DNA of 64,000 nucleotides from Amphiscolops sp. MND2022 (Eukaryota), in NCBI GenBank assembly GCA_964187785.1, contig OZ076411.1, positions 21,948,001-22,012,000 of the forward strand, given 5' to 3'. Positions 1-64,000 of the stretch are shown piece after piece (position 1 is the first letter of the stretch; the number at the start of each line of letters is the position of its first letter). The notes under the pieces were generated by a model. The model was not told where the DNA came from and ran no database searches. It saw only the letters and a program-made list of their open reading frames with translations. Position numbers and translations under genes: made by a program.

Positions 1-343
1 TTTTATCCTACGCTGTTTTCTTCTTTACTCCCAAGAATCTTCCCGATTTTAAAATCCTCCTCATCTTTGTATTCCTTGATAATCTTATCCTTGACAAGTT
101 GTTGCGTCTGATGTTTAACAACGCCTGCCATGTTTTAAAATATGTTAGGACAGAATTAACTTCCGTTTTAAACCGGAAGTCTAATTTGTTCAATCTGGAA
201 TGAATTGTTTATCTTGAATTTCTATATTGCAATTTACCTATCTTGAATGTATACTTGTCTATCTTGGATGAGAAATGGTATATAATATACAACTCTACCA
301 CATTCAATTAGGTTTATTTAGAGGCGGGGAAATTATTGCGGTG

Positions 344-404
344 CTTTGTCATGGGGCACTTATGACAGTATAACTTATACTGTCATAAGTTCCCCATGAC
401 AAAG
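344..404. repeat. Near-perfect 61-bp palindrome (hairpin/cruciform; MITE-like remnant)
   Basis: Arm 344-373 ctttgtcatggggcacttatgacagtataa is the reverse complement of arm 375-404 with 1 mismatch in 30 bp; 1-nt loop at 374. Lies upstream of the visible Abl exons, presumably intronic. Confidence 0.9.
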
Positions 405-1148
405 TGGGCGCTTTTGTATGTACACGTTCTTTTGAAATGTTTTCACTTAAGAACAAGTGCTTCTCAAGCGCCAAAGGCTCTGTTCGAACATTTTCGGCGT
501 TTTTTTTTCAGAGATAAATACTTTGAATATTTAGGATTTTCTCTAAAATCGCCTTGAGCATGTATTGAAAATTTTGCGCTGTTCATTAACCTTTCCCGTC
601 TTGTTCCTCCTGACGTAGAGCGTTGGTTTCGTTTTTAAAAATGAATTCTCGAGGAATCTTTCACAAGTTACCTGAAAAGTTCTCCAGTTTTTTGTGACAT
701 CTGTTTCCTTTTTCATATTTTCATTTCATACTATTTTATCTACCAGGGCTTCAATTTCATACAATTCAACTATTCGCAGGAGTTTTGCGGAATGATCGCT
801 CCAATGATATTTTGTACGATGAACTCGTTGCTGTTGCGTATCGGTCGTGATCACAAGTGTTGTCTTTATTTGAGAGGTGAACCTTGTGCATAGCTTCAGT
901 ATTTTCAATTCAGTAAACGGAGACTTTTATGACTATTGCAAAAACAGGTTCAATGAAAAACTTTTCCGACGATTTATGTCAGGATCAATTCTTAAGAAGG
1001 GAAACTTCTGACTGTTTTGGCCTCTCGCTGACTAGAAAAAGCACCTTGGTTTTTCTGTTTTGTACGTTTGGATAAATCGAGTGATATGTGTCATCTTACC
1101 AATGCTCTTTCTAATATATCCTAATTAGGTTAAATGTTTGTCATGCAG

Positions 1149-1475
1149 GTGGCATAAGTTGTGGTTCCCGGACACCTGACCTGGACTCTCCTGAAGGTAC
1201 ACTGGATACAGGCACCCGCAGGTCAACGTCTGGTACCGGGGCTGGAAATGACTCAGATTCTGGTATTGGAGGACCATACGTTCAAGGAGCTCCCGGTGGC
1301 ACTCCCGACAGTGACACAGACAGCAATATTAAACTGAGAAATGCTCTCTTTTGCAAAAAGAACGCACCCGCACCTCCGATGAGAACGTCATCGTTCCAGA
1401 TTAAGGAGTCTCCATCATTCAATACTGGAATTTCCGGCGAGAACAACAATTTGAGGGCACTTGCCAATGAAGGAG
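1149..1475 (+). CDS. Abl: Abl-family tyrosine kinase, internal coding exon (post-kinase region)
   Basis: Acceptor tcatgcag ends at 1148 and the GT donor is at 1476. The open frame GISCGSRTPDL...LFCKKNAPAPPMRTSSFQIKE...ALANEG contains KKNAPAPPMRTSSF, resembling the Abl K-rich NLS/PxxP motif KKxAPxPPKRSSSF. A phase-1 junction puts it in frame with the 1795-3686 exon. Not in the ORF track because it has no start codon. Confidence 0.8.
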
Positions 1476-1794
1476 GTTCGATTTAGTCAATCTAGATCAA
1501 GTTAAAGTTATTCTACTCAAGTATTTTTGTTCAACCTATTGTAGGACTTTCCAAAATGCTATTTTCGGGCTGATATGCGGATTTTCAGTTTGTGGAAGTT
1601 AACTTCAGGGTTTTTCAAATCCGAGTTTTGACTACTAATTGACTATTAAACGAATCAATCGAATTACTCAAGTTATCCACCTGTTGATAGATATGAGCTG
1701 TTCATATTAGCGACCACCGAAAATTAACGACCAAGATTTTTCTCGATTTCGTTTTTACCATGCGCTACATTTTACCAGGCTTTTAATGTTTCAG

Positions 1795-3686
1795 ACAATC
1801 ATAGCGACACTGGCTCATCGCCTTCAGTAACAAGACATTTGGTGATGAAGAGCAGACTTGCAACTGGGCCTATTTCACCGAGCTCTGAGTCTTTGTCGAC
1901 TTTCAAAAGACCATCTCATAACGAAGAACTGACTCAGAGCTGCAATGTTGAATCATCGTCTCAACAACTGTCTGCAAATGAGGTCCGGTCGATGAAAACA
2001 ATGTCAGTGTATCATCATAACCAAAGCTCTGATTCAGAAGAAGACGTGATTGATCCCAATTTGGTTTGGAAGCCTTCTGGGGTTCTACTGAAGTCCTCAT
2101 CGAATTCGGATTTGAATAACGCAAATGAATATGGAGTTAAATGCAAACCCTCGCCTAACCCAAGAGTTTTTAGCTCTAGAGAGAATGTTCTCAACTCTTC
2201 TGCTACTGGAAGCACTTTTGGTGCCAGTCAACCACAGGGCAATCCGAGCACGAGCACATTTGCTACTGGACAAAATGCCTCTGCATCGTCAACTTTTTCA
2301 ACCTTTGGAAGCAGCATGGGTGCTCCTAATGTCGCTAAAACTAGCTCTCCCAGTGTACCTCCTAACAAACCACTCTCAGTCAAACTTCCTGCCTCTCAAC
2401 ATGGTTATACTTGTTCTGAAATAGTCCCTCCTTCTAAGACCCCAATTTCTACTTTCTCCAAATCTCCAGCCGGACTCTCGACTGCAACCAGTGCAAACGC
2501 CGAAGCCATATGGAAAGCCAGCATACCAGAACCTCCAAAAACCGAAGCGAATAATGCTAGTGTGCCCCCGGTCGTTTCCCCCACCAAGTTTTCGCCAACA
2601 AATAAAGATGCCCCGCAAACTGCAGCAAAGCCTGTACCTCCACCACCTCTTGATAGGGGTTCCTCTAAAATAAGCACTGTTAGTCATGCAGTGCCTGAAG
2701 CAACACAAAACATAGTTAAATCATCGCCGAAACTGAAGCATAAGCCAAGTTTGGTTACTGGGTCTTCTAAACCAGTTCAGCCAAAACCAACGGAACAACC
2801 ACCGCCCAAACCTCTGAAACAAACCGCTACTACTCCGACGTCGCCCACAGCTCCTCCTACTGCAGTGAAACCATCTAATCTAAAAACAAAAGGCAAATCC
2901 AACGTCCCCAATCTCATTGATGATTTGATACCCCCACCTCCTCGGGCTTTCGCAGAGAAGCCACCACCAAAAGAACCAACGACTGAGAAGTGCACAGAGA
3001 GTCTGATTAAGCCCTCGGCCTTTATTAAAGCCGTGAAATCTCAAGAAAGCGGACCCAGCAGTAGCGCAACTGCAAGCGCGCCTAAAATCAAACATGGTCA
3101 TTCGAAATCTTCTGTTGAACCTAGCAACACTACTAAGGAGACAAAATCTAAAAGCTCGAGTACGAGGAAGGCATCAACTGGTGTTTCTCCACAGACTCCG
3201 GAGACCGAAAAGAACGCGGTTCCCATTGCTGAGGTTCTAACAACCAGTTTGGACACCGTTTCAGAAATCAAATCTGGTGTAGCTTTACGTCAATCTGTGC
3301 GTCGACCTCAAATATCGACGTTGTCGGCTACAGAAACTGACATCTTTGCCGATGTTGACTTGGATACGCTTCTGAATATATCTTCTGACATAGATGCTAA
3401 TTTGAAAATTGCTTCTAATTGGGAAGGTCAACTCGAGTCCGAAGAACTTTCGGCACTGTGCACCAAGTTACAAAGATTTCACGAATGTTGCAAAAACTAC
3501 AGCATGGTTGACTTGAAAGTATTTTCGCGACGTGCGTTTACCCAGCAAGTCACAAACTTGGAAGAAGAAATTGAAACTTTAAGGAAGTCTGCTAAGTTAG
3601 CTGAAGCGTCCAAAGCAATTGCATCCTTGACGACTATTATGACTGACATCAATTCAATTTTGAACAGTAAGGAAAACAAGAGTTGA
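1795..3686 (+). CDS. Abl: Abl-family tyrosine kinase, large terminal exon: S/P/T-rich linker with PxxP motifs plus C-terminal F-actin-binding domain
   Basis: Acceptor ttttaatgtttcag ends at 1794; the frame matches ORF 1839..3686 (the TTG at 1839 is not a real start). The C-terminus LCTKLQRFHECCKNYS..FSRRAFTQQVTNLEEEIETLR..SLTTIMTDINSIL follows the Abl FABD helical pattern (L..FC..Y......KFAFRE.I.KLE..L.EL.......L...V.EIS.IV). SH3/SH2/kinase exons must lie upstream of the window. Confidence 0.8.
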
Positions 3687-5644
3687 GTTTCTTGAAACGA
3701 TTGATACCTTTTTATCGAGTACAACTTCTCAATGTTGGAAAACTGAAGTGAAACCGTAAGTCTATTACTCCGTTAGGAGTATTTTGTTTGATTTACAAGC
3801 GGTTTTTCAATTTGTACTTACTCACATTTTCCTAACTTCATTTTCTTAGAACCAGTTGTAAAGAAAATAACTTGACTGAAACTGGACGCGCGATTTTGAT
3901 CTCACTGTTAAATGTTTTTTACCTTTGAAAAAAATGTACGATAAGGTCTTTAATCCGATTGAAGAAAGCAGTAACAGAAATCTCATTTCATATTACTGTC
4001 GAGTACTACAAATTTTTAGTGTTATTTTATTGAACATAATTGCTGTAATGTTCCCAGCTCTTTATTGTTAGGCACTAAATCGGTGTAATTAAGACATTTT
4101 TGGGTTTTGAAATTTGAATATGAATAACAAGAGGTACAGTCGCGTTACGATGCACTTCTCTTGAGAATTCTTGTCAAAAATATTTGTAGTATCTTCAGTA
4201 ATTGTCAGTGTTTGTGGATTGCGTTGCGTTACTTGTCTCAATCAGTGTTGTTAAATCAATCAGTGGAAATTGCTAGCGATTGGGTATGTCCGATGGATTT
4301 TTCAGTTGTTCGTTTTTCCAAACGTTCGAAAGGTCCAATTGAACGCTCACTTTTCGATTTGATGAAGTATCCAATGTCTTCGCTCATGCATTTTCACTTT
4401 TGTTCAATTCACAATCAGTTTTTTCGCTTTCAATTTTTTTAAACTTTAAGCATGTTTCTAGTAAAACGCGGCAAGCCTCTTAACTTTGAATTGAACATAT
4501 TTGAATTGTCATGGTGTTCATATTCGCGAATAACAAGTCATTCTCAAGTTTTTAAGAGGCGCTGGACCCTGATGAGAAAACCAAACATCGAAAATTATAA
4601 CAAAAAATTGAGCTGCTTTTGTTTCGTAACTGCAGGTACTTTTAAAGCCTCGTTCGTACAAGGAAACTTTCATAATCTTGTCCAAGTGTCCAGTTTCAGG
4701 TCAAGGTGTTTCTGATTTGTGCTTGTTTTATACTTTAAATTGATTTAAGCCTTGTTGTGATAAAGTACTTTTGAAGGTTTACATGATGTCGACATTGACG
4801 TGCTTCCCAGTAGAACATCAAAATGTCCCTCCCTTCTGTCCCCTCCCCCATCAACTTTCGTGCTCTGCTTGCGACTTGTAGTAACAATATTTTTCCAGCC
4901 AAATTTAAGCTAGCTGTGTAATGATAAATAACTTTCCTTATTCTTTTTAAGCAAATAGCGATCAACATTGGATCATTGATTGTTGTCTTTCAGAGGTTAT
5001 CGCGACCAGTTTGAATATTCTATTTTTCAGTAAATCCAATTTATTCAATTCTTCGTTTTTCCTGCGTGAGACAATTGGTCGGTTAGTATTAGTGATGATT
5101 GAATCAGGTGACTGTAGTGGAGGTCCCCGTGAACCTCAAGTTAGTAACGTTCATTTTATTGTTTCGAAAAGTGCCGAAAGAATGAAGTTAAATCTCCGAG
5201 CGCTGTGACAACAGTAGAAAGCTCACCTGGCTACGATCTTCAATGCTTTTTTCGGACCATGTTTCTCATTGGCTAGCCCATGCAACTTGTTTTTTATTCC
5301 TCCAACACGAAAAACTCGCACAAATGAAAAATTGTTGATGTTACAAATACAAATAATTTCCTCACAAACGATGTCGACATCCCACGTGACGTGAAGATCG
5401 GTTCTGCTGGGCGAATGTATAATTAAAAAAGCCGGGACCGGCCCAAGTCGCCGCCCCGCTCAAGTTTCAAAAAACAAAGTTTCTTGAATATGCAAAGGAC
5501 ACAATTGTTAGCATTTTATAAATTTCTCAGTATACGCAAAAATATACGCCAAAAAATACCCCAAGGGATACGCATAAGACTCGCTGGAAAACTATTTTTT
5601 CTCCCACTGGAAACACACACACACAAAAAAAACATTTTTGACCA

Positions 5645-5890
5645 GAGCGCATGTGCGGTCAAGGAGTCCGAAACGGATTAAAATGTCCAGGATTTTCTTC
5701 AGAACTTTTGGACTAATTTTGGTTGTTTCTCAGATCCCAGTCTTATGATTTTGATGTCACTCCGCACGCAGTGGCACCTTTGGGTGTAGAATGACCCTTC
5801 TAAATTTTATGAAACTCATATGGACAGTTTTTGGGAATTTTGAACTTTTCATTGAAAGGTCGGGAGAAAAAAGCACGAGCGCATAAGTAG
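5645..5890 (+). repeat. Dispersed repeat family A (non-autonomous DNA-element-like), copy 1
   Basis: Blocks gcatgtgcggt, cccagtc..gattttgatg..gcacctttgggtgtagaatgac..catatggacagtttt and ttttcattgaaaggtcgg align to the reverse complement of 50835-51193. Confidence 0.75.
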
Positions 5891-6244
5891 TCGAATTTTT
5901 TTTAAGATAGCAGACGTCTTAAAGGGTAGACTTTGGCCAAACAAGATTTTCGAAGTCACACAGTGCCGAAATATACCGTAGGTCATTTCCACAAATATTG
6001 AGAAAACTCACCCGTTCCATAGGACCAACAGTATTCAACGAGGTCACCCTTTGGACTCCGAAAAACCTCAAAAAACCAAAAACTTGAGCAATTTTTCCCA
6101 CAAAATATTTTCGAATCTTCGGTGAGTCACATTGTCCCGAAAAAAACCGAACGTGGCCCACTATGCTCGCTTTACGTTTTGTTTGTGTCGAGGCAGAGGA
6201 ATTCGGTAAAAAATCGCAAAGATGCTGATAAAAGGACCAAAGTG

Positions 6245-6500
6245 ATCTTTGGTCTTCCCCTACTTTTTCAAACGATTTTTTTTTGGTTTAGTGCGAGACT
6301 CAAACCCACGTACTCCTGCTTCTCAGACCTCGCGTTAACCACTAGGCCAAGTGGCAGGGAGAAGTTAGCCAAAATTGAACTTGTGGAACCATTTTGACTC
6401 TTCAGGTGTATCAAAAAAACTGACAAAAAGCCATGACTATAGTCGCTCTTTCCTGAAGCATAGCGCCGACTGAAAATCGAAGCATAATCAATTTCACGCA
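6245..6500 (+). repeat. Dispersed repeat family B, copy 1
   Basis: Blocks ctttggtct, tggtttagtgcgaga..cacgtac..cctgcttctcaga, taggccaagtggcag and gccgactgaaaat are shared co-linearly with 63398-63615. Confidence 0.75.
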
Positions 6501-9500
6501 AAAGAATATATTTTCAGGCCCTGTATTTCTTGTGAGAAAACAGCCTTAGAGAATATATTTGCGATTTTTTAACTTTTTTGTTTGAAAAAATGTCCTAATG
6601 AAAGTCCCCTGAATGGTTAAAAAACTGTAGTTTCCCTATTTTTGAATTTTTCAAGAATTTTTGTACGTTCTTTGAATGTCTGTGTGGATGAATATTCGCT
6701 GAGATCAACGACAAAATTAGCTACAGATATATATACCCAGCACGCTTTTCAAAGGTTTCAAATTTCGACCGCGTTGTCCTATTTTAGTTTAGTTGTATGT
6801 ATGAGCGAATCCGCACGTTTTGAAACGTCTGATAAGGCAATAAAGCAATAAACTCCAAGGGCTTTTCGTAGATTTACAGCAACTTATCAAAGTCCAGGTT
6901 GCAGTTTTATCAAATACTCCAAAAAACGCTGCTCCTTAAAAAACAGATGAAAAGCACACGAGATGTGGCGTACTTTGTGCGTACTTTGCGTCGGGGCCTG
7001 AAAGTGTACAACGGAGCGCAATTTCGCTGCTCGTGTTTCTTGCGTCTACACAAGTATGCAACGATCTAAGTGAACAACCAACCGACTAACACATAAATTG
7101 TTTCAACGTTGGTACGTATGCTATGCTGTGCGCCGAATGTACTATTTATTTTCTGTGTATGCTGGGAATAGTAGAAATACAAGGATAAGAATACTGCTTT
7201 TGCGCATAGCTCTTTCACACAGCACACGCTCCATAAATATTGAATGTAACTTAACCGCATTTTACATTATAGTGCCTTGCATGGATTTACGCAGATAGAA
7301 GGACGGACAACCGATATGACTTCTTACAAGAGTTATGTTTGCAGCAAATTTCTTTTATTTGTGGATCATATTGACAGAAGTTCTATATCGTCATACTGCA
7401 ATTCAGCTCATTTTATCAAAAGGAAGACCTAATATGAGCTCTCCATCTTTGTGTATCGCATACGAGGCAGTTTAGGTTTGCAAATTTTTGCAATAATAAT
7501 GTAGTCTCGAAACTAAACCTAGTTTTATTCAAGTTCCAACTAAATACCGTACATATTAACGAGGGTTGTATATCAGTTTGGAATCAGTTGACAAATATGG
7601 TATGGCTTGACCAATAAAACGTCACTTTAGATCTTGATAATCTGCTTACCATGTACGACATTTACGATGAGGCCATTCAGTATTACCAACAGGCTCGGTT
7701 TTAATGATGCGAGGAACCAGATTTCTGAATCAGTACAAACTGACAACATTTATGCAGTCATTAACCAATCTACGTGAACAAACTTGTGGTTCAAAAGTGT
7801 GACGTGATACAATGTCTAAAGCTCAACCTACGTCGAATAACCGCGCCAAGCTTACAATGTTTCTAACGTAAAGATTGAACATTGGTACTTCTAATCGTGC
7901 TTCAATTGAAGTACATGGTATTAGAATCCGTCGGTTATTTTCATTCAGTGTTACCATTGTTACCATCTACATTCATCCTCAGTATTACTTGGCGTCGAGG
8001 ATAAATAACATCGTTACGTCATCACGATAGTGCAATGGAGAAGCTGGATGAATCAGCAGAGCGTTCAAGGTAGACAAGAACACTGCAGTAGAATCAAGAG
8101 TAACTCGTTTTCTTTTTTCACAGACGTTGTTCTGATCGTGATATGAATTTGGAATTTTGATGTAAGGTAAATTGAGACCCAAAATGTCATCAATGCGTTG
8201 TCAATGCAAGTGATGCTCTGTAGTTTCCGAAAAAAAAGTACTTCAGTGAGGTTACTGCGTAAATAAAAATCAACTCTGAAAATATCGATTTTAAGATATT
8301 AATGTCAGAAAATATCAGTTTAAAAGACTTCTACTGAATTTTTGCTACCTGAAAAGTTCTATATTTAATTGCAGCTTCAGTTTTTGTGACGAACGACTAA
8401 ACCAAATGAGAGCTGCACACGTTCATTTTATCGTATTTGTTTTCGTTTCTACGTGAATAAGGAAGTTCCAATTTCGGCTGAATATAAACTTCCAGCAATA
8501 AAACACCACAGCATATGGACACAGCTTGGTTACTATTTGCGTGAACTTACGTTACCGGTGATGGATAAACTTTACAGACTTTCTTATTGTTGTGGATACC
8601 TTCTGAATATGCATACTTTATTGGGCGAAATTTCACGTGGAAGAGGCAGAGTTTTCTGGAAATGATCTTTACCATGAAAGTATACTTCTATGAAATGAGT
8701 TGATGAACTGACAGCGTAGCGTGGTGGAATACTCCAGCTTACTCCCGGGAAAGAAGTTTTGTGTGTTTCGCGAATCAAGAAGCTGGAATCAAGACGCAGA
8801 GCCGAAATTGCCCTAACTGGTATGGCTAAACTCCGAAATAACTTCAGGTATTCACAAATTGTTTGCTGCAGATGATAAAACTGTAATAAACCTTGGAAGT
8901 TGATGATGTTTTCAGCTTGGGACTTGTACGCATCTGAACAGTAGGTTAACCGTAATTATAAAACCTTGAAAATAGTCATTTGATAGTGTGCGTAAAAGCT
9001 GTCTAGATTTGTTTAGGTGACGAATCAATTTGAAAGACAATGAGGCACGCATTGCATACATGAAAGTTTCAATGGTCCCTGGCGAGCAGTTTCCAAATTC
9101 GACGTCCTGAGATTAAGCCTCGACACTCGCATCAGTCAGTAGCCCCGAATCCGATGAGAATAATGTATTTTATTCTTTTTGGATTTTGAATGTAGTTAGT
9201 TTTTATTGAATAATTTAGTTAGATCCATTTCATTATTTTCATCCTCCTTAAAATCTATAACCTGTTCCTGAAAACTGTCATCGCTGTTTTCTCAAAGTAT
9301 TACTTCCTTAAAAATTACAGGGATGCAAAATCTCGCGGAGTCACGTTCTAAACTGAAGAGCGTTGCCGAGCTTTCTGCCTCATGAAGCATTTTATTTAAA
9401 CTCGGAAGTATTTACTGCCCTTCAATTAGCGAGACATCTTATTCGTTCGATTTTTTATACTGTCCTTAATTTTTTGACAGTAATCACTTAACCTGTTTTG

Positions 9501-12500
9501 TGAAGTAAGCTCCTAAGTTAACGGGAAAAAGCTGGGAACCCTCATATTCAATTTAAAATGGACCAAGTAGCTGAGCAATCTGATGAAGAATACGCAGAAG
9601 AATTGACTATTCGAGCTCACAGTTCATCTGTCTTTACCTACCACTTTCGGTGATCAAATGGAACGCAGTGTATGTTTATTTCCTTATTGTGTATTACTTG
9701 TTGACACCAACAAAGCATTGACAAATGCGATTTCTGAGCGAAAAACTTTAATTTTAGCTGGATATGGCAATAGTTCAACAAAAGTAATTCGGTAATAGTT
9801 CTGAAATTTTAAAGGTACTAAATGTAATTTTATTTAATTATCATTTATTTATGAATCCGTGGTTAATCAGTAGTTGTATCCGAACACGTTCCTCTTGAGT
9901 TCCAGATTTTGCAGAAACGCGGGTAACTCCTTCAATTCATACAATCCCATCATGCTCCCTGAGGTTTGACAATTATCCCACATCCTCCTGGTGAATGATG
10001 AATGTCATACAATTTTGTGTTATTATAATCTACATGTATTGAAACTGATGAAAACGGAGTGATGCAACACCAACGCGCGTAATGGAATTTGCCTTTGAAG
10101 CTGCTCGTTAGCTGCCAAAACGAGCAGTCGAGTCAATTCCAGTTTTTTGAGAGGTTTTCACTATATTAAAAGATCCAAGTTTTATGATCCAAGTATATTA
10201 AATGATCCAAGCTGAGCTTTTTGTGTCGAACTAGTTAAGCTATCAATGTTACCCAACAATTCTTGGCCCAAACTCCAAACAGCTGACAAGTCAAATGGTA
10301 CTTTGTTTTTGACCTTTGCTCCTTGCGTAATCTGAAACTTCATCAAGCATATCATTGTCAGAAGTTTGCAATGTATGTCATGAAAGGTTCGAACGCGGGT
10401 TATTAGAAACATGAAATGAATGATTGCATCTTCATTGCATGAAGCATCACAGATGAAGATCAGGAAATATGCTGACTGTCTCAATCTGTCAATTCATCAC
10501 CATTAGTGAAAGGCGAGACGTATAAGATAGTGCCACTAGCATGAGAATCAAAGGAATGGCAGTGAAAAGCACTTGTAAAAACTCTCATGCGTGACAATAG
10601 TCGACATCATCGAGAAGAAAACAAAATTCTGAAACTTCCAAAATTCATCAATTTTGAATTGGAACCATGTTCGATTGCTTCCAAGAGTTCTCACCAAAAT
10701 AGTTGGCATCACAGATACCTGACGTCACAAAACCACTTTGCAGTTTTGTGTTGTCAAAAAATATCCAAATGCCAGAAATTAGCTAACAAACAATGTTCAG
10801 ATACTCCCTGGGCCCGAAACCATTTTGGAGCATTTGGATTTAAGCATAAGCAAAGACAGTAAATTTTTGATACCCAAGTGACTTTTTTGTGTTTCATGCA
10901 TACTATTTGTATGGCTAGGTGAAAGTTGACTTCTCAATTGTGTTTTTCCAAATGTGCCATACTTGATTTTTATACTCCAAATGAAGCTCATACCAGTTTT
11001 GACAACGAAGAATAGTTTCGTAACATTGTTTTTTAATGGAGGTATCCCAAGTTATTTTGAAGTGCCAAATAGGAAGTGCCGAAATGATTTTCACTTATTC
11101 CCGGTTTTAATGTTATATGAACGTTTTTGTTATAAAGCTACATTATAACTTTGAACATCCACGGAGTTCAACATCAAAATTTTTGTTTACTAAACATATT
11201 GTTTGGAGAAACATTCCGTTTTCTTTCAAAAATAAATGCGTAAAAGGAACCGAAAGATTTCGACTGTTTTATGCATTTTTAGTCAATATTCTGTGTTTCC
11301 GTAGATTTGAAAATTCAGAAAAAAATTTTGGCTATTAAAGTAATTGAATATCTCTTTCCGTGAATAAAATAAGTAAATGAAGCAGAAGTTTTTTTACAGT
11401 CTTTGTACAATTTTGGATGTTTCCGTAGGTATAAGTATCCTGAGAGTTCGAAACAAAATTCTGAGTTTTTTTAAGCATTCCAGTGTTCCGAGGAATTTTT
11501 TTCCAAAAAAAATGAAAAAGGGTCAATTTTTTCGATTTTCGCAAGTTCGTAACTTAGCGGCTTCGTTCGAGCCCCAAAAGCGGTTGTCGCTGAATTAGTT
11601 CGTTGGGAAGAGGTGGCTTGGCAATCGAGGTATTCCCGCTACTCAGCGGACGTCTTGTTTACCGAGAGTTCAGTTTGACTGACGCTTTCTGACAGGCTTT
11701 GGGTTGTTCGAGCTCCACGTGTGGTTGGTGTTGTTGAGAATTTGGGTTACTTTGTATTGTGCATCCTGTCTGATTTTATAGAAAAGTTCTTAGCATCTTT
11801 TAGGTGGTATAAAGTTGGTTGGCATGTGGTAACTAATGGCTGAACGGGATTGGTGGGTGACATTCAATTTTGCTGTTAGATCCGGAGAGAATGAATGAGA
11901 AATGAGTGCATTGGTTAAACACGATGTTCCATTCAGTAGCTCAATCCTTTTTGCTGGAGTTGATCACAGATGACAATATAAGCAGGAGCTGGAACGTTCA
12001 TTGCTTTCGGTGGTTGAAGTTCTTCAGTGGTCTCCAGTAGTTGCATTTTTCCATAATTTTAGATATTAAGTTTCCAAAAAAGAAGCATAAAGCCATTGCT
12101 GGGTAAAAATGGCACTTGTTGCTTACAGGTCAATTGGAGTTTTCTGGGTGGTTTAATTGATAGCATTGGTTTTTATTTCCCGTCATTTGAGACGTCGTTG
12201 AGCTGATGAATTTCCGGAAAAGTAATTGATTGTGATGAAGTTTCAGTGGAAGAATTGAGATAGAGGATGGTGTTCATTGGTACTTTCAGACGACAGAACG
12301 GTCTATTAACAAATACGGAACAAGCGTTTCCGTTGGCCAATACAACTCGGCATCAGCACTACAGTTCCACCAACGCCAGGAGAACATGCTGGAACATTCC
12401 AACGGAAGAGTAACGAAAAATCAACAGAATTGATCTCACCCAATCCATGGAGATATTCATTCACCTCTCGAGTTCAATCTGGGAAATATTGGAAACAACC

Positions 12501-14627
12501 TTGTGGCAAACGATCGTGAAGGTTTTGTTCACACAAACGATTCTCAAAAACAGGTTGTTCAACTACCTAAAGAGAAAAACCAGTAAAACAGCGAATGTTT
12601 TGAATGTTTAACATAGTACGCTGCTGAACATCTCAAAACGTACGGCGTCAGATATCGCAGGTTTTGTGGGGTAACGTTCTTGGGCGTTGCAGAATACTGT
12701 GAGATGTCCTAATTCTTCGTTTCATGAAGTGGAACTGTTGGTTTAACTAATTTTCCATGGTTGGTCTATGTCAATCCATAATTCATCACATGGTTGAATT
12801 ACCGAAGCGAAAAGTTTTCAATAAACTTGATCCAACTACGGGAGTCCAATACGCATACATTCTCCGCACGCATTGTCTTGGTAACGGGCTGGTACCTAAG
12901 TTTGCTTAGACTCTTCTCGGAGAAGAGTACTCGGTTTCAGATCGAGAAAAGGTTCAATACTCACCTCATTGTTTATAAAGCATCAGATGAACAATCATTT
13001 CAATATAAAGTTCTAGGAAATGGCATTTGATCGATTTTGCCTGACGGACTCATTATAGTATGGTTTCTGAGTGACTAAGACAGGTCATTGGTATTGGGGT
13101 CCTAGAGGTTACTTGCTCGTGGCAATAACAGTTCTCATTGTAGACATATGCAATTATTCTTGCTCTTTGTGCAGTTTTTTCTGCGAAAGGAAGGAACAAG
13201 ATCGGCAGCAACTATACCGCGACATATACCACACGCCTTTTCTGTTTGGGAACTTGAGTACAAGAATGTTTCGGGGGCGAGTTGTCAGGGAGAAGACGCC
13301 CGCTGAACAACTTACTATTTTTCGTTTGAACTATTTTAGCTACGACATTTTCTCGGGAGTAAAATTTAGCCATTAAACTAAATCAAATTTTTTTGGAACA
13401 TTTTTTGCACTTTTTGCTGATTATTTGCTTTTAAAAAAACGTCAGTTCTCTTTGCAAGAGTTTAATGAGTAGCTGAATATTGTTGAGTAAATAGTTATAC
13501 GCACAAAACATCCATGAAGTGCAATTTAATCGCATAAAACAAGTCAACTGCCCAAATGGAACAAGAAAAAGTTGAATGGCCAAATTCCGCTTCCCAAAAC
13601 GTTGCATTTTCCGTATACTATCCCAAAAGCAAACTACGTTACCATCTTGTCAGCCAACTGGTGTAGTGATTGGCAGATTGAAACTGTTTTTTTTTTCTGA
13701 GAGATTTATTCTGGCAGGAACGTCTGATTGCTCTCCGTCACGCTCATTTTCCCCTCTGGAATCGTTTTTTCTTTCTGTTGACCACTAAGCAAGGGAAAAG
13801 TTGCCCAAAATCTAATTCCGGTGAGTTGACAGAAAACAAACATCGATTGCGCAATAAAACAGCCCTTATGGTATAACGAGCACACTATGATCCCTAAAAA
13901 CAAACATGTAACTTAATAGTTTCAATTTGCACTATCATCTTCAAAAATATATATTCTTCACAAAATTGAGCTTAGTACCCTACGTTTTCAATTGTTTTCT
14001 CTTTCCTTTTCCGGAGCTTGATTTCCACAGGAATTTTCATAAGTTGTACAAAGGTTATTTCCGAAAAGTAATGTGGAAAATAGATTTGTTTCTGGAGAAT
14101 TTCTTCAGAAAAGTATGCTGAGTAGCTGAAGTTTCCTTTGAGCTCTAATAATTGGGATCCACGAAAACACGCGAAATTGGGACACTGTCGATTGGATTTT
14201 TTGTTCGAGGAAAAACAAAATATTTTCCTCCATGTTTAGTACCTAAACAGTTATTGAAAGCCCTGGTTTTTAATATCCACAAATGCGATGATTTTTGGAA
14301 AACAGTCGAATTGACTGCTTTTGGCTCGTTTTTAAACTCCATGGTTTGTTTCGTGTCAGTTTTCTACTTTCGAAAAGTTTGCTAAAAATCTAGTTGTCTT
14401 TAGGACTTCTGAATTATATTGCTACGGAATTGGTCGACTTCATATACCAGATTGTTTCCTATTAGTTTGTTGTTGTAGTTCGTGCGTTTAGCGACCTATT
14501 TTGTTGCCAAAAAATTCCGAGTTTTCAGCTGCAGTACTTCGTCTTTCGGAGGAGTTTTGGGATGTAATTTTTATCCAGCTTGCTCGATATTGATTTTGTC
14601 TTGCAATCGACTCGGAAAAACACCAAC

Positions 14628-15160
14628 ATACCCGGCCGTTTTCTCGAAACACTTTCAGTTTTGAGAAAGGTGCCAGTTTCAAGGCCTGTCTTCTCAGCTT
14701 GCCATTATCCATCGTTGTCTTTCTGAGAACTCGTTCCATTGTCTTTGTGAATTGTTTGTTCTTTTCTGCTGTATAGATGTTCTTATTTCTTTCTGAGTTC
14801 GGTGATCATACAAACAATTCAAACAATACAAACATACAAACAGTTCGGTTTCCCAATTGCTGCAAACTCCATCAGCAACGTCCGTTTTTCTTTGAATTCA
14901 TTCAGTTGCTTTCTGAATTCAGTTGAAGGTTTGATCGATTTAGGACTGATGTGGTTCGACTGATGTATTTCAGTTCCGATAATGTCCAGAGAATTCGAAA
15001 CTTTCATCAACCATTTGTCAATATCTGCTCTGCAATACACATCACAGTTGGTTGACAGCAAGTGAGATTTGTCAAACCGAGTTGGTTCTCTAATCTTTCC
15101 ATTATCTTGTTTTCGACCTGGCATTCGCCAGAGGTTGTTGAATCATCCATCACCATCATT
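14628..15160 (-). mobile_element. Older Bel/Pao retrotransposon 3' fragment (integrase C-terminus/DUF5641, polypurine tract, LTR start)
   Basis: Minus-strand frames give TVMCIAEQIL / KVSNSLDII..QSNHI (cf. Pao TTMCLVEQ.LN..VS.DP.DL..LTPNHF) and GKLRRQALKLAPF (cf. GEL.RP.VKLAP.F), then gaaaacggccgggta|TGTTGG with TGT at 14628. Frameshifted. Confidence 0.6.
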
Positions 15161-15169
15161 TCTCGATTT

Positions 15170-15384
15170 ACTTTTTGAAGAATATAATTAAAATTTTTAG
15201 TTTTTAAAATTTGATGTTTGGAAAACTATTTCTCACAAAAACGAAATGAATATCGAATTGCGTTTCTTACAAATTGTAGTGCTGGGCATAGGCAATGCCT
15301 ACTGCAGTATCAAATTTGCAAGAACCGCTGTATAACTCAAAAAAATTAAATATCACTAGTTAAAGTTGATCTCTGGCGACAACA
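15170..15384 (-). mobile_element. 3' LTR remnant of the main Bel/Pao element
   Basis: On the - strand it starts TGTTGTCGCCAGAGATCAACTTTAAC right after the PPT-like gaaaacagcgcgaaa (15385-15399) and the DUF5641 end GELQRLVVKLGPVFY. Co-linear with the LTR start in the array units (e.g. 23440-23659, 43030-43245). The far end of the LTR is not resolved. Confidence 0.7.
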
Positions 15385-15481
15385 TTTCGCGCTGTTTTCG
15401 TTAGAACACTTGTAGAACACAGGCCCCAGTTTCACCACAAGTCGTTGGAGTTCACCCATGTTTGTCCTGTTTTTGGAACTT

Positions 15482-17785
15482 CCTTCGCTACTTCCTTGAA
15501 TTCACAAGCAGACCCAACGAAATTGATGCCATTGTCGCTGGAAAATTTCTCGTCTGGCTATGAATTGCGTGATAGCCATCACGCAAACGTCGGTGTCAGT
15601 CTGTCAACCACTTCCATGTGAACGGCCCGTGTTGTCAAGCATGTGAATAAACAATACCAAAACTTGATAGTTGTTCCGGGGGCCAAAATTGTTAATTTCA
15701 TCTTTTTGGAATTGGTGCTTCGCTCTAGTTAACCTTTTTTGGGAAATCAGTCGTCTGTGGTTGCAAAACGTTCCTTAATTGAATGCACGGTTGCTTGATG
15801 CTTCGCAAAGCGTTCCGAGATCCCGTGATTCAGTATTCTTGTTGAAGAACACTCGGAACGTATTCAGTGTCTCATGATTGATTCCAGTATGAGCCTGCTT
15901 CAACATCAAGGTTACAACTGGATGTTTGGCTGACAGGCAACATTGGATGTTTCGTTTGAGTACTGAGTTCGGACCCCGCAAACGAATTGACCCGTCTGCA
16001 GTCGAAATTGGTGATAGTCGTCCCCAGTTGTAGGGAATCTTCTCAAATTAACCTTTTGCCAAACAACTGACAAGTTTGGGGAAACTTTCCTGTTGAGCAG
16101 TCCCGAGAACTAGCTTTTCTGTCCAATTCCTCCCCTCTGATCGGCCCCTTCGGCATCAATTGAAATCGCAAACAATACACGATGACAATAATCAGTTTCC
16201 TATTGCTGCTAATCCTATACCAGTTGACAATGGGACGCTGTACTTGATTGAAGCAGTTGGTTTCCTCCAGCTCGGACTTTCTTCTAATTTTATGTGCTCG
16301 TCTCAAGACTTGTTTTGGATCGCGATGCCTTGCCTGCTCAGTTGGCTATTCACTCTCGATAAAATAAGTTGAGATACCGTCTGTCCGCGTGTACCAATAT
16401 CAGCCTTTAGACAGTTCTTGAGCTGTCAAGGATTTCTCCTATTTGATTTGCTACAAAAACTTGCTGCATTTTGCGCGCAGAATGTATCTTTTGCAAAATC
16501 GTCAGCGAGTCTATCCAATGATAAATATTTGCACTTGCAGTTTCGCGACCCTGCGTAATAAGCTGACGGTGTCGAACTGCATATAAAGCTGCTTGCAGTT
16601 CCAGTTTTAGAATCGTCTGTTGTTTCATGAGTAATTCGACATTTGCCGACCACATAACATAATTGAACGCCGTTTGCAGTTTCTGCTCTGAAATAGGCCC
16701 CCATGCACATTGACTTCAAAGAAACGTCAGTTTAGATGTGCACTTCCACCACTTCGTGTTTAGTGGTGAAGTTCTGCTCCAGTTTCGTTTCTGTGAGCTG
16801 CTGCAACTCTGACACCCATTCTAAGAAAATGCTTGATCTTCCTCAGCTAACACATCGTCCCATAGTTGCCCGCACTCTAGCCCAAATAGTCTTCAGTATG
16901 ATTCGCTTTCGTATTGTGAAATGGACATAGTTTCCCAACGGATCAAACATTCCTTTCGAGACACCTCTGCTGCAAGTTTCAAAGTGTCTTCTAACTTCCA
17001 TTGGAGATCGACCAAAGACGAATTCGCTGGTTCAACGTCGAACGTTTTATTGGTTGATTGAACTTGATCAACCTCATTGAAGGTTGGTTGTCTATTTGGT
17101 AGGATTAAAGCCCCCCTTTTGATTGCTGTTTTTAGTTGATACTACTATATACCTTCCTCTTCTGTGTCAACAGACTTTGCGAAGTCATCCGTGTAGAATT
17201 TTTTTCAATTGCCTTCGAAGCGAGAGGATAAAAGTTTTTGTTATCTAACCCAGTTTGTTGCATTGCATAAGTCGCACATGTTGGAGAACGTTTCGCTCCG
17301 ACATGTCGTGTGTACTCGTATGCTTCTACTGCCTTGGTGGAATCGTCTCTCCGGAGAAATCGAAATACTTCGCTTTCAGCGGAAGGCACTTCACTTGGAG
17401 GAATAATGCCTTGATGTCTCTTGTCTTAGCACTGCTGCTTTCTCGGAATCGAAAGATTTTACCAATCGTTTTGTCCCGTCATTAATTTGTCATTCAAATT
17501 TACAGGCAGCATTGCGAACTCTTCTAACCTTTTCTGGATCGTTAGGGTTGATTACTGGGTGATGTGGAAGGTACCATTGTGGGTCACTTCTAGATGAACT
17601 CTGTCTGACTTGTTCATTTTGCAGGTCAGTTTTAAGGGTGGCTTCATAGCGTTTTTTAGTATCTGGATTCCTCTCAGGACACAGCTGCAGTGAACAGAGT
17701 TGTGTATAGGCTGAAACAAATTTTTGGAAGAAGTTTGTTGACGGCCCAGAGACGACTAATTTCCTATCTTCTTTCAGTCAGCCTC
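15482..17785 (-). repeat. Duplicated RT-RNaseH-integrase segment, copy A
   Basis: Base-for-base match to 18185-20489 (offset 2703-2704) with only about a dozen substitutions or small indels seen by eye; the ORF track shows the same ORFs twice. Confidence 0.95.
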
Positions 17786-18184
17786 TTGCACTGAGACAGA
17801 TAATCGTTCGTCCTGCGCTTCCATATCGTCTCATTGTACTCTTGTGCCACTTTATACAATCTTCGGCAGTCGAGACATCTGCTGACGTCAGAGATCAGAG
17901 GCTGTGCGACAACTCGAGGCCCTAGAAGCGAATGATTTCGTGTTTACGCCTTCCAATCTTCAGGGTCCTGGCTGACAGGATTAAGTGGTCGCCCTTTTAA
18001 CCATACACATGGTTGTCAAGACTGGGAGAGTCAATACCCTTGAACACAATAAAGAATGCATCGCCTTACAACTGCGAACTAGTCTTTCCCAAACACCACT
18101 AAATTGAAGTGCTCCGGAATGTTTGAATTTCCAAAGCTATTTATTGATGAGCGAAACAATCGTGGATTGCGCACTGACTCCACC

Positions 18185-20489
18185 CCTTCGCTACTTCCTT
18201 GAATTCACGAGCAGACCCAACGAAATTGATGCCATTGTCGCTGGAAAATTTCTCGTCTGGCTATGAATTGCGTGATAGCCATCACGCAAACGTCGGTGTC
18301 AGTCTGTCAACCACTTCCATGTGAACGGCCCGTGTTGTCAAGCATGTGAATAAACAATACCAAAACTTGATAGTTGTTCCGGGGGCCAAAATTGTTAATT
18401 TCATCTTTTTGGAATTGGTGCTTCGCTCTAGTTAACCTTTTTTGGGAAATCAGTCGTCTGTGGTTGCAAAACGTTCCTTAATTGAATGCACGGTTGCTTG
18501 ATGCTTCGCAAAGCGTTCCGAGATCCCGTGATTCAGTATTCTTGTTGAAGAACACTCGGAACGTATTCAGTGTCTCATGATTGATTCCAGTATGAGCCTG
18601 CTTCAACATCAAGGTTACAACTGGATGTTTGGCTGACAGGCAACATTGGATGTTTCGTTTGAGTACTGAGTTCGGACCCCGCAAACGAATTGACCCGTCT
18701 GCAGTCGAAATTGGTGATAGTCGTCCCCAGTTGTAGGGAATCTTCTCAAATTAACCTTTTGCCAAACAACTGACAAGTTTGGGGAAACTTTCCTGTTGAG
18801 CAGTCCCGAGAACTAGCTTTTCTGTCCAATTCCTCCCCTCTGATCGGCCCTTCGGCATCAATTGAAATCGCAAACAATACACGATGACAATAATCAGTTT
18901 CCTATTGCTGCTAATCCTATACCAGTTGACAATGGGACGCTGTACTTGATTGAAGCAGTTGGTTTCCTCCAGCTCGGACTTTCTTCTAATTTTATGTGCT
19001 CGTCTCAAGACTTGTTTTGGATCGCGATGCCTTGCCTGCTCAGTTGGCTATTCACTCTCGATAAAATAAGTTGAGATACCGTCTGTCCGCGTGTACCAAT
19101 ATCAGCCTTTAGACAGTTCTTGAGCTGTCAAGGATTTCTCCTATTTGATTTGCTACAAAAACTTGCTGCATTTTGCGCGCAGAATGTATCTTTTGCAAAA
19201 TCGTCAGCGTGTCTATCCAATGATAAATATTTGCACTTGCAGTTTCGCGACCCTGCGTAATAAGCTGACGGTGTCGAACTGCATATAAAGCTGCTTGCAG
19301 TTCCAGTTTTAGAATCGTCTGTTGTTTCATGAGTAATTCGACATTTGCCGACCACATAACATAATTGAACGCCGTTTGCAGTTTCTGCTCTGAAATAGGC
19401 CCCCATGCACATTGACTTCAAAGAAACGTCAGTTTAGATGTGCACTTCCACCACTTCGTGTTTAGTGGTGAAGTTCTGCTCCAGTTTCGTTTCTGTGAGC
19501 TGCTGCAACTCTGACACCCATTCTAAGAAAATGCTCTGATCTTCCTCAGCTAACACATCGTCCCATAGTTGCCCGCACTCTAGCCCAAATAGTCTTCAGT
19601 ATGATTCGCTTTCGTATTGTGAAATGGACATAGTTTCCCAACGGATCAAACATTCCTTTCGAGACACCTCTGCTGCAAGTTTCAAAGTGTCTTCTAACTT
19701 CCATTGGAGATCGACCAAAGACGAATTCGCTGGTTCAACGTCGAACGTTTTATTGGTTGATTGAACTTGGTCACCCTCATTGAAGGTTGGTTGTCTATTT
19801 GGTAGGATTAAAGCCCCCCTTTTGATTGCTGTTTTTAGTTGATACTACTATATACCTTCCTCTTCTGTGTCAACAGACTTTGCGAAGTCATCCGTGTAGA
19901 ATTTTTTTCAATTGCCTTCGAAGCGAGAGGATAAAAGTTTTTGTTATCTAACCCAGTTTGTTGCATTGCATAAGTCGCACATGTTGGAGAACGTTTCGCT
20001 CCGACGACATGTCGTGTGTACTCGTATGCTTCTACTGCCTTGGTTGAATCGTCTCTCCGGAGAAATCGAAATACTTCGCTTTCAGCGGAAGGCACTTAAC
20101 TTGGAGGAATAATGCCTTGATGTCTCTTGTCTTAGCACTGCTGCTTTCTCGGAATCGAAAGATTTTACCAATCGTTTTGTCCCGTCATTAATTTGTCATT
20201 CAAATTTACAGGCAGCATTGCGAACTCTTCTAACCTTTTCTGGATCGTTAGGGTTGATTACTGGGTGATGTGGAAGGTACCATTGTGGGTCACTTCTAGA
20301 TGAAGTCTGTCTGACTTGTTCATTTTGCAGGTCAGTTTTAAGGGTGGCTTCATAGCGTTTTTTAGTATCTGGATTCCTCTCAGGACACAGCTGCAGTGAA
20401 CAGAGTTGTGTATAGGCTGAAACATTTTTGGAAGAAGTTTGTTGACGGCCCAGAGACGACTAATTTCCTATCTTCTTTCAGTCAGCCTC
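18185..20489 (-). repeat. Duplicated RT-RNaseH-integrase segment, copy B (in-context copy)
   Basis: Continuous with the protease region on its right (20490 onward) and with the integrase C-terminus/DUF5641 start on its left (17786-18184), so this is the original-position copy. Confidence 0.9.
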
Positions 20490-21741
20490 GTAGTTGTATG
20501 CAGAATCTCGAGAGCCACATCCCCCTATGATCTGCCACGGACGTTGAAAGTCGATGAATATGATTCCATACTCCATAGAAATTCGACTTGAGCTGATAAC
20601 ACGATTATCACAAGTTGCAAATACTGTCGCATTTTGGGCGATTTGATGTTTTAGAAGTGGTCCACTAAGTGTCTCTCCGAGCTTCCTCCTGATAGCCCAC
20701 GACTCATCGTTCTTTCCCTTTCTGTTATTCACGGAAATAGTAAATGAAAATAGCCTTGGCCAATCACAACCCGTCACGTCTTTCAATTCAATTTAGTTTT
20801 TCGAAAGTATTTCCAAGTGATGCTTCCATTTTCAGTGTGAGTACTCATACCTCCTGTTACCGAGGTACATTCTCGTATGCTCGTGGAAATGTTCGACTAC
20901 ATTATGACTTTCGTGAACAACTCGAGACACACTCCTTCACTGACCATATCTTTTGTCCCTTTGATCTCGGTAACACTCAACGTCAGCACTTGCACATAGA
21001 GTTGCCTTCTGATATCATCGTCAATGGATATAGTCGATCAGGTATCACAATCTGCGAAGGTATCGAACTTCTTAGAGCCATTAGACAGTTGCACTGAAAC
21101 CGTTTGAAGCAAACCACTGCAAGAGTTTGCAGTCAGTGCAGGTCTCGTGGAACAATCAGAGGTTTGATGCTCGTACACTATCTTCTGATTTCTTTGATGC
21201 AGATGATTGTGCTCCTTGGTATAACCATCTCTACCACAAGTTCTTTTTGAGAAGCACTGATTCGCAAAAAACGTCCATTCAAGCAACGAAAGCATAGTTT
21301 GACTTATTTGGCTGAGTCAATTTTTTGATCTGCAGACATCTTGAAGGCGGGGCAGTTCCAAATTTCGTGATCACCGTCATTCAATGGACATTTACCTTTG
21401 GACAAGTCAGTCTTGTTCACAACTTCGGTAGTGAATGCCATCGTTTCTGGTTTGTCACTGAATTTTTTTCAGAGATTGTTCAAAATTGCTTCTTCAATTT
21501 ATCTTGGATTTCGGCAATGTTTTTCAACCAAGCGCCGAAGATGCCTTGTTTTAAAGCTGGAGTCGTACCTCTAGAGATATGACAACCACTTGGTTTTCAA
21601 ATCAATTGGCGGTTTTTCACTGCACTGTTCAAGACAGTCTCTGGATTAAGATCACTCAAATTCGAACTGAGTTAATATATTCACGCAACTGCACACAGTG
21701 TGTGAAACTTTGCTTTCATCATGGGGTTTGAATATTGGATA

Positions 21742-24700
21742 AGAGTGAATTTCCGCAATTGGGCATTTTCCACCAGATCAGGTCTTGCAAACCCTCTGGA
21801 TAATTTCTTCCAGTCGATTGGATACATCTTTCCATTATAATTTATGCCTTCGAAAGCTATCGCCTTACCTGAGACCAGAGTTTTCAAACCTACAGTTGAC
21901 ATGAACTGCCCAGACCACTCTGGCCATTTTTGCGTGTCTCCAGAAAATTAAGAATCAAATTAAGTAGCTTCGAACCCATCGCAGGTAACGATGTTAATAG
22001 ATTCACCCGAAAATTTGGCAAAGTTGCTGCATGGATTGGATTTGTTGACGGAATGAATGTCTTGTCAGGGTCATAAACTAGAATGGTTTTCTTAACACCA
22101 GAGCTTTTTTAAAAAGTGGCAGGCTTCACGGTTAGTCTTCTCGTCGATGCCAAAAGGTTTGACGTTCTATCTGGGCAATTGGAATCATTTATCATGAGTG
22201 TCAAAACTGTCCAAGACGTTTTTTTTCCGATTTCAACCAAATGTTAGTTTTGTTTTTAGCTCCCAGTGAAGAACTGATACTCGAGGGGCTAACTCTGGAA
22301 GACCCCCGAAAAGACTATCTGTAAGTTCTTCATTTTCAACTGTTTTCGTTTGTCATCGAGTAGCTGCCAACTATAACGCTTCATGTTTAGCGAGTAGTTG
22401 CTTCTAGCTGTAGTTTTGGCAGCGCTGTCTCTTCTCTGTGCATCATTTTGGCAGCAATTTGTCCTATAGGATTTGATTCCAACTCCATCCGATGACTGGA
22501 GGAAACATTGTTTTTGTTGACATTGTTATTTTTTGGCGTCACCCATCACATCACCTGGATGTTGGAATCGAACAAATTGAGCTTGTAGAAAATTGCTGGG
22601 ATCTTTGAATTGTCCTCGTCTGACGAAAACTGTATCAGCACAGTTGTTGAGTTGGAAGTTCCTCAGAAATTGAGATTTTCATTGTTGTATGAGTTGTGAA
22701 TTTGACTTTACTAGAAAAGCTAGCTTCGTTTTCAAAAGGTTGAAGCAGTAAGTGCATAGATCAGTGATTAAGCGGGCCCTGGTAAAGTCCAACTGCTTAC
22801 AATACTCTGTGCAAACAGTTCAGTTTTTTTTCGATGAGAACCAAGAATTCTATCGAAAAGAGTTTTGAATACCGCGATTTCGTTGAAATTTCTAGCTGTT
22901 CTTTGGGAGAATTATAACAAAGTGTTACTACATTGAATTGCTGAACCTGTTTTCCTCAACACTTATCGAACCAACCTTCGCGGTGAAAAAAATGACTCAA
23001 CATAAAATTTTTCAAATTTTTTTGATCTGGAGTTTTTATAACATTAAATCCTCAGAATTAAACTTATGTGGTCAGAAGTCAAGCATGACACATGATTATT
23101 TCGAAGTCCACAAACAAGATGAATTAGCTGCGTTAATGGGCGTGCAGTATTCCTGCTTTAGAAAAGTCAATTTAGGCCAAGATGTCAATCACGTGAAATG
23201 GTGGTCATCAAGACAATGTTAGGACAAATCATAAGATAACTGAATTGCGTCAAAATGGAATCTGAGCTTTAGGCGGGCTCTGGTAAAGTCTAACTGCTTA
23301 CAATACCGTAGCACTGCTCTAATACAGCTTACAATACCAGCATAGCTGGTAGCACTGCGCGTGACATTTGGAATGCGCCTGACATGGGAGTTATGCAAGT
23401 TCAAAGAAATATAATAATTCCAATAAATCTTCGAGAAGAAAATTATAAATATCAAATTAGTATATTTCGAATTACCAATAAATTCGACGTTGAAATGAAT
23501 ATTTCTCACGGAAAAAAATTGTATATCAAGTTGCGTTGTCTACAATTTGTAGAGGTGGTTCCGGGCAATGCATACTGCAGCATCAGGTTTGCAAGGACTG
23601 TTGTATTTTTCGGAAAAAGTTCGAAGTTCACTGGTTAAAGTTGATCCCTGGCGCCGACAGATGTTCAATTGCAAACGTCTCATATATCAGTCGAGACTAT
23701 TTTCCAAAACCTTCGACCTGTGTAACAACCTTGTTTGGCTCTTAGAACTATTGAAAGTATTCTAAGTTTCTACTGTTGAAGATGTTTTCCTTCGAGGATT
23801 CTGGCATTTCTTTCCTCGTAATAATTTGAGCTGACTTTGTTTCCCCACAAGCTTTTGAACTCCACAATCGTGTCTTCTCAACTTTCGCACGTGTCCATTA
23901 CTGCTGGTTGTGAAATACAGTTCAATTCATTATTCTTCGCCGACTTCGAAGAATAAACCGAACTTCGACTTGTCGAATGAAGTCATCTTTGTAGAATTTG
24001 ATTGTTTCGTAGGATCGTGTCTCTCTGGCTTGTTCCCTTGTCGTATGGTTTTTCTAATCATAAATTCTATTTGGCTCTGCCAACGATCTCGTTTCACTTA
24101 TTGCTTTCTCCGAGCTCTCACGCGTTTTCGAACTGAAACTACTTTTGGAATGAGAAAGCGGAATGTTCAAATCATCTCCGATTTTTCCTCAAAATCACCA
24201 AGTTCCAAACTTATGTTCCGAATGAATATTTTACCCATATAATTCAACTGATATTATATAGCTTCGGGCGGAATGTGTTTGAAGAGAATTTCGGATTTTT
24301 TGAGTTTGATCAATTTGACCCCGAAAAAGACTAGGTTAAACTGTCAAGATTCCAATTTCTTACGTTCTTCTGCAAATTTGTCCTTTTTCGTCGGACTTTG
24401 TGAATCAGAACAGAACGTTGGAAATTGGCCTCAAATTGACACCAAAGTGAATTTTTCGCAATTGGGCGTTTTCCACCAGCTCAGGTCTCCCTAAATCTCT
24501 GGATACATTCTTCCAGTCGATTGGATACATGGTTCTATTATAACCCATGCCTTCCATTGCTCTCGCCTAACCTGTGACCAAAGTTTTCAAATATTTCATC
24601 TTGACGTTGTCATCAACGACAGTTTCGCCTACAGTTGACATAAACTGGCCAGACCACTCTGACGATTTTTGCGTGTCTCCAGAAAGTTTGTTAAGAATCA

Positions 24701-27700
24701 AATCAAGTAGCTTCAAACCCATCGCAGGTAACGATGTTAATAGATTCACCTGAAAATTTTGAAAAGTTGCTGCAAAGATCGGATTTGTTGGCGGAATGAA
24801 TGTCTTGTCAAGGTCGTAAACTAGAATGGTTTTCTTAACACCAGAGCTATTTTTAAAACTGTAATGATCAAAAGTAGCTGGCTCCCCGGTTAGCTTTTCT
24901 CGCCGATGCTAAAGCGTTTGACGTTTTGTTTGGGCAATTGGAATAATTTATCATGAGGGTCAAAACTGTCCAAGACTTTACTTTCCGAATTTAACCAATT
25001 GCTAGTTAAGTTTTTAGCTCCCAGTGAAGAACTGATACTCGAGAGGCTAACTCTGTTGGACCCCCGAAAAGACTATCTGTAGTGTTTTCATTTTCAACTG
25101 CGTTTTCATTTGTCATCGAGTAGCTGCCAACTATAACGCTTCTTGTTTATCGAGTAGTTGTTTCTAGCTGCAGTTTTGGCAGCGCTGTCTCTTCTCTGTG
25201 CATCATTTTGGCAGCAATTTGTCCTATAGGATTTGTTTCCAACTCCATCCGATGACTGGAGGAAACGCATTGTTTTTGTTGACGTAGTTATTTTTTGGCC
25301 TCACCCATCACATCACCTGGATGTTGGAGTCGAACAAATTGAGCTTGTAGAAAATTGCTGGGATTTTTGAATTGTCCTCGTCTGACGAAAACTGTATCAG
25401 CACACTTGTTGAGTTGGAAGTTGCTCAGAAATTGAGATTTTCATTGTTGTATCAGTTGTGAATTTGATTTCACTAGAAAAGCTAGCTTCGTTTTCAAAAG
25501 ATTGAAGCAGTAAGTGCATAGATCAGTGATTACGCGGGCCCTGGTAAAGTCCAACTGCTTACAATACTCTGTGCAAACAGTTCAGTTTTTTTTCGATGAG
25601 AACCAAGAAATCTATCGAAAAGAAGTTTGAATACCGCAATTTCGTTGAAATTTCTAGCTGTTCTTTGGGAGAATTATAACAAATTGTTACTCCATTGAAT
25701 TGCTGAACCTGTTTTCCTCAACACTTATCGAACCATCCTTCCTGGTGTAAAAAAATGACTCAACATGGAATTTTCAAATTTTTTTGATCTGGAGTTTTTA
25801 TAACATTAAATCCTCAGAATTAAACATATGTGATCAGAAGTCAAGCATGACACATGATTCTTTCGAAGTCCACAAACAAGATGAATTAGCTGCGTTAATG
25901 GGCGTGCAGTATTCCTGCTTTAGAAAAGTCAATTCAAGCCAAGATGTCAATCACGTGAAATGGTGGTCATCAAGACAATGTTAGGACAAATCATAAGATA
26001 ACTGAATTGCGTCAAAATGGAATCTGAGCTTTAAGCGGGCTCTGGTAAAGTCTAACTGCTTACAATACCGTAGCACTGCTCTAATACAGCCTACAATACC
26101 AGCATAGCTGGTAGCACTGCGCGTGACAATTGGAATGCGCCTGACATGGGAGTTATGCAAGTTCAAAGAAATATAATAATTCCAATAAATCTTCGAGAAG
26201 AAAATTATAAATATCAAATTAGTATATTTCGAATTACCAATAAATTCGACGTTGAAATGAATATTTCTCACGGAAAAAAATTGTATATCAAGTTGCGTTG
26301 TCTACAATTTGTAGAGGTGGTTCCGGGCAATGCATACTGCAGCATCAGGTTTGCAAGGACTGTTGTTTTTTTCGGAAAAAGTTCGAAGTTCACTGGTTAA
26401 AGTTGATCTCTGGCGCCGACAGATGTTCAATTGCAAACGTCTCATATATCAGTCGAGACTATTTTCCAAAACCTTCGACCTGTGTAACAACCTTGTTTGG
26501 CTCTTAGAACTATTGAAAGTATTCCATGTTTCTACTGTTGAAGATGTTTTCCTTCGAGGATTCTGGCATTTCTTTCCTCGTAATAATTTGAGCTGACTTT
26601 GTTTCCCCACAAGCTTTTGAACTCCACAATCGTGTCTTCTCAACTTTCGCACGTGTTCATTACTGCTGGTTGTAAAATACAGTTCAATTCATTATTCTTC
26701 GCCGACTTCGAAGAATGAACCGAACTTCGACTTGTCGAATGAAGTCATCTTCTCTGTAGAATTTGATTGTTTCGGAGGATCGTGTCTCTCTGGCTTGTTC
26801 CCTTGTCGTATGGTTTTTCTAATCATAAATTCTATTTGGCTCTGCCAACGATCTCGTTTCACTTATTGCTTTCTCCGAGCTCTCACGCTTTTTCGAACTG
26901 AAACTACTTTTGGAATGAGAAAGCGGAATATTCAAATCATCTGCGATTTTTCCTCAAAATTACAAGTTCCAAACTTATGTTCCGAATGAATATTTTACCC
27001 ATATAATTCAACTGATATTATATAGCTTCAGGCGGAATGTGTTTGAAGAGACTTTCGGATTTTTTGAGTTTGATCAATTTGACCCCGAAAAAGACTAGGT
27101 TAAACTGTCAAGTTTCCAATTTCTCACGTTCTTCTGCGAATTTGTCCTTTTTCGTCGGACTTTGTGAATCAGAACAGAACGTTGGAAATTGGCCTCAAAT
27201 TGACACCAAAGTGAATGTTTTGCAATTGGGCGTTTTCCACCAGCTCAGGTCTCCCTAAATCTTTGGATAATTTCTTCCAGTCGATTGGATACATGGTTCT
27301 ATTATAACCCATGCCTTCCATTGCTCTCGCCTAACCTGTGACCAAAGGTTTCAAATATTTCATCTTGACTTTGTCATCAACGACAGTTTCGTCTACTGTT
27401 GACATGAACTGGCCACGCCACTCTGACCATTTTTGTGTGTCTCCAGAAACTTTAAGAATCAAATCAAGTAGCTTCAAACCCATCGCAGGTAACGATGTTA
27501 ATAGATTCACCTGAAAATTCTGAAAAGTTGCTGCATAGATCGGATTTGTTGACGGAATGAATGTCTTGTCAAGGTCGTAAACTAGAATGGTTTTCTTAAC
27601 ACCAGAGCTATTTTCAAAACTGTAATGATCAAAAGTAGCAGGCTCCTCGGTTAGCCTTTCTCGCCGATGCTGAAGCGTTTGACGTTTTGTTTGGGCAATT

Positions 27701-30700
27701 GGAATAATTTATCATGAGTGTCAAAACTGTCCAAGACTTTACTTTCCGAATTTAACCAATTGCTAGTTTAGTTTTTAGCTCCCAGTGAAGAACTGATACT
27801 CGAGAGGCTAACTCTGTTGGACCCCCGAAAAGACTATCTGTAGTGTTTTCATTTTCAACTGCGTTTTCATTTGTCATCGAGTAGCTGCCAACTATAACGC
27901 TTCTTGTTTATCGAGTAGATCTGTTTCTTGCTGTAGTTTTGGTAGCGGTATCACCTTTTTGTGCATCATTTTGGCAGCAATTTGTCCTTTATAGAATTTG
28001 TTTCCAGGTCCATCCGATTACTGGAGGAACCACATTGAGACGTTGATGACGTAGTAATTTTTTTTGCCTCACCCATCACAACAATTTGATGTTGGAATCG
28101 AACAAATTAAGCTTGTATGGAGATGAGCTGCTTACAGGAGGTTCTGGAGTTTCCGAATAGACCAATTCAGGTGATTTTTTCGATGTCGATTCTTGAGCTT
28201 GTAAGTCACTTGTCTTTTTTGCCTTCACTCATCTTTAATGCTGTTTCTGCATCGGAAAGGCTTCTCAAAGATCCACCGAAACTTGGCCAGGAGGAATGTG
28301 TTTCAGCCCTTACTCTCAGCAGAGACTCAATGTCTGCATTTTGTTTCTGAGGTATTTCGTTTGATTGAGTACAATTTTGAAGTTGTTGTTCAATAAATTC
28401 CATTCGAAATGAAGTTTTTTGTTCGTCACCAGTGATTTTCAGCTACAATAGAAGTTTGCTGGGATTTTTGAATTGTCCTCGTCTGACGAAAACTGAATCA
28501 ACACACTTGTTGTGTTAGCTTCATTCGCTCAGAAATTGAGATTCTCATTGTTGTATCAGTTGTGAATTTGGTTTCAGGAGAAAAACTAGCTTCGTTTTCA
28601 AAAGATTGAAGCAGTAAGTGCATAGATCAGTGATTCGGTCGGCATACAAGAGATAACTTTCTTTAAATTTAGCCAAATTAACTCAAAGAAAGACCAACAT
28701 AGTCCATTCCTAAAAGCAAATGATTTTCCAAAGCAAGATTGTTAATAGCTTCTAAACTCGAGAGTAAGTTTGCCATTTGAATCAATATATCAATTTTTAT
28801 AAGTATCTTTTTCTCTCGAAGCTTTTGTGTACCAACTATTATCTGTCAGTCCCAATGATAACATGTATGTTGCAAGCAAACTAACAATAAAATCCGGACA
28901 TCATAGTTGTCCGCGTCAGCGGATCAAGTGTAACCGCTGGTCGAACTACAAACAAATCTGTTTTCTAGCTGTTCTTTGGTAGAATTATAACAAACTGTTA
29001 CTCCATTGAATTGCTGAACCTGTTTTCCTCAACACTTATTGAACAAACCTTTCAGGTGAAACAAATGACTCAACATGAAATTTTCAATTTTTTTCATCTG
29101 AAGTTTATATAACATTAAATCCCCGAATTATACATGTGATCAGAGGTCAAGCATGACACATGATTATTTCGAAGTCCACAAACAAGATGAATTAGCTGCG
29201 TTTATGGGCGTCCAGTATTCATGCATTAGAAAAGTCAATATAAGTCAAGATATCAATCACGTGAAATGGTGGTCATCAAGACAATGATAGGACAAATCAT
29301 AAGATACTGAATCGCGTCAAGTTGGAATCCCAAGTAGCACTGCGCTATCAGCTATGGATTGGACATGCGCCTGACATGAGAGTTATGCAAGTTCAAAGAA
29401 ATATAATAATTCTAATAGATCTCCGAGAAGAAAATTATCAATATCAGGATAATATATTTCGAAATATCAATTAATCAGGCACTGTATCGAATTTGCGCCA
29501 CGATACATCTGTTGGGCAAGGTATTGACTGAACATTGGGTTTATAATGGGTGTTCCATACTTCGTGTGGAATAAACAATCTCACTTCACTTTTCACTTCT
29601 TGAAAAATATAAATCATTCACGAACTTGTAAATTTGATGTTGAAGTAAGTAATTCTCACCGAAAGAAATTGTATAGCGAATTGCGTTGTCTACAAATTGT
29701 AACGGTGGTCTCGGTCATGGCATACTGCAGTATCAGGTTTGCCAGAACGGCTGTATGTTAAGAAAAAGTTTGAATGATTAAAGCGGATTTCTGTAGCTAA
29801 CAGATTTTCAATTGCAAACGTCTCATATACCAGTCGAGATCCTTCTCCAAATCCTTAAACCTTGGTAACAACCTTGCTTGGCTCTTAGAACTAATGAAAG
29901 TGTTTTAAGTTTCTACTGCTGAATATGTTTGTCTTTGGAGGATTCTGCGCACTGGGCATTTCTTTCCTCGTAATAATTTGAACTGACTTTCTTTCCCCAC
30001 AAACTTTTGAACTCCACAATCGTGTCTTCTCAACTTTCACACGTTTCCATCACTGCTGGTTGTAAAATACAGAATTCAATTCATTATTCTTCGCCAACTT
30101 CGAAGAATAAACCGAACTTCGATTTGTCGAATGAAGTTGTCTTTCTAAAGTATTTGATTGTTTCGGAGGATCGTGTCTCTCTGGCTTGTTCCCGAGTTGT
30201 ATGGTTTCTCTAATCATAAATTCTGTTTGGCTCTGCCAACGACCTCTTTTCAATTAATGCTTTCTACGAGCACTCACGCTTTTTCGAGCTGGAACTACTT
30301 TTCGAATGAGAAGACAGAATATTCAAATCATCTGCGACTTTTCTTCAAATTTTGTCCGGTTCCAAATTTATACTCCGAATGAAGGTTTCACCCATATAAT
30401 TCAACTGACAACATATAGCTTCAGGCGGAATGTGTTTGAAGAGACTTTCGGATTTTTTGAGTTTGATCAAGTTGACCCCCAAAACGACTAGGTTAAACTG
30501 TCAAGTTTCTATTTTCTAACGTTTTTCTGCGAATTTGTCCGTTTTTCGTCGGACTTTGTGAATATGAACAGAACGTTAGAAATTGGCCTCAAATTGACAC
30601 CAGAGTGAGTTTTTTCATTTGGGCGTTTTCCACCAGCTCAGGTCTCCCTAAATCTCTGGATAATTTCTTCCAGTCGTTTGGATACATGGTTCTATTATAA

Positions 30701-33700
30701 CCCATGCCTTCCATTGCTCTCGCCTGACCTGAGACCAAAGTTTTCAATTATTTCATCTTGACATTGTCATCAACAACAGTTCCGCTGCATAAGTGTTTGA
30801 CGTTTTGTTTGGGCTGTTGGAATCATTCATCATGAGTGTCAAAACTGTCCAAGATTTTACTTTCCGATTTCAACCAAATGTTAGTTTTGTTTTTAGCTCC
30901 CAGTGAAGAACTGATACTCGAGAGGCTAAATCTGGAAGACCCCCGAAAAGACTATCTGTAACTTTTTCATTTTCAACTCGGTTTTCACTTGTCATCGAGT
31001 AGCTGCCAACTAAAAGGCTTCATGATTATTGAGTAGTTCTGTTTCTCGCTGTTGTTTTGGTAGCGGTATCTCCTTTTTGTTCATCAATTTGGCAGCAATT
31101 TGTCCTTCTATAGGATTTGTTTCCAAATCCATCCGATGACTGGAGGAAACACATTGAGACTTTGATGACGTAGTTATTTTTTTGGCCTCACCCATCACTT
31201 CAACTGGATGTTGGAATCGAACAAATTGAGCTTGTAGAAAATTGCTGGGGTTTTTGAATTGTCCACTTGTTGAGTTAGAAGTTGCTCAGAAATTGAGATT
31301 TTCATCGTTGTATCAGTTGTGAATTTGATTTTAGTAGAAAAGCTAGCTTCCTTTTCAAAAGATTGAAGCAGTAAGTGCATAGATTAGTGATTCGGTCGGC
31401 ATACAAGAGATAACTTTCATAAAATTTAGCCAAATTATCTCAAAGAAAGACCAACATAATAGTCCATTCCTAAAAGCAAATGATTTTCCAAAGCCAGATT
31501 GTTAATAGCTTCTAAATTCGAGAGTAAGTTTGCCATTTGAATCGATATATAAATTTTTATAAGTATCTTTTTCTCTCGAAGCATTTGTGTACCAACTATT
31601 ATCTGTCACTCCCAATGATAACGTGTATGTTGCAAGCAAACTAACAATAAAATCTGGACAGCATAGGTGTCCGGGTCAGCGGATCAAATGTAACCGCTGG
31701 TCGAACTACAGACAAATCTGTTTTCTAGCTGTTCTTTGGTAGAATTATAACAAACTGTTACTCCATTGAATTGCTGAACCTGTTTCCCTCAACACTTATT
31801 GAACAAACCTTTCAGGTGAAACAAATGACTCAACATGAAATTCTCAATTTTTTTTTCATCTGGAGTTTATATAACATTAAATCCCCGATTTATACATGTG
31901 ATCAGAGGTCAAGCATGACACATGATTATTTCGAAGTCCACAAACAAGATGTATTAGCTGCGTTTATGGGCGTCCAGTATTCATGCATTAGAAAAGTCAA
32001 TATAAGTCAAGATATCAATCACGTGAATTGGTGGCCATCAAGACAATGATAGGACAAATCATAAGATAAGATACTGAATCGCGTCAAGTTGGAATCCCAA
32101 GTAGCACTGGGCTATCAGCTATGAGTTTGAAATGCGCCTGACATTAGGGTTATGCAAGTTCAAAGAAATACAATAATTCCATTAAATCTGCGGAAGAAAG
32201 TTATCAATATCAGAATAATATGTTTCGAAATACCAATAAAGCAGTCACTGTATCGAATTTCCGCCACGATACATTTGTGAAACCAGGTGTTTACTAAACA
32301 TTGGGTTTATATTGGGTGTTCTATACTTCGTGTGGAATAAACAATCTCACTTCACTTCTTGAAATATTTAAATATTTCACAAACTTGTAAATTTGACGTT
32401 GATATAAATTTTTCTCACGGAAAGACATTTTATATCGAGTTGCGATGTCTACAATTTGTTGTGGTGGTTACGAGCAATGCATACTGCAGTATCAGGTTTG
32501 CAAGGAATTGTAATTTTAAGAAAAAGTTCGAAGTTCACCGGTTAAAGTTGATCTCTTGAGCCGACAGATGATCAATTGCAAACGTCTCATATACCAGTCG
32601 GGGTCATTTTCCAAATCCTTCGACCTGGGTAACAACCTTTTTTGGCTCTTAGAACTAACGAAAGAATTCTAAGTATCTACTGCTGAATATGTTTGTCTTT
32701 CGAGGATTCTGCGCACTGGGCATTTCTTCCCTCGTATTAATTTCAACTGACTTTGTTTCCCCACAAACTTTTGAACTCCACAATCGTGTCTTCTCAACTT
32801 TCACACGTTTCCATCACTGGTGGTTGTAAAATACAGAGTTCAATTCATTATTCTTCGCGAACTTCGAAGAATAAACCGAACTTCGATTTGTCGAATGAAG
32901 TTGTCTTTCTAAAGTATTTGATTGTTTCGGAGGATCGTGTCTCTCTGGCTTGTTCTCGAGTTGTATGGTTTCTCTAATCATAAATTCTGTTTGGCCCTGC
33001 CAACGACCTCTTTTCACTTATTGCTTTCTTCTTGCTCTCACGCGTTTTCGAACTGAAACTACTTTTCGAAAGAGAAAGCAGAATATTCAAATCATTTGCG
33101 ATTTTCCTCAAGTTTTGCCAGGTTCCAAACTCATACCCCGAATGAAGGTTTGACCCATATAATCCAACTGATAACATATAGCCTCAGGCGGAATGTGTTT
33201 GAAGAGACTTTCGTATTTTTTGAGTTCGGTCAAATTGACCTCTAAAAACCTTGTTGAACTGTCAAGTTTCCAATTTCTTACGTTCTTCTGCGAATATGTC
33301 CGTTTTTCGTCAGACATTGTTAATAGGAACAGAACGTTAGAAATTGGCCTCCAATTGACACAAGAGTTTGTTTTTCGCATTTTGGCATTTTTCCACGAGC
33401 TCAGGTCTCCCAAAATCTGGATAATTTTGTCTAGTTGATTGGATACATGGTTCTATTATTACCCATGCCTTCCATTGCTCTCGCTTGACCTGAGACCAAA
33501 GTTTTCAAATTTTTCATCTTGACGTTGTCATCAACGGCAGTTCCGCCTACAGTTGACATGAACTGGCCACACCACTCTCACCGTTTTTGCGTGTCTCCAG
33601 AAACTTTAAGAATCAAATCAAGTAGTTTCAAACCCATCGCAGGTAACGATGTTAATAGATTCACCTGAAAATTTGGAAAAGTTGCTCCATGGATTGGATT

Positions 33701-36700
33701 TGTTGACGGAATGAATGTCTTGTCAAGGTGATACAATAGAATGGTTATCTCAACACCAGAGCTATTTTTAAAACTGTAATGATCAAAAGTATCAGGCTCC
33801 ACGGTTAGTCTTCTTGCCGATCCATAAGTGTTTGACGTTTTGTTTGGGCATTTGGAATCATTCTTCATGAGTGTCAAAACTGTTCAAGATTTTACTTTCT
33901 GATTTCAACCAAATGTTAGTTTTGTTTTTAGCTCCCAGTGAAGAACTGATACTCGAGAGGCTAAATCTGGAAGACCCCCAGAAAGACTATCTGTAACTTT
34001 TTCTTTTTCAACTCCGTTTTCATTTGTCATGGAGTAGCTGCCAACTATAACGCTTCAAGTTTATCGAGTAGTTCTGTCTCTAGCTATAGTTTTGGCAGCG
34101 GTATCTCCTTTTTGTGCGTCATTTTGGCAGCAATTTGTTCTTCGGAAGATTTGTTTCCAATTCCATCCGATGACTGGAGGAAACACGTTGAGACTTTGAT
34201 GACGTAGTTATTTTTTTGGTCTCAACTGGATGTTGGAATCGAACAAATTAAGCTTATATAGAGAGACGCTGATTACAGGACGTTCTGAAGTTTACGAATA
34301 GACCAATTCAGGTGTTGTTTTCGATGTCGATTCTTGATCTTGTAGGTCACTCTTATCCTCTTTGCCTTCACTCATCTTTAATGCTGTTTCTGCATCGGAA
34401 GGGCTTCTCAAAGATCCACCGAAACTTGGCCAGAAGGAATTTTCAATGTGTTCTGACAAACTGTGAGATGTTTTCCTGTTTCCTTCGACGCCGTCCAAGT
34501 AGGTATGCCATGATTGAAGGAAGTTCGGTGCTTTCTCTGAAAATTCTGCAAGTCCTTGCGTTTCCTCACTCCCATCACGGATTCCAAGAAAATCATTTTC
34601 CCAATGGAGCACGACATTGTTTCAGCCCTTACTCTCAGCCGAGACTCAATGACTGCATTTTATATCTGAGGTCTTTCGTTTGATTGAATACAATTTTGAA
34701 TTTGTTGTTCAATAAGTTCCCTTCGAGATGAAGTGTTTCGTTCGTCACCAGTGATTCTCAGATACAATAGAAGTTTGCTGGGATTTTTGAATTGTCCTCG
34801 TCTGACGAAAACTATCAACACACTTGTTGAGTTAGATTCATTCGCTCAGAAATTGAAAAACTCATTGTTGTATCGGTTGTGAATTTGATTTCAGGAGATA
34901 AACTTGCTTCGTTTTCAAAAGATTGAAGCAGTAAGTGCATAGATTAGTGTTTCGGTCGTAATACAAGAGATAACTTTCATAAAATTTAGTCAAATTAACT
35001 CAAAGAAAAACCAACATAGTCCACTCCCAAAAGCAAATGATTTTCCAAAGCAAGATTGTTAATAGCTTCAAAATTCGAGAGTAAGATTCCCATTTGAAGA
35101 GATATATCAATTTTTATAAGTAAGTATCTTTTTCTCTCGAAGCATTTGTTTACCAACTATAATCTATCACTTCCAATGATAACAGCTATGGTGCAAAAAA
35201 ACTAACAATAGAATCCGGACAGCATAGGTGTCCGGGTCAGCGGATCAAATGTAATCGCCGCTCGAACTACAGACAAATCTGTTCGGGAAACAATTTGTTT
35301 TAATCTGAGCTTTACGCGGACTCTGGTAAAGTCCAACTGCTTACAATTCTTTGTGCAAACAGTTCAGTTTTGTTCGATGAGAACAAAGGCTTCTATCGAA
35401 AAGAATCTTGAATATCGCAACTTCGTTGAATTTTCTAGCTGTTATTTGGGAGAAATATAACAAATTATTACTCCATTGAATTGCTGAACCTGTTTCCCTC
35501 AACACCTATTGAACAAACATTCCTGGTGAAACAAATAATTTATTCATCAAATGATTTATATCATGAAATATTCATTTTTTTTGATCTGGAGTTTATATAA
35601 CATCAAATCTTCACCATCAAACTCACGTGATCAGGATCAAAGGTCAAGCATGACACATGCTTATATCGAAGTCAGCAAACAAGATGAACTAGTTGCGTTA
35701 ATGGGCGTGAAGCATTCCTGCATTAGAAGAGTCAATATAAGTCAAGATGTCAATCACTTGCAATGGTGGTCATCAAGACAATGTTAGGACAAATCATAAG
35801 ATACTAAATCGCGTCAAGTTGGAATCCCAAGTAGCGCTGCGCTATCAGGTATGAAATTGAGATGCGCCTGACATGAGAGTCATGCAAGTTCAAAGAAATA
35901 TAGTAATTCCATTAAATCTCCGAGAAGAATCTTATCAATATGAGGATAATATATTTCGAAATACCAATCAACCAGGCACCGTATCGAATTTCTGCCACGA
36001 TACATTTGGGGCAAGTGTTTACTGAACATTGGGTTTATAATGGGTGTTCCATACTTCGTGTGGAATAAACAATCTCACTTCACTTTTCACTTCTTGAAAA
36101 TTATAAATCATTCACGAACTTGTAAATTTGATGTTGAAGTAAATAATTCTCACCGGAAGAAATTGTACAGCGAATTGCGTTGTCTACAATTTGTAACGGT
36201 GGTCTCGGTCATGGCATACTGCAGTATCAGGTTTGCCAGAACGGCTGTATTTTAAAAAAAAATTTGAATCATTAAAGCGGATTTCTGTAGCTAACAGATT
36301 TTTAATTGCAAACGTCTCATATACCAGTCGAGATCCTTCTCCAAATCCTTAAACCTTGGTAACAACCTTGCTTGGCTCTTAGAACTAATGAAAGTGTTTT
36401 AAGTTTCTACTGCTGAATATGTTTGTCCTTCGAGGATTCTGCGCACTGGGCATTTCTTTCCTCGTAATAATTTGAACTGACTTTGTTTCCCCACAAACTT
36501 TTGAACTCCACAATCGTGTCTTCTCAACTTTTACACGTGTCCATCACTGCTGGATGTAGAATACAGAGTTCAATTCCTTATTCTTCGCCAAATTCGAAAA
36601 ACAAACTCAACTTCGACTTGTCGAAAGAACATGTCTTCTCTGAAGAATTTGATTGCTTCGGAGGATTGTGTCTCTCTGACTTGTTCCTGAGTCGTATGGT

Positions 36701-39700
36701 TTTTCTAATCATAAATTCTCTTTGGCTCTGCCAACGATCTCTTTCCACGTAATGCTTTCTCCGAGCTCTCACGCTTTTTCGAGCTAAAACTACTTTTCGA
36801 ATGAGAAAGCAGAATATTCAAATCATCTGCGATTTTTCCTTAAATTTTGCCAGGTTCCAAATTTATTCTCCGAATGGAGGTTTCACCCAAACAGTTCAAC
36901 TGATAACATATAGCTTCAGGCGCAATGTGTTTGAAGAGACTTTCGGAGTTTTTCAGTTTGATCAATTCGACCCCGAAAAAGACTAGGCTAAACTGTCAAG
37001 TTTCCAATTTCTTACGTTTTTCTGCGAATTTGTCCGTTTTTTGTCGGACTTTGTGAATAAGAACAACATTAGAAATTGGCCTCAAATTGACACCAGAGTG
37101 AGTTTTTTCAAGGTTGGGCGTTTTCCACCAGCTCAGGTCTCCCAAATTCTTTGGATAATTTTTTTCAGTCGATTGGATACATGGTTCTATTATATCCCAT
37201 GCCTTCGATTGCTCTCGGCTTACCTGAGACCAAAAATTTCAAATATTTCATCTTGACGTTGTCATCAACGGCAAATCCGCATACAGTTGACACAAACTGG
37301 TCAGACCACTCTGACCATTTTTGTGTGTCTCCAGATAGTTTGTTAAGAATCAAATCAAGTAGCTTTAAACGCATCGCAAGTAACGATGTTAATAGATTCA
37401 CCTGAAAATTTGAAAAAGTTGCTCCATGGATTGGATTTGTTGATGGATTGAATGTCTTGTCAAGATCACAAACTAGAATGGTTTTCTTAACACCAGAGCT
37501 CTTTTTAAAACTGTAATGATCAAAAGTAGCAGGGTCCACGGTAAGTCTTCTTGCCGATGCATAAGTCTTTGACGTCTTGTTTGGGCAATTGGAATCATTC
37601 ATCTGAGTGTCAAAACTGTCCAAGACTTTACTTTTCGATTTCAACCAAGTGTTAGTTTTGTTTTTAGCTCCCAGTGAAGAACTGATATTCGAGAGGCTAA
37701 CTCTGGAAGACCCTGAGAAATCTAGCCTTTTCATTTTATTCTCCAATTTCGTTTGTCGTCGAGTAGCAGCCAACTATATCGGTTCATGTTTATCGAGTAG
37801 TTGTTTCTCGCTGTAGTTTTGTCAGCGGTATCTCCTTTTTATGCATCATTTTGTAGGTATGCCATGATTGAAGGACGTTTGGTGCTTTCATTGAAAGTTC
37901 TGGAAGTCCTTGCGTTTCCTTACTTCCATCACGGATTCCAAGAAAATCAATATCTCAATGGTGCACGACATTTTTTCATCCCTTACCCTCAGCCGAGACT
38001 CAATGACTGCATTTTATTTCTGAGGTCTTTCGTTTGATGGAAAACGAATTTCAATTTTTTGTTCAATAAATTCCATTCAAGATGAAGTTTTTCGTTCGTC
38101 ACCAGTGATTTTCAGATACAGTAGAAGGTTGCTGGGATTTTTGAATTGTCCTCGTCTGACGAAGACTATCAACACACTTCTTGAGTTAGCTTCTTTCGCT
38201 CAGAAATTGAGATATTCATTGTTGTATACGTTGTGAGTTTGATTTCAGGAGAAAAACTAGCTTCGTTTTCAAAAGATTGAAGCAGTAAGTGTAGCGATCA
38301 GTGATTCGGTCGGCAGAGATGACTTTTATAAAATTAAGCCAAATTAACTCAAAGAAAAACCAACATAGTCCATTCCCAAAAGCAAGTCATTTTGCAAAGC
38401 AAAATTGCTAATAGCTTCTAAATTCGAGAGTTTGATTGCCATTTGAATAGATATATCGGTTTTTTCATCATTTCTCTCGAAGCTTTTGTGTACCAACTAT
38501 CATCTGTCACTTCCAATGATCACAGCTACGTGGCAAGAAAACTAACAATGAAATCCGGACAGGATAGGTGTCCGGGTCGGCGGATCAAATGTAACCGGTG
38601 CTCGAACTACAGACAAGTCTGTTCGGGAAACAATTTGTTTCAATCTCAGCTTTACGCGGGCCCTGGTAAAGTCTAACTGCTTACAATACTTTGTGCAAAC
38701 AGTTCAGTTTTTTTGATGATAACAAAGTATTCTATCGAAAAGAGTTTTGAATACCGCAATTTCGTTGAATTTTCTAGCTGTTCTTTGGGAGAATTTTAAC
38801 AAATCGTTGTTCCATGGAATTGCTGAACCTGTTTCCCTCAACACCTATTGAACAAACATTCCTGGTGAAACAAATGATTCATCATGAAATTTTCATTTTT
38901 TTGATCTGGAGTTTATATAACATCAAATCTTCACCATCAAACTCACGTGATCAGGATCAAAGGTAAAGCATGACACATGCTTATTTCGAAGTCAGCAAAC
39001 AAGATGAATTAGTTGCGTTAATGGGCGTGAAGCATTCCTGCATTAAGAGAGTCAGTATAAGTCAAGATGTCAATCACTTGAAATGGTGGTCATCAAGACA
39101 ATGTTAGGACAAGTCATAAGATACTAAATCGCGTCAAGTTGGAATCCCAAGTAGCACTGCGCTATCATGTATGAAATTGAGATGCGCCTGACATGAGAGT
39201 TATGCAAGTTCAAAAAAATATAGTAATTCCATTAAATCCCCGAGAAGAATCTTATCAATATGAGGATAATAAATTTCGAAATACCAATCAATCAGGCACT
39301 GTATCGAATTTCCGCCACGATACCTTTGGGCCAGGTGTTTACTAAACATTGGGTTTATAATTCGTGTTCCATACTTCGTGTGGAATAAACAATCTCACTT
39401 CACTTTTCACTTCTTGAAAATTATAAAATCATTCACAAACTTGTAAATTTGATATTGAAGTAAGTAATTCTCACCGAAAGATATTGTATATCGAATTGCG
39501 TTGTCTACAATTTGTAACGGTGGTCTCGGTCAAGGCATACTGCAGTATCTGGTTTGCCAGAACGGCTGTATGTTAAGAAAAAATTTGAATGATTAAAGCG
39601 GATTTCTGTAGCTAACAGAATTTCAATTGCAAACGTCTCTTATACCAGTCGAGATCCTCCTCCAAATCCTTAAACCTTGGTAACAACCTTGCTTGGCTCA

Positions 39701-42700
39701 TAGAACTATTGAAAGTGTTCTAAGTTTCTACTGCTGAATATGTTTGTCCTTCGAGGATTCTGCGCACTGGGCATTTCTTTCCTCGTAATAATTTGAACTG
39801 ACTTTGTTTCCCCACAAACTTTTGAACTCCACAATCGTGTCTTCTCAACTTTCACACGAGTTGAATTCATTATTCTTCGCCAAATTCGAAAAACAAACTC
39901 AACTTCGACTTGTCGAAAGAACTTGTCTTCTCTGAAGAAATTGATTGCTTCGGAGGATTGTGTCTCTCTGACTTGTTCCTGAGTCGTATGGTTTTTCTAA
40001 TCATAAATTCTATTTGGCTCTGCCAACGATCTCTTTCCACTTAATGCTTCCTCCGAGCTCTCACGCTTTTCGAGCTTAAACTACGTTTCGAATGAGAAAG
40101 CAGAATATTCAAATCAATTGCGATTTTTCCTCAAATTTTGCCAGGTTCCAAATTTATACTCCGAATGGAGGTTTCACCCAAACAATTCAACTGATAACAT
40201 ATAGCTTCAGGCGGAATGTGTTGAAGAGACTTTCGCAGTTTTTCAGTTTGATCATTTTGACCCCGAAAAAGACTAGGGTAAACTGTCAAATTTCCAATTT
40301 GACCGTTTTTCGTCGGACTTTGTGAATAAGAACAACATTAAAAATTGGCCTCAAAGTGACACCAGAGTGAGTTTTTCAAAATTGGGCGTTTTCCACCAGC
40401 TCAGGTCTCCCAAATTCTCTGGATATATTCTTTCAGTCGATTGGACACAAGGTTCTATTATATCCCATGCCTTCGATTGCTCTCGGCTTACCTGAGACCA
40501 AATATTCCAAATATTTCATTTTGACGTTGTCATCAACGGCAGTTCCGCGTACAGTTGACATAAAGTGGCCAGACCACTCTGACCATTTTTGTGTGTCTCC
40601 AGAAAGTTTGTTGAGAATCAAATCAAGTAGCTTCAAACACATCGCAGGTAACGATGTTAATAGATTGACCTGAAAAGTTGCTGAATGGATTGGATTTGTT
40701 GACGGAATGACTGTCTTGTCAAGGTCATAAACTAGAATTGTTTTCTCAACACCAGAGCTACTTTTAAAACTAATGATCAATGTAGCAGGCTCCACGGTTA
40801 GTCTTCTCGCCGATGCATAATCGTTTGAGACGTTTTGTTTGGGCAATTGGAATCATTCATCTGGGTGTCAAAACTGTCCAAGACTTTACTTTTCGATTTT
40901 AACCAGTTGTTAGTTTTGTTTTTAGCTCCCAGTGAAGAACTGATACTCGAGAGGCTAACTCTGGAAGACCCCTGAGAAATCTAGCTTTTTCATTTTTTTC
41001 TCCAATTTCGTTTGTCGTCGAGTAGCTGCCAACTATAACGGTTCATGTTTATCGAGTAGTTGTTTCTCGCTGTAGTTTTTGCAGTGCTATCTCGTCTTTG
41101 ACAGCATTTTGTTCTTCTATAAGATTTGTCTCCAATTCCATCCGATGACGGTGGATTGAGTCATTGATGACGTATTTATTTTTTTGGCGTCACCTAAATT
41201 AAGCTTGTATGGAGATGAGTTGATTACAGGAGGTTTTGGAGTTCCCGGAGAGACCAATTGAGGTGTTTCTCGATGTCGATTCGTTGAGGTTGTGGGCCAC
41301 TCTTGTCCTCTTTGGCTTCACGCATCTTCATTGCATGCTGTTTCGGCATCAGAAGGGCTTCTCAAAGATCCACCGAAACTTGGCCAAAAGGATTTTCAAT
41401 TTGTACTGACTAACTGTTAGATGTTTTTCTGTTACCTTCGACGCCGTCCATGTAGGAATGCCATGATTGAAGGACGTTTGGTGCTTTCATTGAAAATTCT
41501 GGAAGTCCTTGCGTTTCCTTACTTCCATCACGGATTCCTTTAAAATCAGTTTCTCAATGGAGCACGACATTGTTTCATTCCTTACTCTCAACCGAGACTC
41601 AATGACTGCATTTTATTTCTAAGGTCTTTCGTTTGATTGAATACAATTTTGAAGTTCAATAATTTCCAATCGAGATGAAGTTTTTCGTTCGTCACCAGTG
41701 ATTTTCAGCTACAGTAGAAGATTGCTGGGATTTTTGTATTGTCCTCCTCTGACGAAAACTGTATCAACACACTTGTTGAGTTAGCTTCATTCGCTCCGAA
41801 ATTGAGATACTCATTGTTGTATCAGTTGTGAACTTGATTTTAGGAGGAAAACTAGCTTCGTTTTCAAAAAAATCAAGCAGTAAGTGCATAGATCAGTGAT
41901 TCGGTCGGCTTACAAGAGATAACTTTCATAAAATTTAGCCAAATTAACTTAAAGAAAAACCAACATAGTCCATTCCCAAAAGCAATTGATTTTTCAAAGC
42001 AAGACTGTAAATAGCTTCTAATTTCGAGAGTAAGTTTGCCATTTGAATAGATCTATCGATTTTAATAAATATCTTTTTCTCTTGCAGCATTTGTGTACTA
42101 ACTATCATCTCTCACTTCCAATTATAACAGCTATGTTGCAAGAGAACTAACAATAAAATCCGGACAGCATAAGTGTCCGGGTCGGCGGATCAAATGCGAC
42201 CGCAGCTCGAACTACCGACAAATCGGTTCGAGAAACATTCTGTTGTAATCTAAGCTTTACGCGGGCCCTGGTAACGTCTAACTCCTCACATCGCTTTGTG
42301 CAAACAGTTCAGTTATTTTTCGAAGAGAGCAAAGTATTCTATAGATACAAAAAATTTTGAATGCAGCAAATCCGTTGATTTTCCAGCTGTTTCTTTTTCG
42401 GGAGAACTATCACAAATTGTTACTCCATTAAATTGTTGAACCTGTTCCGTTCAACAAGTATTCACAAACTTTCCCGATGAAACAAACGACTCAACATGAA
42501 AAGTTCAATTTATTTCTGATGTGGAGTTTATTTAATATTGAACTTTCAGAAGTAAACTTTTGTAATCAGAGGTCAAGCATGACACATGATTATCTCGAAG
42601 TCCACCGACTAGAAGAATTAGTTGCAGTAATGGGGGTGAAGCATTCCTGCATCAGAAACGTCGATATAAGTCAATATGTCAATCACTTGAAATGGCGGGC

Positions 42701-43978
42701 ATCATTCATTCAAGACAATGTTATCACATATCATAAGATAAGGTAGTGAATCGCGTCAAAATTGAGTCCCAAGTAGCAGTGGGCTATCAGCTATGAATTT
42801 GAAAATGCGCCTGACATGAGAGTTATGCAAGTTCAAAGAAATATATTAATTCCATCAAATCTCTGAAAAGAAAATTATCTTTTCTTATAATATCAGGATA
42901 ATATATATCGAAATACCAATAAATCAGGCACTGTATCAAATTTCCGCCACGATACATTTGGGCCAGGTGTTTACTAATCATTGCGTTTATAATGTGTCTT
43001 TCATACTTCGTGTGGAATAAACAATCTCACTTGACTTCTTGAAAAATTAAATAATTCACAAACTTGTGAATTTGATGTTGAAATAAATATTTCTCACGGA
43101 AAGATTGTATATCGAATAGCGTTGTCTACAATTTGTAGTGGTGGTTACGGGCAATGCATACTGCAGTATCATGTTTGCAAGGACTGTTGTATTTTTCAGA
43201 AAAAGTTCGAAGTTAACTGGTTAAAGTTTTTCTCTGGCGCCGACAGATTTTCAATTGCAAACGTCTCATACCAGTCGAGATCCTTTTCCAAAGTTTTCGA
43301 CCTGGGTAACATCCGTGTTGGGCTCTTGAAAGGGTTTCTACTGTCGAATACATTTGTCATTCGAGGGTTCTGATTACCGGACATTTCTTTCCTCGTAATA
43401 GTTTGACCTGACTTTGTTTCCCTATGGGCTTCCTAACTACAGTCGTCTCTTCTCAACTGTGGCACGTGTCCGTCACTGCTGTAGAATACAAAAAATCAAT
43501 TCACTATTCTTCGCCAACTTACGAAGAATGAGCTAAATTCGACTTCTCGAATGAAGTTGTCTTCTCCTACGACTTTTTTTCAGAGTATCGTGTCTCTCTG
43601 GCTTGTTCCCGTGTCGTATAGTTTCTCTGATCAAAAATTCTGTTTGGCTGTTGCAACGATCTCTTTTCACTCGCGATTTCGAATGAGAAAGCAGAATATT
43701 GAAATCAGCTGCAGTTTTTTTTTTAAATTTTGCCAGGTTCCAAACTTATACTCCGAATGAAGGTTTCAACCATATAATTCAACTGATCACATATAGCTTC
43801 AAATGGTGTGTGTTTGTAGAGACTTTCGGTTTGTTTTTTGAGTTTCATCAAACTGACCCCAAGAAAGACTAGACTAAATTGTCAAGTTTCCAAGTTCGTA
43901 CGTTTTTCTGCGAATTGGTCAGTTTTTCGATAGACTTCGTGAATAAAAACAACGTTAGAAATTGGCCTCAAATTGACC
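21742..43978 (-). repeat. Tandem macro-array of 7 units, each = 5' half of Pao gag + leader/LTR + ~0.7-0.8 kb of upstream flank
   Basis: The junction aaattgacacc|agagtga recurs. Units: 21742-24443, 24444-27207, 27208-30601, 30602-33362, 33363-37094, 37095-40363, 40364-43978 (about 2.70, 2.76, 3.39, 2.76, 3.73, 3.27, 3.62 kb). DUF1759 marker gattggatac at 21816, 24519, 27283, 30676, 33437, 37171, 40439. LTR-start dinucleotides end at 23659, 26421, 29802, 32566, 36296, 39617, 43245. After 43978 the flank continues as unique sequence; left of 21742 gag continues into pol. Confidence 0.9.
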
Positions 43979-46192
43979 TTTGAGTTGTCGAAATTTCCAC
44001 AATTATCTTTATTTGTTGCTGTAAATGCAATTTGTGTACAGTTTCCGAGAGTCTTTCTGGATTTGGAGGTTCCAAACGTTGGAAGTGGAATACACTCACT
44101 TGCGATACAGTACACTTTTTTGAAGAGAAAGGCGCAATGTTTTGCTTCAAAAACACTTCAGAACGAGTCGAAAATCATGTTTTGATGTTTTCATGCGTTA
44201 GAATATTGAATGGTTTTTGTGCGTTAGAATGTTGAAAAAGTTTTACGACGATCAAACGTGTAATTTCTAATTGATGTCTCAGATTCAGGCTAAAAGGTGC
44301 CTGAAACTGATCCCAATAAATCAAAAATATCAAATATCAACATTTTTTAAAACTATTTGTGCAAATGTAGAAACGTTTCGTAAGTTTTAGTAATCATAAA
44401 CATCCAGGTGGAATAACAGCCACGCAGTATGCCTTTTATTGGAAGAAAAACTCTGTTACAGTTTCTAGGTAGAACAACATCTCACACTGACCCAAAGTAG
44501 TCGATCAATCGAAGAGTTTTCAACGTTTTTTTTCCCGAATTTTGTAAATGGGTTAGGTTTAGGTATGGCGTTATCAAGTAGATTTTCTGCACTTTTTTGC
44601 ATTTTTCCTTGCAAATTTCAGATGTTGATGGTTTTTACAAAGGCTCCATTGATAAGAATATCGAAACAAGGACTAGCTATGCTGTTCAAAGTTCATTGTT
44701 TTTTGAGGTTCTCAGTCACGTTTGATATCGAAACGTTTCGGAAGATATACCTGCGTTTTTTTTGTTTAAAAAGGCCCCACTAACGAACCAATCTTAAAAC
44801 ATGCCCATAAGTTTGAAACTTTGTTCAATTTTTGTTTGTTTGTAGATTAAAACCTATTCAAAACGCAAGTATATAGAGAAACTGGGATAAAGTTTCTCAA
44901 CTTTGAAAACAAAGGAGTCAAAGTTGCGAGTTATCCGAGAGTTTACTGAAATTGAAAAATGCATAATCTCAGTATCCAAACTACGCATTTGAAAAAGGAA
45001 TCGGACAAAACATTTGCAAAAACTCTGAAGTTTTATTAAAAAGATAAAGTTGTTTTTCTTTCGACATCTTTGATCGAATATTGTGAATGAAAGTTCTTCA
45101 GAATGACCAGAAATAATTGGGTATCTAAAAGGGTAAACATACCACATTTGTTGTTCAATTCAACATTGAAGTCATAACATCAATCAGAAAACTGCAAAAA
45201 GTAGTGTAAAATTGTGTTTTCAGGTTTTTGATGTTTTATGTTTTCGAGGCACTTTTGCAACAAAAACTTTGGATCGCTTTCCGTGGAAGCGTAATGATAG
45301 CTAGTTGGTTCATCGCCGCTGAATTTTGTGGGTTATAGGTTTTCGAAACGTTCGAAAACTCAACAAAAATTCTGAGTTCGATGTCCTCAAAATCTGATGT
45401 TTTTGGCTATTTTGGGTAGATTCAATTGCTTGGCTTAGAAATGTACAGAATAGCTGTTCAATCTCTTTTAGTTTCTTTCAATCCTTGATGACTGCTGTGA
45501 AAATGTGTGAAGAGTTTGATTTCAACATAACAATCGCTAACACCAGAAGAAAAACAGACTTTTCCGTTCATTGTCTCATTAATTTCACTTTTATGTGAAA
45601 CTTTTCTGCCATTCAACCTGAAATCGACGCTCCGATTGAAGCTTAACAAGTGAATTAAGTTTTTAAATACACTGAGGGGTGAAATTCGCAAATGTTCTCG
45701 AAAATCCTACAATTCAGAATTCACCTGAAGGGGTTCTCTAGGCTAGAAAAACGCTTTTAATTAACGTGAAAAAACACCAAAAACTCAAGGACAGTGCTTT
45801 GGTTGTTTTAAAATTCTGGATAACCCCACAAAGTTGAACGTATCCGAGAAGGTCCTTTCAGGCTCAAAAATTGAGTTCCCTAACTTAAAAACCAAAATGA
45901 TGGAAAGATATTTTTCATGTTTTAATAGTTGGAAAAAATGCTTATGGCCAAAAAGTGCAATGATAACGTTTTCGTCTCGAAGAACTCATTTCCATCACTG
46001 AAAACTACAGGACCCAAGCGAGGAAACGTTTAGCGAAAAAAATTTGGGAAAGTATCTTACCTAAGAAACCCTAAAACAGGAATCCTTTGGCCTCGTAATG
46101 AATTTTTTCCTAGGATGTTATTTTGAAAACTTTGGGTTTATTTGAATTGCTTGTGATTCCCTAAAGTTCTATTTTTTCTTTCAGATGACTAA

Positions 46193-48955
46193 ATGATAGA
46201 AATGGTGAACCGTGTCAGTCAGCTCTTGAGGCAAATAGAGCTATCTTTGACTGAAAATGGAGCTATCAGAAGTATTACTGACGTGCACACAATTGTGGCA
46301 TCCATGGAGCAAATTTCAACCATGGAGAGCAGATGTACATTTATCAACATTTTACTGAACACGAGTTCGAAACCCATTCTCGTCGAATTCGTTTCTATTG
46401 GTGGTTGGAAAATTATCAACAAATGGCTCAATGATGTCATGGGTTATAGCGAAGCCGATTCCATGTTTGTGGAAGAAATTCTTTATGTACTCCTGAAGCT
46501 ACCTGTTACTATGGACCTTCTGAAGCAGGAAAAATCAATTCCCCTTTTTATCAAAAACTTGTCTAAGAATTCCAAATTTAATGATGAAGTACAAAGACTT
46601 TCGTCTGAGATTGTGAAGGCCTGGACTCTCGTGATAACCACTGAAGCCAAATTGATCAAAAAGACGACACAAGATCATGCATCTAGCGATCAGAAAAGTA
46701 AAGATGATGTGAAAAGAAAGAAGAGCAATTCGGAAAGTAAAGGAGAAAATATCGACCCAGCCAAAGTTAAAAAGCAACATGCACCCCCTAGCAGTGGGCC
46801 CAGAAAAACTGGTCTTGAAGAGCAGGAATTGAATAAAGTTATTCCGAAGAAAAGACCCTCGGCTGATGCAGAAAAAGTGACAGATATTAAGAAACCAAAA
46901 ATGGAAAATACTGTCAGTATGGAAAAACAAGTTACAAACGAAAGCTTAGCAGCTAAAGTTGTAAATACAACAGATCAGCATGCTTTGAAAACGGCAAATC
47001 ATGATATGCAGAAACAGGTCGAAAAAATAATTGGAGGTGACTCGAAAACGAAACCTTCAGAAAAAAATGTTAATTCTAAAGTTGACAAAGAACCAAAAGC
47101 TCCCAACATAGAAAATCCAAAGCAAAAGTCTGTGGCTTTAAGTCAGAGCACTTCTTTCGCAGACGCTTTATTCAAACCTGCGCAGGTTGCGACTAAACCT
47201 AAAGTGAAATCGAAGGTCAAAAAGACTACTGTAGAAAGTAAACCTAAAACCACTTCGAGTGTCAGTACTCAAAAGCTACCTGATTCGTCTGTAGTTGGAT
47301 CCAGCAAGAAACCAGTGAATGAAAATTCGTCTTCAGATAAAACAGAAAAGGTAGAAAATGATAAAATCTTCGTCAATCAACCTGAGAGTAAAACCGATGA
47401 CAAAAGTGAATTAATGGAAGAAATTAAGGAAACTGTGACTGAAGATATCAGTGAGAGTGAAAATAAAGAGACTGAGTCCTGTTGGGATCCACAAATTGCT
47501 TCAGTGCCTAAGCCTATTTTGGTTTATCATAGATCCAAGAAAAAAACTAACAGGGTGAAGTTTAAAGACGACGATAACCTTGTCATGGTAGAGTATTTTG
47601 AGATTGAAGAAGGCGAGAGAACCAACTTTCGCAAACAAGAAGCCATGTATAACCAAGATTACGCAAAAATTGAAATGATGAGAGAAAAAATGACAATGCA
47701 GCAAATGCGTGAAGGCCACCTAGATAGGAATTCCTTCACTAGCTACAGTGATTGGCACCTTCATGTTCTTGAGTTTCCCGACAGCTTTGATCAGTCTTTA
47801 CTAGTTAGGGGAGCCGCAAGTGTAGAACGCGAAGTTCAAAATAGACGCGAGATTGGTGTTCTAGCAGAGTTACATTTTGATCGATCTAGAATTCCATCTT
47901 CGCCCAAGGAACCGGACCCTGAAACTTTTGAACAATCAGAACCCGTCATCATTCCTTTAGGTGACCTCTCAAAAGTCACTACGCTACCTCTACCTCCAAA
48001 GCAAATAACTAAAGAAGAAAAAAGCCTCGATGTTAAATCTCCTGGAGCTTTTCCAGACGTTTCTAAGCAGGAGCCGCTGAGCGTGCCTGATGTTGTTAAG
48101 AATCCACAGCAAGCTATTCCTGTGTCTACAGTACTCCCACCCCCGGTTACTGAATCTTCAATTAAGGTTTTTCAAGAGCCTCCGGTCACTACAGCTGCCG
48201 CTGACCAAGATTTTAGAACCCTAACAAATCAAGCCAAGCCCATTTTGAGTACTACTAAAATAACATTTTCACCTCCAAATAATCCAACAGTCACTTCACC
48301 GCCGCCTGTTTGTCAATCTCTCCGAGAGAATCCTATCACAACAAAGCCTGAGGTTTCAAAATCCATTTTACCGGACCCTGTCTTCAATCCAAATCACACG
48401 AGACTACCATATCCACAACAAACTCCAGCGAACCCTGCTTTTGACGACAGAAACAAAATGAATAATTTTCCGATGCGACCTGGACCTGGTCCTGTTTTGA
48501 ATAACCGAGATCCCTTTTTTCAAAACCAGCAACGATTTGCTCCGTACAATAGGCCTCCTATCAGACCGCACTTCAACAACAACAGAGGGCCTCCGCCAGT
48601 AGGAATAATGAGACCTCCCAATCAGACAAACCAGTTTCAAGGTCCGCCTAATCGGACTCCAGTTCCTTTAAACCGAAATCAGGCTCCTCTCAACCGGAAT
48701 CAAGCTCCTCTGAACAGAAATCAAGTACCACGCAATCAAGTGGCACTGCATCGGGATCAAGCCCCTCGAAATCTTGCTCCGGCTATTGGTAGAGCTCCTC
48801 TGGATGCGTCGCAAGTTTGCATCCATTACGCTCAGGGTCATTGCAAATTTGGGGATCGCTGCACTTATTTTCACGTCCCAAGAGGACCACCACCTGACCC
48901 AAAAATGGAGGAAAGTTCTAAAGATCTTGATTTACGAGACTATTTGAGAAGTTGA
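46193..48955 (+). CDS. PPP1R10: Serine/threonine-protein phosphatase 1 regulatory subunit 10 (PNUTS), 920 aa, CDS in one exon
   Basis: N-terminal TFIIS-N-like domain (SRCTFINILLNT..ILVEFVSIGGWKIINKWL..LLKLPVTMDLLKQ); PP1-docking RVKF at 47552-47563 followed by VEYFEIEEGER; conserved block EREVQNRREIGVLAELHF..SPKEPDPE; C-terminal C-x7-C-x5-C-x3-H zinc finger at 48818-48874. Splice acceptor ttttttctttcag ends at 46184. Confidence 0.92.
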   Translation: MIEMVNRVSQLLRQIELSLTENGAIRSITDVHTIVASMEQISTMESRCTFINILLNTSSKPILVEFVSIGGWKIINKWLNDVMGYSEADSMFVEEILYVLLKLPVTMDLLKQEKSIPLFIKNLSKNSKFNDEVQRLSSEIVKAWTLVITTEAKLIKKTTQDHASSDQKSKDDVKRKKSNSESKGENIDPAKVKKQHAPPSSGPRKTGLEEQELNKVIPKKRPSADAEKVTDIKKPKMENTVSMEKQVTNESLAAKVVNTTDQHALKTANHDMQKQVEKIIGGDSKTKPSEKNVNSKVDKEPKAPNIENPKQKSVALSQSTSFADALFKPAQVATKPKVKSKVKKTTVESKPKTTSSVSTQKLPDSSVVGSSKKPVNENSSSDKTEKVENDKIFVNQPESKTDDKSELMEEIKETVTEDISESENKETESCWDPQIASVPKPILVYHRSKKKTNRVKFKDDDNLVMVEYFEIEEGERTNFRKQEAMYNQDYAKIEMMREKMTMQQMREGHLDRNSFTSYSDWHLHVLEFPDSFDQSLLVRGAASVEREVQNRREIGVLAELHFDRSRIPSSPKEPDPETFEQSEPVIIPLGDLSKVTTLPLPPKQITKEEKSLDVKSPGAFPDVSKQEPLSVPDVVKNPQQAIPVSTVLPPPVTESSIKVFQEPPVTTAAADQDFRTLTNQAKPILSTTKITFSPPNNPTVTSPPPVCQSLRENPITTKPEVSKSILPDPVFNPNHTRLPYPQQTPANPAFDDRNKMNNFPMRPGPGPVLNNRDPFFQNQQRFAPYNRPPIRPHFNNNRGPPPVGIMRPPNQTNQFQGPPNRTPVPLNRNQAPLNRNQAPLNRNQVPRNQVALHRDQAPRNLAPAIGRAPLDASQVCIHYAQGHCKFGDRCTYFHVPRGPPPDPKMEESSKDLDLRDYLRS
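48665..48781 (+). repeat. Coding heptad repeat (PLNRNQA)x3 plus degenerate copies inside PNUTS
   Basis: cct tta aac cga aat cag gct / cct ctc aac cgg aat caa gct / cct ctg aac aga aat caa gta, then PRNQVALHRDQAPRNLAP. Confidence 0.9.
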
Positions 48956-49286
48956 TGATTTGTCATTTCTCTTACCAACATTTTGGTTGTGTGTTTTTTC
49001 TACCTGATGGAAAAACTTTGCTGATGGAGCTTATAATATCAGTTACTTTAATGGTTTGTCTATGAAACTTGTCTTCAGTTTCGAGCTGGCTTTTCTTTTT
49101 GATTTATATGTCGCAACTGTATTTCGATAATTTATTTTTGTTTACCGAAACAAATCATTGAATTAAAATTTTCTTGACCTTAACAATGTTATAACCCGAT
49201 GCCTAACCTAATTTCATTAAACTCATTCGTTTTCAGATAACTGCTTGACTGTTTTTGGAAGTCGTTTTTGGAAATCAATTGATGCA

Positions 49287-49469
49287 ATGCAAAAAGTAGC
49301 GGACAATATCGATCCTGAAAATCGCGAAGTTAAAACATCTTGGGGTCATTGGAGTCAAACAGAAGATGAAGTTAACCTTGTAGTTCAGCTCCCTACCGGT
49401 TGCAAAGCCCGCAATATTTTGGTCGACAACAAGCCAACTTTCCTGTCTGTATCCTTATTAGGAAATGAA
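49287..49469 (+). CDS. NUDCD2: NudC domain-containing protein 2, coding exon 1 (CS/p23 domain N-half)
   Basis: MQKVADNIDPENREVKTSWGHWSQTEDEVNLVVQLPTGCKARNI..LSVSLLGNE resembles NUDCD2 TPWGQWYQTLEEV.IEV.VP.GT.A. Acceptor ttcgttttcag ends at 49236; donor GTGAGC at 49470 (phase 0). Confidence 0.88.
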
Positions 49470-50834
49470 GTGAGCGTGAGATTTATCTGATATGTAATCA
49501 TGATGCATTTAATCAGCCGCAACAATCTCCTCGAATCAACACAGTCAAATCAATTAGTCCGCAACTGCTTTAGAATAAAAAAGATTCACATTTTTTTACA
49601 AATCCGGATCACTTCAGTGCTATAAGCAAAATAATCGTAATGATAGAATGAACTTTTTGGCACATAATATAATATGTGTACCTACCAATGTAATTAAATA
49701 GGAAGGAAGCACGGTGGCAGAACTTTTCTGGTTCAATATCCAAATCGTAATCTAATTTTTGCATTCTATTCAACACCATAATGACCATCATCCATTGATT
49801 GCACGCTTAAGCCTTAAGCTAGTTTTTTGTTGATTCCTTCAGAGAAAATCAACATTTCCTAAAAGTAATTGCAAATTGTATACGTGTAAAGTAATCACTT
49901 TCAATTATGATATCATTAAAAAATGAATTCACAACCACCAGGGAGCTCAAAGCTTTTGTGAGGATTTAGTGAATGATTAATTCTTGACAAATAATGAAGT
50001 TTAAATGTGGAAGCAAGTTTTTGAACAAATATAGAAAAAAGTTATCACAAACGAAGGTCGCAACCTTGCGCCCATACTATTTCGAAAATCACAAAGTTCA
50101 GTGTAGTATCATTTCAATTAACGATCCACATTTTTTACTTGTATTTTTTATGTGTTTGAAAGGTATTTTTTTGTTTCCATCCCTTCACGGAATATCAGAT
50201 AATTTTCGGGATTTCAACCTAAGCATGATTTTTTCACAAGAACCTAAACATTTTTCACAAATAAGAATTCAGAGCATTCATCTCATTTTTTTGAAACATG
50301 ACAGATTGCTTTTTTCTCCTCTTATTCTCATCACTCCAAATATTCAGATGGCTCTCGTTGTTCCCGAAGTGACAGAGCATCCATTTTCAAACACGACTAG
50401 AGTTTCCAAAGTGGTCAAAACATCTGAATTAGGACCGAACGTTTATCGATTTTTCGGTAACAACGTATTTATTTGAACGCACAGTTCATCTAATTAAGCT
50501 TTCTACACATGGCTACTAGCTGTGACATGAAAGAGCGAAAGATCTTGTATCAGGAGTCGTGGAAATTTTTCTACTACCCTGGTTGGAACTGCTTGAACTT
50601 TTTACAAGTTTTTGTAGGTTACCAAGCTAATTTTTCATGATTTTATGAAATTCTCAAGGAAACGTCCATTAAAACTTCACTGATGCAATTTAATTTTATC
50701 ACACTGCCTATAAGATGCATCCTAAATTTAGCGGAAATTCTGAGCTGCGAAGTTTTACAGTTTTCATAAAGACGTTGTTCTAATTTTGAAAGCAGCTGAG
50801 ACCTTCGTTAATTTTACCGCGGTTTCAATGCAAA

Positions 50835-51193
50835 GTATACTTATGCAATCGTTTTTTCTGCCGACCTTTCAATGAAAACTTCAAATTTCTCAAAACTGTC
50901 CATATGATTTCCATAAAATTTTGCACAGTCATTCTACGCCCAAAGGTGCTCCTGGGTGCGCAATGGCATCAAAATCGTTTGACTGGGATGTGAGAAACAG
51001 CCAAAAAATGACAAAAAACCGCCATTTTTGGACTTTCGATTTTCTCAAAAACTCCTTACTATTCCAGCGAAGTTTTCTGTCATTCTACACCATATTAGGG
51101 TCCTATATGTGCAATTTTTCAAAATAGTATGACGGATTCGAGGGTGTCAGAAAAAAAAGACCTAAGCCGACTCTTTTACCGCACATGCGGCTC
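50835..51193 (-). repeat. Dispersed repeat family A, copy 2 (inside the NUDCD2 intron)
   Basis: Its reverse complement aligns with 5645-5890. Confidence 0.75.
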
Positions 51194-51354
51194 TTTTAAA
51201 AATCCTAAATTAATAGTTACACTTCTTGAAATTAATTTGTTGATTTTTCCTTTTGCAGAAATATCGTTAAACACCAAAAAAGTGAGCTAGTTATCTATTA
51301 ACCTAGCATCACATATCCGAATAAGCAAAAAGTGGCCAATTAACGAGCCATTGT

Positions 51355-51975
51355 TTTTCATCCATGATTCATGGGTTCGCCATGCCGAAAATCAATAAAT
51401 TATCATTGTAAGATATCCCATTGATTAAAAGCCATGACGTCATGGATGGTCATCGATAAAAACACACAAAAAGGTCGTAACTTTCATTTATCAAGTGTGA
51501 TGCTTTTAAACACCTTCAAAGTAGATAATTCGTGAACTGAAATAAGTCTAGTTCAACATCTAGAAAAAGACGTGAATTGGTGTCATTTTTTTCATAATTA
51601 CAACGTCATGAATCTGATTCAACAATTTGGCTTCCAAACTTTTAAAAAATTTTACAGGTTTTATATTTTGATTTTTTCCCCATTTTTTCGCAGGAAACAT
51701 TCTAGTAACTGAAATTCGTTCCATTCGAATGGTGCTGATTGTTGTTTGATGAAATGCATAGATTATCACTGACTTGCTGAAACCTTGGATAACAAAATAG
51801 GTAATTTTTTGTCATGGATGAATCATGGGTGCTCATCAGAGCCATGATCATGGGTAGTAAGCAATCATTCGAAAGTATTGAGTAAATTGTCATGGATGAT
51901 TAGCCATGTTTCGGTTTTAATGCCCTGAAAAAGTCATGATCATGGATAAAAAGCTAAGAATGAGCCATGATTGTC
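51355..51975. repeat. CATG-rich degenerate repeat (catggat/ccatga motifs), probably MITE-derived
   Basis: Dense recurrence of ccatgat, tcatggat and gagccatg in two clusters (~51355-51460 and ~51810-51975). Confidence 0.45.
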
Positions 51976-52860
51976 AACCTGGATATTGATTTTTTGGACA
52001 GAAGTACCTTTATGATACAGCATAAAATTGCCATCAATGTGGAAGTGAGAAGTTGTGAGCAGTATAGTTTTCAGTTGAAAGGAACATACGTCTATTTTCT
52101 AACCTTTGCCAACTTACCCAGTAAGTGGCAAACCTTTGAAGGCTAAACTGTTTTCCAAAACCGCCCCACCGGTGGCCATCACTCATTTTGCGGTTGCGAT
52201 AGGTAGACAACCAGTGTCCTGGTAACAAAACACTGAAAACTTTTAACGATTTTGCAAAAATTGACGCGAACCTGCAGCCCTTTGCTTAACAGTCCAGCAT
52301 TTTACACCTGTGCCATATGCGCTTGTTATTTGGTTGTTTTGACTGAACTATGTTTGCACTGCGGCATTTCCTTACGTAGCGACTTCAAGATTCGTATTGC
52401 ATATAAGTGTCCCCAGATGCTTTCCGGGTTATTGAAGTACCTCATGAAAATTTATGTATGAAACTGCAAGTTTTATAGTATTTCGTTAACCGTAGCTTCA
52501 AACTTCAAACAATTTTTCCAATCATAGTCAACGGTGGGAAAGGTATTAAAAAGGGCTAAGTGTCCATCGGCGGCCATTGATCTCAAACGTCTCAAACTAA
52601 TCGAAAAAAAAATTGAAATCAATTTTCTATTGAAAACATGGTGCTGAAAGTCTTGAATAATTCGATATTGCCTCACGTTCACACTTTAATGTCACTAACA
52701 AGGCATTTTATTTACATATTTGGATAGATCATATGAATAGTTCAAAATTAGATGTTTGCAACATCTCGAAGTTTTGCCTAGAATTTGGTATGTAAAACTG
52801 AGATTAAAGATGATTCCAAACATTTGGAGCCACTAGAACACACTCTATTTCGTTTACTAG

Positions 52861-53145
52861 GTTATTAATGGGAAATTACACGCGGCAGTATCTCCAGGTG
52901 ACATCGTTTGGACGGTTGAAGACAACACTCTCCTTATTACACTAGTAAAAGCTTTAAAGGGCTCAAATCATTGTTGGCCTTCGCTTTTTCAAGATGGCCA
53001 GTGTTCTGCAGACCTGTGGACCCTAGATCAAATGCAAAAACAACTGACACGTGAACGATTCCAACGAGAAAATCCAGGCATGGATTTCAGTGGTGCTGAA
53101 GTGACAGGAAATTACCAGGGCGGCGGACCTGATCTTCCTTCTTGA
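52861..53145 (+). CDS. NUDCD2: NudC domain-containing protein 2, coding exon 2 (terminal); missed by the ORF track
   Basis: Acceptor tttcgtttactag ends at 52860. Translation VINGKLHAAVSPGDIVWTVEDNTLLITLVKALKGSNHCWPSLFQDGQCSADLWTLDQMQKQLTRERFQRENPGMDFSGAEVTGNYQGGGPDLPS* carries the NUDCD2 signature DQMQ.KLT.ERFQ.ENPG.DFSGAE..GNY..GGP. Spliced protein is 155 aa. Confidence 0.92.
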   Translation, partial: VINGKLHAAVSPGDIVWTVEDNTLLITLVKALKGSNHCWPSLFQDGQCSADLWTLDQMQKQLTRERFQRENPGMDFSGAEVTGNYQGGGPDLPS

Positions 53146-56100
53146 ACGCCTTGGTTTACATTAAAACTTTAGTTTCAAGCTTTATCATTGTAATCTTGAA
53201 TAATTCCTTGACAATTAAAGTGAATTGCATTTATAAATGTTTGTGGTTCATGTCTTCAAATTCGAGAATTATCACAGCACTGATCAGATCCTTAAGTTTG
53301 CGAGGAATTTCACGCAGTCATAACGGAAAGTTCAATGCAAGTTGTCAAATACTTTCAATCATCTGAAACATCAAGTTTTGCTAGAAGTAATTTAGTAACT
53401 GTGAATGCGTACTTGAAAACTTTGTTAAGTATCAGCTCACATCCAAAGTTATGAAGCATGCTAAATGTTGACTTCTCTGGCAGGTTTTTCGGAAAACGAT
53501 TAGATAGGTTACGCTGATTTGCAACATGTTAATTTGCACAATATTTGTATCATGACTGTACAGTGACTGAAATTCGGTCTGTAATCGGCCGTTTGATTGG
53601 TTTCCAAAAATTGTTGACATAATTAAAGTGTAAAAATCACGATTAAACGCTTCCCTTAAAGATGGAGATGTTACTGACCGCTGACCCTTGTTGAGACGGC
53701 TGGAGAACTTTTTATTCTTCCTGCAGGCCTGCGTGCAGGATAATTTTCTTTATAAAACTTAGAAAGTTCAGTAAGGTTGCGGTGGTAAATCTTACAGAAT
53801 TACATTGCATTTTCCACTGCTGCCATTAAATTTGAAAATAAATCCTACTTCGTTGCCAACACGATTATTTTGTATTCGCTCTTTGTTTTCTCAACTAATC
53901 ATCTGATGTGATCACTGATTTTCAAAAAGGACGCTAAACATGATGCTAATTTGCAGTCTATTACGCGACTGAAGTTATTTTGCATTAAATTGATGGTAAA
54001 ACAGAGTTGAGCTTCACATTTTACTTTTTAATACCAAAAATGAAGAAAAATATCCCATTGGACCATCATATCTGAAACTTCAAAAATGAATTCAGTTTCA
54101 TTTTCGCAATTTCGACAAATTGAATAAAGTTTAATAATCGTTACGCTTTGAAGAACACATGCGAAGAGATTTTGAAGGCCTCACTGTATTACAATCTTCA
54201 TCCAATTCAAGAACATTTCAAACTACTCCCTTTATCATCAGGTTTCGAATTATCAACGTTTCTTCGCGGAACACGAAAATCAAAAGCATGAAAGTGATCA
54301 GATTGGCTTACCTGTTTTGCCCTCTTGACATAATGGACTACTAGATGGATGACACGCGAAAAGCTGTACACATTATTTTTTCTTAAAATGGAGAATCAAA
54401 TATGGATGAACAAAACAAAAATTCGTCTCGAAACGACGAGCGAGCGTAACTGAGCTGTCAACGATAAAAATGCCAAACTCATTTTCGATTTGCCTGTGAT
54501 CAAAAAAGTGCACCTCTGGGTGAATTTTGACCGGGTACAAGGACTATACAAGAGAAATAAGCTGGTAACAGCAAAAGTGTGCGCCCAGCTTAAGGTTCAA
54601 AAATAGTAAAAAGACTTGAAAATGTCAAGTGTTCTCTTCCACAGTATCCGAAAAAGCCAAAAGGGGACCTTGCGTGCTAAAAGGGGGGGGGCATCTTGGG
54701 TTTTTTCAACATCCATTCAGCTGCAAAATATCAACAAAACTCAAAGCGGACCCTTAGAGACATTGAAAAATTTTTTGAAAAAAGTCTCACAATGCCAATA
54801 AACTGAATTTTTTTAGTCTTGTCCGGTTTTATAGTTACACTGAAAAAAAGGAACAACTTTTATAGTTCAATTCCTTGGGCCAAATGGTCCAATTTGGCAG
54901 CTTAAAATTTCATAGAGTTTGGCAGAAATAGTTGGTTAGTTCGTTTGCCATGAAAGAAAAGAATCACTAATATAGTCGCGTTTCACTTCACTAAGCACCA
55001 ACTAAAAATATTTATATCATACAATGGCCATGCATGGCAAATTAACATAAAGTAGTCATTTAACGCTCAGGTTGATGTATTTGTTGGCAGCTCCTTAACA
55101 ATGAGCAAGAGAACCATCACAATTACCAGTTTTGTCATTTGATGTTTTTCAAACTTTCATACAATGATGAGAGGTTCTGCTCGGAGGTAAAACTTGGTAA
55201 AATTCTCTCCAAAGGATCAACTCTGTCTTAACCGATTCCATCAGTTACATCGCTGGCCGTATCATTTACCAAGCAAACATCGAGTTGTGAATGCTCTCTA
55301 CATGTGAGGGGTAAATCTCTGTCAGGCTGAGAGCGGCTCACCGCGAAGCCTCTCGGCTAAGTGAATTACATTAATTATTACGCAGATGACGCTGATTTGC
55401 ATATTTTATCGTGTTTTCCATCTTTTGAGGCGTCGCCCCTGAGGTGATCTTGAAGTCCGCCTCTGATATTGAAGTGTCTCTGTGTCATCCAACGCTCAAA
55501 TATGCCGGGTTGTAGGGTCATGTATAATTCAATATATGATATGACTTATTCCGAGCGTTTGCGACGCGCCCGTAGGGTTCGACATAGCACACGTAATGTG
55601 CTAATTGCCCGGGGCCGGTAGTCCCGACTAAGTTCCAATTTCATTATCACCAAGCCTTTTGAGCTGCTTTCACTAATCGAGCTGTCTAAATGATAAACAT
55701 AACTCTCTCTGTAGCCTGAGCTACGCGCAAATACTTTGGGATTTGAATATAAAGCCAAAATCTAAAACTCCTACAGTTGCAAGATGGAACTTACGACCTC
55801 ACTCGGATTTTTGTTCAACACGGTAAGACTTTGTTTTCATCCATCAACTCATTCACGTTAACTTCTTGGGTAATTGCGTGGCCTGAAACCTTTTGCTGTT
55901 CGTTCAAATACTTGAGGCTGGCTGATAAATGTTTGATTTTTGCGCCTTTTTGGAGTGTATTCCACTCGAGTCTATCAAATTCGGTAAGCTGTTATTCAAG
56001 AAAAACAGACTCTTTGCACGAAGCTGTCTTCACAAAAAGAATCACATCTTCAAAACGTTTCAATTGGATATTGAAAGTAAATCTGTTGTCCGTGGGCAAT

Positions 56101-56474
56101 CTTCTGATTGACAGTGTTTAGTTTCGTTTATATTATCAATCGAGAATTGCACTTTTGAGTGCAGTTCAATTATTTTGTGTTTCTGTGATTATAAATGAGT
56201 CGTTTTGTTTTTTAATCGGCACATTTTGTAAGAAAATGTTCCCCAGTGATATCGTGGTTAGGGTTTTTTGTCAGATCACAGAATGAATGCGTAGCTCCAC
56301 GTTTTGAAAGGCGTTTGTTTATGCCTCCAGTAGTTAGGGTGCTTCATCAGCAAGCGTTCGTACTTTTGATGTCTGCTAAAGACTAAATATCTTTGTTTGC
56401 GCCCCCTTCGGTTTCTCCCGTGTTTCACCTTCCAAAAGGACTTCCAAGCCTAAAGGGTCCCATTTTTGTGTTTT

Positions 56475-56729
56475 CGGCTTTGAAGGACAATACGCCCAAG
56501 GGCATTACGCCCGAACAAAATACGCCCAAGGACATAACGCCTAAAGCGCACATTGAGCCCAATAAATCGAAAGATTGTTGTATGTACAAGTATTGGGCGT
56601 AATGTCCACTTTGGGCGTAATGTCCGCTTTGGGCGTAATGTTCGCTTTGGGCGTAATGTCATTGGGCGTATTGTCTTTGGGCGTACTGTCTTTGGGCGTA
56701 CTGTCTTTGGGCGTAAAATCCTAGAACCG
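56475..56729. mobile_element. Foldback/MITE-like element with inverted arrays of 15-18 bp subrepeats
   Basis: Left arm (tacgcccaa)-type repeats at ~56490-56560 face right arm (ttgggcgta)-type repeats at ~56592-56716; central cccaata...tattggg; cgg...ccg ends. No target-site duplication identified. Confidence 0.7.
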
Positions 56730-56745
56730 TGGAAACCATATTTGG

Positions 56746-57154
56746 AACTCCTGACTAAGTGTGGTCCCTATATATAAGAGTGGTCCTTGCATATTTTTTC
56801 GGAATTATTACTATAACGTCGTCAGCTATTTTCACATACCCCTAAATGCAGAAGCGAAGCCGAGCGACGTGCCATATGACTTTGTACCTCACTGTAGCTA
56901 CTTGGCGAAGGGAGCGAAGTGACCTAACTTCTTCAAGTCAAGTTCCATAAATATTGGCTGTAACAGCACTAAAAGCTAGTAATATGAGTTCTGCTGTTTG
57001 AGACCTACTTTGTAAGTTTTTGTAAAGATATACAGATGAATAGTCGCCATATTTTGAACTACATGTAAGGTTTGCTTTAATTTTGAACTACATGTAATGT
57101 TTGTTGTACGCTGACTCTTCTAAATTAACTAGGGACCACGCTTAGTCAGGAGTT
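56746..57154. mobile_element. Element bounded by 25-bp terminal inverted repeats (MITE-like)
   Basis: aactcctgactaagtgtggtcccta (56746-56770) vs tagggaccacgcttagtcaggagtt (57130-57154), 1 mismatch; a third partial copy at ~57181-57203; internal direct repeat attttgaactacatgtaa x2 near 57051-57097. Confidence 0.7.
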
Positions 57155-57895
57155 TTCAGACCGCCTGCATTAATTTTTTGGAACCACTCTTAGTCAGGAG
57201 TACCACAAATTTTTGCTTTTTTCTCAAAAAGTGAGTTGCCTTGATACCTTCATCCAAAGCAAGCTACGGCACCATAATTACAGTCTCGTGGTAAAAGAAA
57301 ATCGGGTTGAAGCTGTAATTTCGAAGTGATTTCCTCAAGGTTACAAAGGTCTAACTGCTCGTCGTTGCTATTTTCACATTTGCTTTTTCCACGTTATCAA
57401 CTTATTGACTAATATTAGTGAGATAATGCTCGGAACCCAAAAATGTTGAGTTGAGGAGGACTCGTAATTTATTCCAACAGCGCCTTAATGCTCTAATCAC
57501 AACTCCATGACACCAAAAGTATCTAAAATTTGAAAACTGTACAAAATTTGCACAATATGGGTAATAGGAAAAATTCTGTAAAATTAGACTATTTTGTCAT
57601 TTCAATACCAAAAAGTTCAAAAGTGTCTACATATACCAACCCCACGAAACTAAGTTTTTGGTAGTTGAATTCTGTGGAAGAACCTCCATCGGTTGGGTAT
57701 ACATTTGTAGCATGGCAATTTTGGAGAAAAAAGTCTGGCTAAGTATTTTTTTATTCACATTTGTAGTTGACTGAGTATTGACCAATTAAAAATTAACTGG
57801 ATACTAAAAGACAGAAGTCACCGGTCCTCAGAACAATGGTTTACAAGTTGTTCTCTCGAGTACCCGTTCGTGGTACCCTTTTGTTCCGTCCCCGG

Positions 57896-58270
57896 TTGTC
57901 ATGCCAGCATGATGGAAATATAATCTACTAAATATCTGTAATGTAAATATTATGTCTTATGTACTTAGATATGGGCAATATAAAGTCATATAATAAGAGC
58001 CATGGTTGTGAGCAACCCTACGTTACTTGTACTTAATCCCCATTCCCCCATGAGTTTGAGTTGTATATATTTACTTAATACTGAGCGCTCTAGTTCCGGT
58101 GTCCGCATAAATGATCTTGCCAATGGCCTTGAATGTGCTATATTTCAAAATATTGGTTTGTCACGACAAGGGAGAGAAGTTTTCCGGTCAGACTGGACCG
58201 AGAGATATTGAAAAATGATGAAATGTGTAACTTCTACTAGCTCCCCGCCTCAGGACTTGTAGTCGTGACA
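57896..58270. mobile_element. Possible solo LTR
   Basis: Starts TGTCATG and ends CGTGACA (imperfect TG..CA inverted termini); internal tgtcacgac (58159) is the exact reverse complement of the end. No target-site duplication seen. Confidence 0.35.
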
Positions 58271-58674
58271 ACACTTTCATAAAATTCATCGTTAGTCCAT
58301 CAGCGGATTCAACGATGAACCCAATTCGACTGACGATTTCATTAGATCCATCAGCGGATTTAATTTGGAGCTATTTTGAATGAAGTTCATCGCAATTTCA
58401 TCTCCGAAATTGCGGGTTAACAACGATTGGGACCTTAAACTGATTTTTCATCACCAATCCATCAGCGGATTTTATGGGACCTTATTTTAGTAACTTCATC
58501 TTAATTTCATCGATGTATTTCATTTAGAAACTTCCAATGTGCTTCTCATTTCTTAAGGACAGTAACGCATCCCTTATTCATCTCCTGACTAGTAAACAGA
58601 AAAAAAAATGAGAAAGTACATCCCTAACTCATCCAAAAAGAGTGAATGTGCTGATTTATCTGATTTGTTTGGTA

Positions 58675-59060
58675 AATTCATCCTTAATCCATCCCAATTT
58701 TATTTGAACTGGAATTTGCCGTTTTAGTGGACGAGTTCATCCCAAACTCATCGCTAATTCGATTTGCCTTAGGATTTGCTGCTTTATTAGTTGAGTTCAT
58801 CCTAAACTCATCGCTAATTCGATTTGCACTGAAAATTGCTGTTTTATCTAATGAATTCATCCTAAACTCATCTCTGATTTAATTTGCGCTAGAACTAGCA
58901 GTTTATCGAATGAATCCATCCTAAATTCATCGTCAATCTAATTTGTGCTGGAAACTGGTAATTTATAGAGGAAGTCCATCCCTTTACCATCACCATTTAA
59001 ATAGTGTTGATTTTTGGGCGAGAAAAACTACATTTCATCGCATATCCATCCTCAAATTCA
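58675..59060. repeat. 60-bp minisatellite, about 6 degenerate copies
   Basis: Consecutive 60-nt lines 58681-58980 align (ttcatcctaaactcatcgctaattcgatttgc...); related ccatcagcggatt motif x3 at ~58297-58471. Confidence 0.8.
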
Positions 59061-59221
59061 GAATATCGATTTTAGTGCTAGAATCAACTGGAAAACATCG
59101 TTTTCCTATCTCGCAATGCATTTTACCCTAATTGGACTTGAAATCAGTGTGCTATTGAATACATTGAGCTCATTTTCGTTACTATAGAGACCATTGTGGT
59201 ATGTGCAGGCAATTGCGACAC

Positions 59222-60090
59222 TGTAAAGTGATGATTAACAACCATTTACACGTATGTAGATTGATCATGATGCTTGGCCACCCTGCGGCAGTTCACAACA
59301 CCGGTCACGTGACTTACCAATTAGCACCAACCGGCAGTAGCCAATGAGAAGAGGCTGGTAAGAGATTTAGCGTCTTACCAGCCTGAAAAGACACGTGAAC
59401 TGCTGTAGTTTAAGCCGCCATTAGAGATTACTGAGACCGAATTACGATAAGTTACCGTCCAGATGGATACTTCACGCCAGAATTCTACTTGAAATATACA
59501 TCCTTAATTCATCTCTGAGAACTATAACACGACTACCTGAGTAATTTCTTTGGTAAATCTACCCCGCGATGAAAATCGGATGAACTTTCCTATCTACCTT
59601 TGCCAATTCCTTCTAATCACTGGATACTTACTTATTTATACGACTCATCTTTAACTCATCTCATTTCAAGATTAGTGAATTCGAGATCGCATAATCAGAT
59701 ATAAAACAGTAAAATACATCCAAATAACATCTCAGAAAATCCAGTCTTCACTCACAAATCTTTTCACTTATCTATATGAATCAGGACCAAAGAACGGTAC
59801 TCAGAAGCGGTAGAATTATTGATTCCTCATCAGAAATAGAATCTCCTGCAGATCCAAACATGGCCCAGGCAAGCTCGAATGATTCTGACACCAACGACAG
59901 TTCGGATATCTCTTCTCAGTTGCCCGAAATAAAAGAGAGTTACGAACGCCGAATTAGTGAGTTACACCAAGAATTTAGTCAACTGAAGGACTTAATGATG
60001 GCGATCGTAAGCAAGAACAGTAGCGAATCTCAGCCATCTAGCTCGAAAGGTCCTTCAAAGTCGGCCCAACAACATGGGTTCGACACCGGT
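59222..60090 (+). mobile_element. Probable LTR-retrotransposon (Gypsy-like) 5' fragment: LTR/promoter plus truncated gag N-terminus (ORF 59776-60150)
   Basis: TGTAAAG start at 59222, promoter-like motifs, then ORF MNQDQRTVLRSGR..IKESYERRISELHQEFSQLKDLMMAIV. An LRSGR motif plus short coiled coil is typical of gag N-termini; composition changes abruptly after ~60090. Family assignment is from recall only. Confidence 0.45.
59304..59397 (+). promoter_or_regulatory. Cluster of E-boxes, CCAAT boxes and a 12-bp stem-loop
   Basis: GTCACGTGAC 59304-59313, CCAAT 59317-59321 and 59341-59345, stem aggctggtaaga/tcttaccagcct 59352-59384, CACGTG 59392-59397. Confidence 0.5.
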
Positions 60091-60662
60091 ATTAATCTGT
60101 CCTTGGGGCCTTTTTCGCTCAGTTCAGATATAGCTTGTAACTCCGTCTGATGGCTCTGCCTCGTTGAGCTGGTGCAAATTGGTAAGGTCTAACCTTTTTA
60201 CAGTGTTTCCTGCAATCACCGGGCTTTATGGATTAATAATCTGATAATGGGATTTCTTTGCGTTGGTCATTTCGATATTTTCAGTTCTATAACCTCCTGA
60301 TTGTTTCCTCTGATGTCTGGTTATGGTTGGTATTAGAAAAATAAGTTGATTGCTAACTTTAAATCAAGATTTTTGCTACTTTCTTTTTGTAACCCCCCCC
60401 CCCGCCGCTAACAACTAATTGATGTGTGTATAGTACATTCTTGTGAATTCATTATGAATAAGTTCTCATAATTTCCTGGCATTGCTGAGAAGAGTGCCAA
60501 GGCCTGATTCGCTCAGCGTTGACAGTAAACTGGCCGTTACAGCTTTTTTGGGGTACTTTGGGGTACCTGCGGTAATTGTATTAATGATGTTCTACTAAAA
60601 TAGGAAATCACGCTGTAACTTTGCCATCTTTGAATGATTTGTACGAACTCAACGTTTTGCCA

Positions 60663-60756
60663 GTACAACTTTCGAATAATAAAATCTAATGGTTCGTAGT
60701 TAATGTACTAGTATATTGACTAGGAACCATTAGATTTTATTATTAGAAAGTTGTAC
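60663..60756. repeat. 94-nt near-perfect hairpin
   Basis: 46-bp arms (60663-60708, 60711-60756) with 4 mismatches, two of which are G:U-compatible on the + strand; 2-nt centre. Confidence 0.9.
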
Positions 60757-61903
60757 ATTTGAAAAGCCTTACACTTGTTTTAATAATTTGTGACGTTCCA
60801 ATTATTTTCAAGTTGTTTCTACGGAACTTAGGTTACAGTGTAAAGAAGAAAATCACTCCAAGTTAGTTTCCAAACATTGATGAAAACAATAATTTCGGGA
60901 AGCAAATTTTGCAGGTGTTTCAGTGAACTTAATTAGGAGTAAACGTTTGCGGTCTTAATGCTTTGCAAATTTACGATTTTGAAGATTTTTTTGAAGGGCA
61001 CTCATTGTCATTGTTTTCAGCCGGGTATAATAACGATGAAGTTCATGATAACTCGACGGAAAACGTCTGAAAAGGTTCGTTTTTCGAGGTCATTTCTATA
61101 AAATCTGAACCACCAATTCGTTTTTACTTCTTTTTGTGTCTATGAACCAAACATTGGTGGTGGCTATGTATAAACTGTAAAACTGTGTTTGCATGTTTTA
61201 CTGCGTCGTTAAAGTTGTTTGCGAAAGAAGTGAACAATGATTCGAAAATAAAACGACGCTTCAGCAGTGTGTAAGTCAATCATTCAAGTGGCAAGTTTTT
61301 CATCTGTGTGTTACATGATCAAAACTCACTGAAAAGCAGCTGAGTCAGAAAAAGCTATCATTGTACAGATTCCAAAGCTGATAACATCATTTAGATTTGT
61401 ATCACTTGTTATAACTTTTTGGACAACGAGAAGCCATTCGAGCTAATCTGAAATGTAAGTTGTGATTGCTCCATTCATTTTGAAATGGTTTCTTTTAAAA
61501 GTCCTCAGCAAAGTCCTCTTTTAAAAGCTTGAAAAGCTCCCGTTAGCTCCAAGTTACCAATTCAAGAATTTCATAGTTAATATTTCAGGCTTTAAAGTTC
61601 AGTCAAGGAAACAAGGAAAAATCCATTTCAGGATTTGAAAAAAAAACTTTTAGAACAACCCCAAGGATTTTTCTGGACTTGAATAACAGCTTTCTTTTCG
61701 GACATAATACTTGATTTTTATCGAGCACTGTTTCGTATTGATGAGTTTGGATTCTTCATTCTTACAGTACCGGTAGAACAGCGGCCGCTGTTGGCAAAGT
61801 TGTTTTCAACTTCTCAAGCAATACTTTACAAAACCTATTCAAACTGGTAGATGTTTCATCTACTAACAACGAGTTTGTTTCAGTCACCTAAATTTTCAGC
61901 AAG

Positions 61904-62122
61904 ATGAATCATTCAATAGACTTTATCCAGGATTGCTTCCTCGTGTTCGACAAGGTGGGTGACAACAAAATAGCCCTGTCTCAAGTCGGGGACCTGTCGC
62001 GGGCTTTGGGGCTGAACCCCACCAATAAAGATATTTCCAGAGTTACCCCGAAAAATGCAGACCCCAATCAAGCAAGGATCACCCTCGACCAGTTCATGCC
62101 CATCTACCACGACCTCGAGAAG
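61904..62122 (+). CDS. MYL6: Myosin essential (alkali) light chain, first visible coding exon; the gene continues beyond the window
   Basis: MNHSIDFIQDCFLVFDKVGDNKIALSQVGDLSRALGLNPTNKDI..RITLDQFMPIYHDLEK matches the ELC EF-hand pattern (F.LFDR.GD.KI..SQ.GD..RALG.NPTN). Branch point TACTAAC 61861-61867, acceptors at 61883 and 61899, donor GTAAAA at 62123. The ORF-track extension to 62410 is intron. The symbol is family-level (MYL6/Mlc-c-like), not a tested ortholog. Confidence 0.85.
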
Positions 62123-63397
62123 GTAAAAACAGGCACAGCGTCATATTCCTTAACTAGGGTTATAACCAATGAGGTTATTCATTGTAATGAAAAATTAGGG
62201 CAGATGGGAAAATTGTCAATGAATCTGTTTCTCGCACAAATCTGTCGTTTTGTGGGCTTCGCTTCGCATCATTTAAACTCAGCTTTTATTGGAACCATTA
62301 GCAATACTAGAAGTACTACTTCCGTTTTGCTCTTGTGTTTAACACAGAAGTGTGACAACACCAGTTTATCAATTGAATTCAAAACGTTCCAAAATACAAA
62401 ATTGAAATAATGAAAACAAAAAGAGTTTCCATGCAAATACAATAGCCCACAAAAGTAAGTGCGTACTTTTGAAAGACGAAAAACTTGCATCAAATCACAA
62501 GAGACTTGAGCAAAAAGACTCAAGAAATAAATGTCAAAAACTTCAGTCGCGATTTTGGTTTTGCAATCCAATCTTTGGTTTTGCAATCCAAAGATTTAGA
62601 GAGCCCTATTTTGTCTCTTTCGGGTGTTTGTGACAGTGTATATTAGGAACTTCTGCATTTTTTTCCAACAAAACCCTATGAGTACAGTGGCACTGTGGTA
62701 GTTTTCGCAGCGCAAGAAAATTTTCGAAAAAAATGGTTATTACAAAAGCAAACCATCGCTAAACGGCCACAAGAATACGCGCTTAGAATACGTAACTAGA
62801 ATCTACAGCAATAATATATGTTCCCAAAACTGAAATGATCTGAGTCAAATATCTACAAGTTGACCTAAATTGAATTTCTCGACAAGTTTCAGAAACGTTA
62901 ATTTGATTAAAACGGTATAACATTTTGTTTCTTTTTCACCTCCATATCGACTGTAAACGCGACCTAATCAGACCTCCTAGACTGATTCCACAAAAACACT
63001 GAATGGGGTGTTTTTCCTTGCAAATTTGAGAATATATCACGACCATTTTCCCCAAAACGTTCCACACAAGTAACTCTCAAAAATAGAACAAGTTGATTAC
63101 CGGGACTCAACTGTAACAATTTTTATTGCCTCGAGAATAATGAAAATTCGCACTATTTGGCTATGAGTTTTTCTAAAATGTTCTGAAGAACTGTTATAGG
63201 GAAGGACGTTTGTACAAACTACAAAGCACCACTAAATCAACAGTCGTTCAAAAACACTGAACTCTATTCTAAGTACAGTTGCAAAACAAAAAACAAAAGG
63301 TTTTTATCTATCAGATTGGCTACCAAGATGGGCAAGTCAAAACTGACACTTCGCTTTTGAAAAGTCAGGTAAAAAAGTAGCATAGTAACCCAAAGGG

Positions 63398-63615
63398 GCC
63401 TTTGGTCTGCCCTTTACTTTTGCAAACATGAAAAAACTCTGGTTTAGTGCGAGATTCAAAGCCACGTACTTCTCCTGCTTCTCAGATTTCAGGCCTCAAA
63501 TCCAATTTAACCTTTAGGCCAAGTGGCAGTGGGAGTATAGAAACTTATACAAAGCTTATAAATTCTGTCAGTTCGCTCCTCTTCGAGAGGTGCCGACTGA
63601 AAATTATGGAATGCA
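63398..63615 (+). repeat. Dispersed repeat family B, copy 2 (in the myosin light chain intron)
   Basis: Co-linear with 6245-6500. Confidence 0.75.
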
Positions 63616-63714
63616 TTTCCTCAAAGATTTTATTTATATAATAAAAACAAGACGCCAGCTAAGCACCGGAATATTTTCCTCCCTTTTCGCCTTCACCAAT
63701 GAGCCATAGCTATT

Positions 63715-63865
63715 TTGGGAGGGAAATAGGGTCTAAAGAATAAGATCTAAAATTTAGTGATTTTAGACCTTATTCCCATTAGATATTATTCCCCTCCTGA
63801 ACTTTTAGATCTTATTCCCTTTAGATCTGATTCCCATTTTTACTTAAGATATTATTCCATCCTAC
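63715..63865. repeat. Foldback-like subrepeat cluster (agatcttattccc motifs facing gaataagatct)
   Basis: ttattccc/tgattccc motif occurs about five times at 63770-63860; inverted gggaaatag..gaataagatcta at 63719-63750. Confidence 0.5.
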
Positions 63866-64000
63866 TAGACTATCAGTATAGTATAGCTGAATAGTACAGG
63901 ATATATACAGGATAGTATCAGTATGGCTGAGTAGGGAGACTGAGTAGGAAGTGGAATAGTACAAAGTGGAATTTTTGCAAAATTTGGAAAAAAAAACGCA

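Follow-up and report, generated by a model that had tools for sequence, protein, structure and literature searches.

The 64-kb window considered here, that is, the whole stretch of DNA that was analyzed, holds a 22-kb block of repeated retrotransposon DNA next to a gene for PNUTS, and raises the question of how such a block came into being and whether it has any function. Self-BLAST and alignment confirmed seven head-to-tail units between positions 21742 and 43977, with lengths of 2702–3733 bp and pairwise identities of 83.1–95.2% across the alignment of the seven, far above chance. TRF overlooked the array, as periods above 500 lie outside its range.

Anatomy of the array and its parent element

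On the - strand every unit begins with a flank of 733–800 bp, followed by the LTR start, the leader and the 5' part of gag, which stops at about codon 640 of the ORF of a related full-length Bel/Pao element, within DUF1759 (562–705). A single breakpoint is common to all six unit junctions in the alignment, unit 1 (U1) is continuous with gag-pol, and unit 7 (U7) is continuous with flank. The preliminary description of the locus was thus largely right about the unit anatomy, about the two ends of the array, and in contrasting the array with the usual LTR-internal-LTR tandem. Such a tandem, produced by LTR-LTR recombination, is rejected, as the units hold flank and end in gag; likewise, an array of dimers formed by double insertion is rejected, as the junction joins mid-gag to mid-flank and not element ends. 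What is found instead is a TE-derived tandem repeat, with head-to-tail monomers that match part of a transposable element and have one common junction.

All seven units lie on the - strand. In U1 (21742..24443) the 5' part of gag is joined to pol, gag and leader carry deletions, and the LTR (22768-23658), adjacent to 785 bp of flank, lacks its 3' end and the primer-binding site; U2 (24444..27207) has the same deletions and the same losses. U3 (27208..30601; LTR 28925-29801) and U4 (30602..33361; LTR 31685-32565) have an LTR deletion of ~170 bp in common, and U4 has more deletions in gag. The LTRs are near full length in U5 (33362..37094; LTR 35246-36295), the longest unit, in U6 (37095..40363; LTR 38586-39616) and in U7 (40364..43977; LTR 42191-43244), which retains the native flank. 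The LTR start is of the TGTCGGCGCCAG type in U1, U2 and U7, is varied in U4, and is TGTTAGCTACAG in U3, U5 and U6; these last three also have in common a ~300-bp tract over the LTR start and flank.

The remainder of gag-pol (15385..21741, - strand), with protease, RT, Peptidase_A17 and integrase regions, is broken by numerous stops and frameshifts, and in the window itself the Peptidase_A17 match falls below the Pfam cut-off. The window is, however, colinear at ~77% DNA identity with a relative, L001, whose ORF of 2138 aa contains DUF1759, RT, Peptidase_A17, integrase and DUF5641 in order, all above the Pfam cut-off. By the gag-pol domain order predicted via this relative, the parent element is a Bel/Pao LTR retrotransposon. 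Its relatives have LTRs of ~1.08 kb with TG...CA ends, and 5-bp target-site duplications are present in all four displayed; young full-length members with 98–100% identical LTRs occur in the genome, and the array units are only ~74% identical to this young family. The 3' LTR that had been placed at 15384 is homologous to the unit LTRs (70–76% identical), but only its first ~180 bp are left (15207..15384, - strand), abutting a piece of another Pao-like family, one of high copy number (14669..15159, - strand). Given this cut after ~180 bp, a search of the window for the end of the 3' LTR with the expected target-site duplication found neither. A 2.3-kb duplication inside pol (15482..20489, - strand), overlooked earlier, has copies at 15482-17785 and 18185-20489 that are 99.4% identical; it is young and may be an assembly artefact.

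The flank had been taken for host DNA. This may hold for 43246..43676, which has no match outside the array among scored candidates, but not for 43676..44173, a decayed piece of a dispersed repeat (~70% identity) that extends to both sides of the breakpoint at 43977 and whose relatives carry ~185-bp internal tandem repeats. The genome search for the junction that the preliminary description had proposed found it only in the array: the exact junction 24-mer has four occurrences in the 1.07-Gb genome, likely that of an acoel, a marine worm, all of them within the array, and a query of flank plus junction gave end-to-end matches only there (7 among the 40 matches listed, as best-scored DNA candidates). 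This unique junction, together with a flank repeat that continues across the breakpoint in U7 only, bears out the proposal that a single insertion junction was amplified in situ. The notion that flank, LTR and gag form a mobile element of their own is discarded, since searches of the genome itself, with the best candidates scored, place the junction in the array only. The junction pattern had no match in metagenome contigs, nor did the window have any Rfam match at the gathering score.

Duplication, exchange and decay

Alignment and phylogeny of the seven units, also proposed earlier, gave structured segment trees. The native ends are the outgroups: the U7 flank, the most divergent part, is 80–82% identical to the other six and the U1 gag 86–88%, as against 85–98% among internal copies. 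The gag tree pairs (2,3), (4,5) and (6,7), whereas the LTR/leader tree pairs (1,2), (3,4) and (5,6), with support of 87–100. Because the trees conflict in this shifted register, it is the junction-centred units that pair, as J1/J2, J3/J4 and J5/J6. Their identities for LTR plus flank and for gag are, respectively, 97.7/96.4% for J1/J2 (U2 to U1 and U2 to U3), 90.7/92.1% for J3/J4, and 94.6/91.5% for J5/J6 (U6 to U5 and U6 to U7). The six junctions hence constitute three neighbouring sister pairs plus a conversion tract, although the J3/J4 pairing is weak in LTR plus flank, where J3 is 90.9% identical to J5. Recombination is also evident from the incompatibility of near sites, which is 0.123 versus 0.264 +/- 0.008, a value reached by none of 1000 permutations (218 sites).

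Mean distances in the segment trees are 0.16–0.20 for the 5' part of the LTR versus 0.10–0.13 for gag, and the LTR 5' end of U3, U5 and U6 sits on an unexplained long branch (0.18 versus 0.04–0.08). A donor outside the array for this divergent end was sought and not found, the best outside match being 74%; exchange within the array is preferred, because the tract extends into the flank. Every gag piece has stops and frameshifts, with 3–15 in-frame stops per unit, and dN/dS is 0.88 among the units and 0.60 versus the relative.

Taken together, we regard the locus, with a probability of roughly 0.8, as an old, decaying seven-unit array that began with one duplication of the end-joining type and then expanded, with no function involved, as neighbouring units underwent unequal exchange and gene conversion. 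To judge from divergence, a Bel/Pao element would have inserted beside an older repeat, after which a stretch of ~3.8 kb that begins in mid-gag and takes in ~0.8 kb of the flank would have been duplicated head to tail, presumably by end joining. The founding join shows no more than 1 nt of homology, with an extra stretch of 2–3 nt; as this junction is old, its signature is partly erased. The junction-centred unit would next have been copied further, in the pattern displayed by the trees and probably through unequal exchange, and the latest phase would have comprised three separate local duplications with crossovers within gag/leader and at least one conversion tract. A point against this course is that the native ends differ in depth (19% versus 13% mean distance), so that extra conversion is needed. 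Stops, frameshifts and deletions accumulated in the units, and, judged from coding decay only, the array is probably functionless.

The array is an upper-tail outcome of a process common across the genome. In 1.18 Mb of unselected DNA we found 17 adjacent duplications with a period of at least 0.7 kb, amounting to 8.3% of bases, and 7 of the 11 duplication junctions displayed have little or no homology or a short insertion. Multi-copy arrays also occur elsewhere. Within 70 kb to the left of the window lie one of ~17 copies of 832 bp and one of ~4 copies of 1.95 kb, and another Pao-like element contains 6.5 copies of a 2.1 kb unit. The rarity implied by the preliminary description is therefore not borne out, although seven copies over 22 kb exceed what the sample predicts, because none of the 17 unselected duplications reaches five copies. 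More tentatively, and in our estimate rather improbably, this lineage could be a natural germline tandem duplicator, with about one kb-scale duplication per 70 kb, mostly with 0–8 bp of junction homology, which resembles the polymerase-theta-driven duplications of tumours and of worms deficient in BRCA1 or TONSL; a suppressor (TONSL-MMS22L or BRCA1-BARD1) would possibly have been lost or changed, and the array would be the best-preserved record. An MMS22L_C probe, run without a positive control, gave no matches, and a BARD1-type RING probe gave two, both below cut-off. Were the lineage such a duplicator, the array would display the steps from a single duplication to a proto-satellite still joined to its source. 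The genome-wide duplication rate is a better lead than the array, and if the density of kb-scale duplications holds up and stands out from that in other animals, the suppression of tandem duplication could be studied in acoels as a natural system.

Alternative origins and possible function

Rolling-circle replication, which is among the listed routes to TE tandems in the available parts of two accounts (PMC5932611, PMC3648361) and has been put forward for certain TE-derived satellites, could have generated the array in one burst from an excised circle of flank, LTR and gag that re-inserted in place. The identical breakpoint at all six junctions would fit such an origin, but a burst predicts a star tree, whereas we found three neighbouring sister pairs of differing age (90–98%), deletions common to neighbours and conflicting segment trees. 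We hence consider it improbable, and the pattern of the units already speaks against it for the last three duplications; with identities of 85–91% between pairs, a small burst that yielded three junctions may have taken place early on.

The array might alternatively have been retained as a regulatory block, acting as a source of anti-Pao small RNAs, a heterochromatin seed, or an enhancer or silencer of PNUTS. The PNUTS/PPP1R10 ORF (46193..48955, + strand; 920 aa, with TFIIS-N and a CCCH finger) is a neighbour outside the array, whose end lies 2.2 kb ahead of it; three LTRs are near full length, the genome harbors the young Pao relatives noted above, and the array has survived 10–20% divergence without collapse. 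Against this, an identity of ~74% to the young family would make the units a poor match for small-RNA targeting, and the 5' part of the LTR diverges faster than gag. The "seven LTR promoters" of the preliminary description are not supported either, as deletions affect 4 of the 7 LTRs and the single orientation of the units directs every LTR away from PNUTS. Moreover, a splice-acceptor-like pyrimidine tract upstream of the PNUTS ORF ends at 46184, so that the PNUTS promoter need not lie directly before the ORF, and trans-splicing also occurs in acoels according to the available part of PMC9911081. Retention for regulation accordingly seems a poor prospect, and a coding role for the gag copies is not supported, given their in-frame stops and dN/dS.

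The term satellite likewise overstates the case. Strict satellite DNA, in which numerous monomers form long arrays that often occupy several loci, is not what we find in seven copies over 22 kb at one locus; exchange and conversion are detected, yet the monomers remain 83–95% identical, with differing deletions, and seem to be diverging rather than being homogenised.

That stacked haplotypes or read errors created the array is highly unlikely. False duplications are reported in another acoel assembly (PMC9911081, in the part available), 11 of the 17 background duplications are at least 97% identical and could include such cases, and the U1/U2 pair is 96–98% identical. However, the window contains no N, the units differ by 5–17% with nested common deletions and tree structure, and two haplotypes cannot yield seven distinct versions, which confines the doubt to at most one unit (J1/J2). 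Least credible is the idea that a Helitron-like rolling-circle element in the flank read through into the LTR element and in this way drove amplification. The dispersed repeat of which the flank holds a piece does have relatives with the ~185-bp internal tandem repeats, a layout known from non-autonomous Helentrons, but the idea is rejected because the breakpoint (43977) falls within the repeat, ~300 bp from its edge (~43676), with homology continuing across, and because this repeat, which has diverged by ~30% from its relatives, is older than the array.

Relationship to known tandem arrays

TE-derived multi-kb tandem arrays that include non-element DNA are already known from plants and flies. 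In the open literature we found no report of a Bel/Pao tandem array, nothing on point for acoel tandem duplications, and no LTR-flank junction array matching the present case. The array alone is of little weight; its modest value lies in a readable example, from an animal Bel/Pao element, of how satellites are born under the two-stage model: the founding junction, the native end on either side and the succession of later duplications are all still legible.

The comparisons below follow the available portions of the cited accounts. The Sobo satellite of wild potato, a pericentromeric array of ~360 kb with a 4.7 kb monomer that is described as recently amplified (PMC3648361), similarly has a multi-kb monomer of LTR-related sequence plus other repeat and genomic DNA in tandem at one locus; here, in contrast, the array occupies 22 kb, and its seven copies are diverging and remain connected to the gag-pol of their parent, an animal Bel/Pao element. 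Maize CRM1TR and CRM4TR are likewise tandems of retrotransposon LTR and leader with local homogenisation and gene conversion, but the 187 CRM1TR monomers near centromeres are ~0.7–0.8 kb and element-only, whereas those described here also contain flank and gag (PMC3648361). Drosophila hobo (including a euchromatic array of 13–19 copies near a gene), R1 and Bari1 present the same course of a small tandem followed by expansion through unequal exchange, with the founding signature at every junction; the Drosophila dimers stem from whole elements, through double insertion or LTR-LTR recombination, while the founder here is a segmental duplication with breakpoints within gag and flank (PMC5932611). 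Maize P1-wr shares the multi-kb units, unequal crossover, common conversion tracts and a junction formed by end joining that contains filler DNA, though its unit carries a functional gene and ours is dead element DNA (PMC2686159). Finally, C. elegans deficient in BRCA1/BARD1 or TONSL acquires polymerase-theta-dependent tandem duplications that are head to tail and whose junctions, like the founding one here, share little or no homology or carry short insertions (PMC7368036, PMC13031629); those arise in repair mutants and measure ~25 kb and ~300 kb upon loss of TONSL, whereas a repair defect in the present genome would be conjectural.

Layout of the array and its surroundings

The array is real: self-comparison of the window (which is free of N) with BLAST recovers a ladder of direct repeats at 21742-43977, bearing out the preliminary description of an amplified retrotransposon junction at this position. 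Cut at their shared breakpoint, the seven head-to-tail units (U1-U7, left to right) measure 2702, 2764, 3394, 2760, 3733, 3269 and 3614 bp, with pairwise identities of 83.1-95.2% over ungapped alignment columns, and a single junction sequence is common to all six internal boundaries in the unit alignment. The exact junction 24-mer occurs four times in the genome, every time inside the array, and the two remaining junctions differ from it by substitutions; the genome-wide search that had been proposed thus finds the junction to be private to this locus.

The window spans C3:21,948,001-22,012,000 of the genome assembly. To the right of the array, an intronless 920-codon ORF (46193-48955, +) matches the TFIIS-N (Med26) and CCCH finger domains. 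Its closest named relative is the PPP1R10/PNUTS protein of Convolutriloba macropyga (54% across the query region), an acoel, which makes an acoel the likely host. 5' of this ORF, a run of pyrimidines closes with AG at 46184 and looks like a candidate splice acceptor; within 46151-46200 a 3-codon upstream ORF comes after this acceptor-like tract and overlaps the start codon of PNUTS. Trans-splicing of 30% of genes is reported for another acoel (PMC9911081). Short tandem repeats of 15 bp and 59/60 bp lie at 56593-56716 and 58677-58981. At the left of the window, a Pro/Ser-rich open frame of 652 codons (1728-3686, +) shows a weak C-terminal match to F_actin_bind (E 8e-4, below cut-off); we take it to be the likely last exon of an Abl-type kinase.

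The parent element and the co-amplified flank

A genome search with one unit as query recovers many dispersed elements (57 listed matches, 70-79%). Most of ten retrieved relatives carry LTRs of ~0.9-1.3 kb that are 98-100% identical, and all four relatives displayed show 5-bp target-site duplications. The combination of DUF1759, RVT_1, Peptidase_A17, Integrase_H2C2 and DUF5641 in the 2138-aa ORF of one relative identifies the parent element as Bel/Pao. Compared with a full-length relative, the units span the LTR and the leader and stop within DUF1759, near gag codon 640, and the pol continuation of gag is found at U1. Elsewhere in the family, one relative (L006:1321-5332) has a 2.0-kb tandem duplication of its own in pol, the junction of which shows 8 bp of homology, and another copy (L164:1794-4398) has a 1.3-kb one covering LTR and leader.

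The parent element is old and broken. It had been proposed that the array derives from one ordinary insertion; colinearity bears this out, but the left end is unproven, as the 3' LTR is reduced to ~180 bp (15207-15384) and adjoins a fragment of a different Pao-like family. Self-BLAST also reveals a 2.3-kb duplication in pol (15482-17785 and 18185-20489, 99.4% identical), for which a recent complex rearrangement and an assembly artefact are the two explanations. Its copies have unlike ends: one extends ~400 bp further, and the other meets the 3' end via a deletion.

Beyond the LTR start each unit carries 733-800 bp of flank. Among scored candidates, matches to the LTR-adjacent 430 bp are confined to the array, and the outer flank (43676-44173) matches a dispersed repeat at ~70% identity. 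As homology to this repeat crosses the breakpoint at 43977 in U7 only, U7 has the native flank, and the flank lies outside the Pao element. Its earlier description as non-element DNA therefore holds with respect to the Pao element, but the flank is single-copy only in part. The repeat family (relatives L011-L017) is old; its head and tail are conserved and the ~185-bp tandem repeats inside it vary, a layout that presumably resembles non-autonomous Helentrons.

Founding and growth of the array

Compared with native flank and native gag, the founding junction has no more than 1 nt of shared sequence, together with an extra stretch of 2-3 nt; of two flank-repeat relatives, one backs the native-flank side of this comparison. 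Because of these features, the founding tandem duplication would fit end joining or template switching, to the extent that an old junction records the event. Homologous recombination, double insertion and LTR-LTR exchange fit the same features more poorly.

Trees of the gag segment pair (U2,U3), (U4,U5) and (U6,U7) with U1 outside, whereas those of the leader/LTR segment pair (U1,U2), (U3,U4) and (U5,U6) with U7 outside. From this regular disagreement it follows that the copied unit was centred on the junction, and that the six junction units (J1-J6) form three neighbouring pairs. Identities within pairs (LTR+flank/gag) are 97.7/96.4%, 90.7/92.1% and 94.6/91.5%, and those between different pairs 85-91%. 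A single block duplication predicts that J1 pairs with J4, which is not seen in the segment trees; a rolling-circle burst predicts a star tree, instead of which neighbouring pairs are found. Site compatibility is clustered (0.123 versus 0.264 +/- 0.008; 0 of 1000 permutations; 218 informative sites), and a ~300-bp tract of LTR start and adjacent flank (22 informative sites, columns 3000-3500) groups U3 with U5/U6, indicating probable gene conversion. This tract (29630-29900, 36120-36400 and 39445-39720), comprising the LTR 5' end and the first flank bases, lies on a branch much longer than those of the other units, and a search for an outside donor found none. Counting against this reading of growth are the differing depth of the two native ends, the weak J3/J4 pairing in LTR+flank, and that unexplained long branch. 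Divergence, which gives relative order only, would place the insertion first (5' versus 3' LTR, 70-76%), then the founding duplication (native ends, 80-88%) and then the later duplications (85-98%).

Decay, genomic background and known systems

The gag piece of every unit contains 3-15 in-frame stops and 9-17 non-triplet indels, some of which may be family differences, since the reference is a full-length relative. dN/dS is 0.88 among units versus 0.60 to the relative (pairs not independent). The 3' end of the LTR and the primer site are missing from U1 and U2, and U3 and U4 share a ~170-bp LTR deletion. Each of the five units that retain the primer site differs there from the relative, and every unit LTR points away from PNUTS. 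Nothing in the sequence evidence supports any role for the array.

A census of adjacent duplications (period at least 700 bp, matched span at least 0.7 period) covered 1.18 Mb of this 1.07-Gb assembly, as 12 blocks placed at round coordinates of 12 contigs, and yielded 17 cases, totalling 97,906 bp or 8.3% of bases. At least 2.5 copies occur in three and at least five in none; six fall below 97% identity, and the young ones may include assembly errors. This density may characterise the whole genome or stem in part from assembly. In the 140 kb examined beside the window, an 832-bp unit is repeated ~17 times at ~93% (C3:21880087-21894070, 14 kb, 54-68 kb to the left), with no match at the other loci compared, and a 1.95-kb unit ~4 times at ~92% plus a further partial copy (C3:21926206-21934111, 11-22 kb to the left). 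On another contig, a 2.1-kb unit is repeated 6.5 times at 97-99% between the gag-like start and pol end of another Pao-like element (C4:67581324-67595004), its units retaining open frames of up to 710 codons. Seven of 11 junctions displayed have 0-8 bp of homology or a 4-nt insert and one lies within a 178-bp shared repeat; the other three, from multi-copy arrays, were left out of the scoring. The census and neighbouring arrays thus make the founding step common, and the high copy number an upper tail rather than unique. A lineage-wide tandem-duplicator state (cf. PMC7368036, PMC13031629) seems unlikely. Of two repair-gene probes, MMS22L_C found no match and a BARD1-type RING two matches below cut-off, results that weigh neither for nor against such a state.

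Taken as a whole, the preliminary interpretation is partly supported. Searches of the open literature yielded no report of a Bel/Pao tandem array or of acoel duplication density, and size places the array outside a strict definition of satellites. Many satellites derived from transposable elements have been catalogued (PMC6947457). The 4.7-kb monomer of potato Sobo combines LTR, satellite and genomic DNA (via PMC3648361), and maize CRM1TR/CRM4TR originate from LTR and leader (PMC3648361). Drosophila transposable-element dimers are described as growing by unequal exchange with one junction signature kept (PMC5932611), and maize P1-wr as undergoing crossover and conversion among multi-kb units (PMC2686159). 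The array resembles an early stage of these systems.
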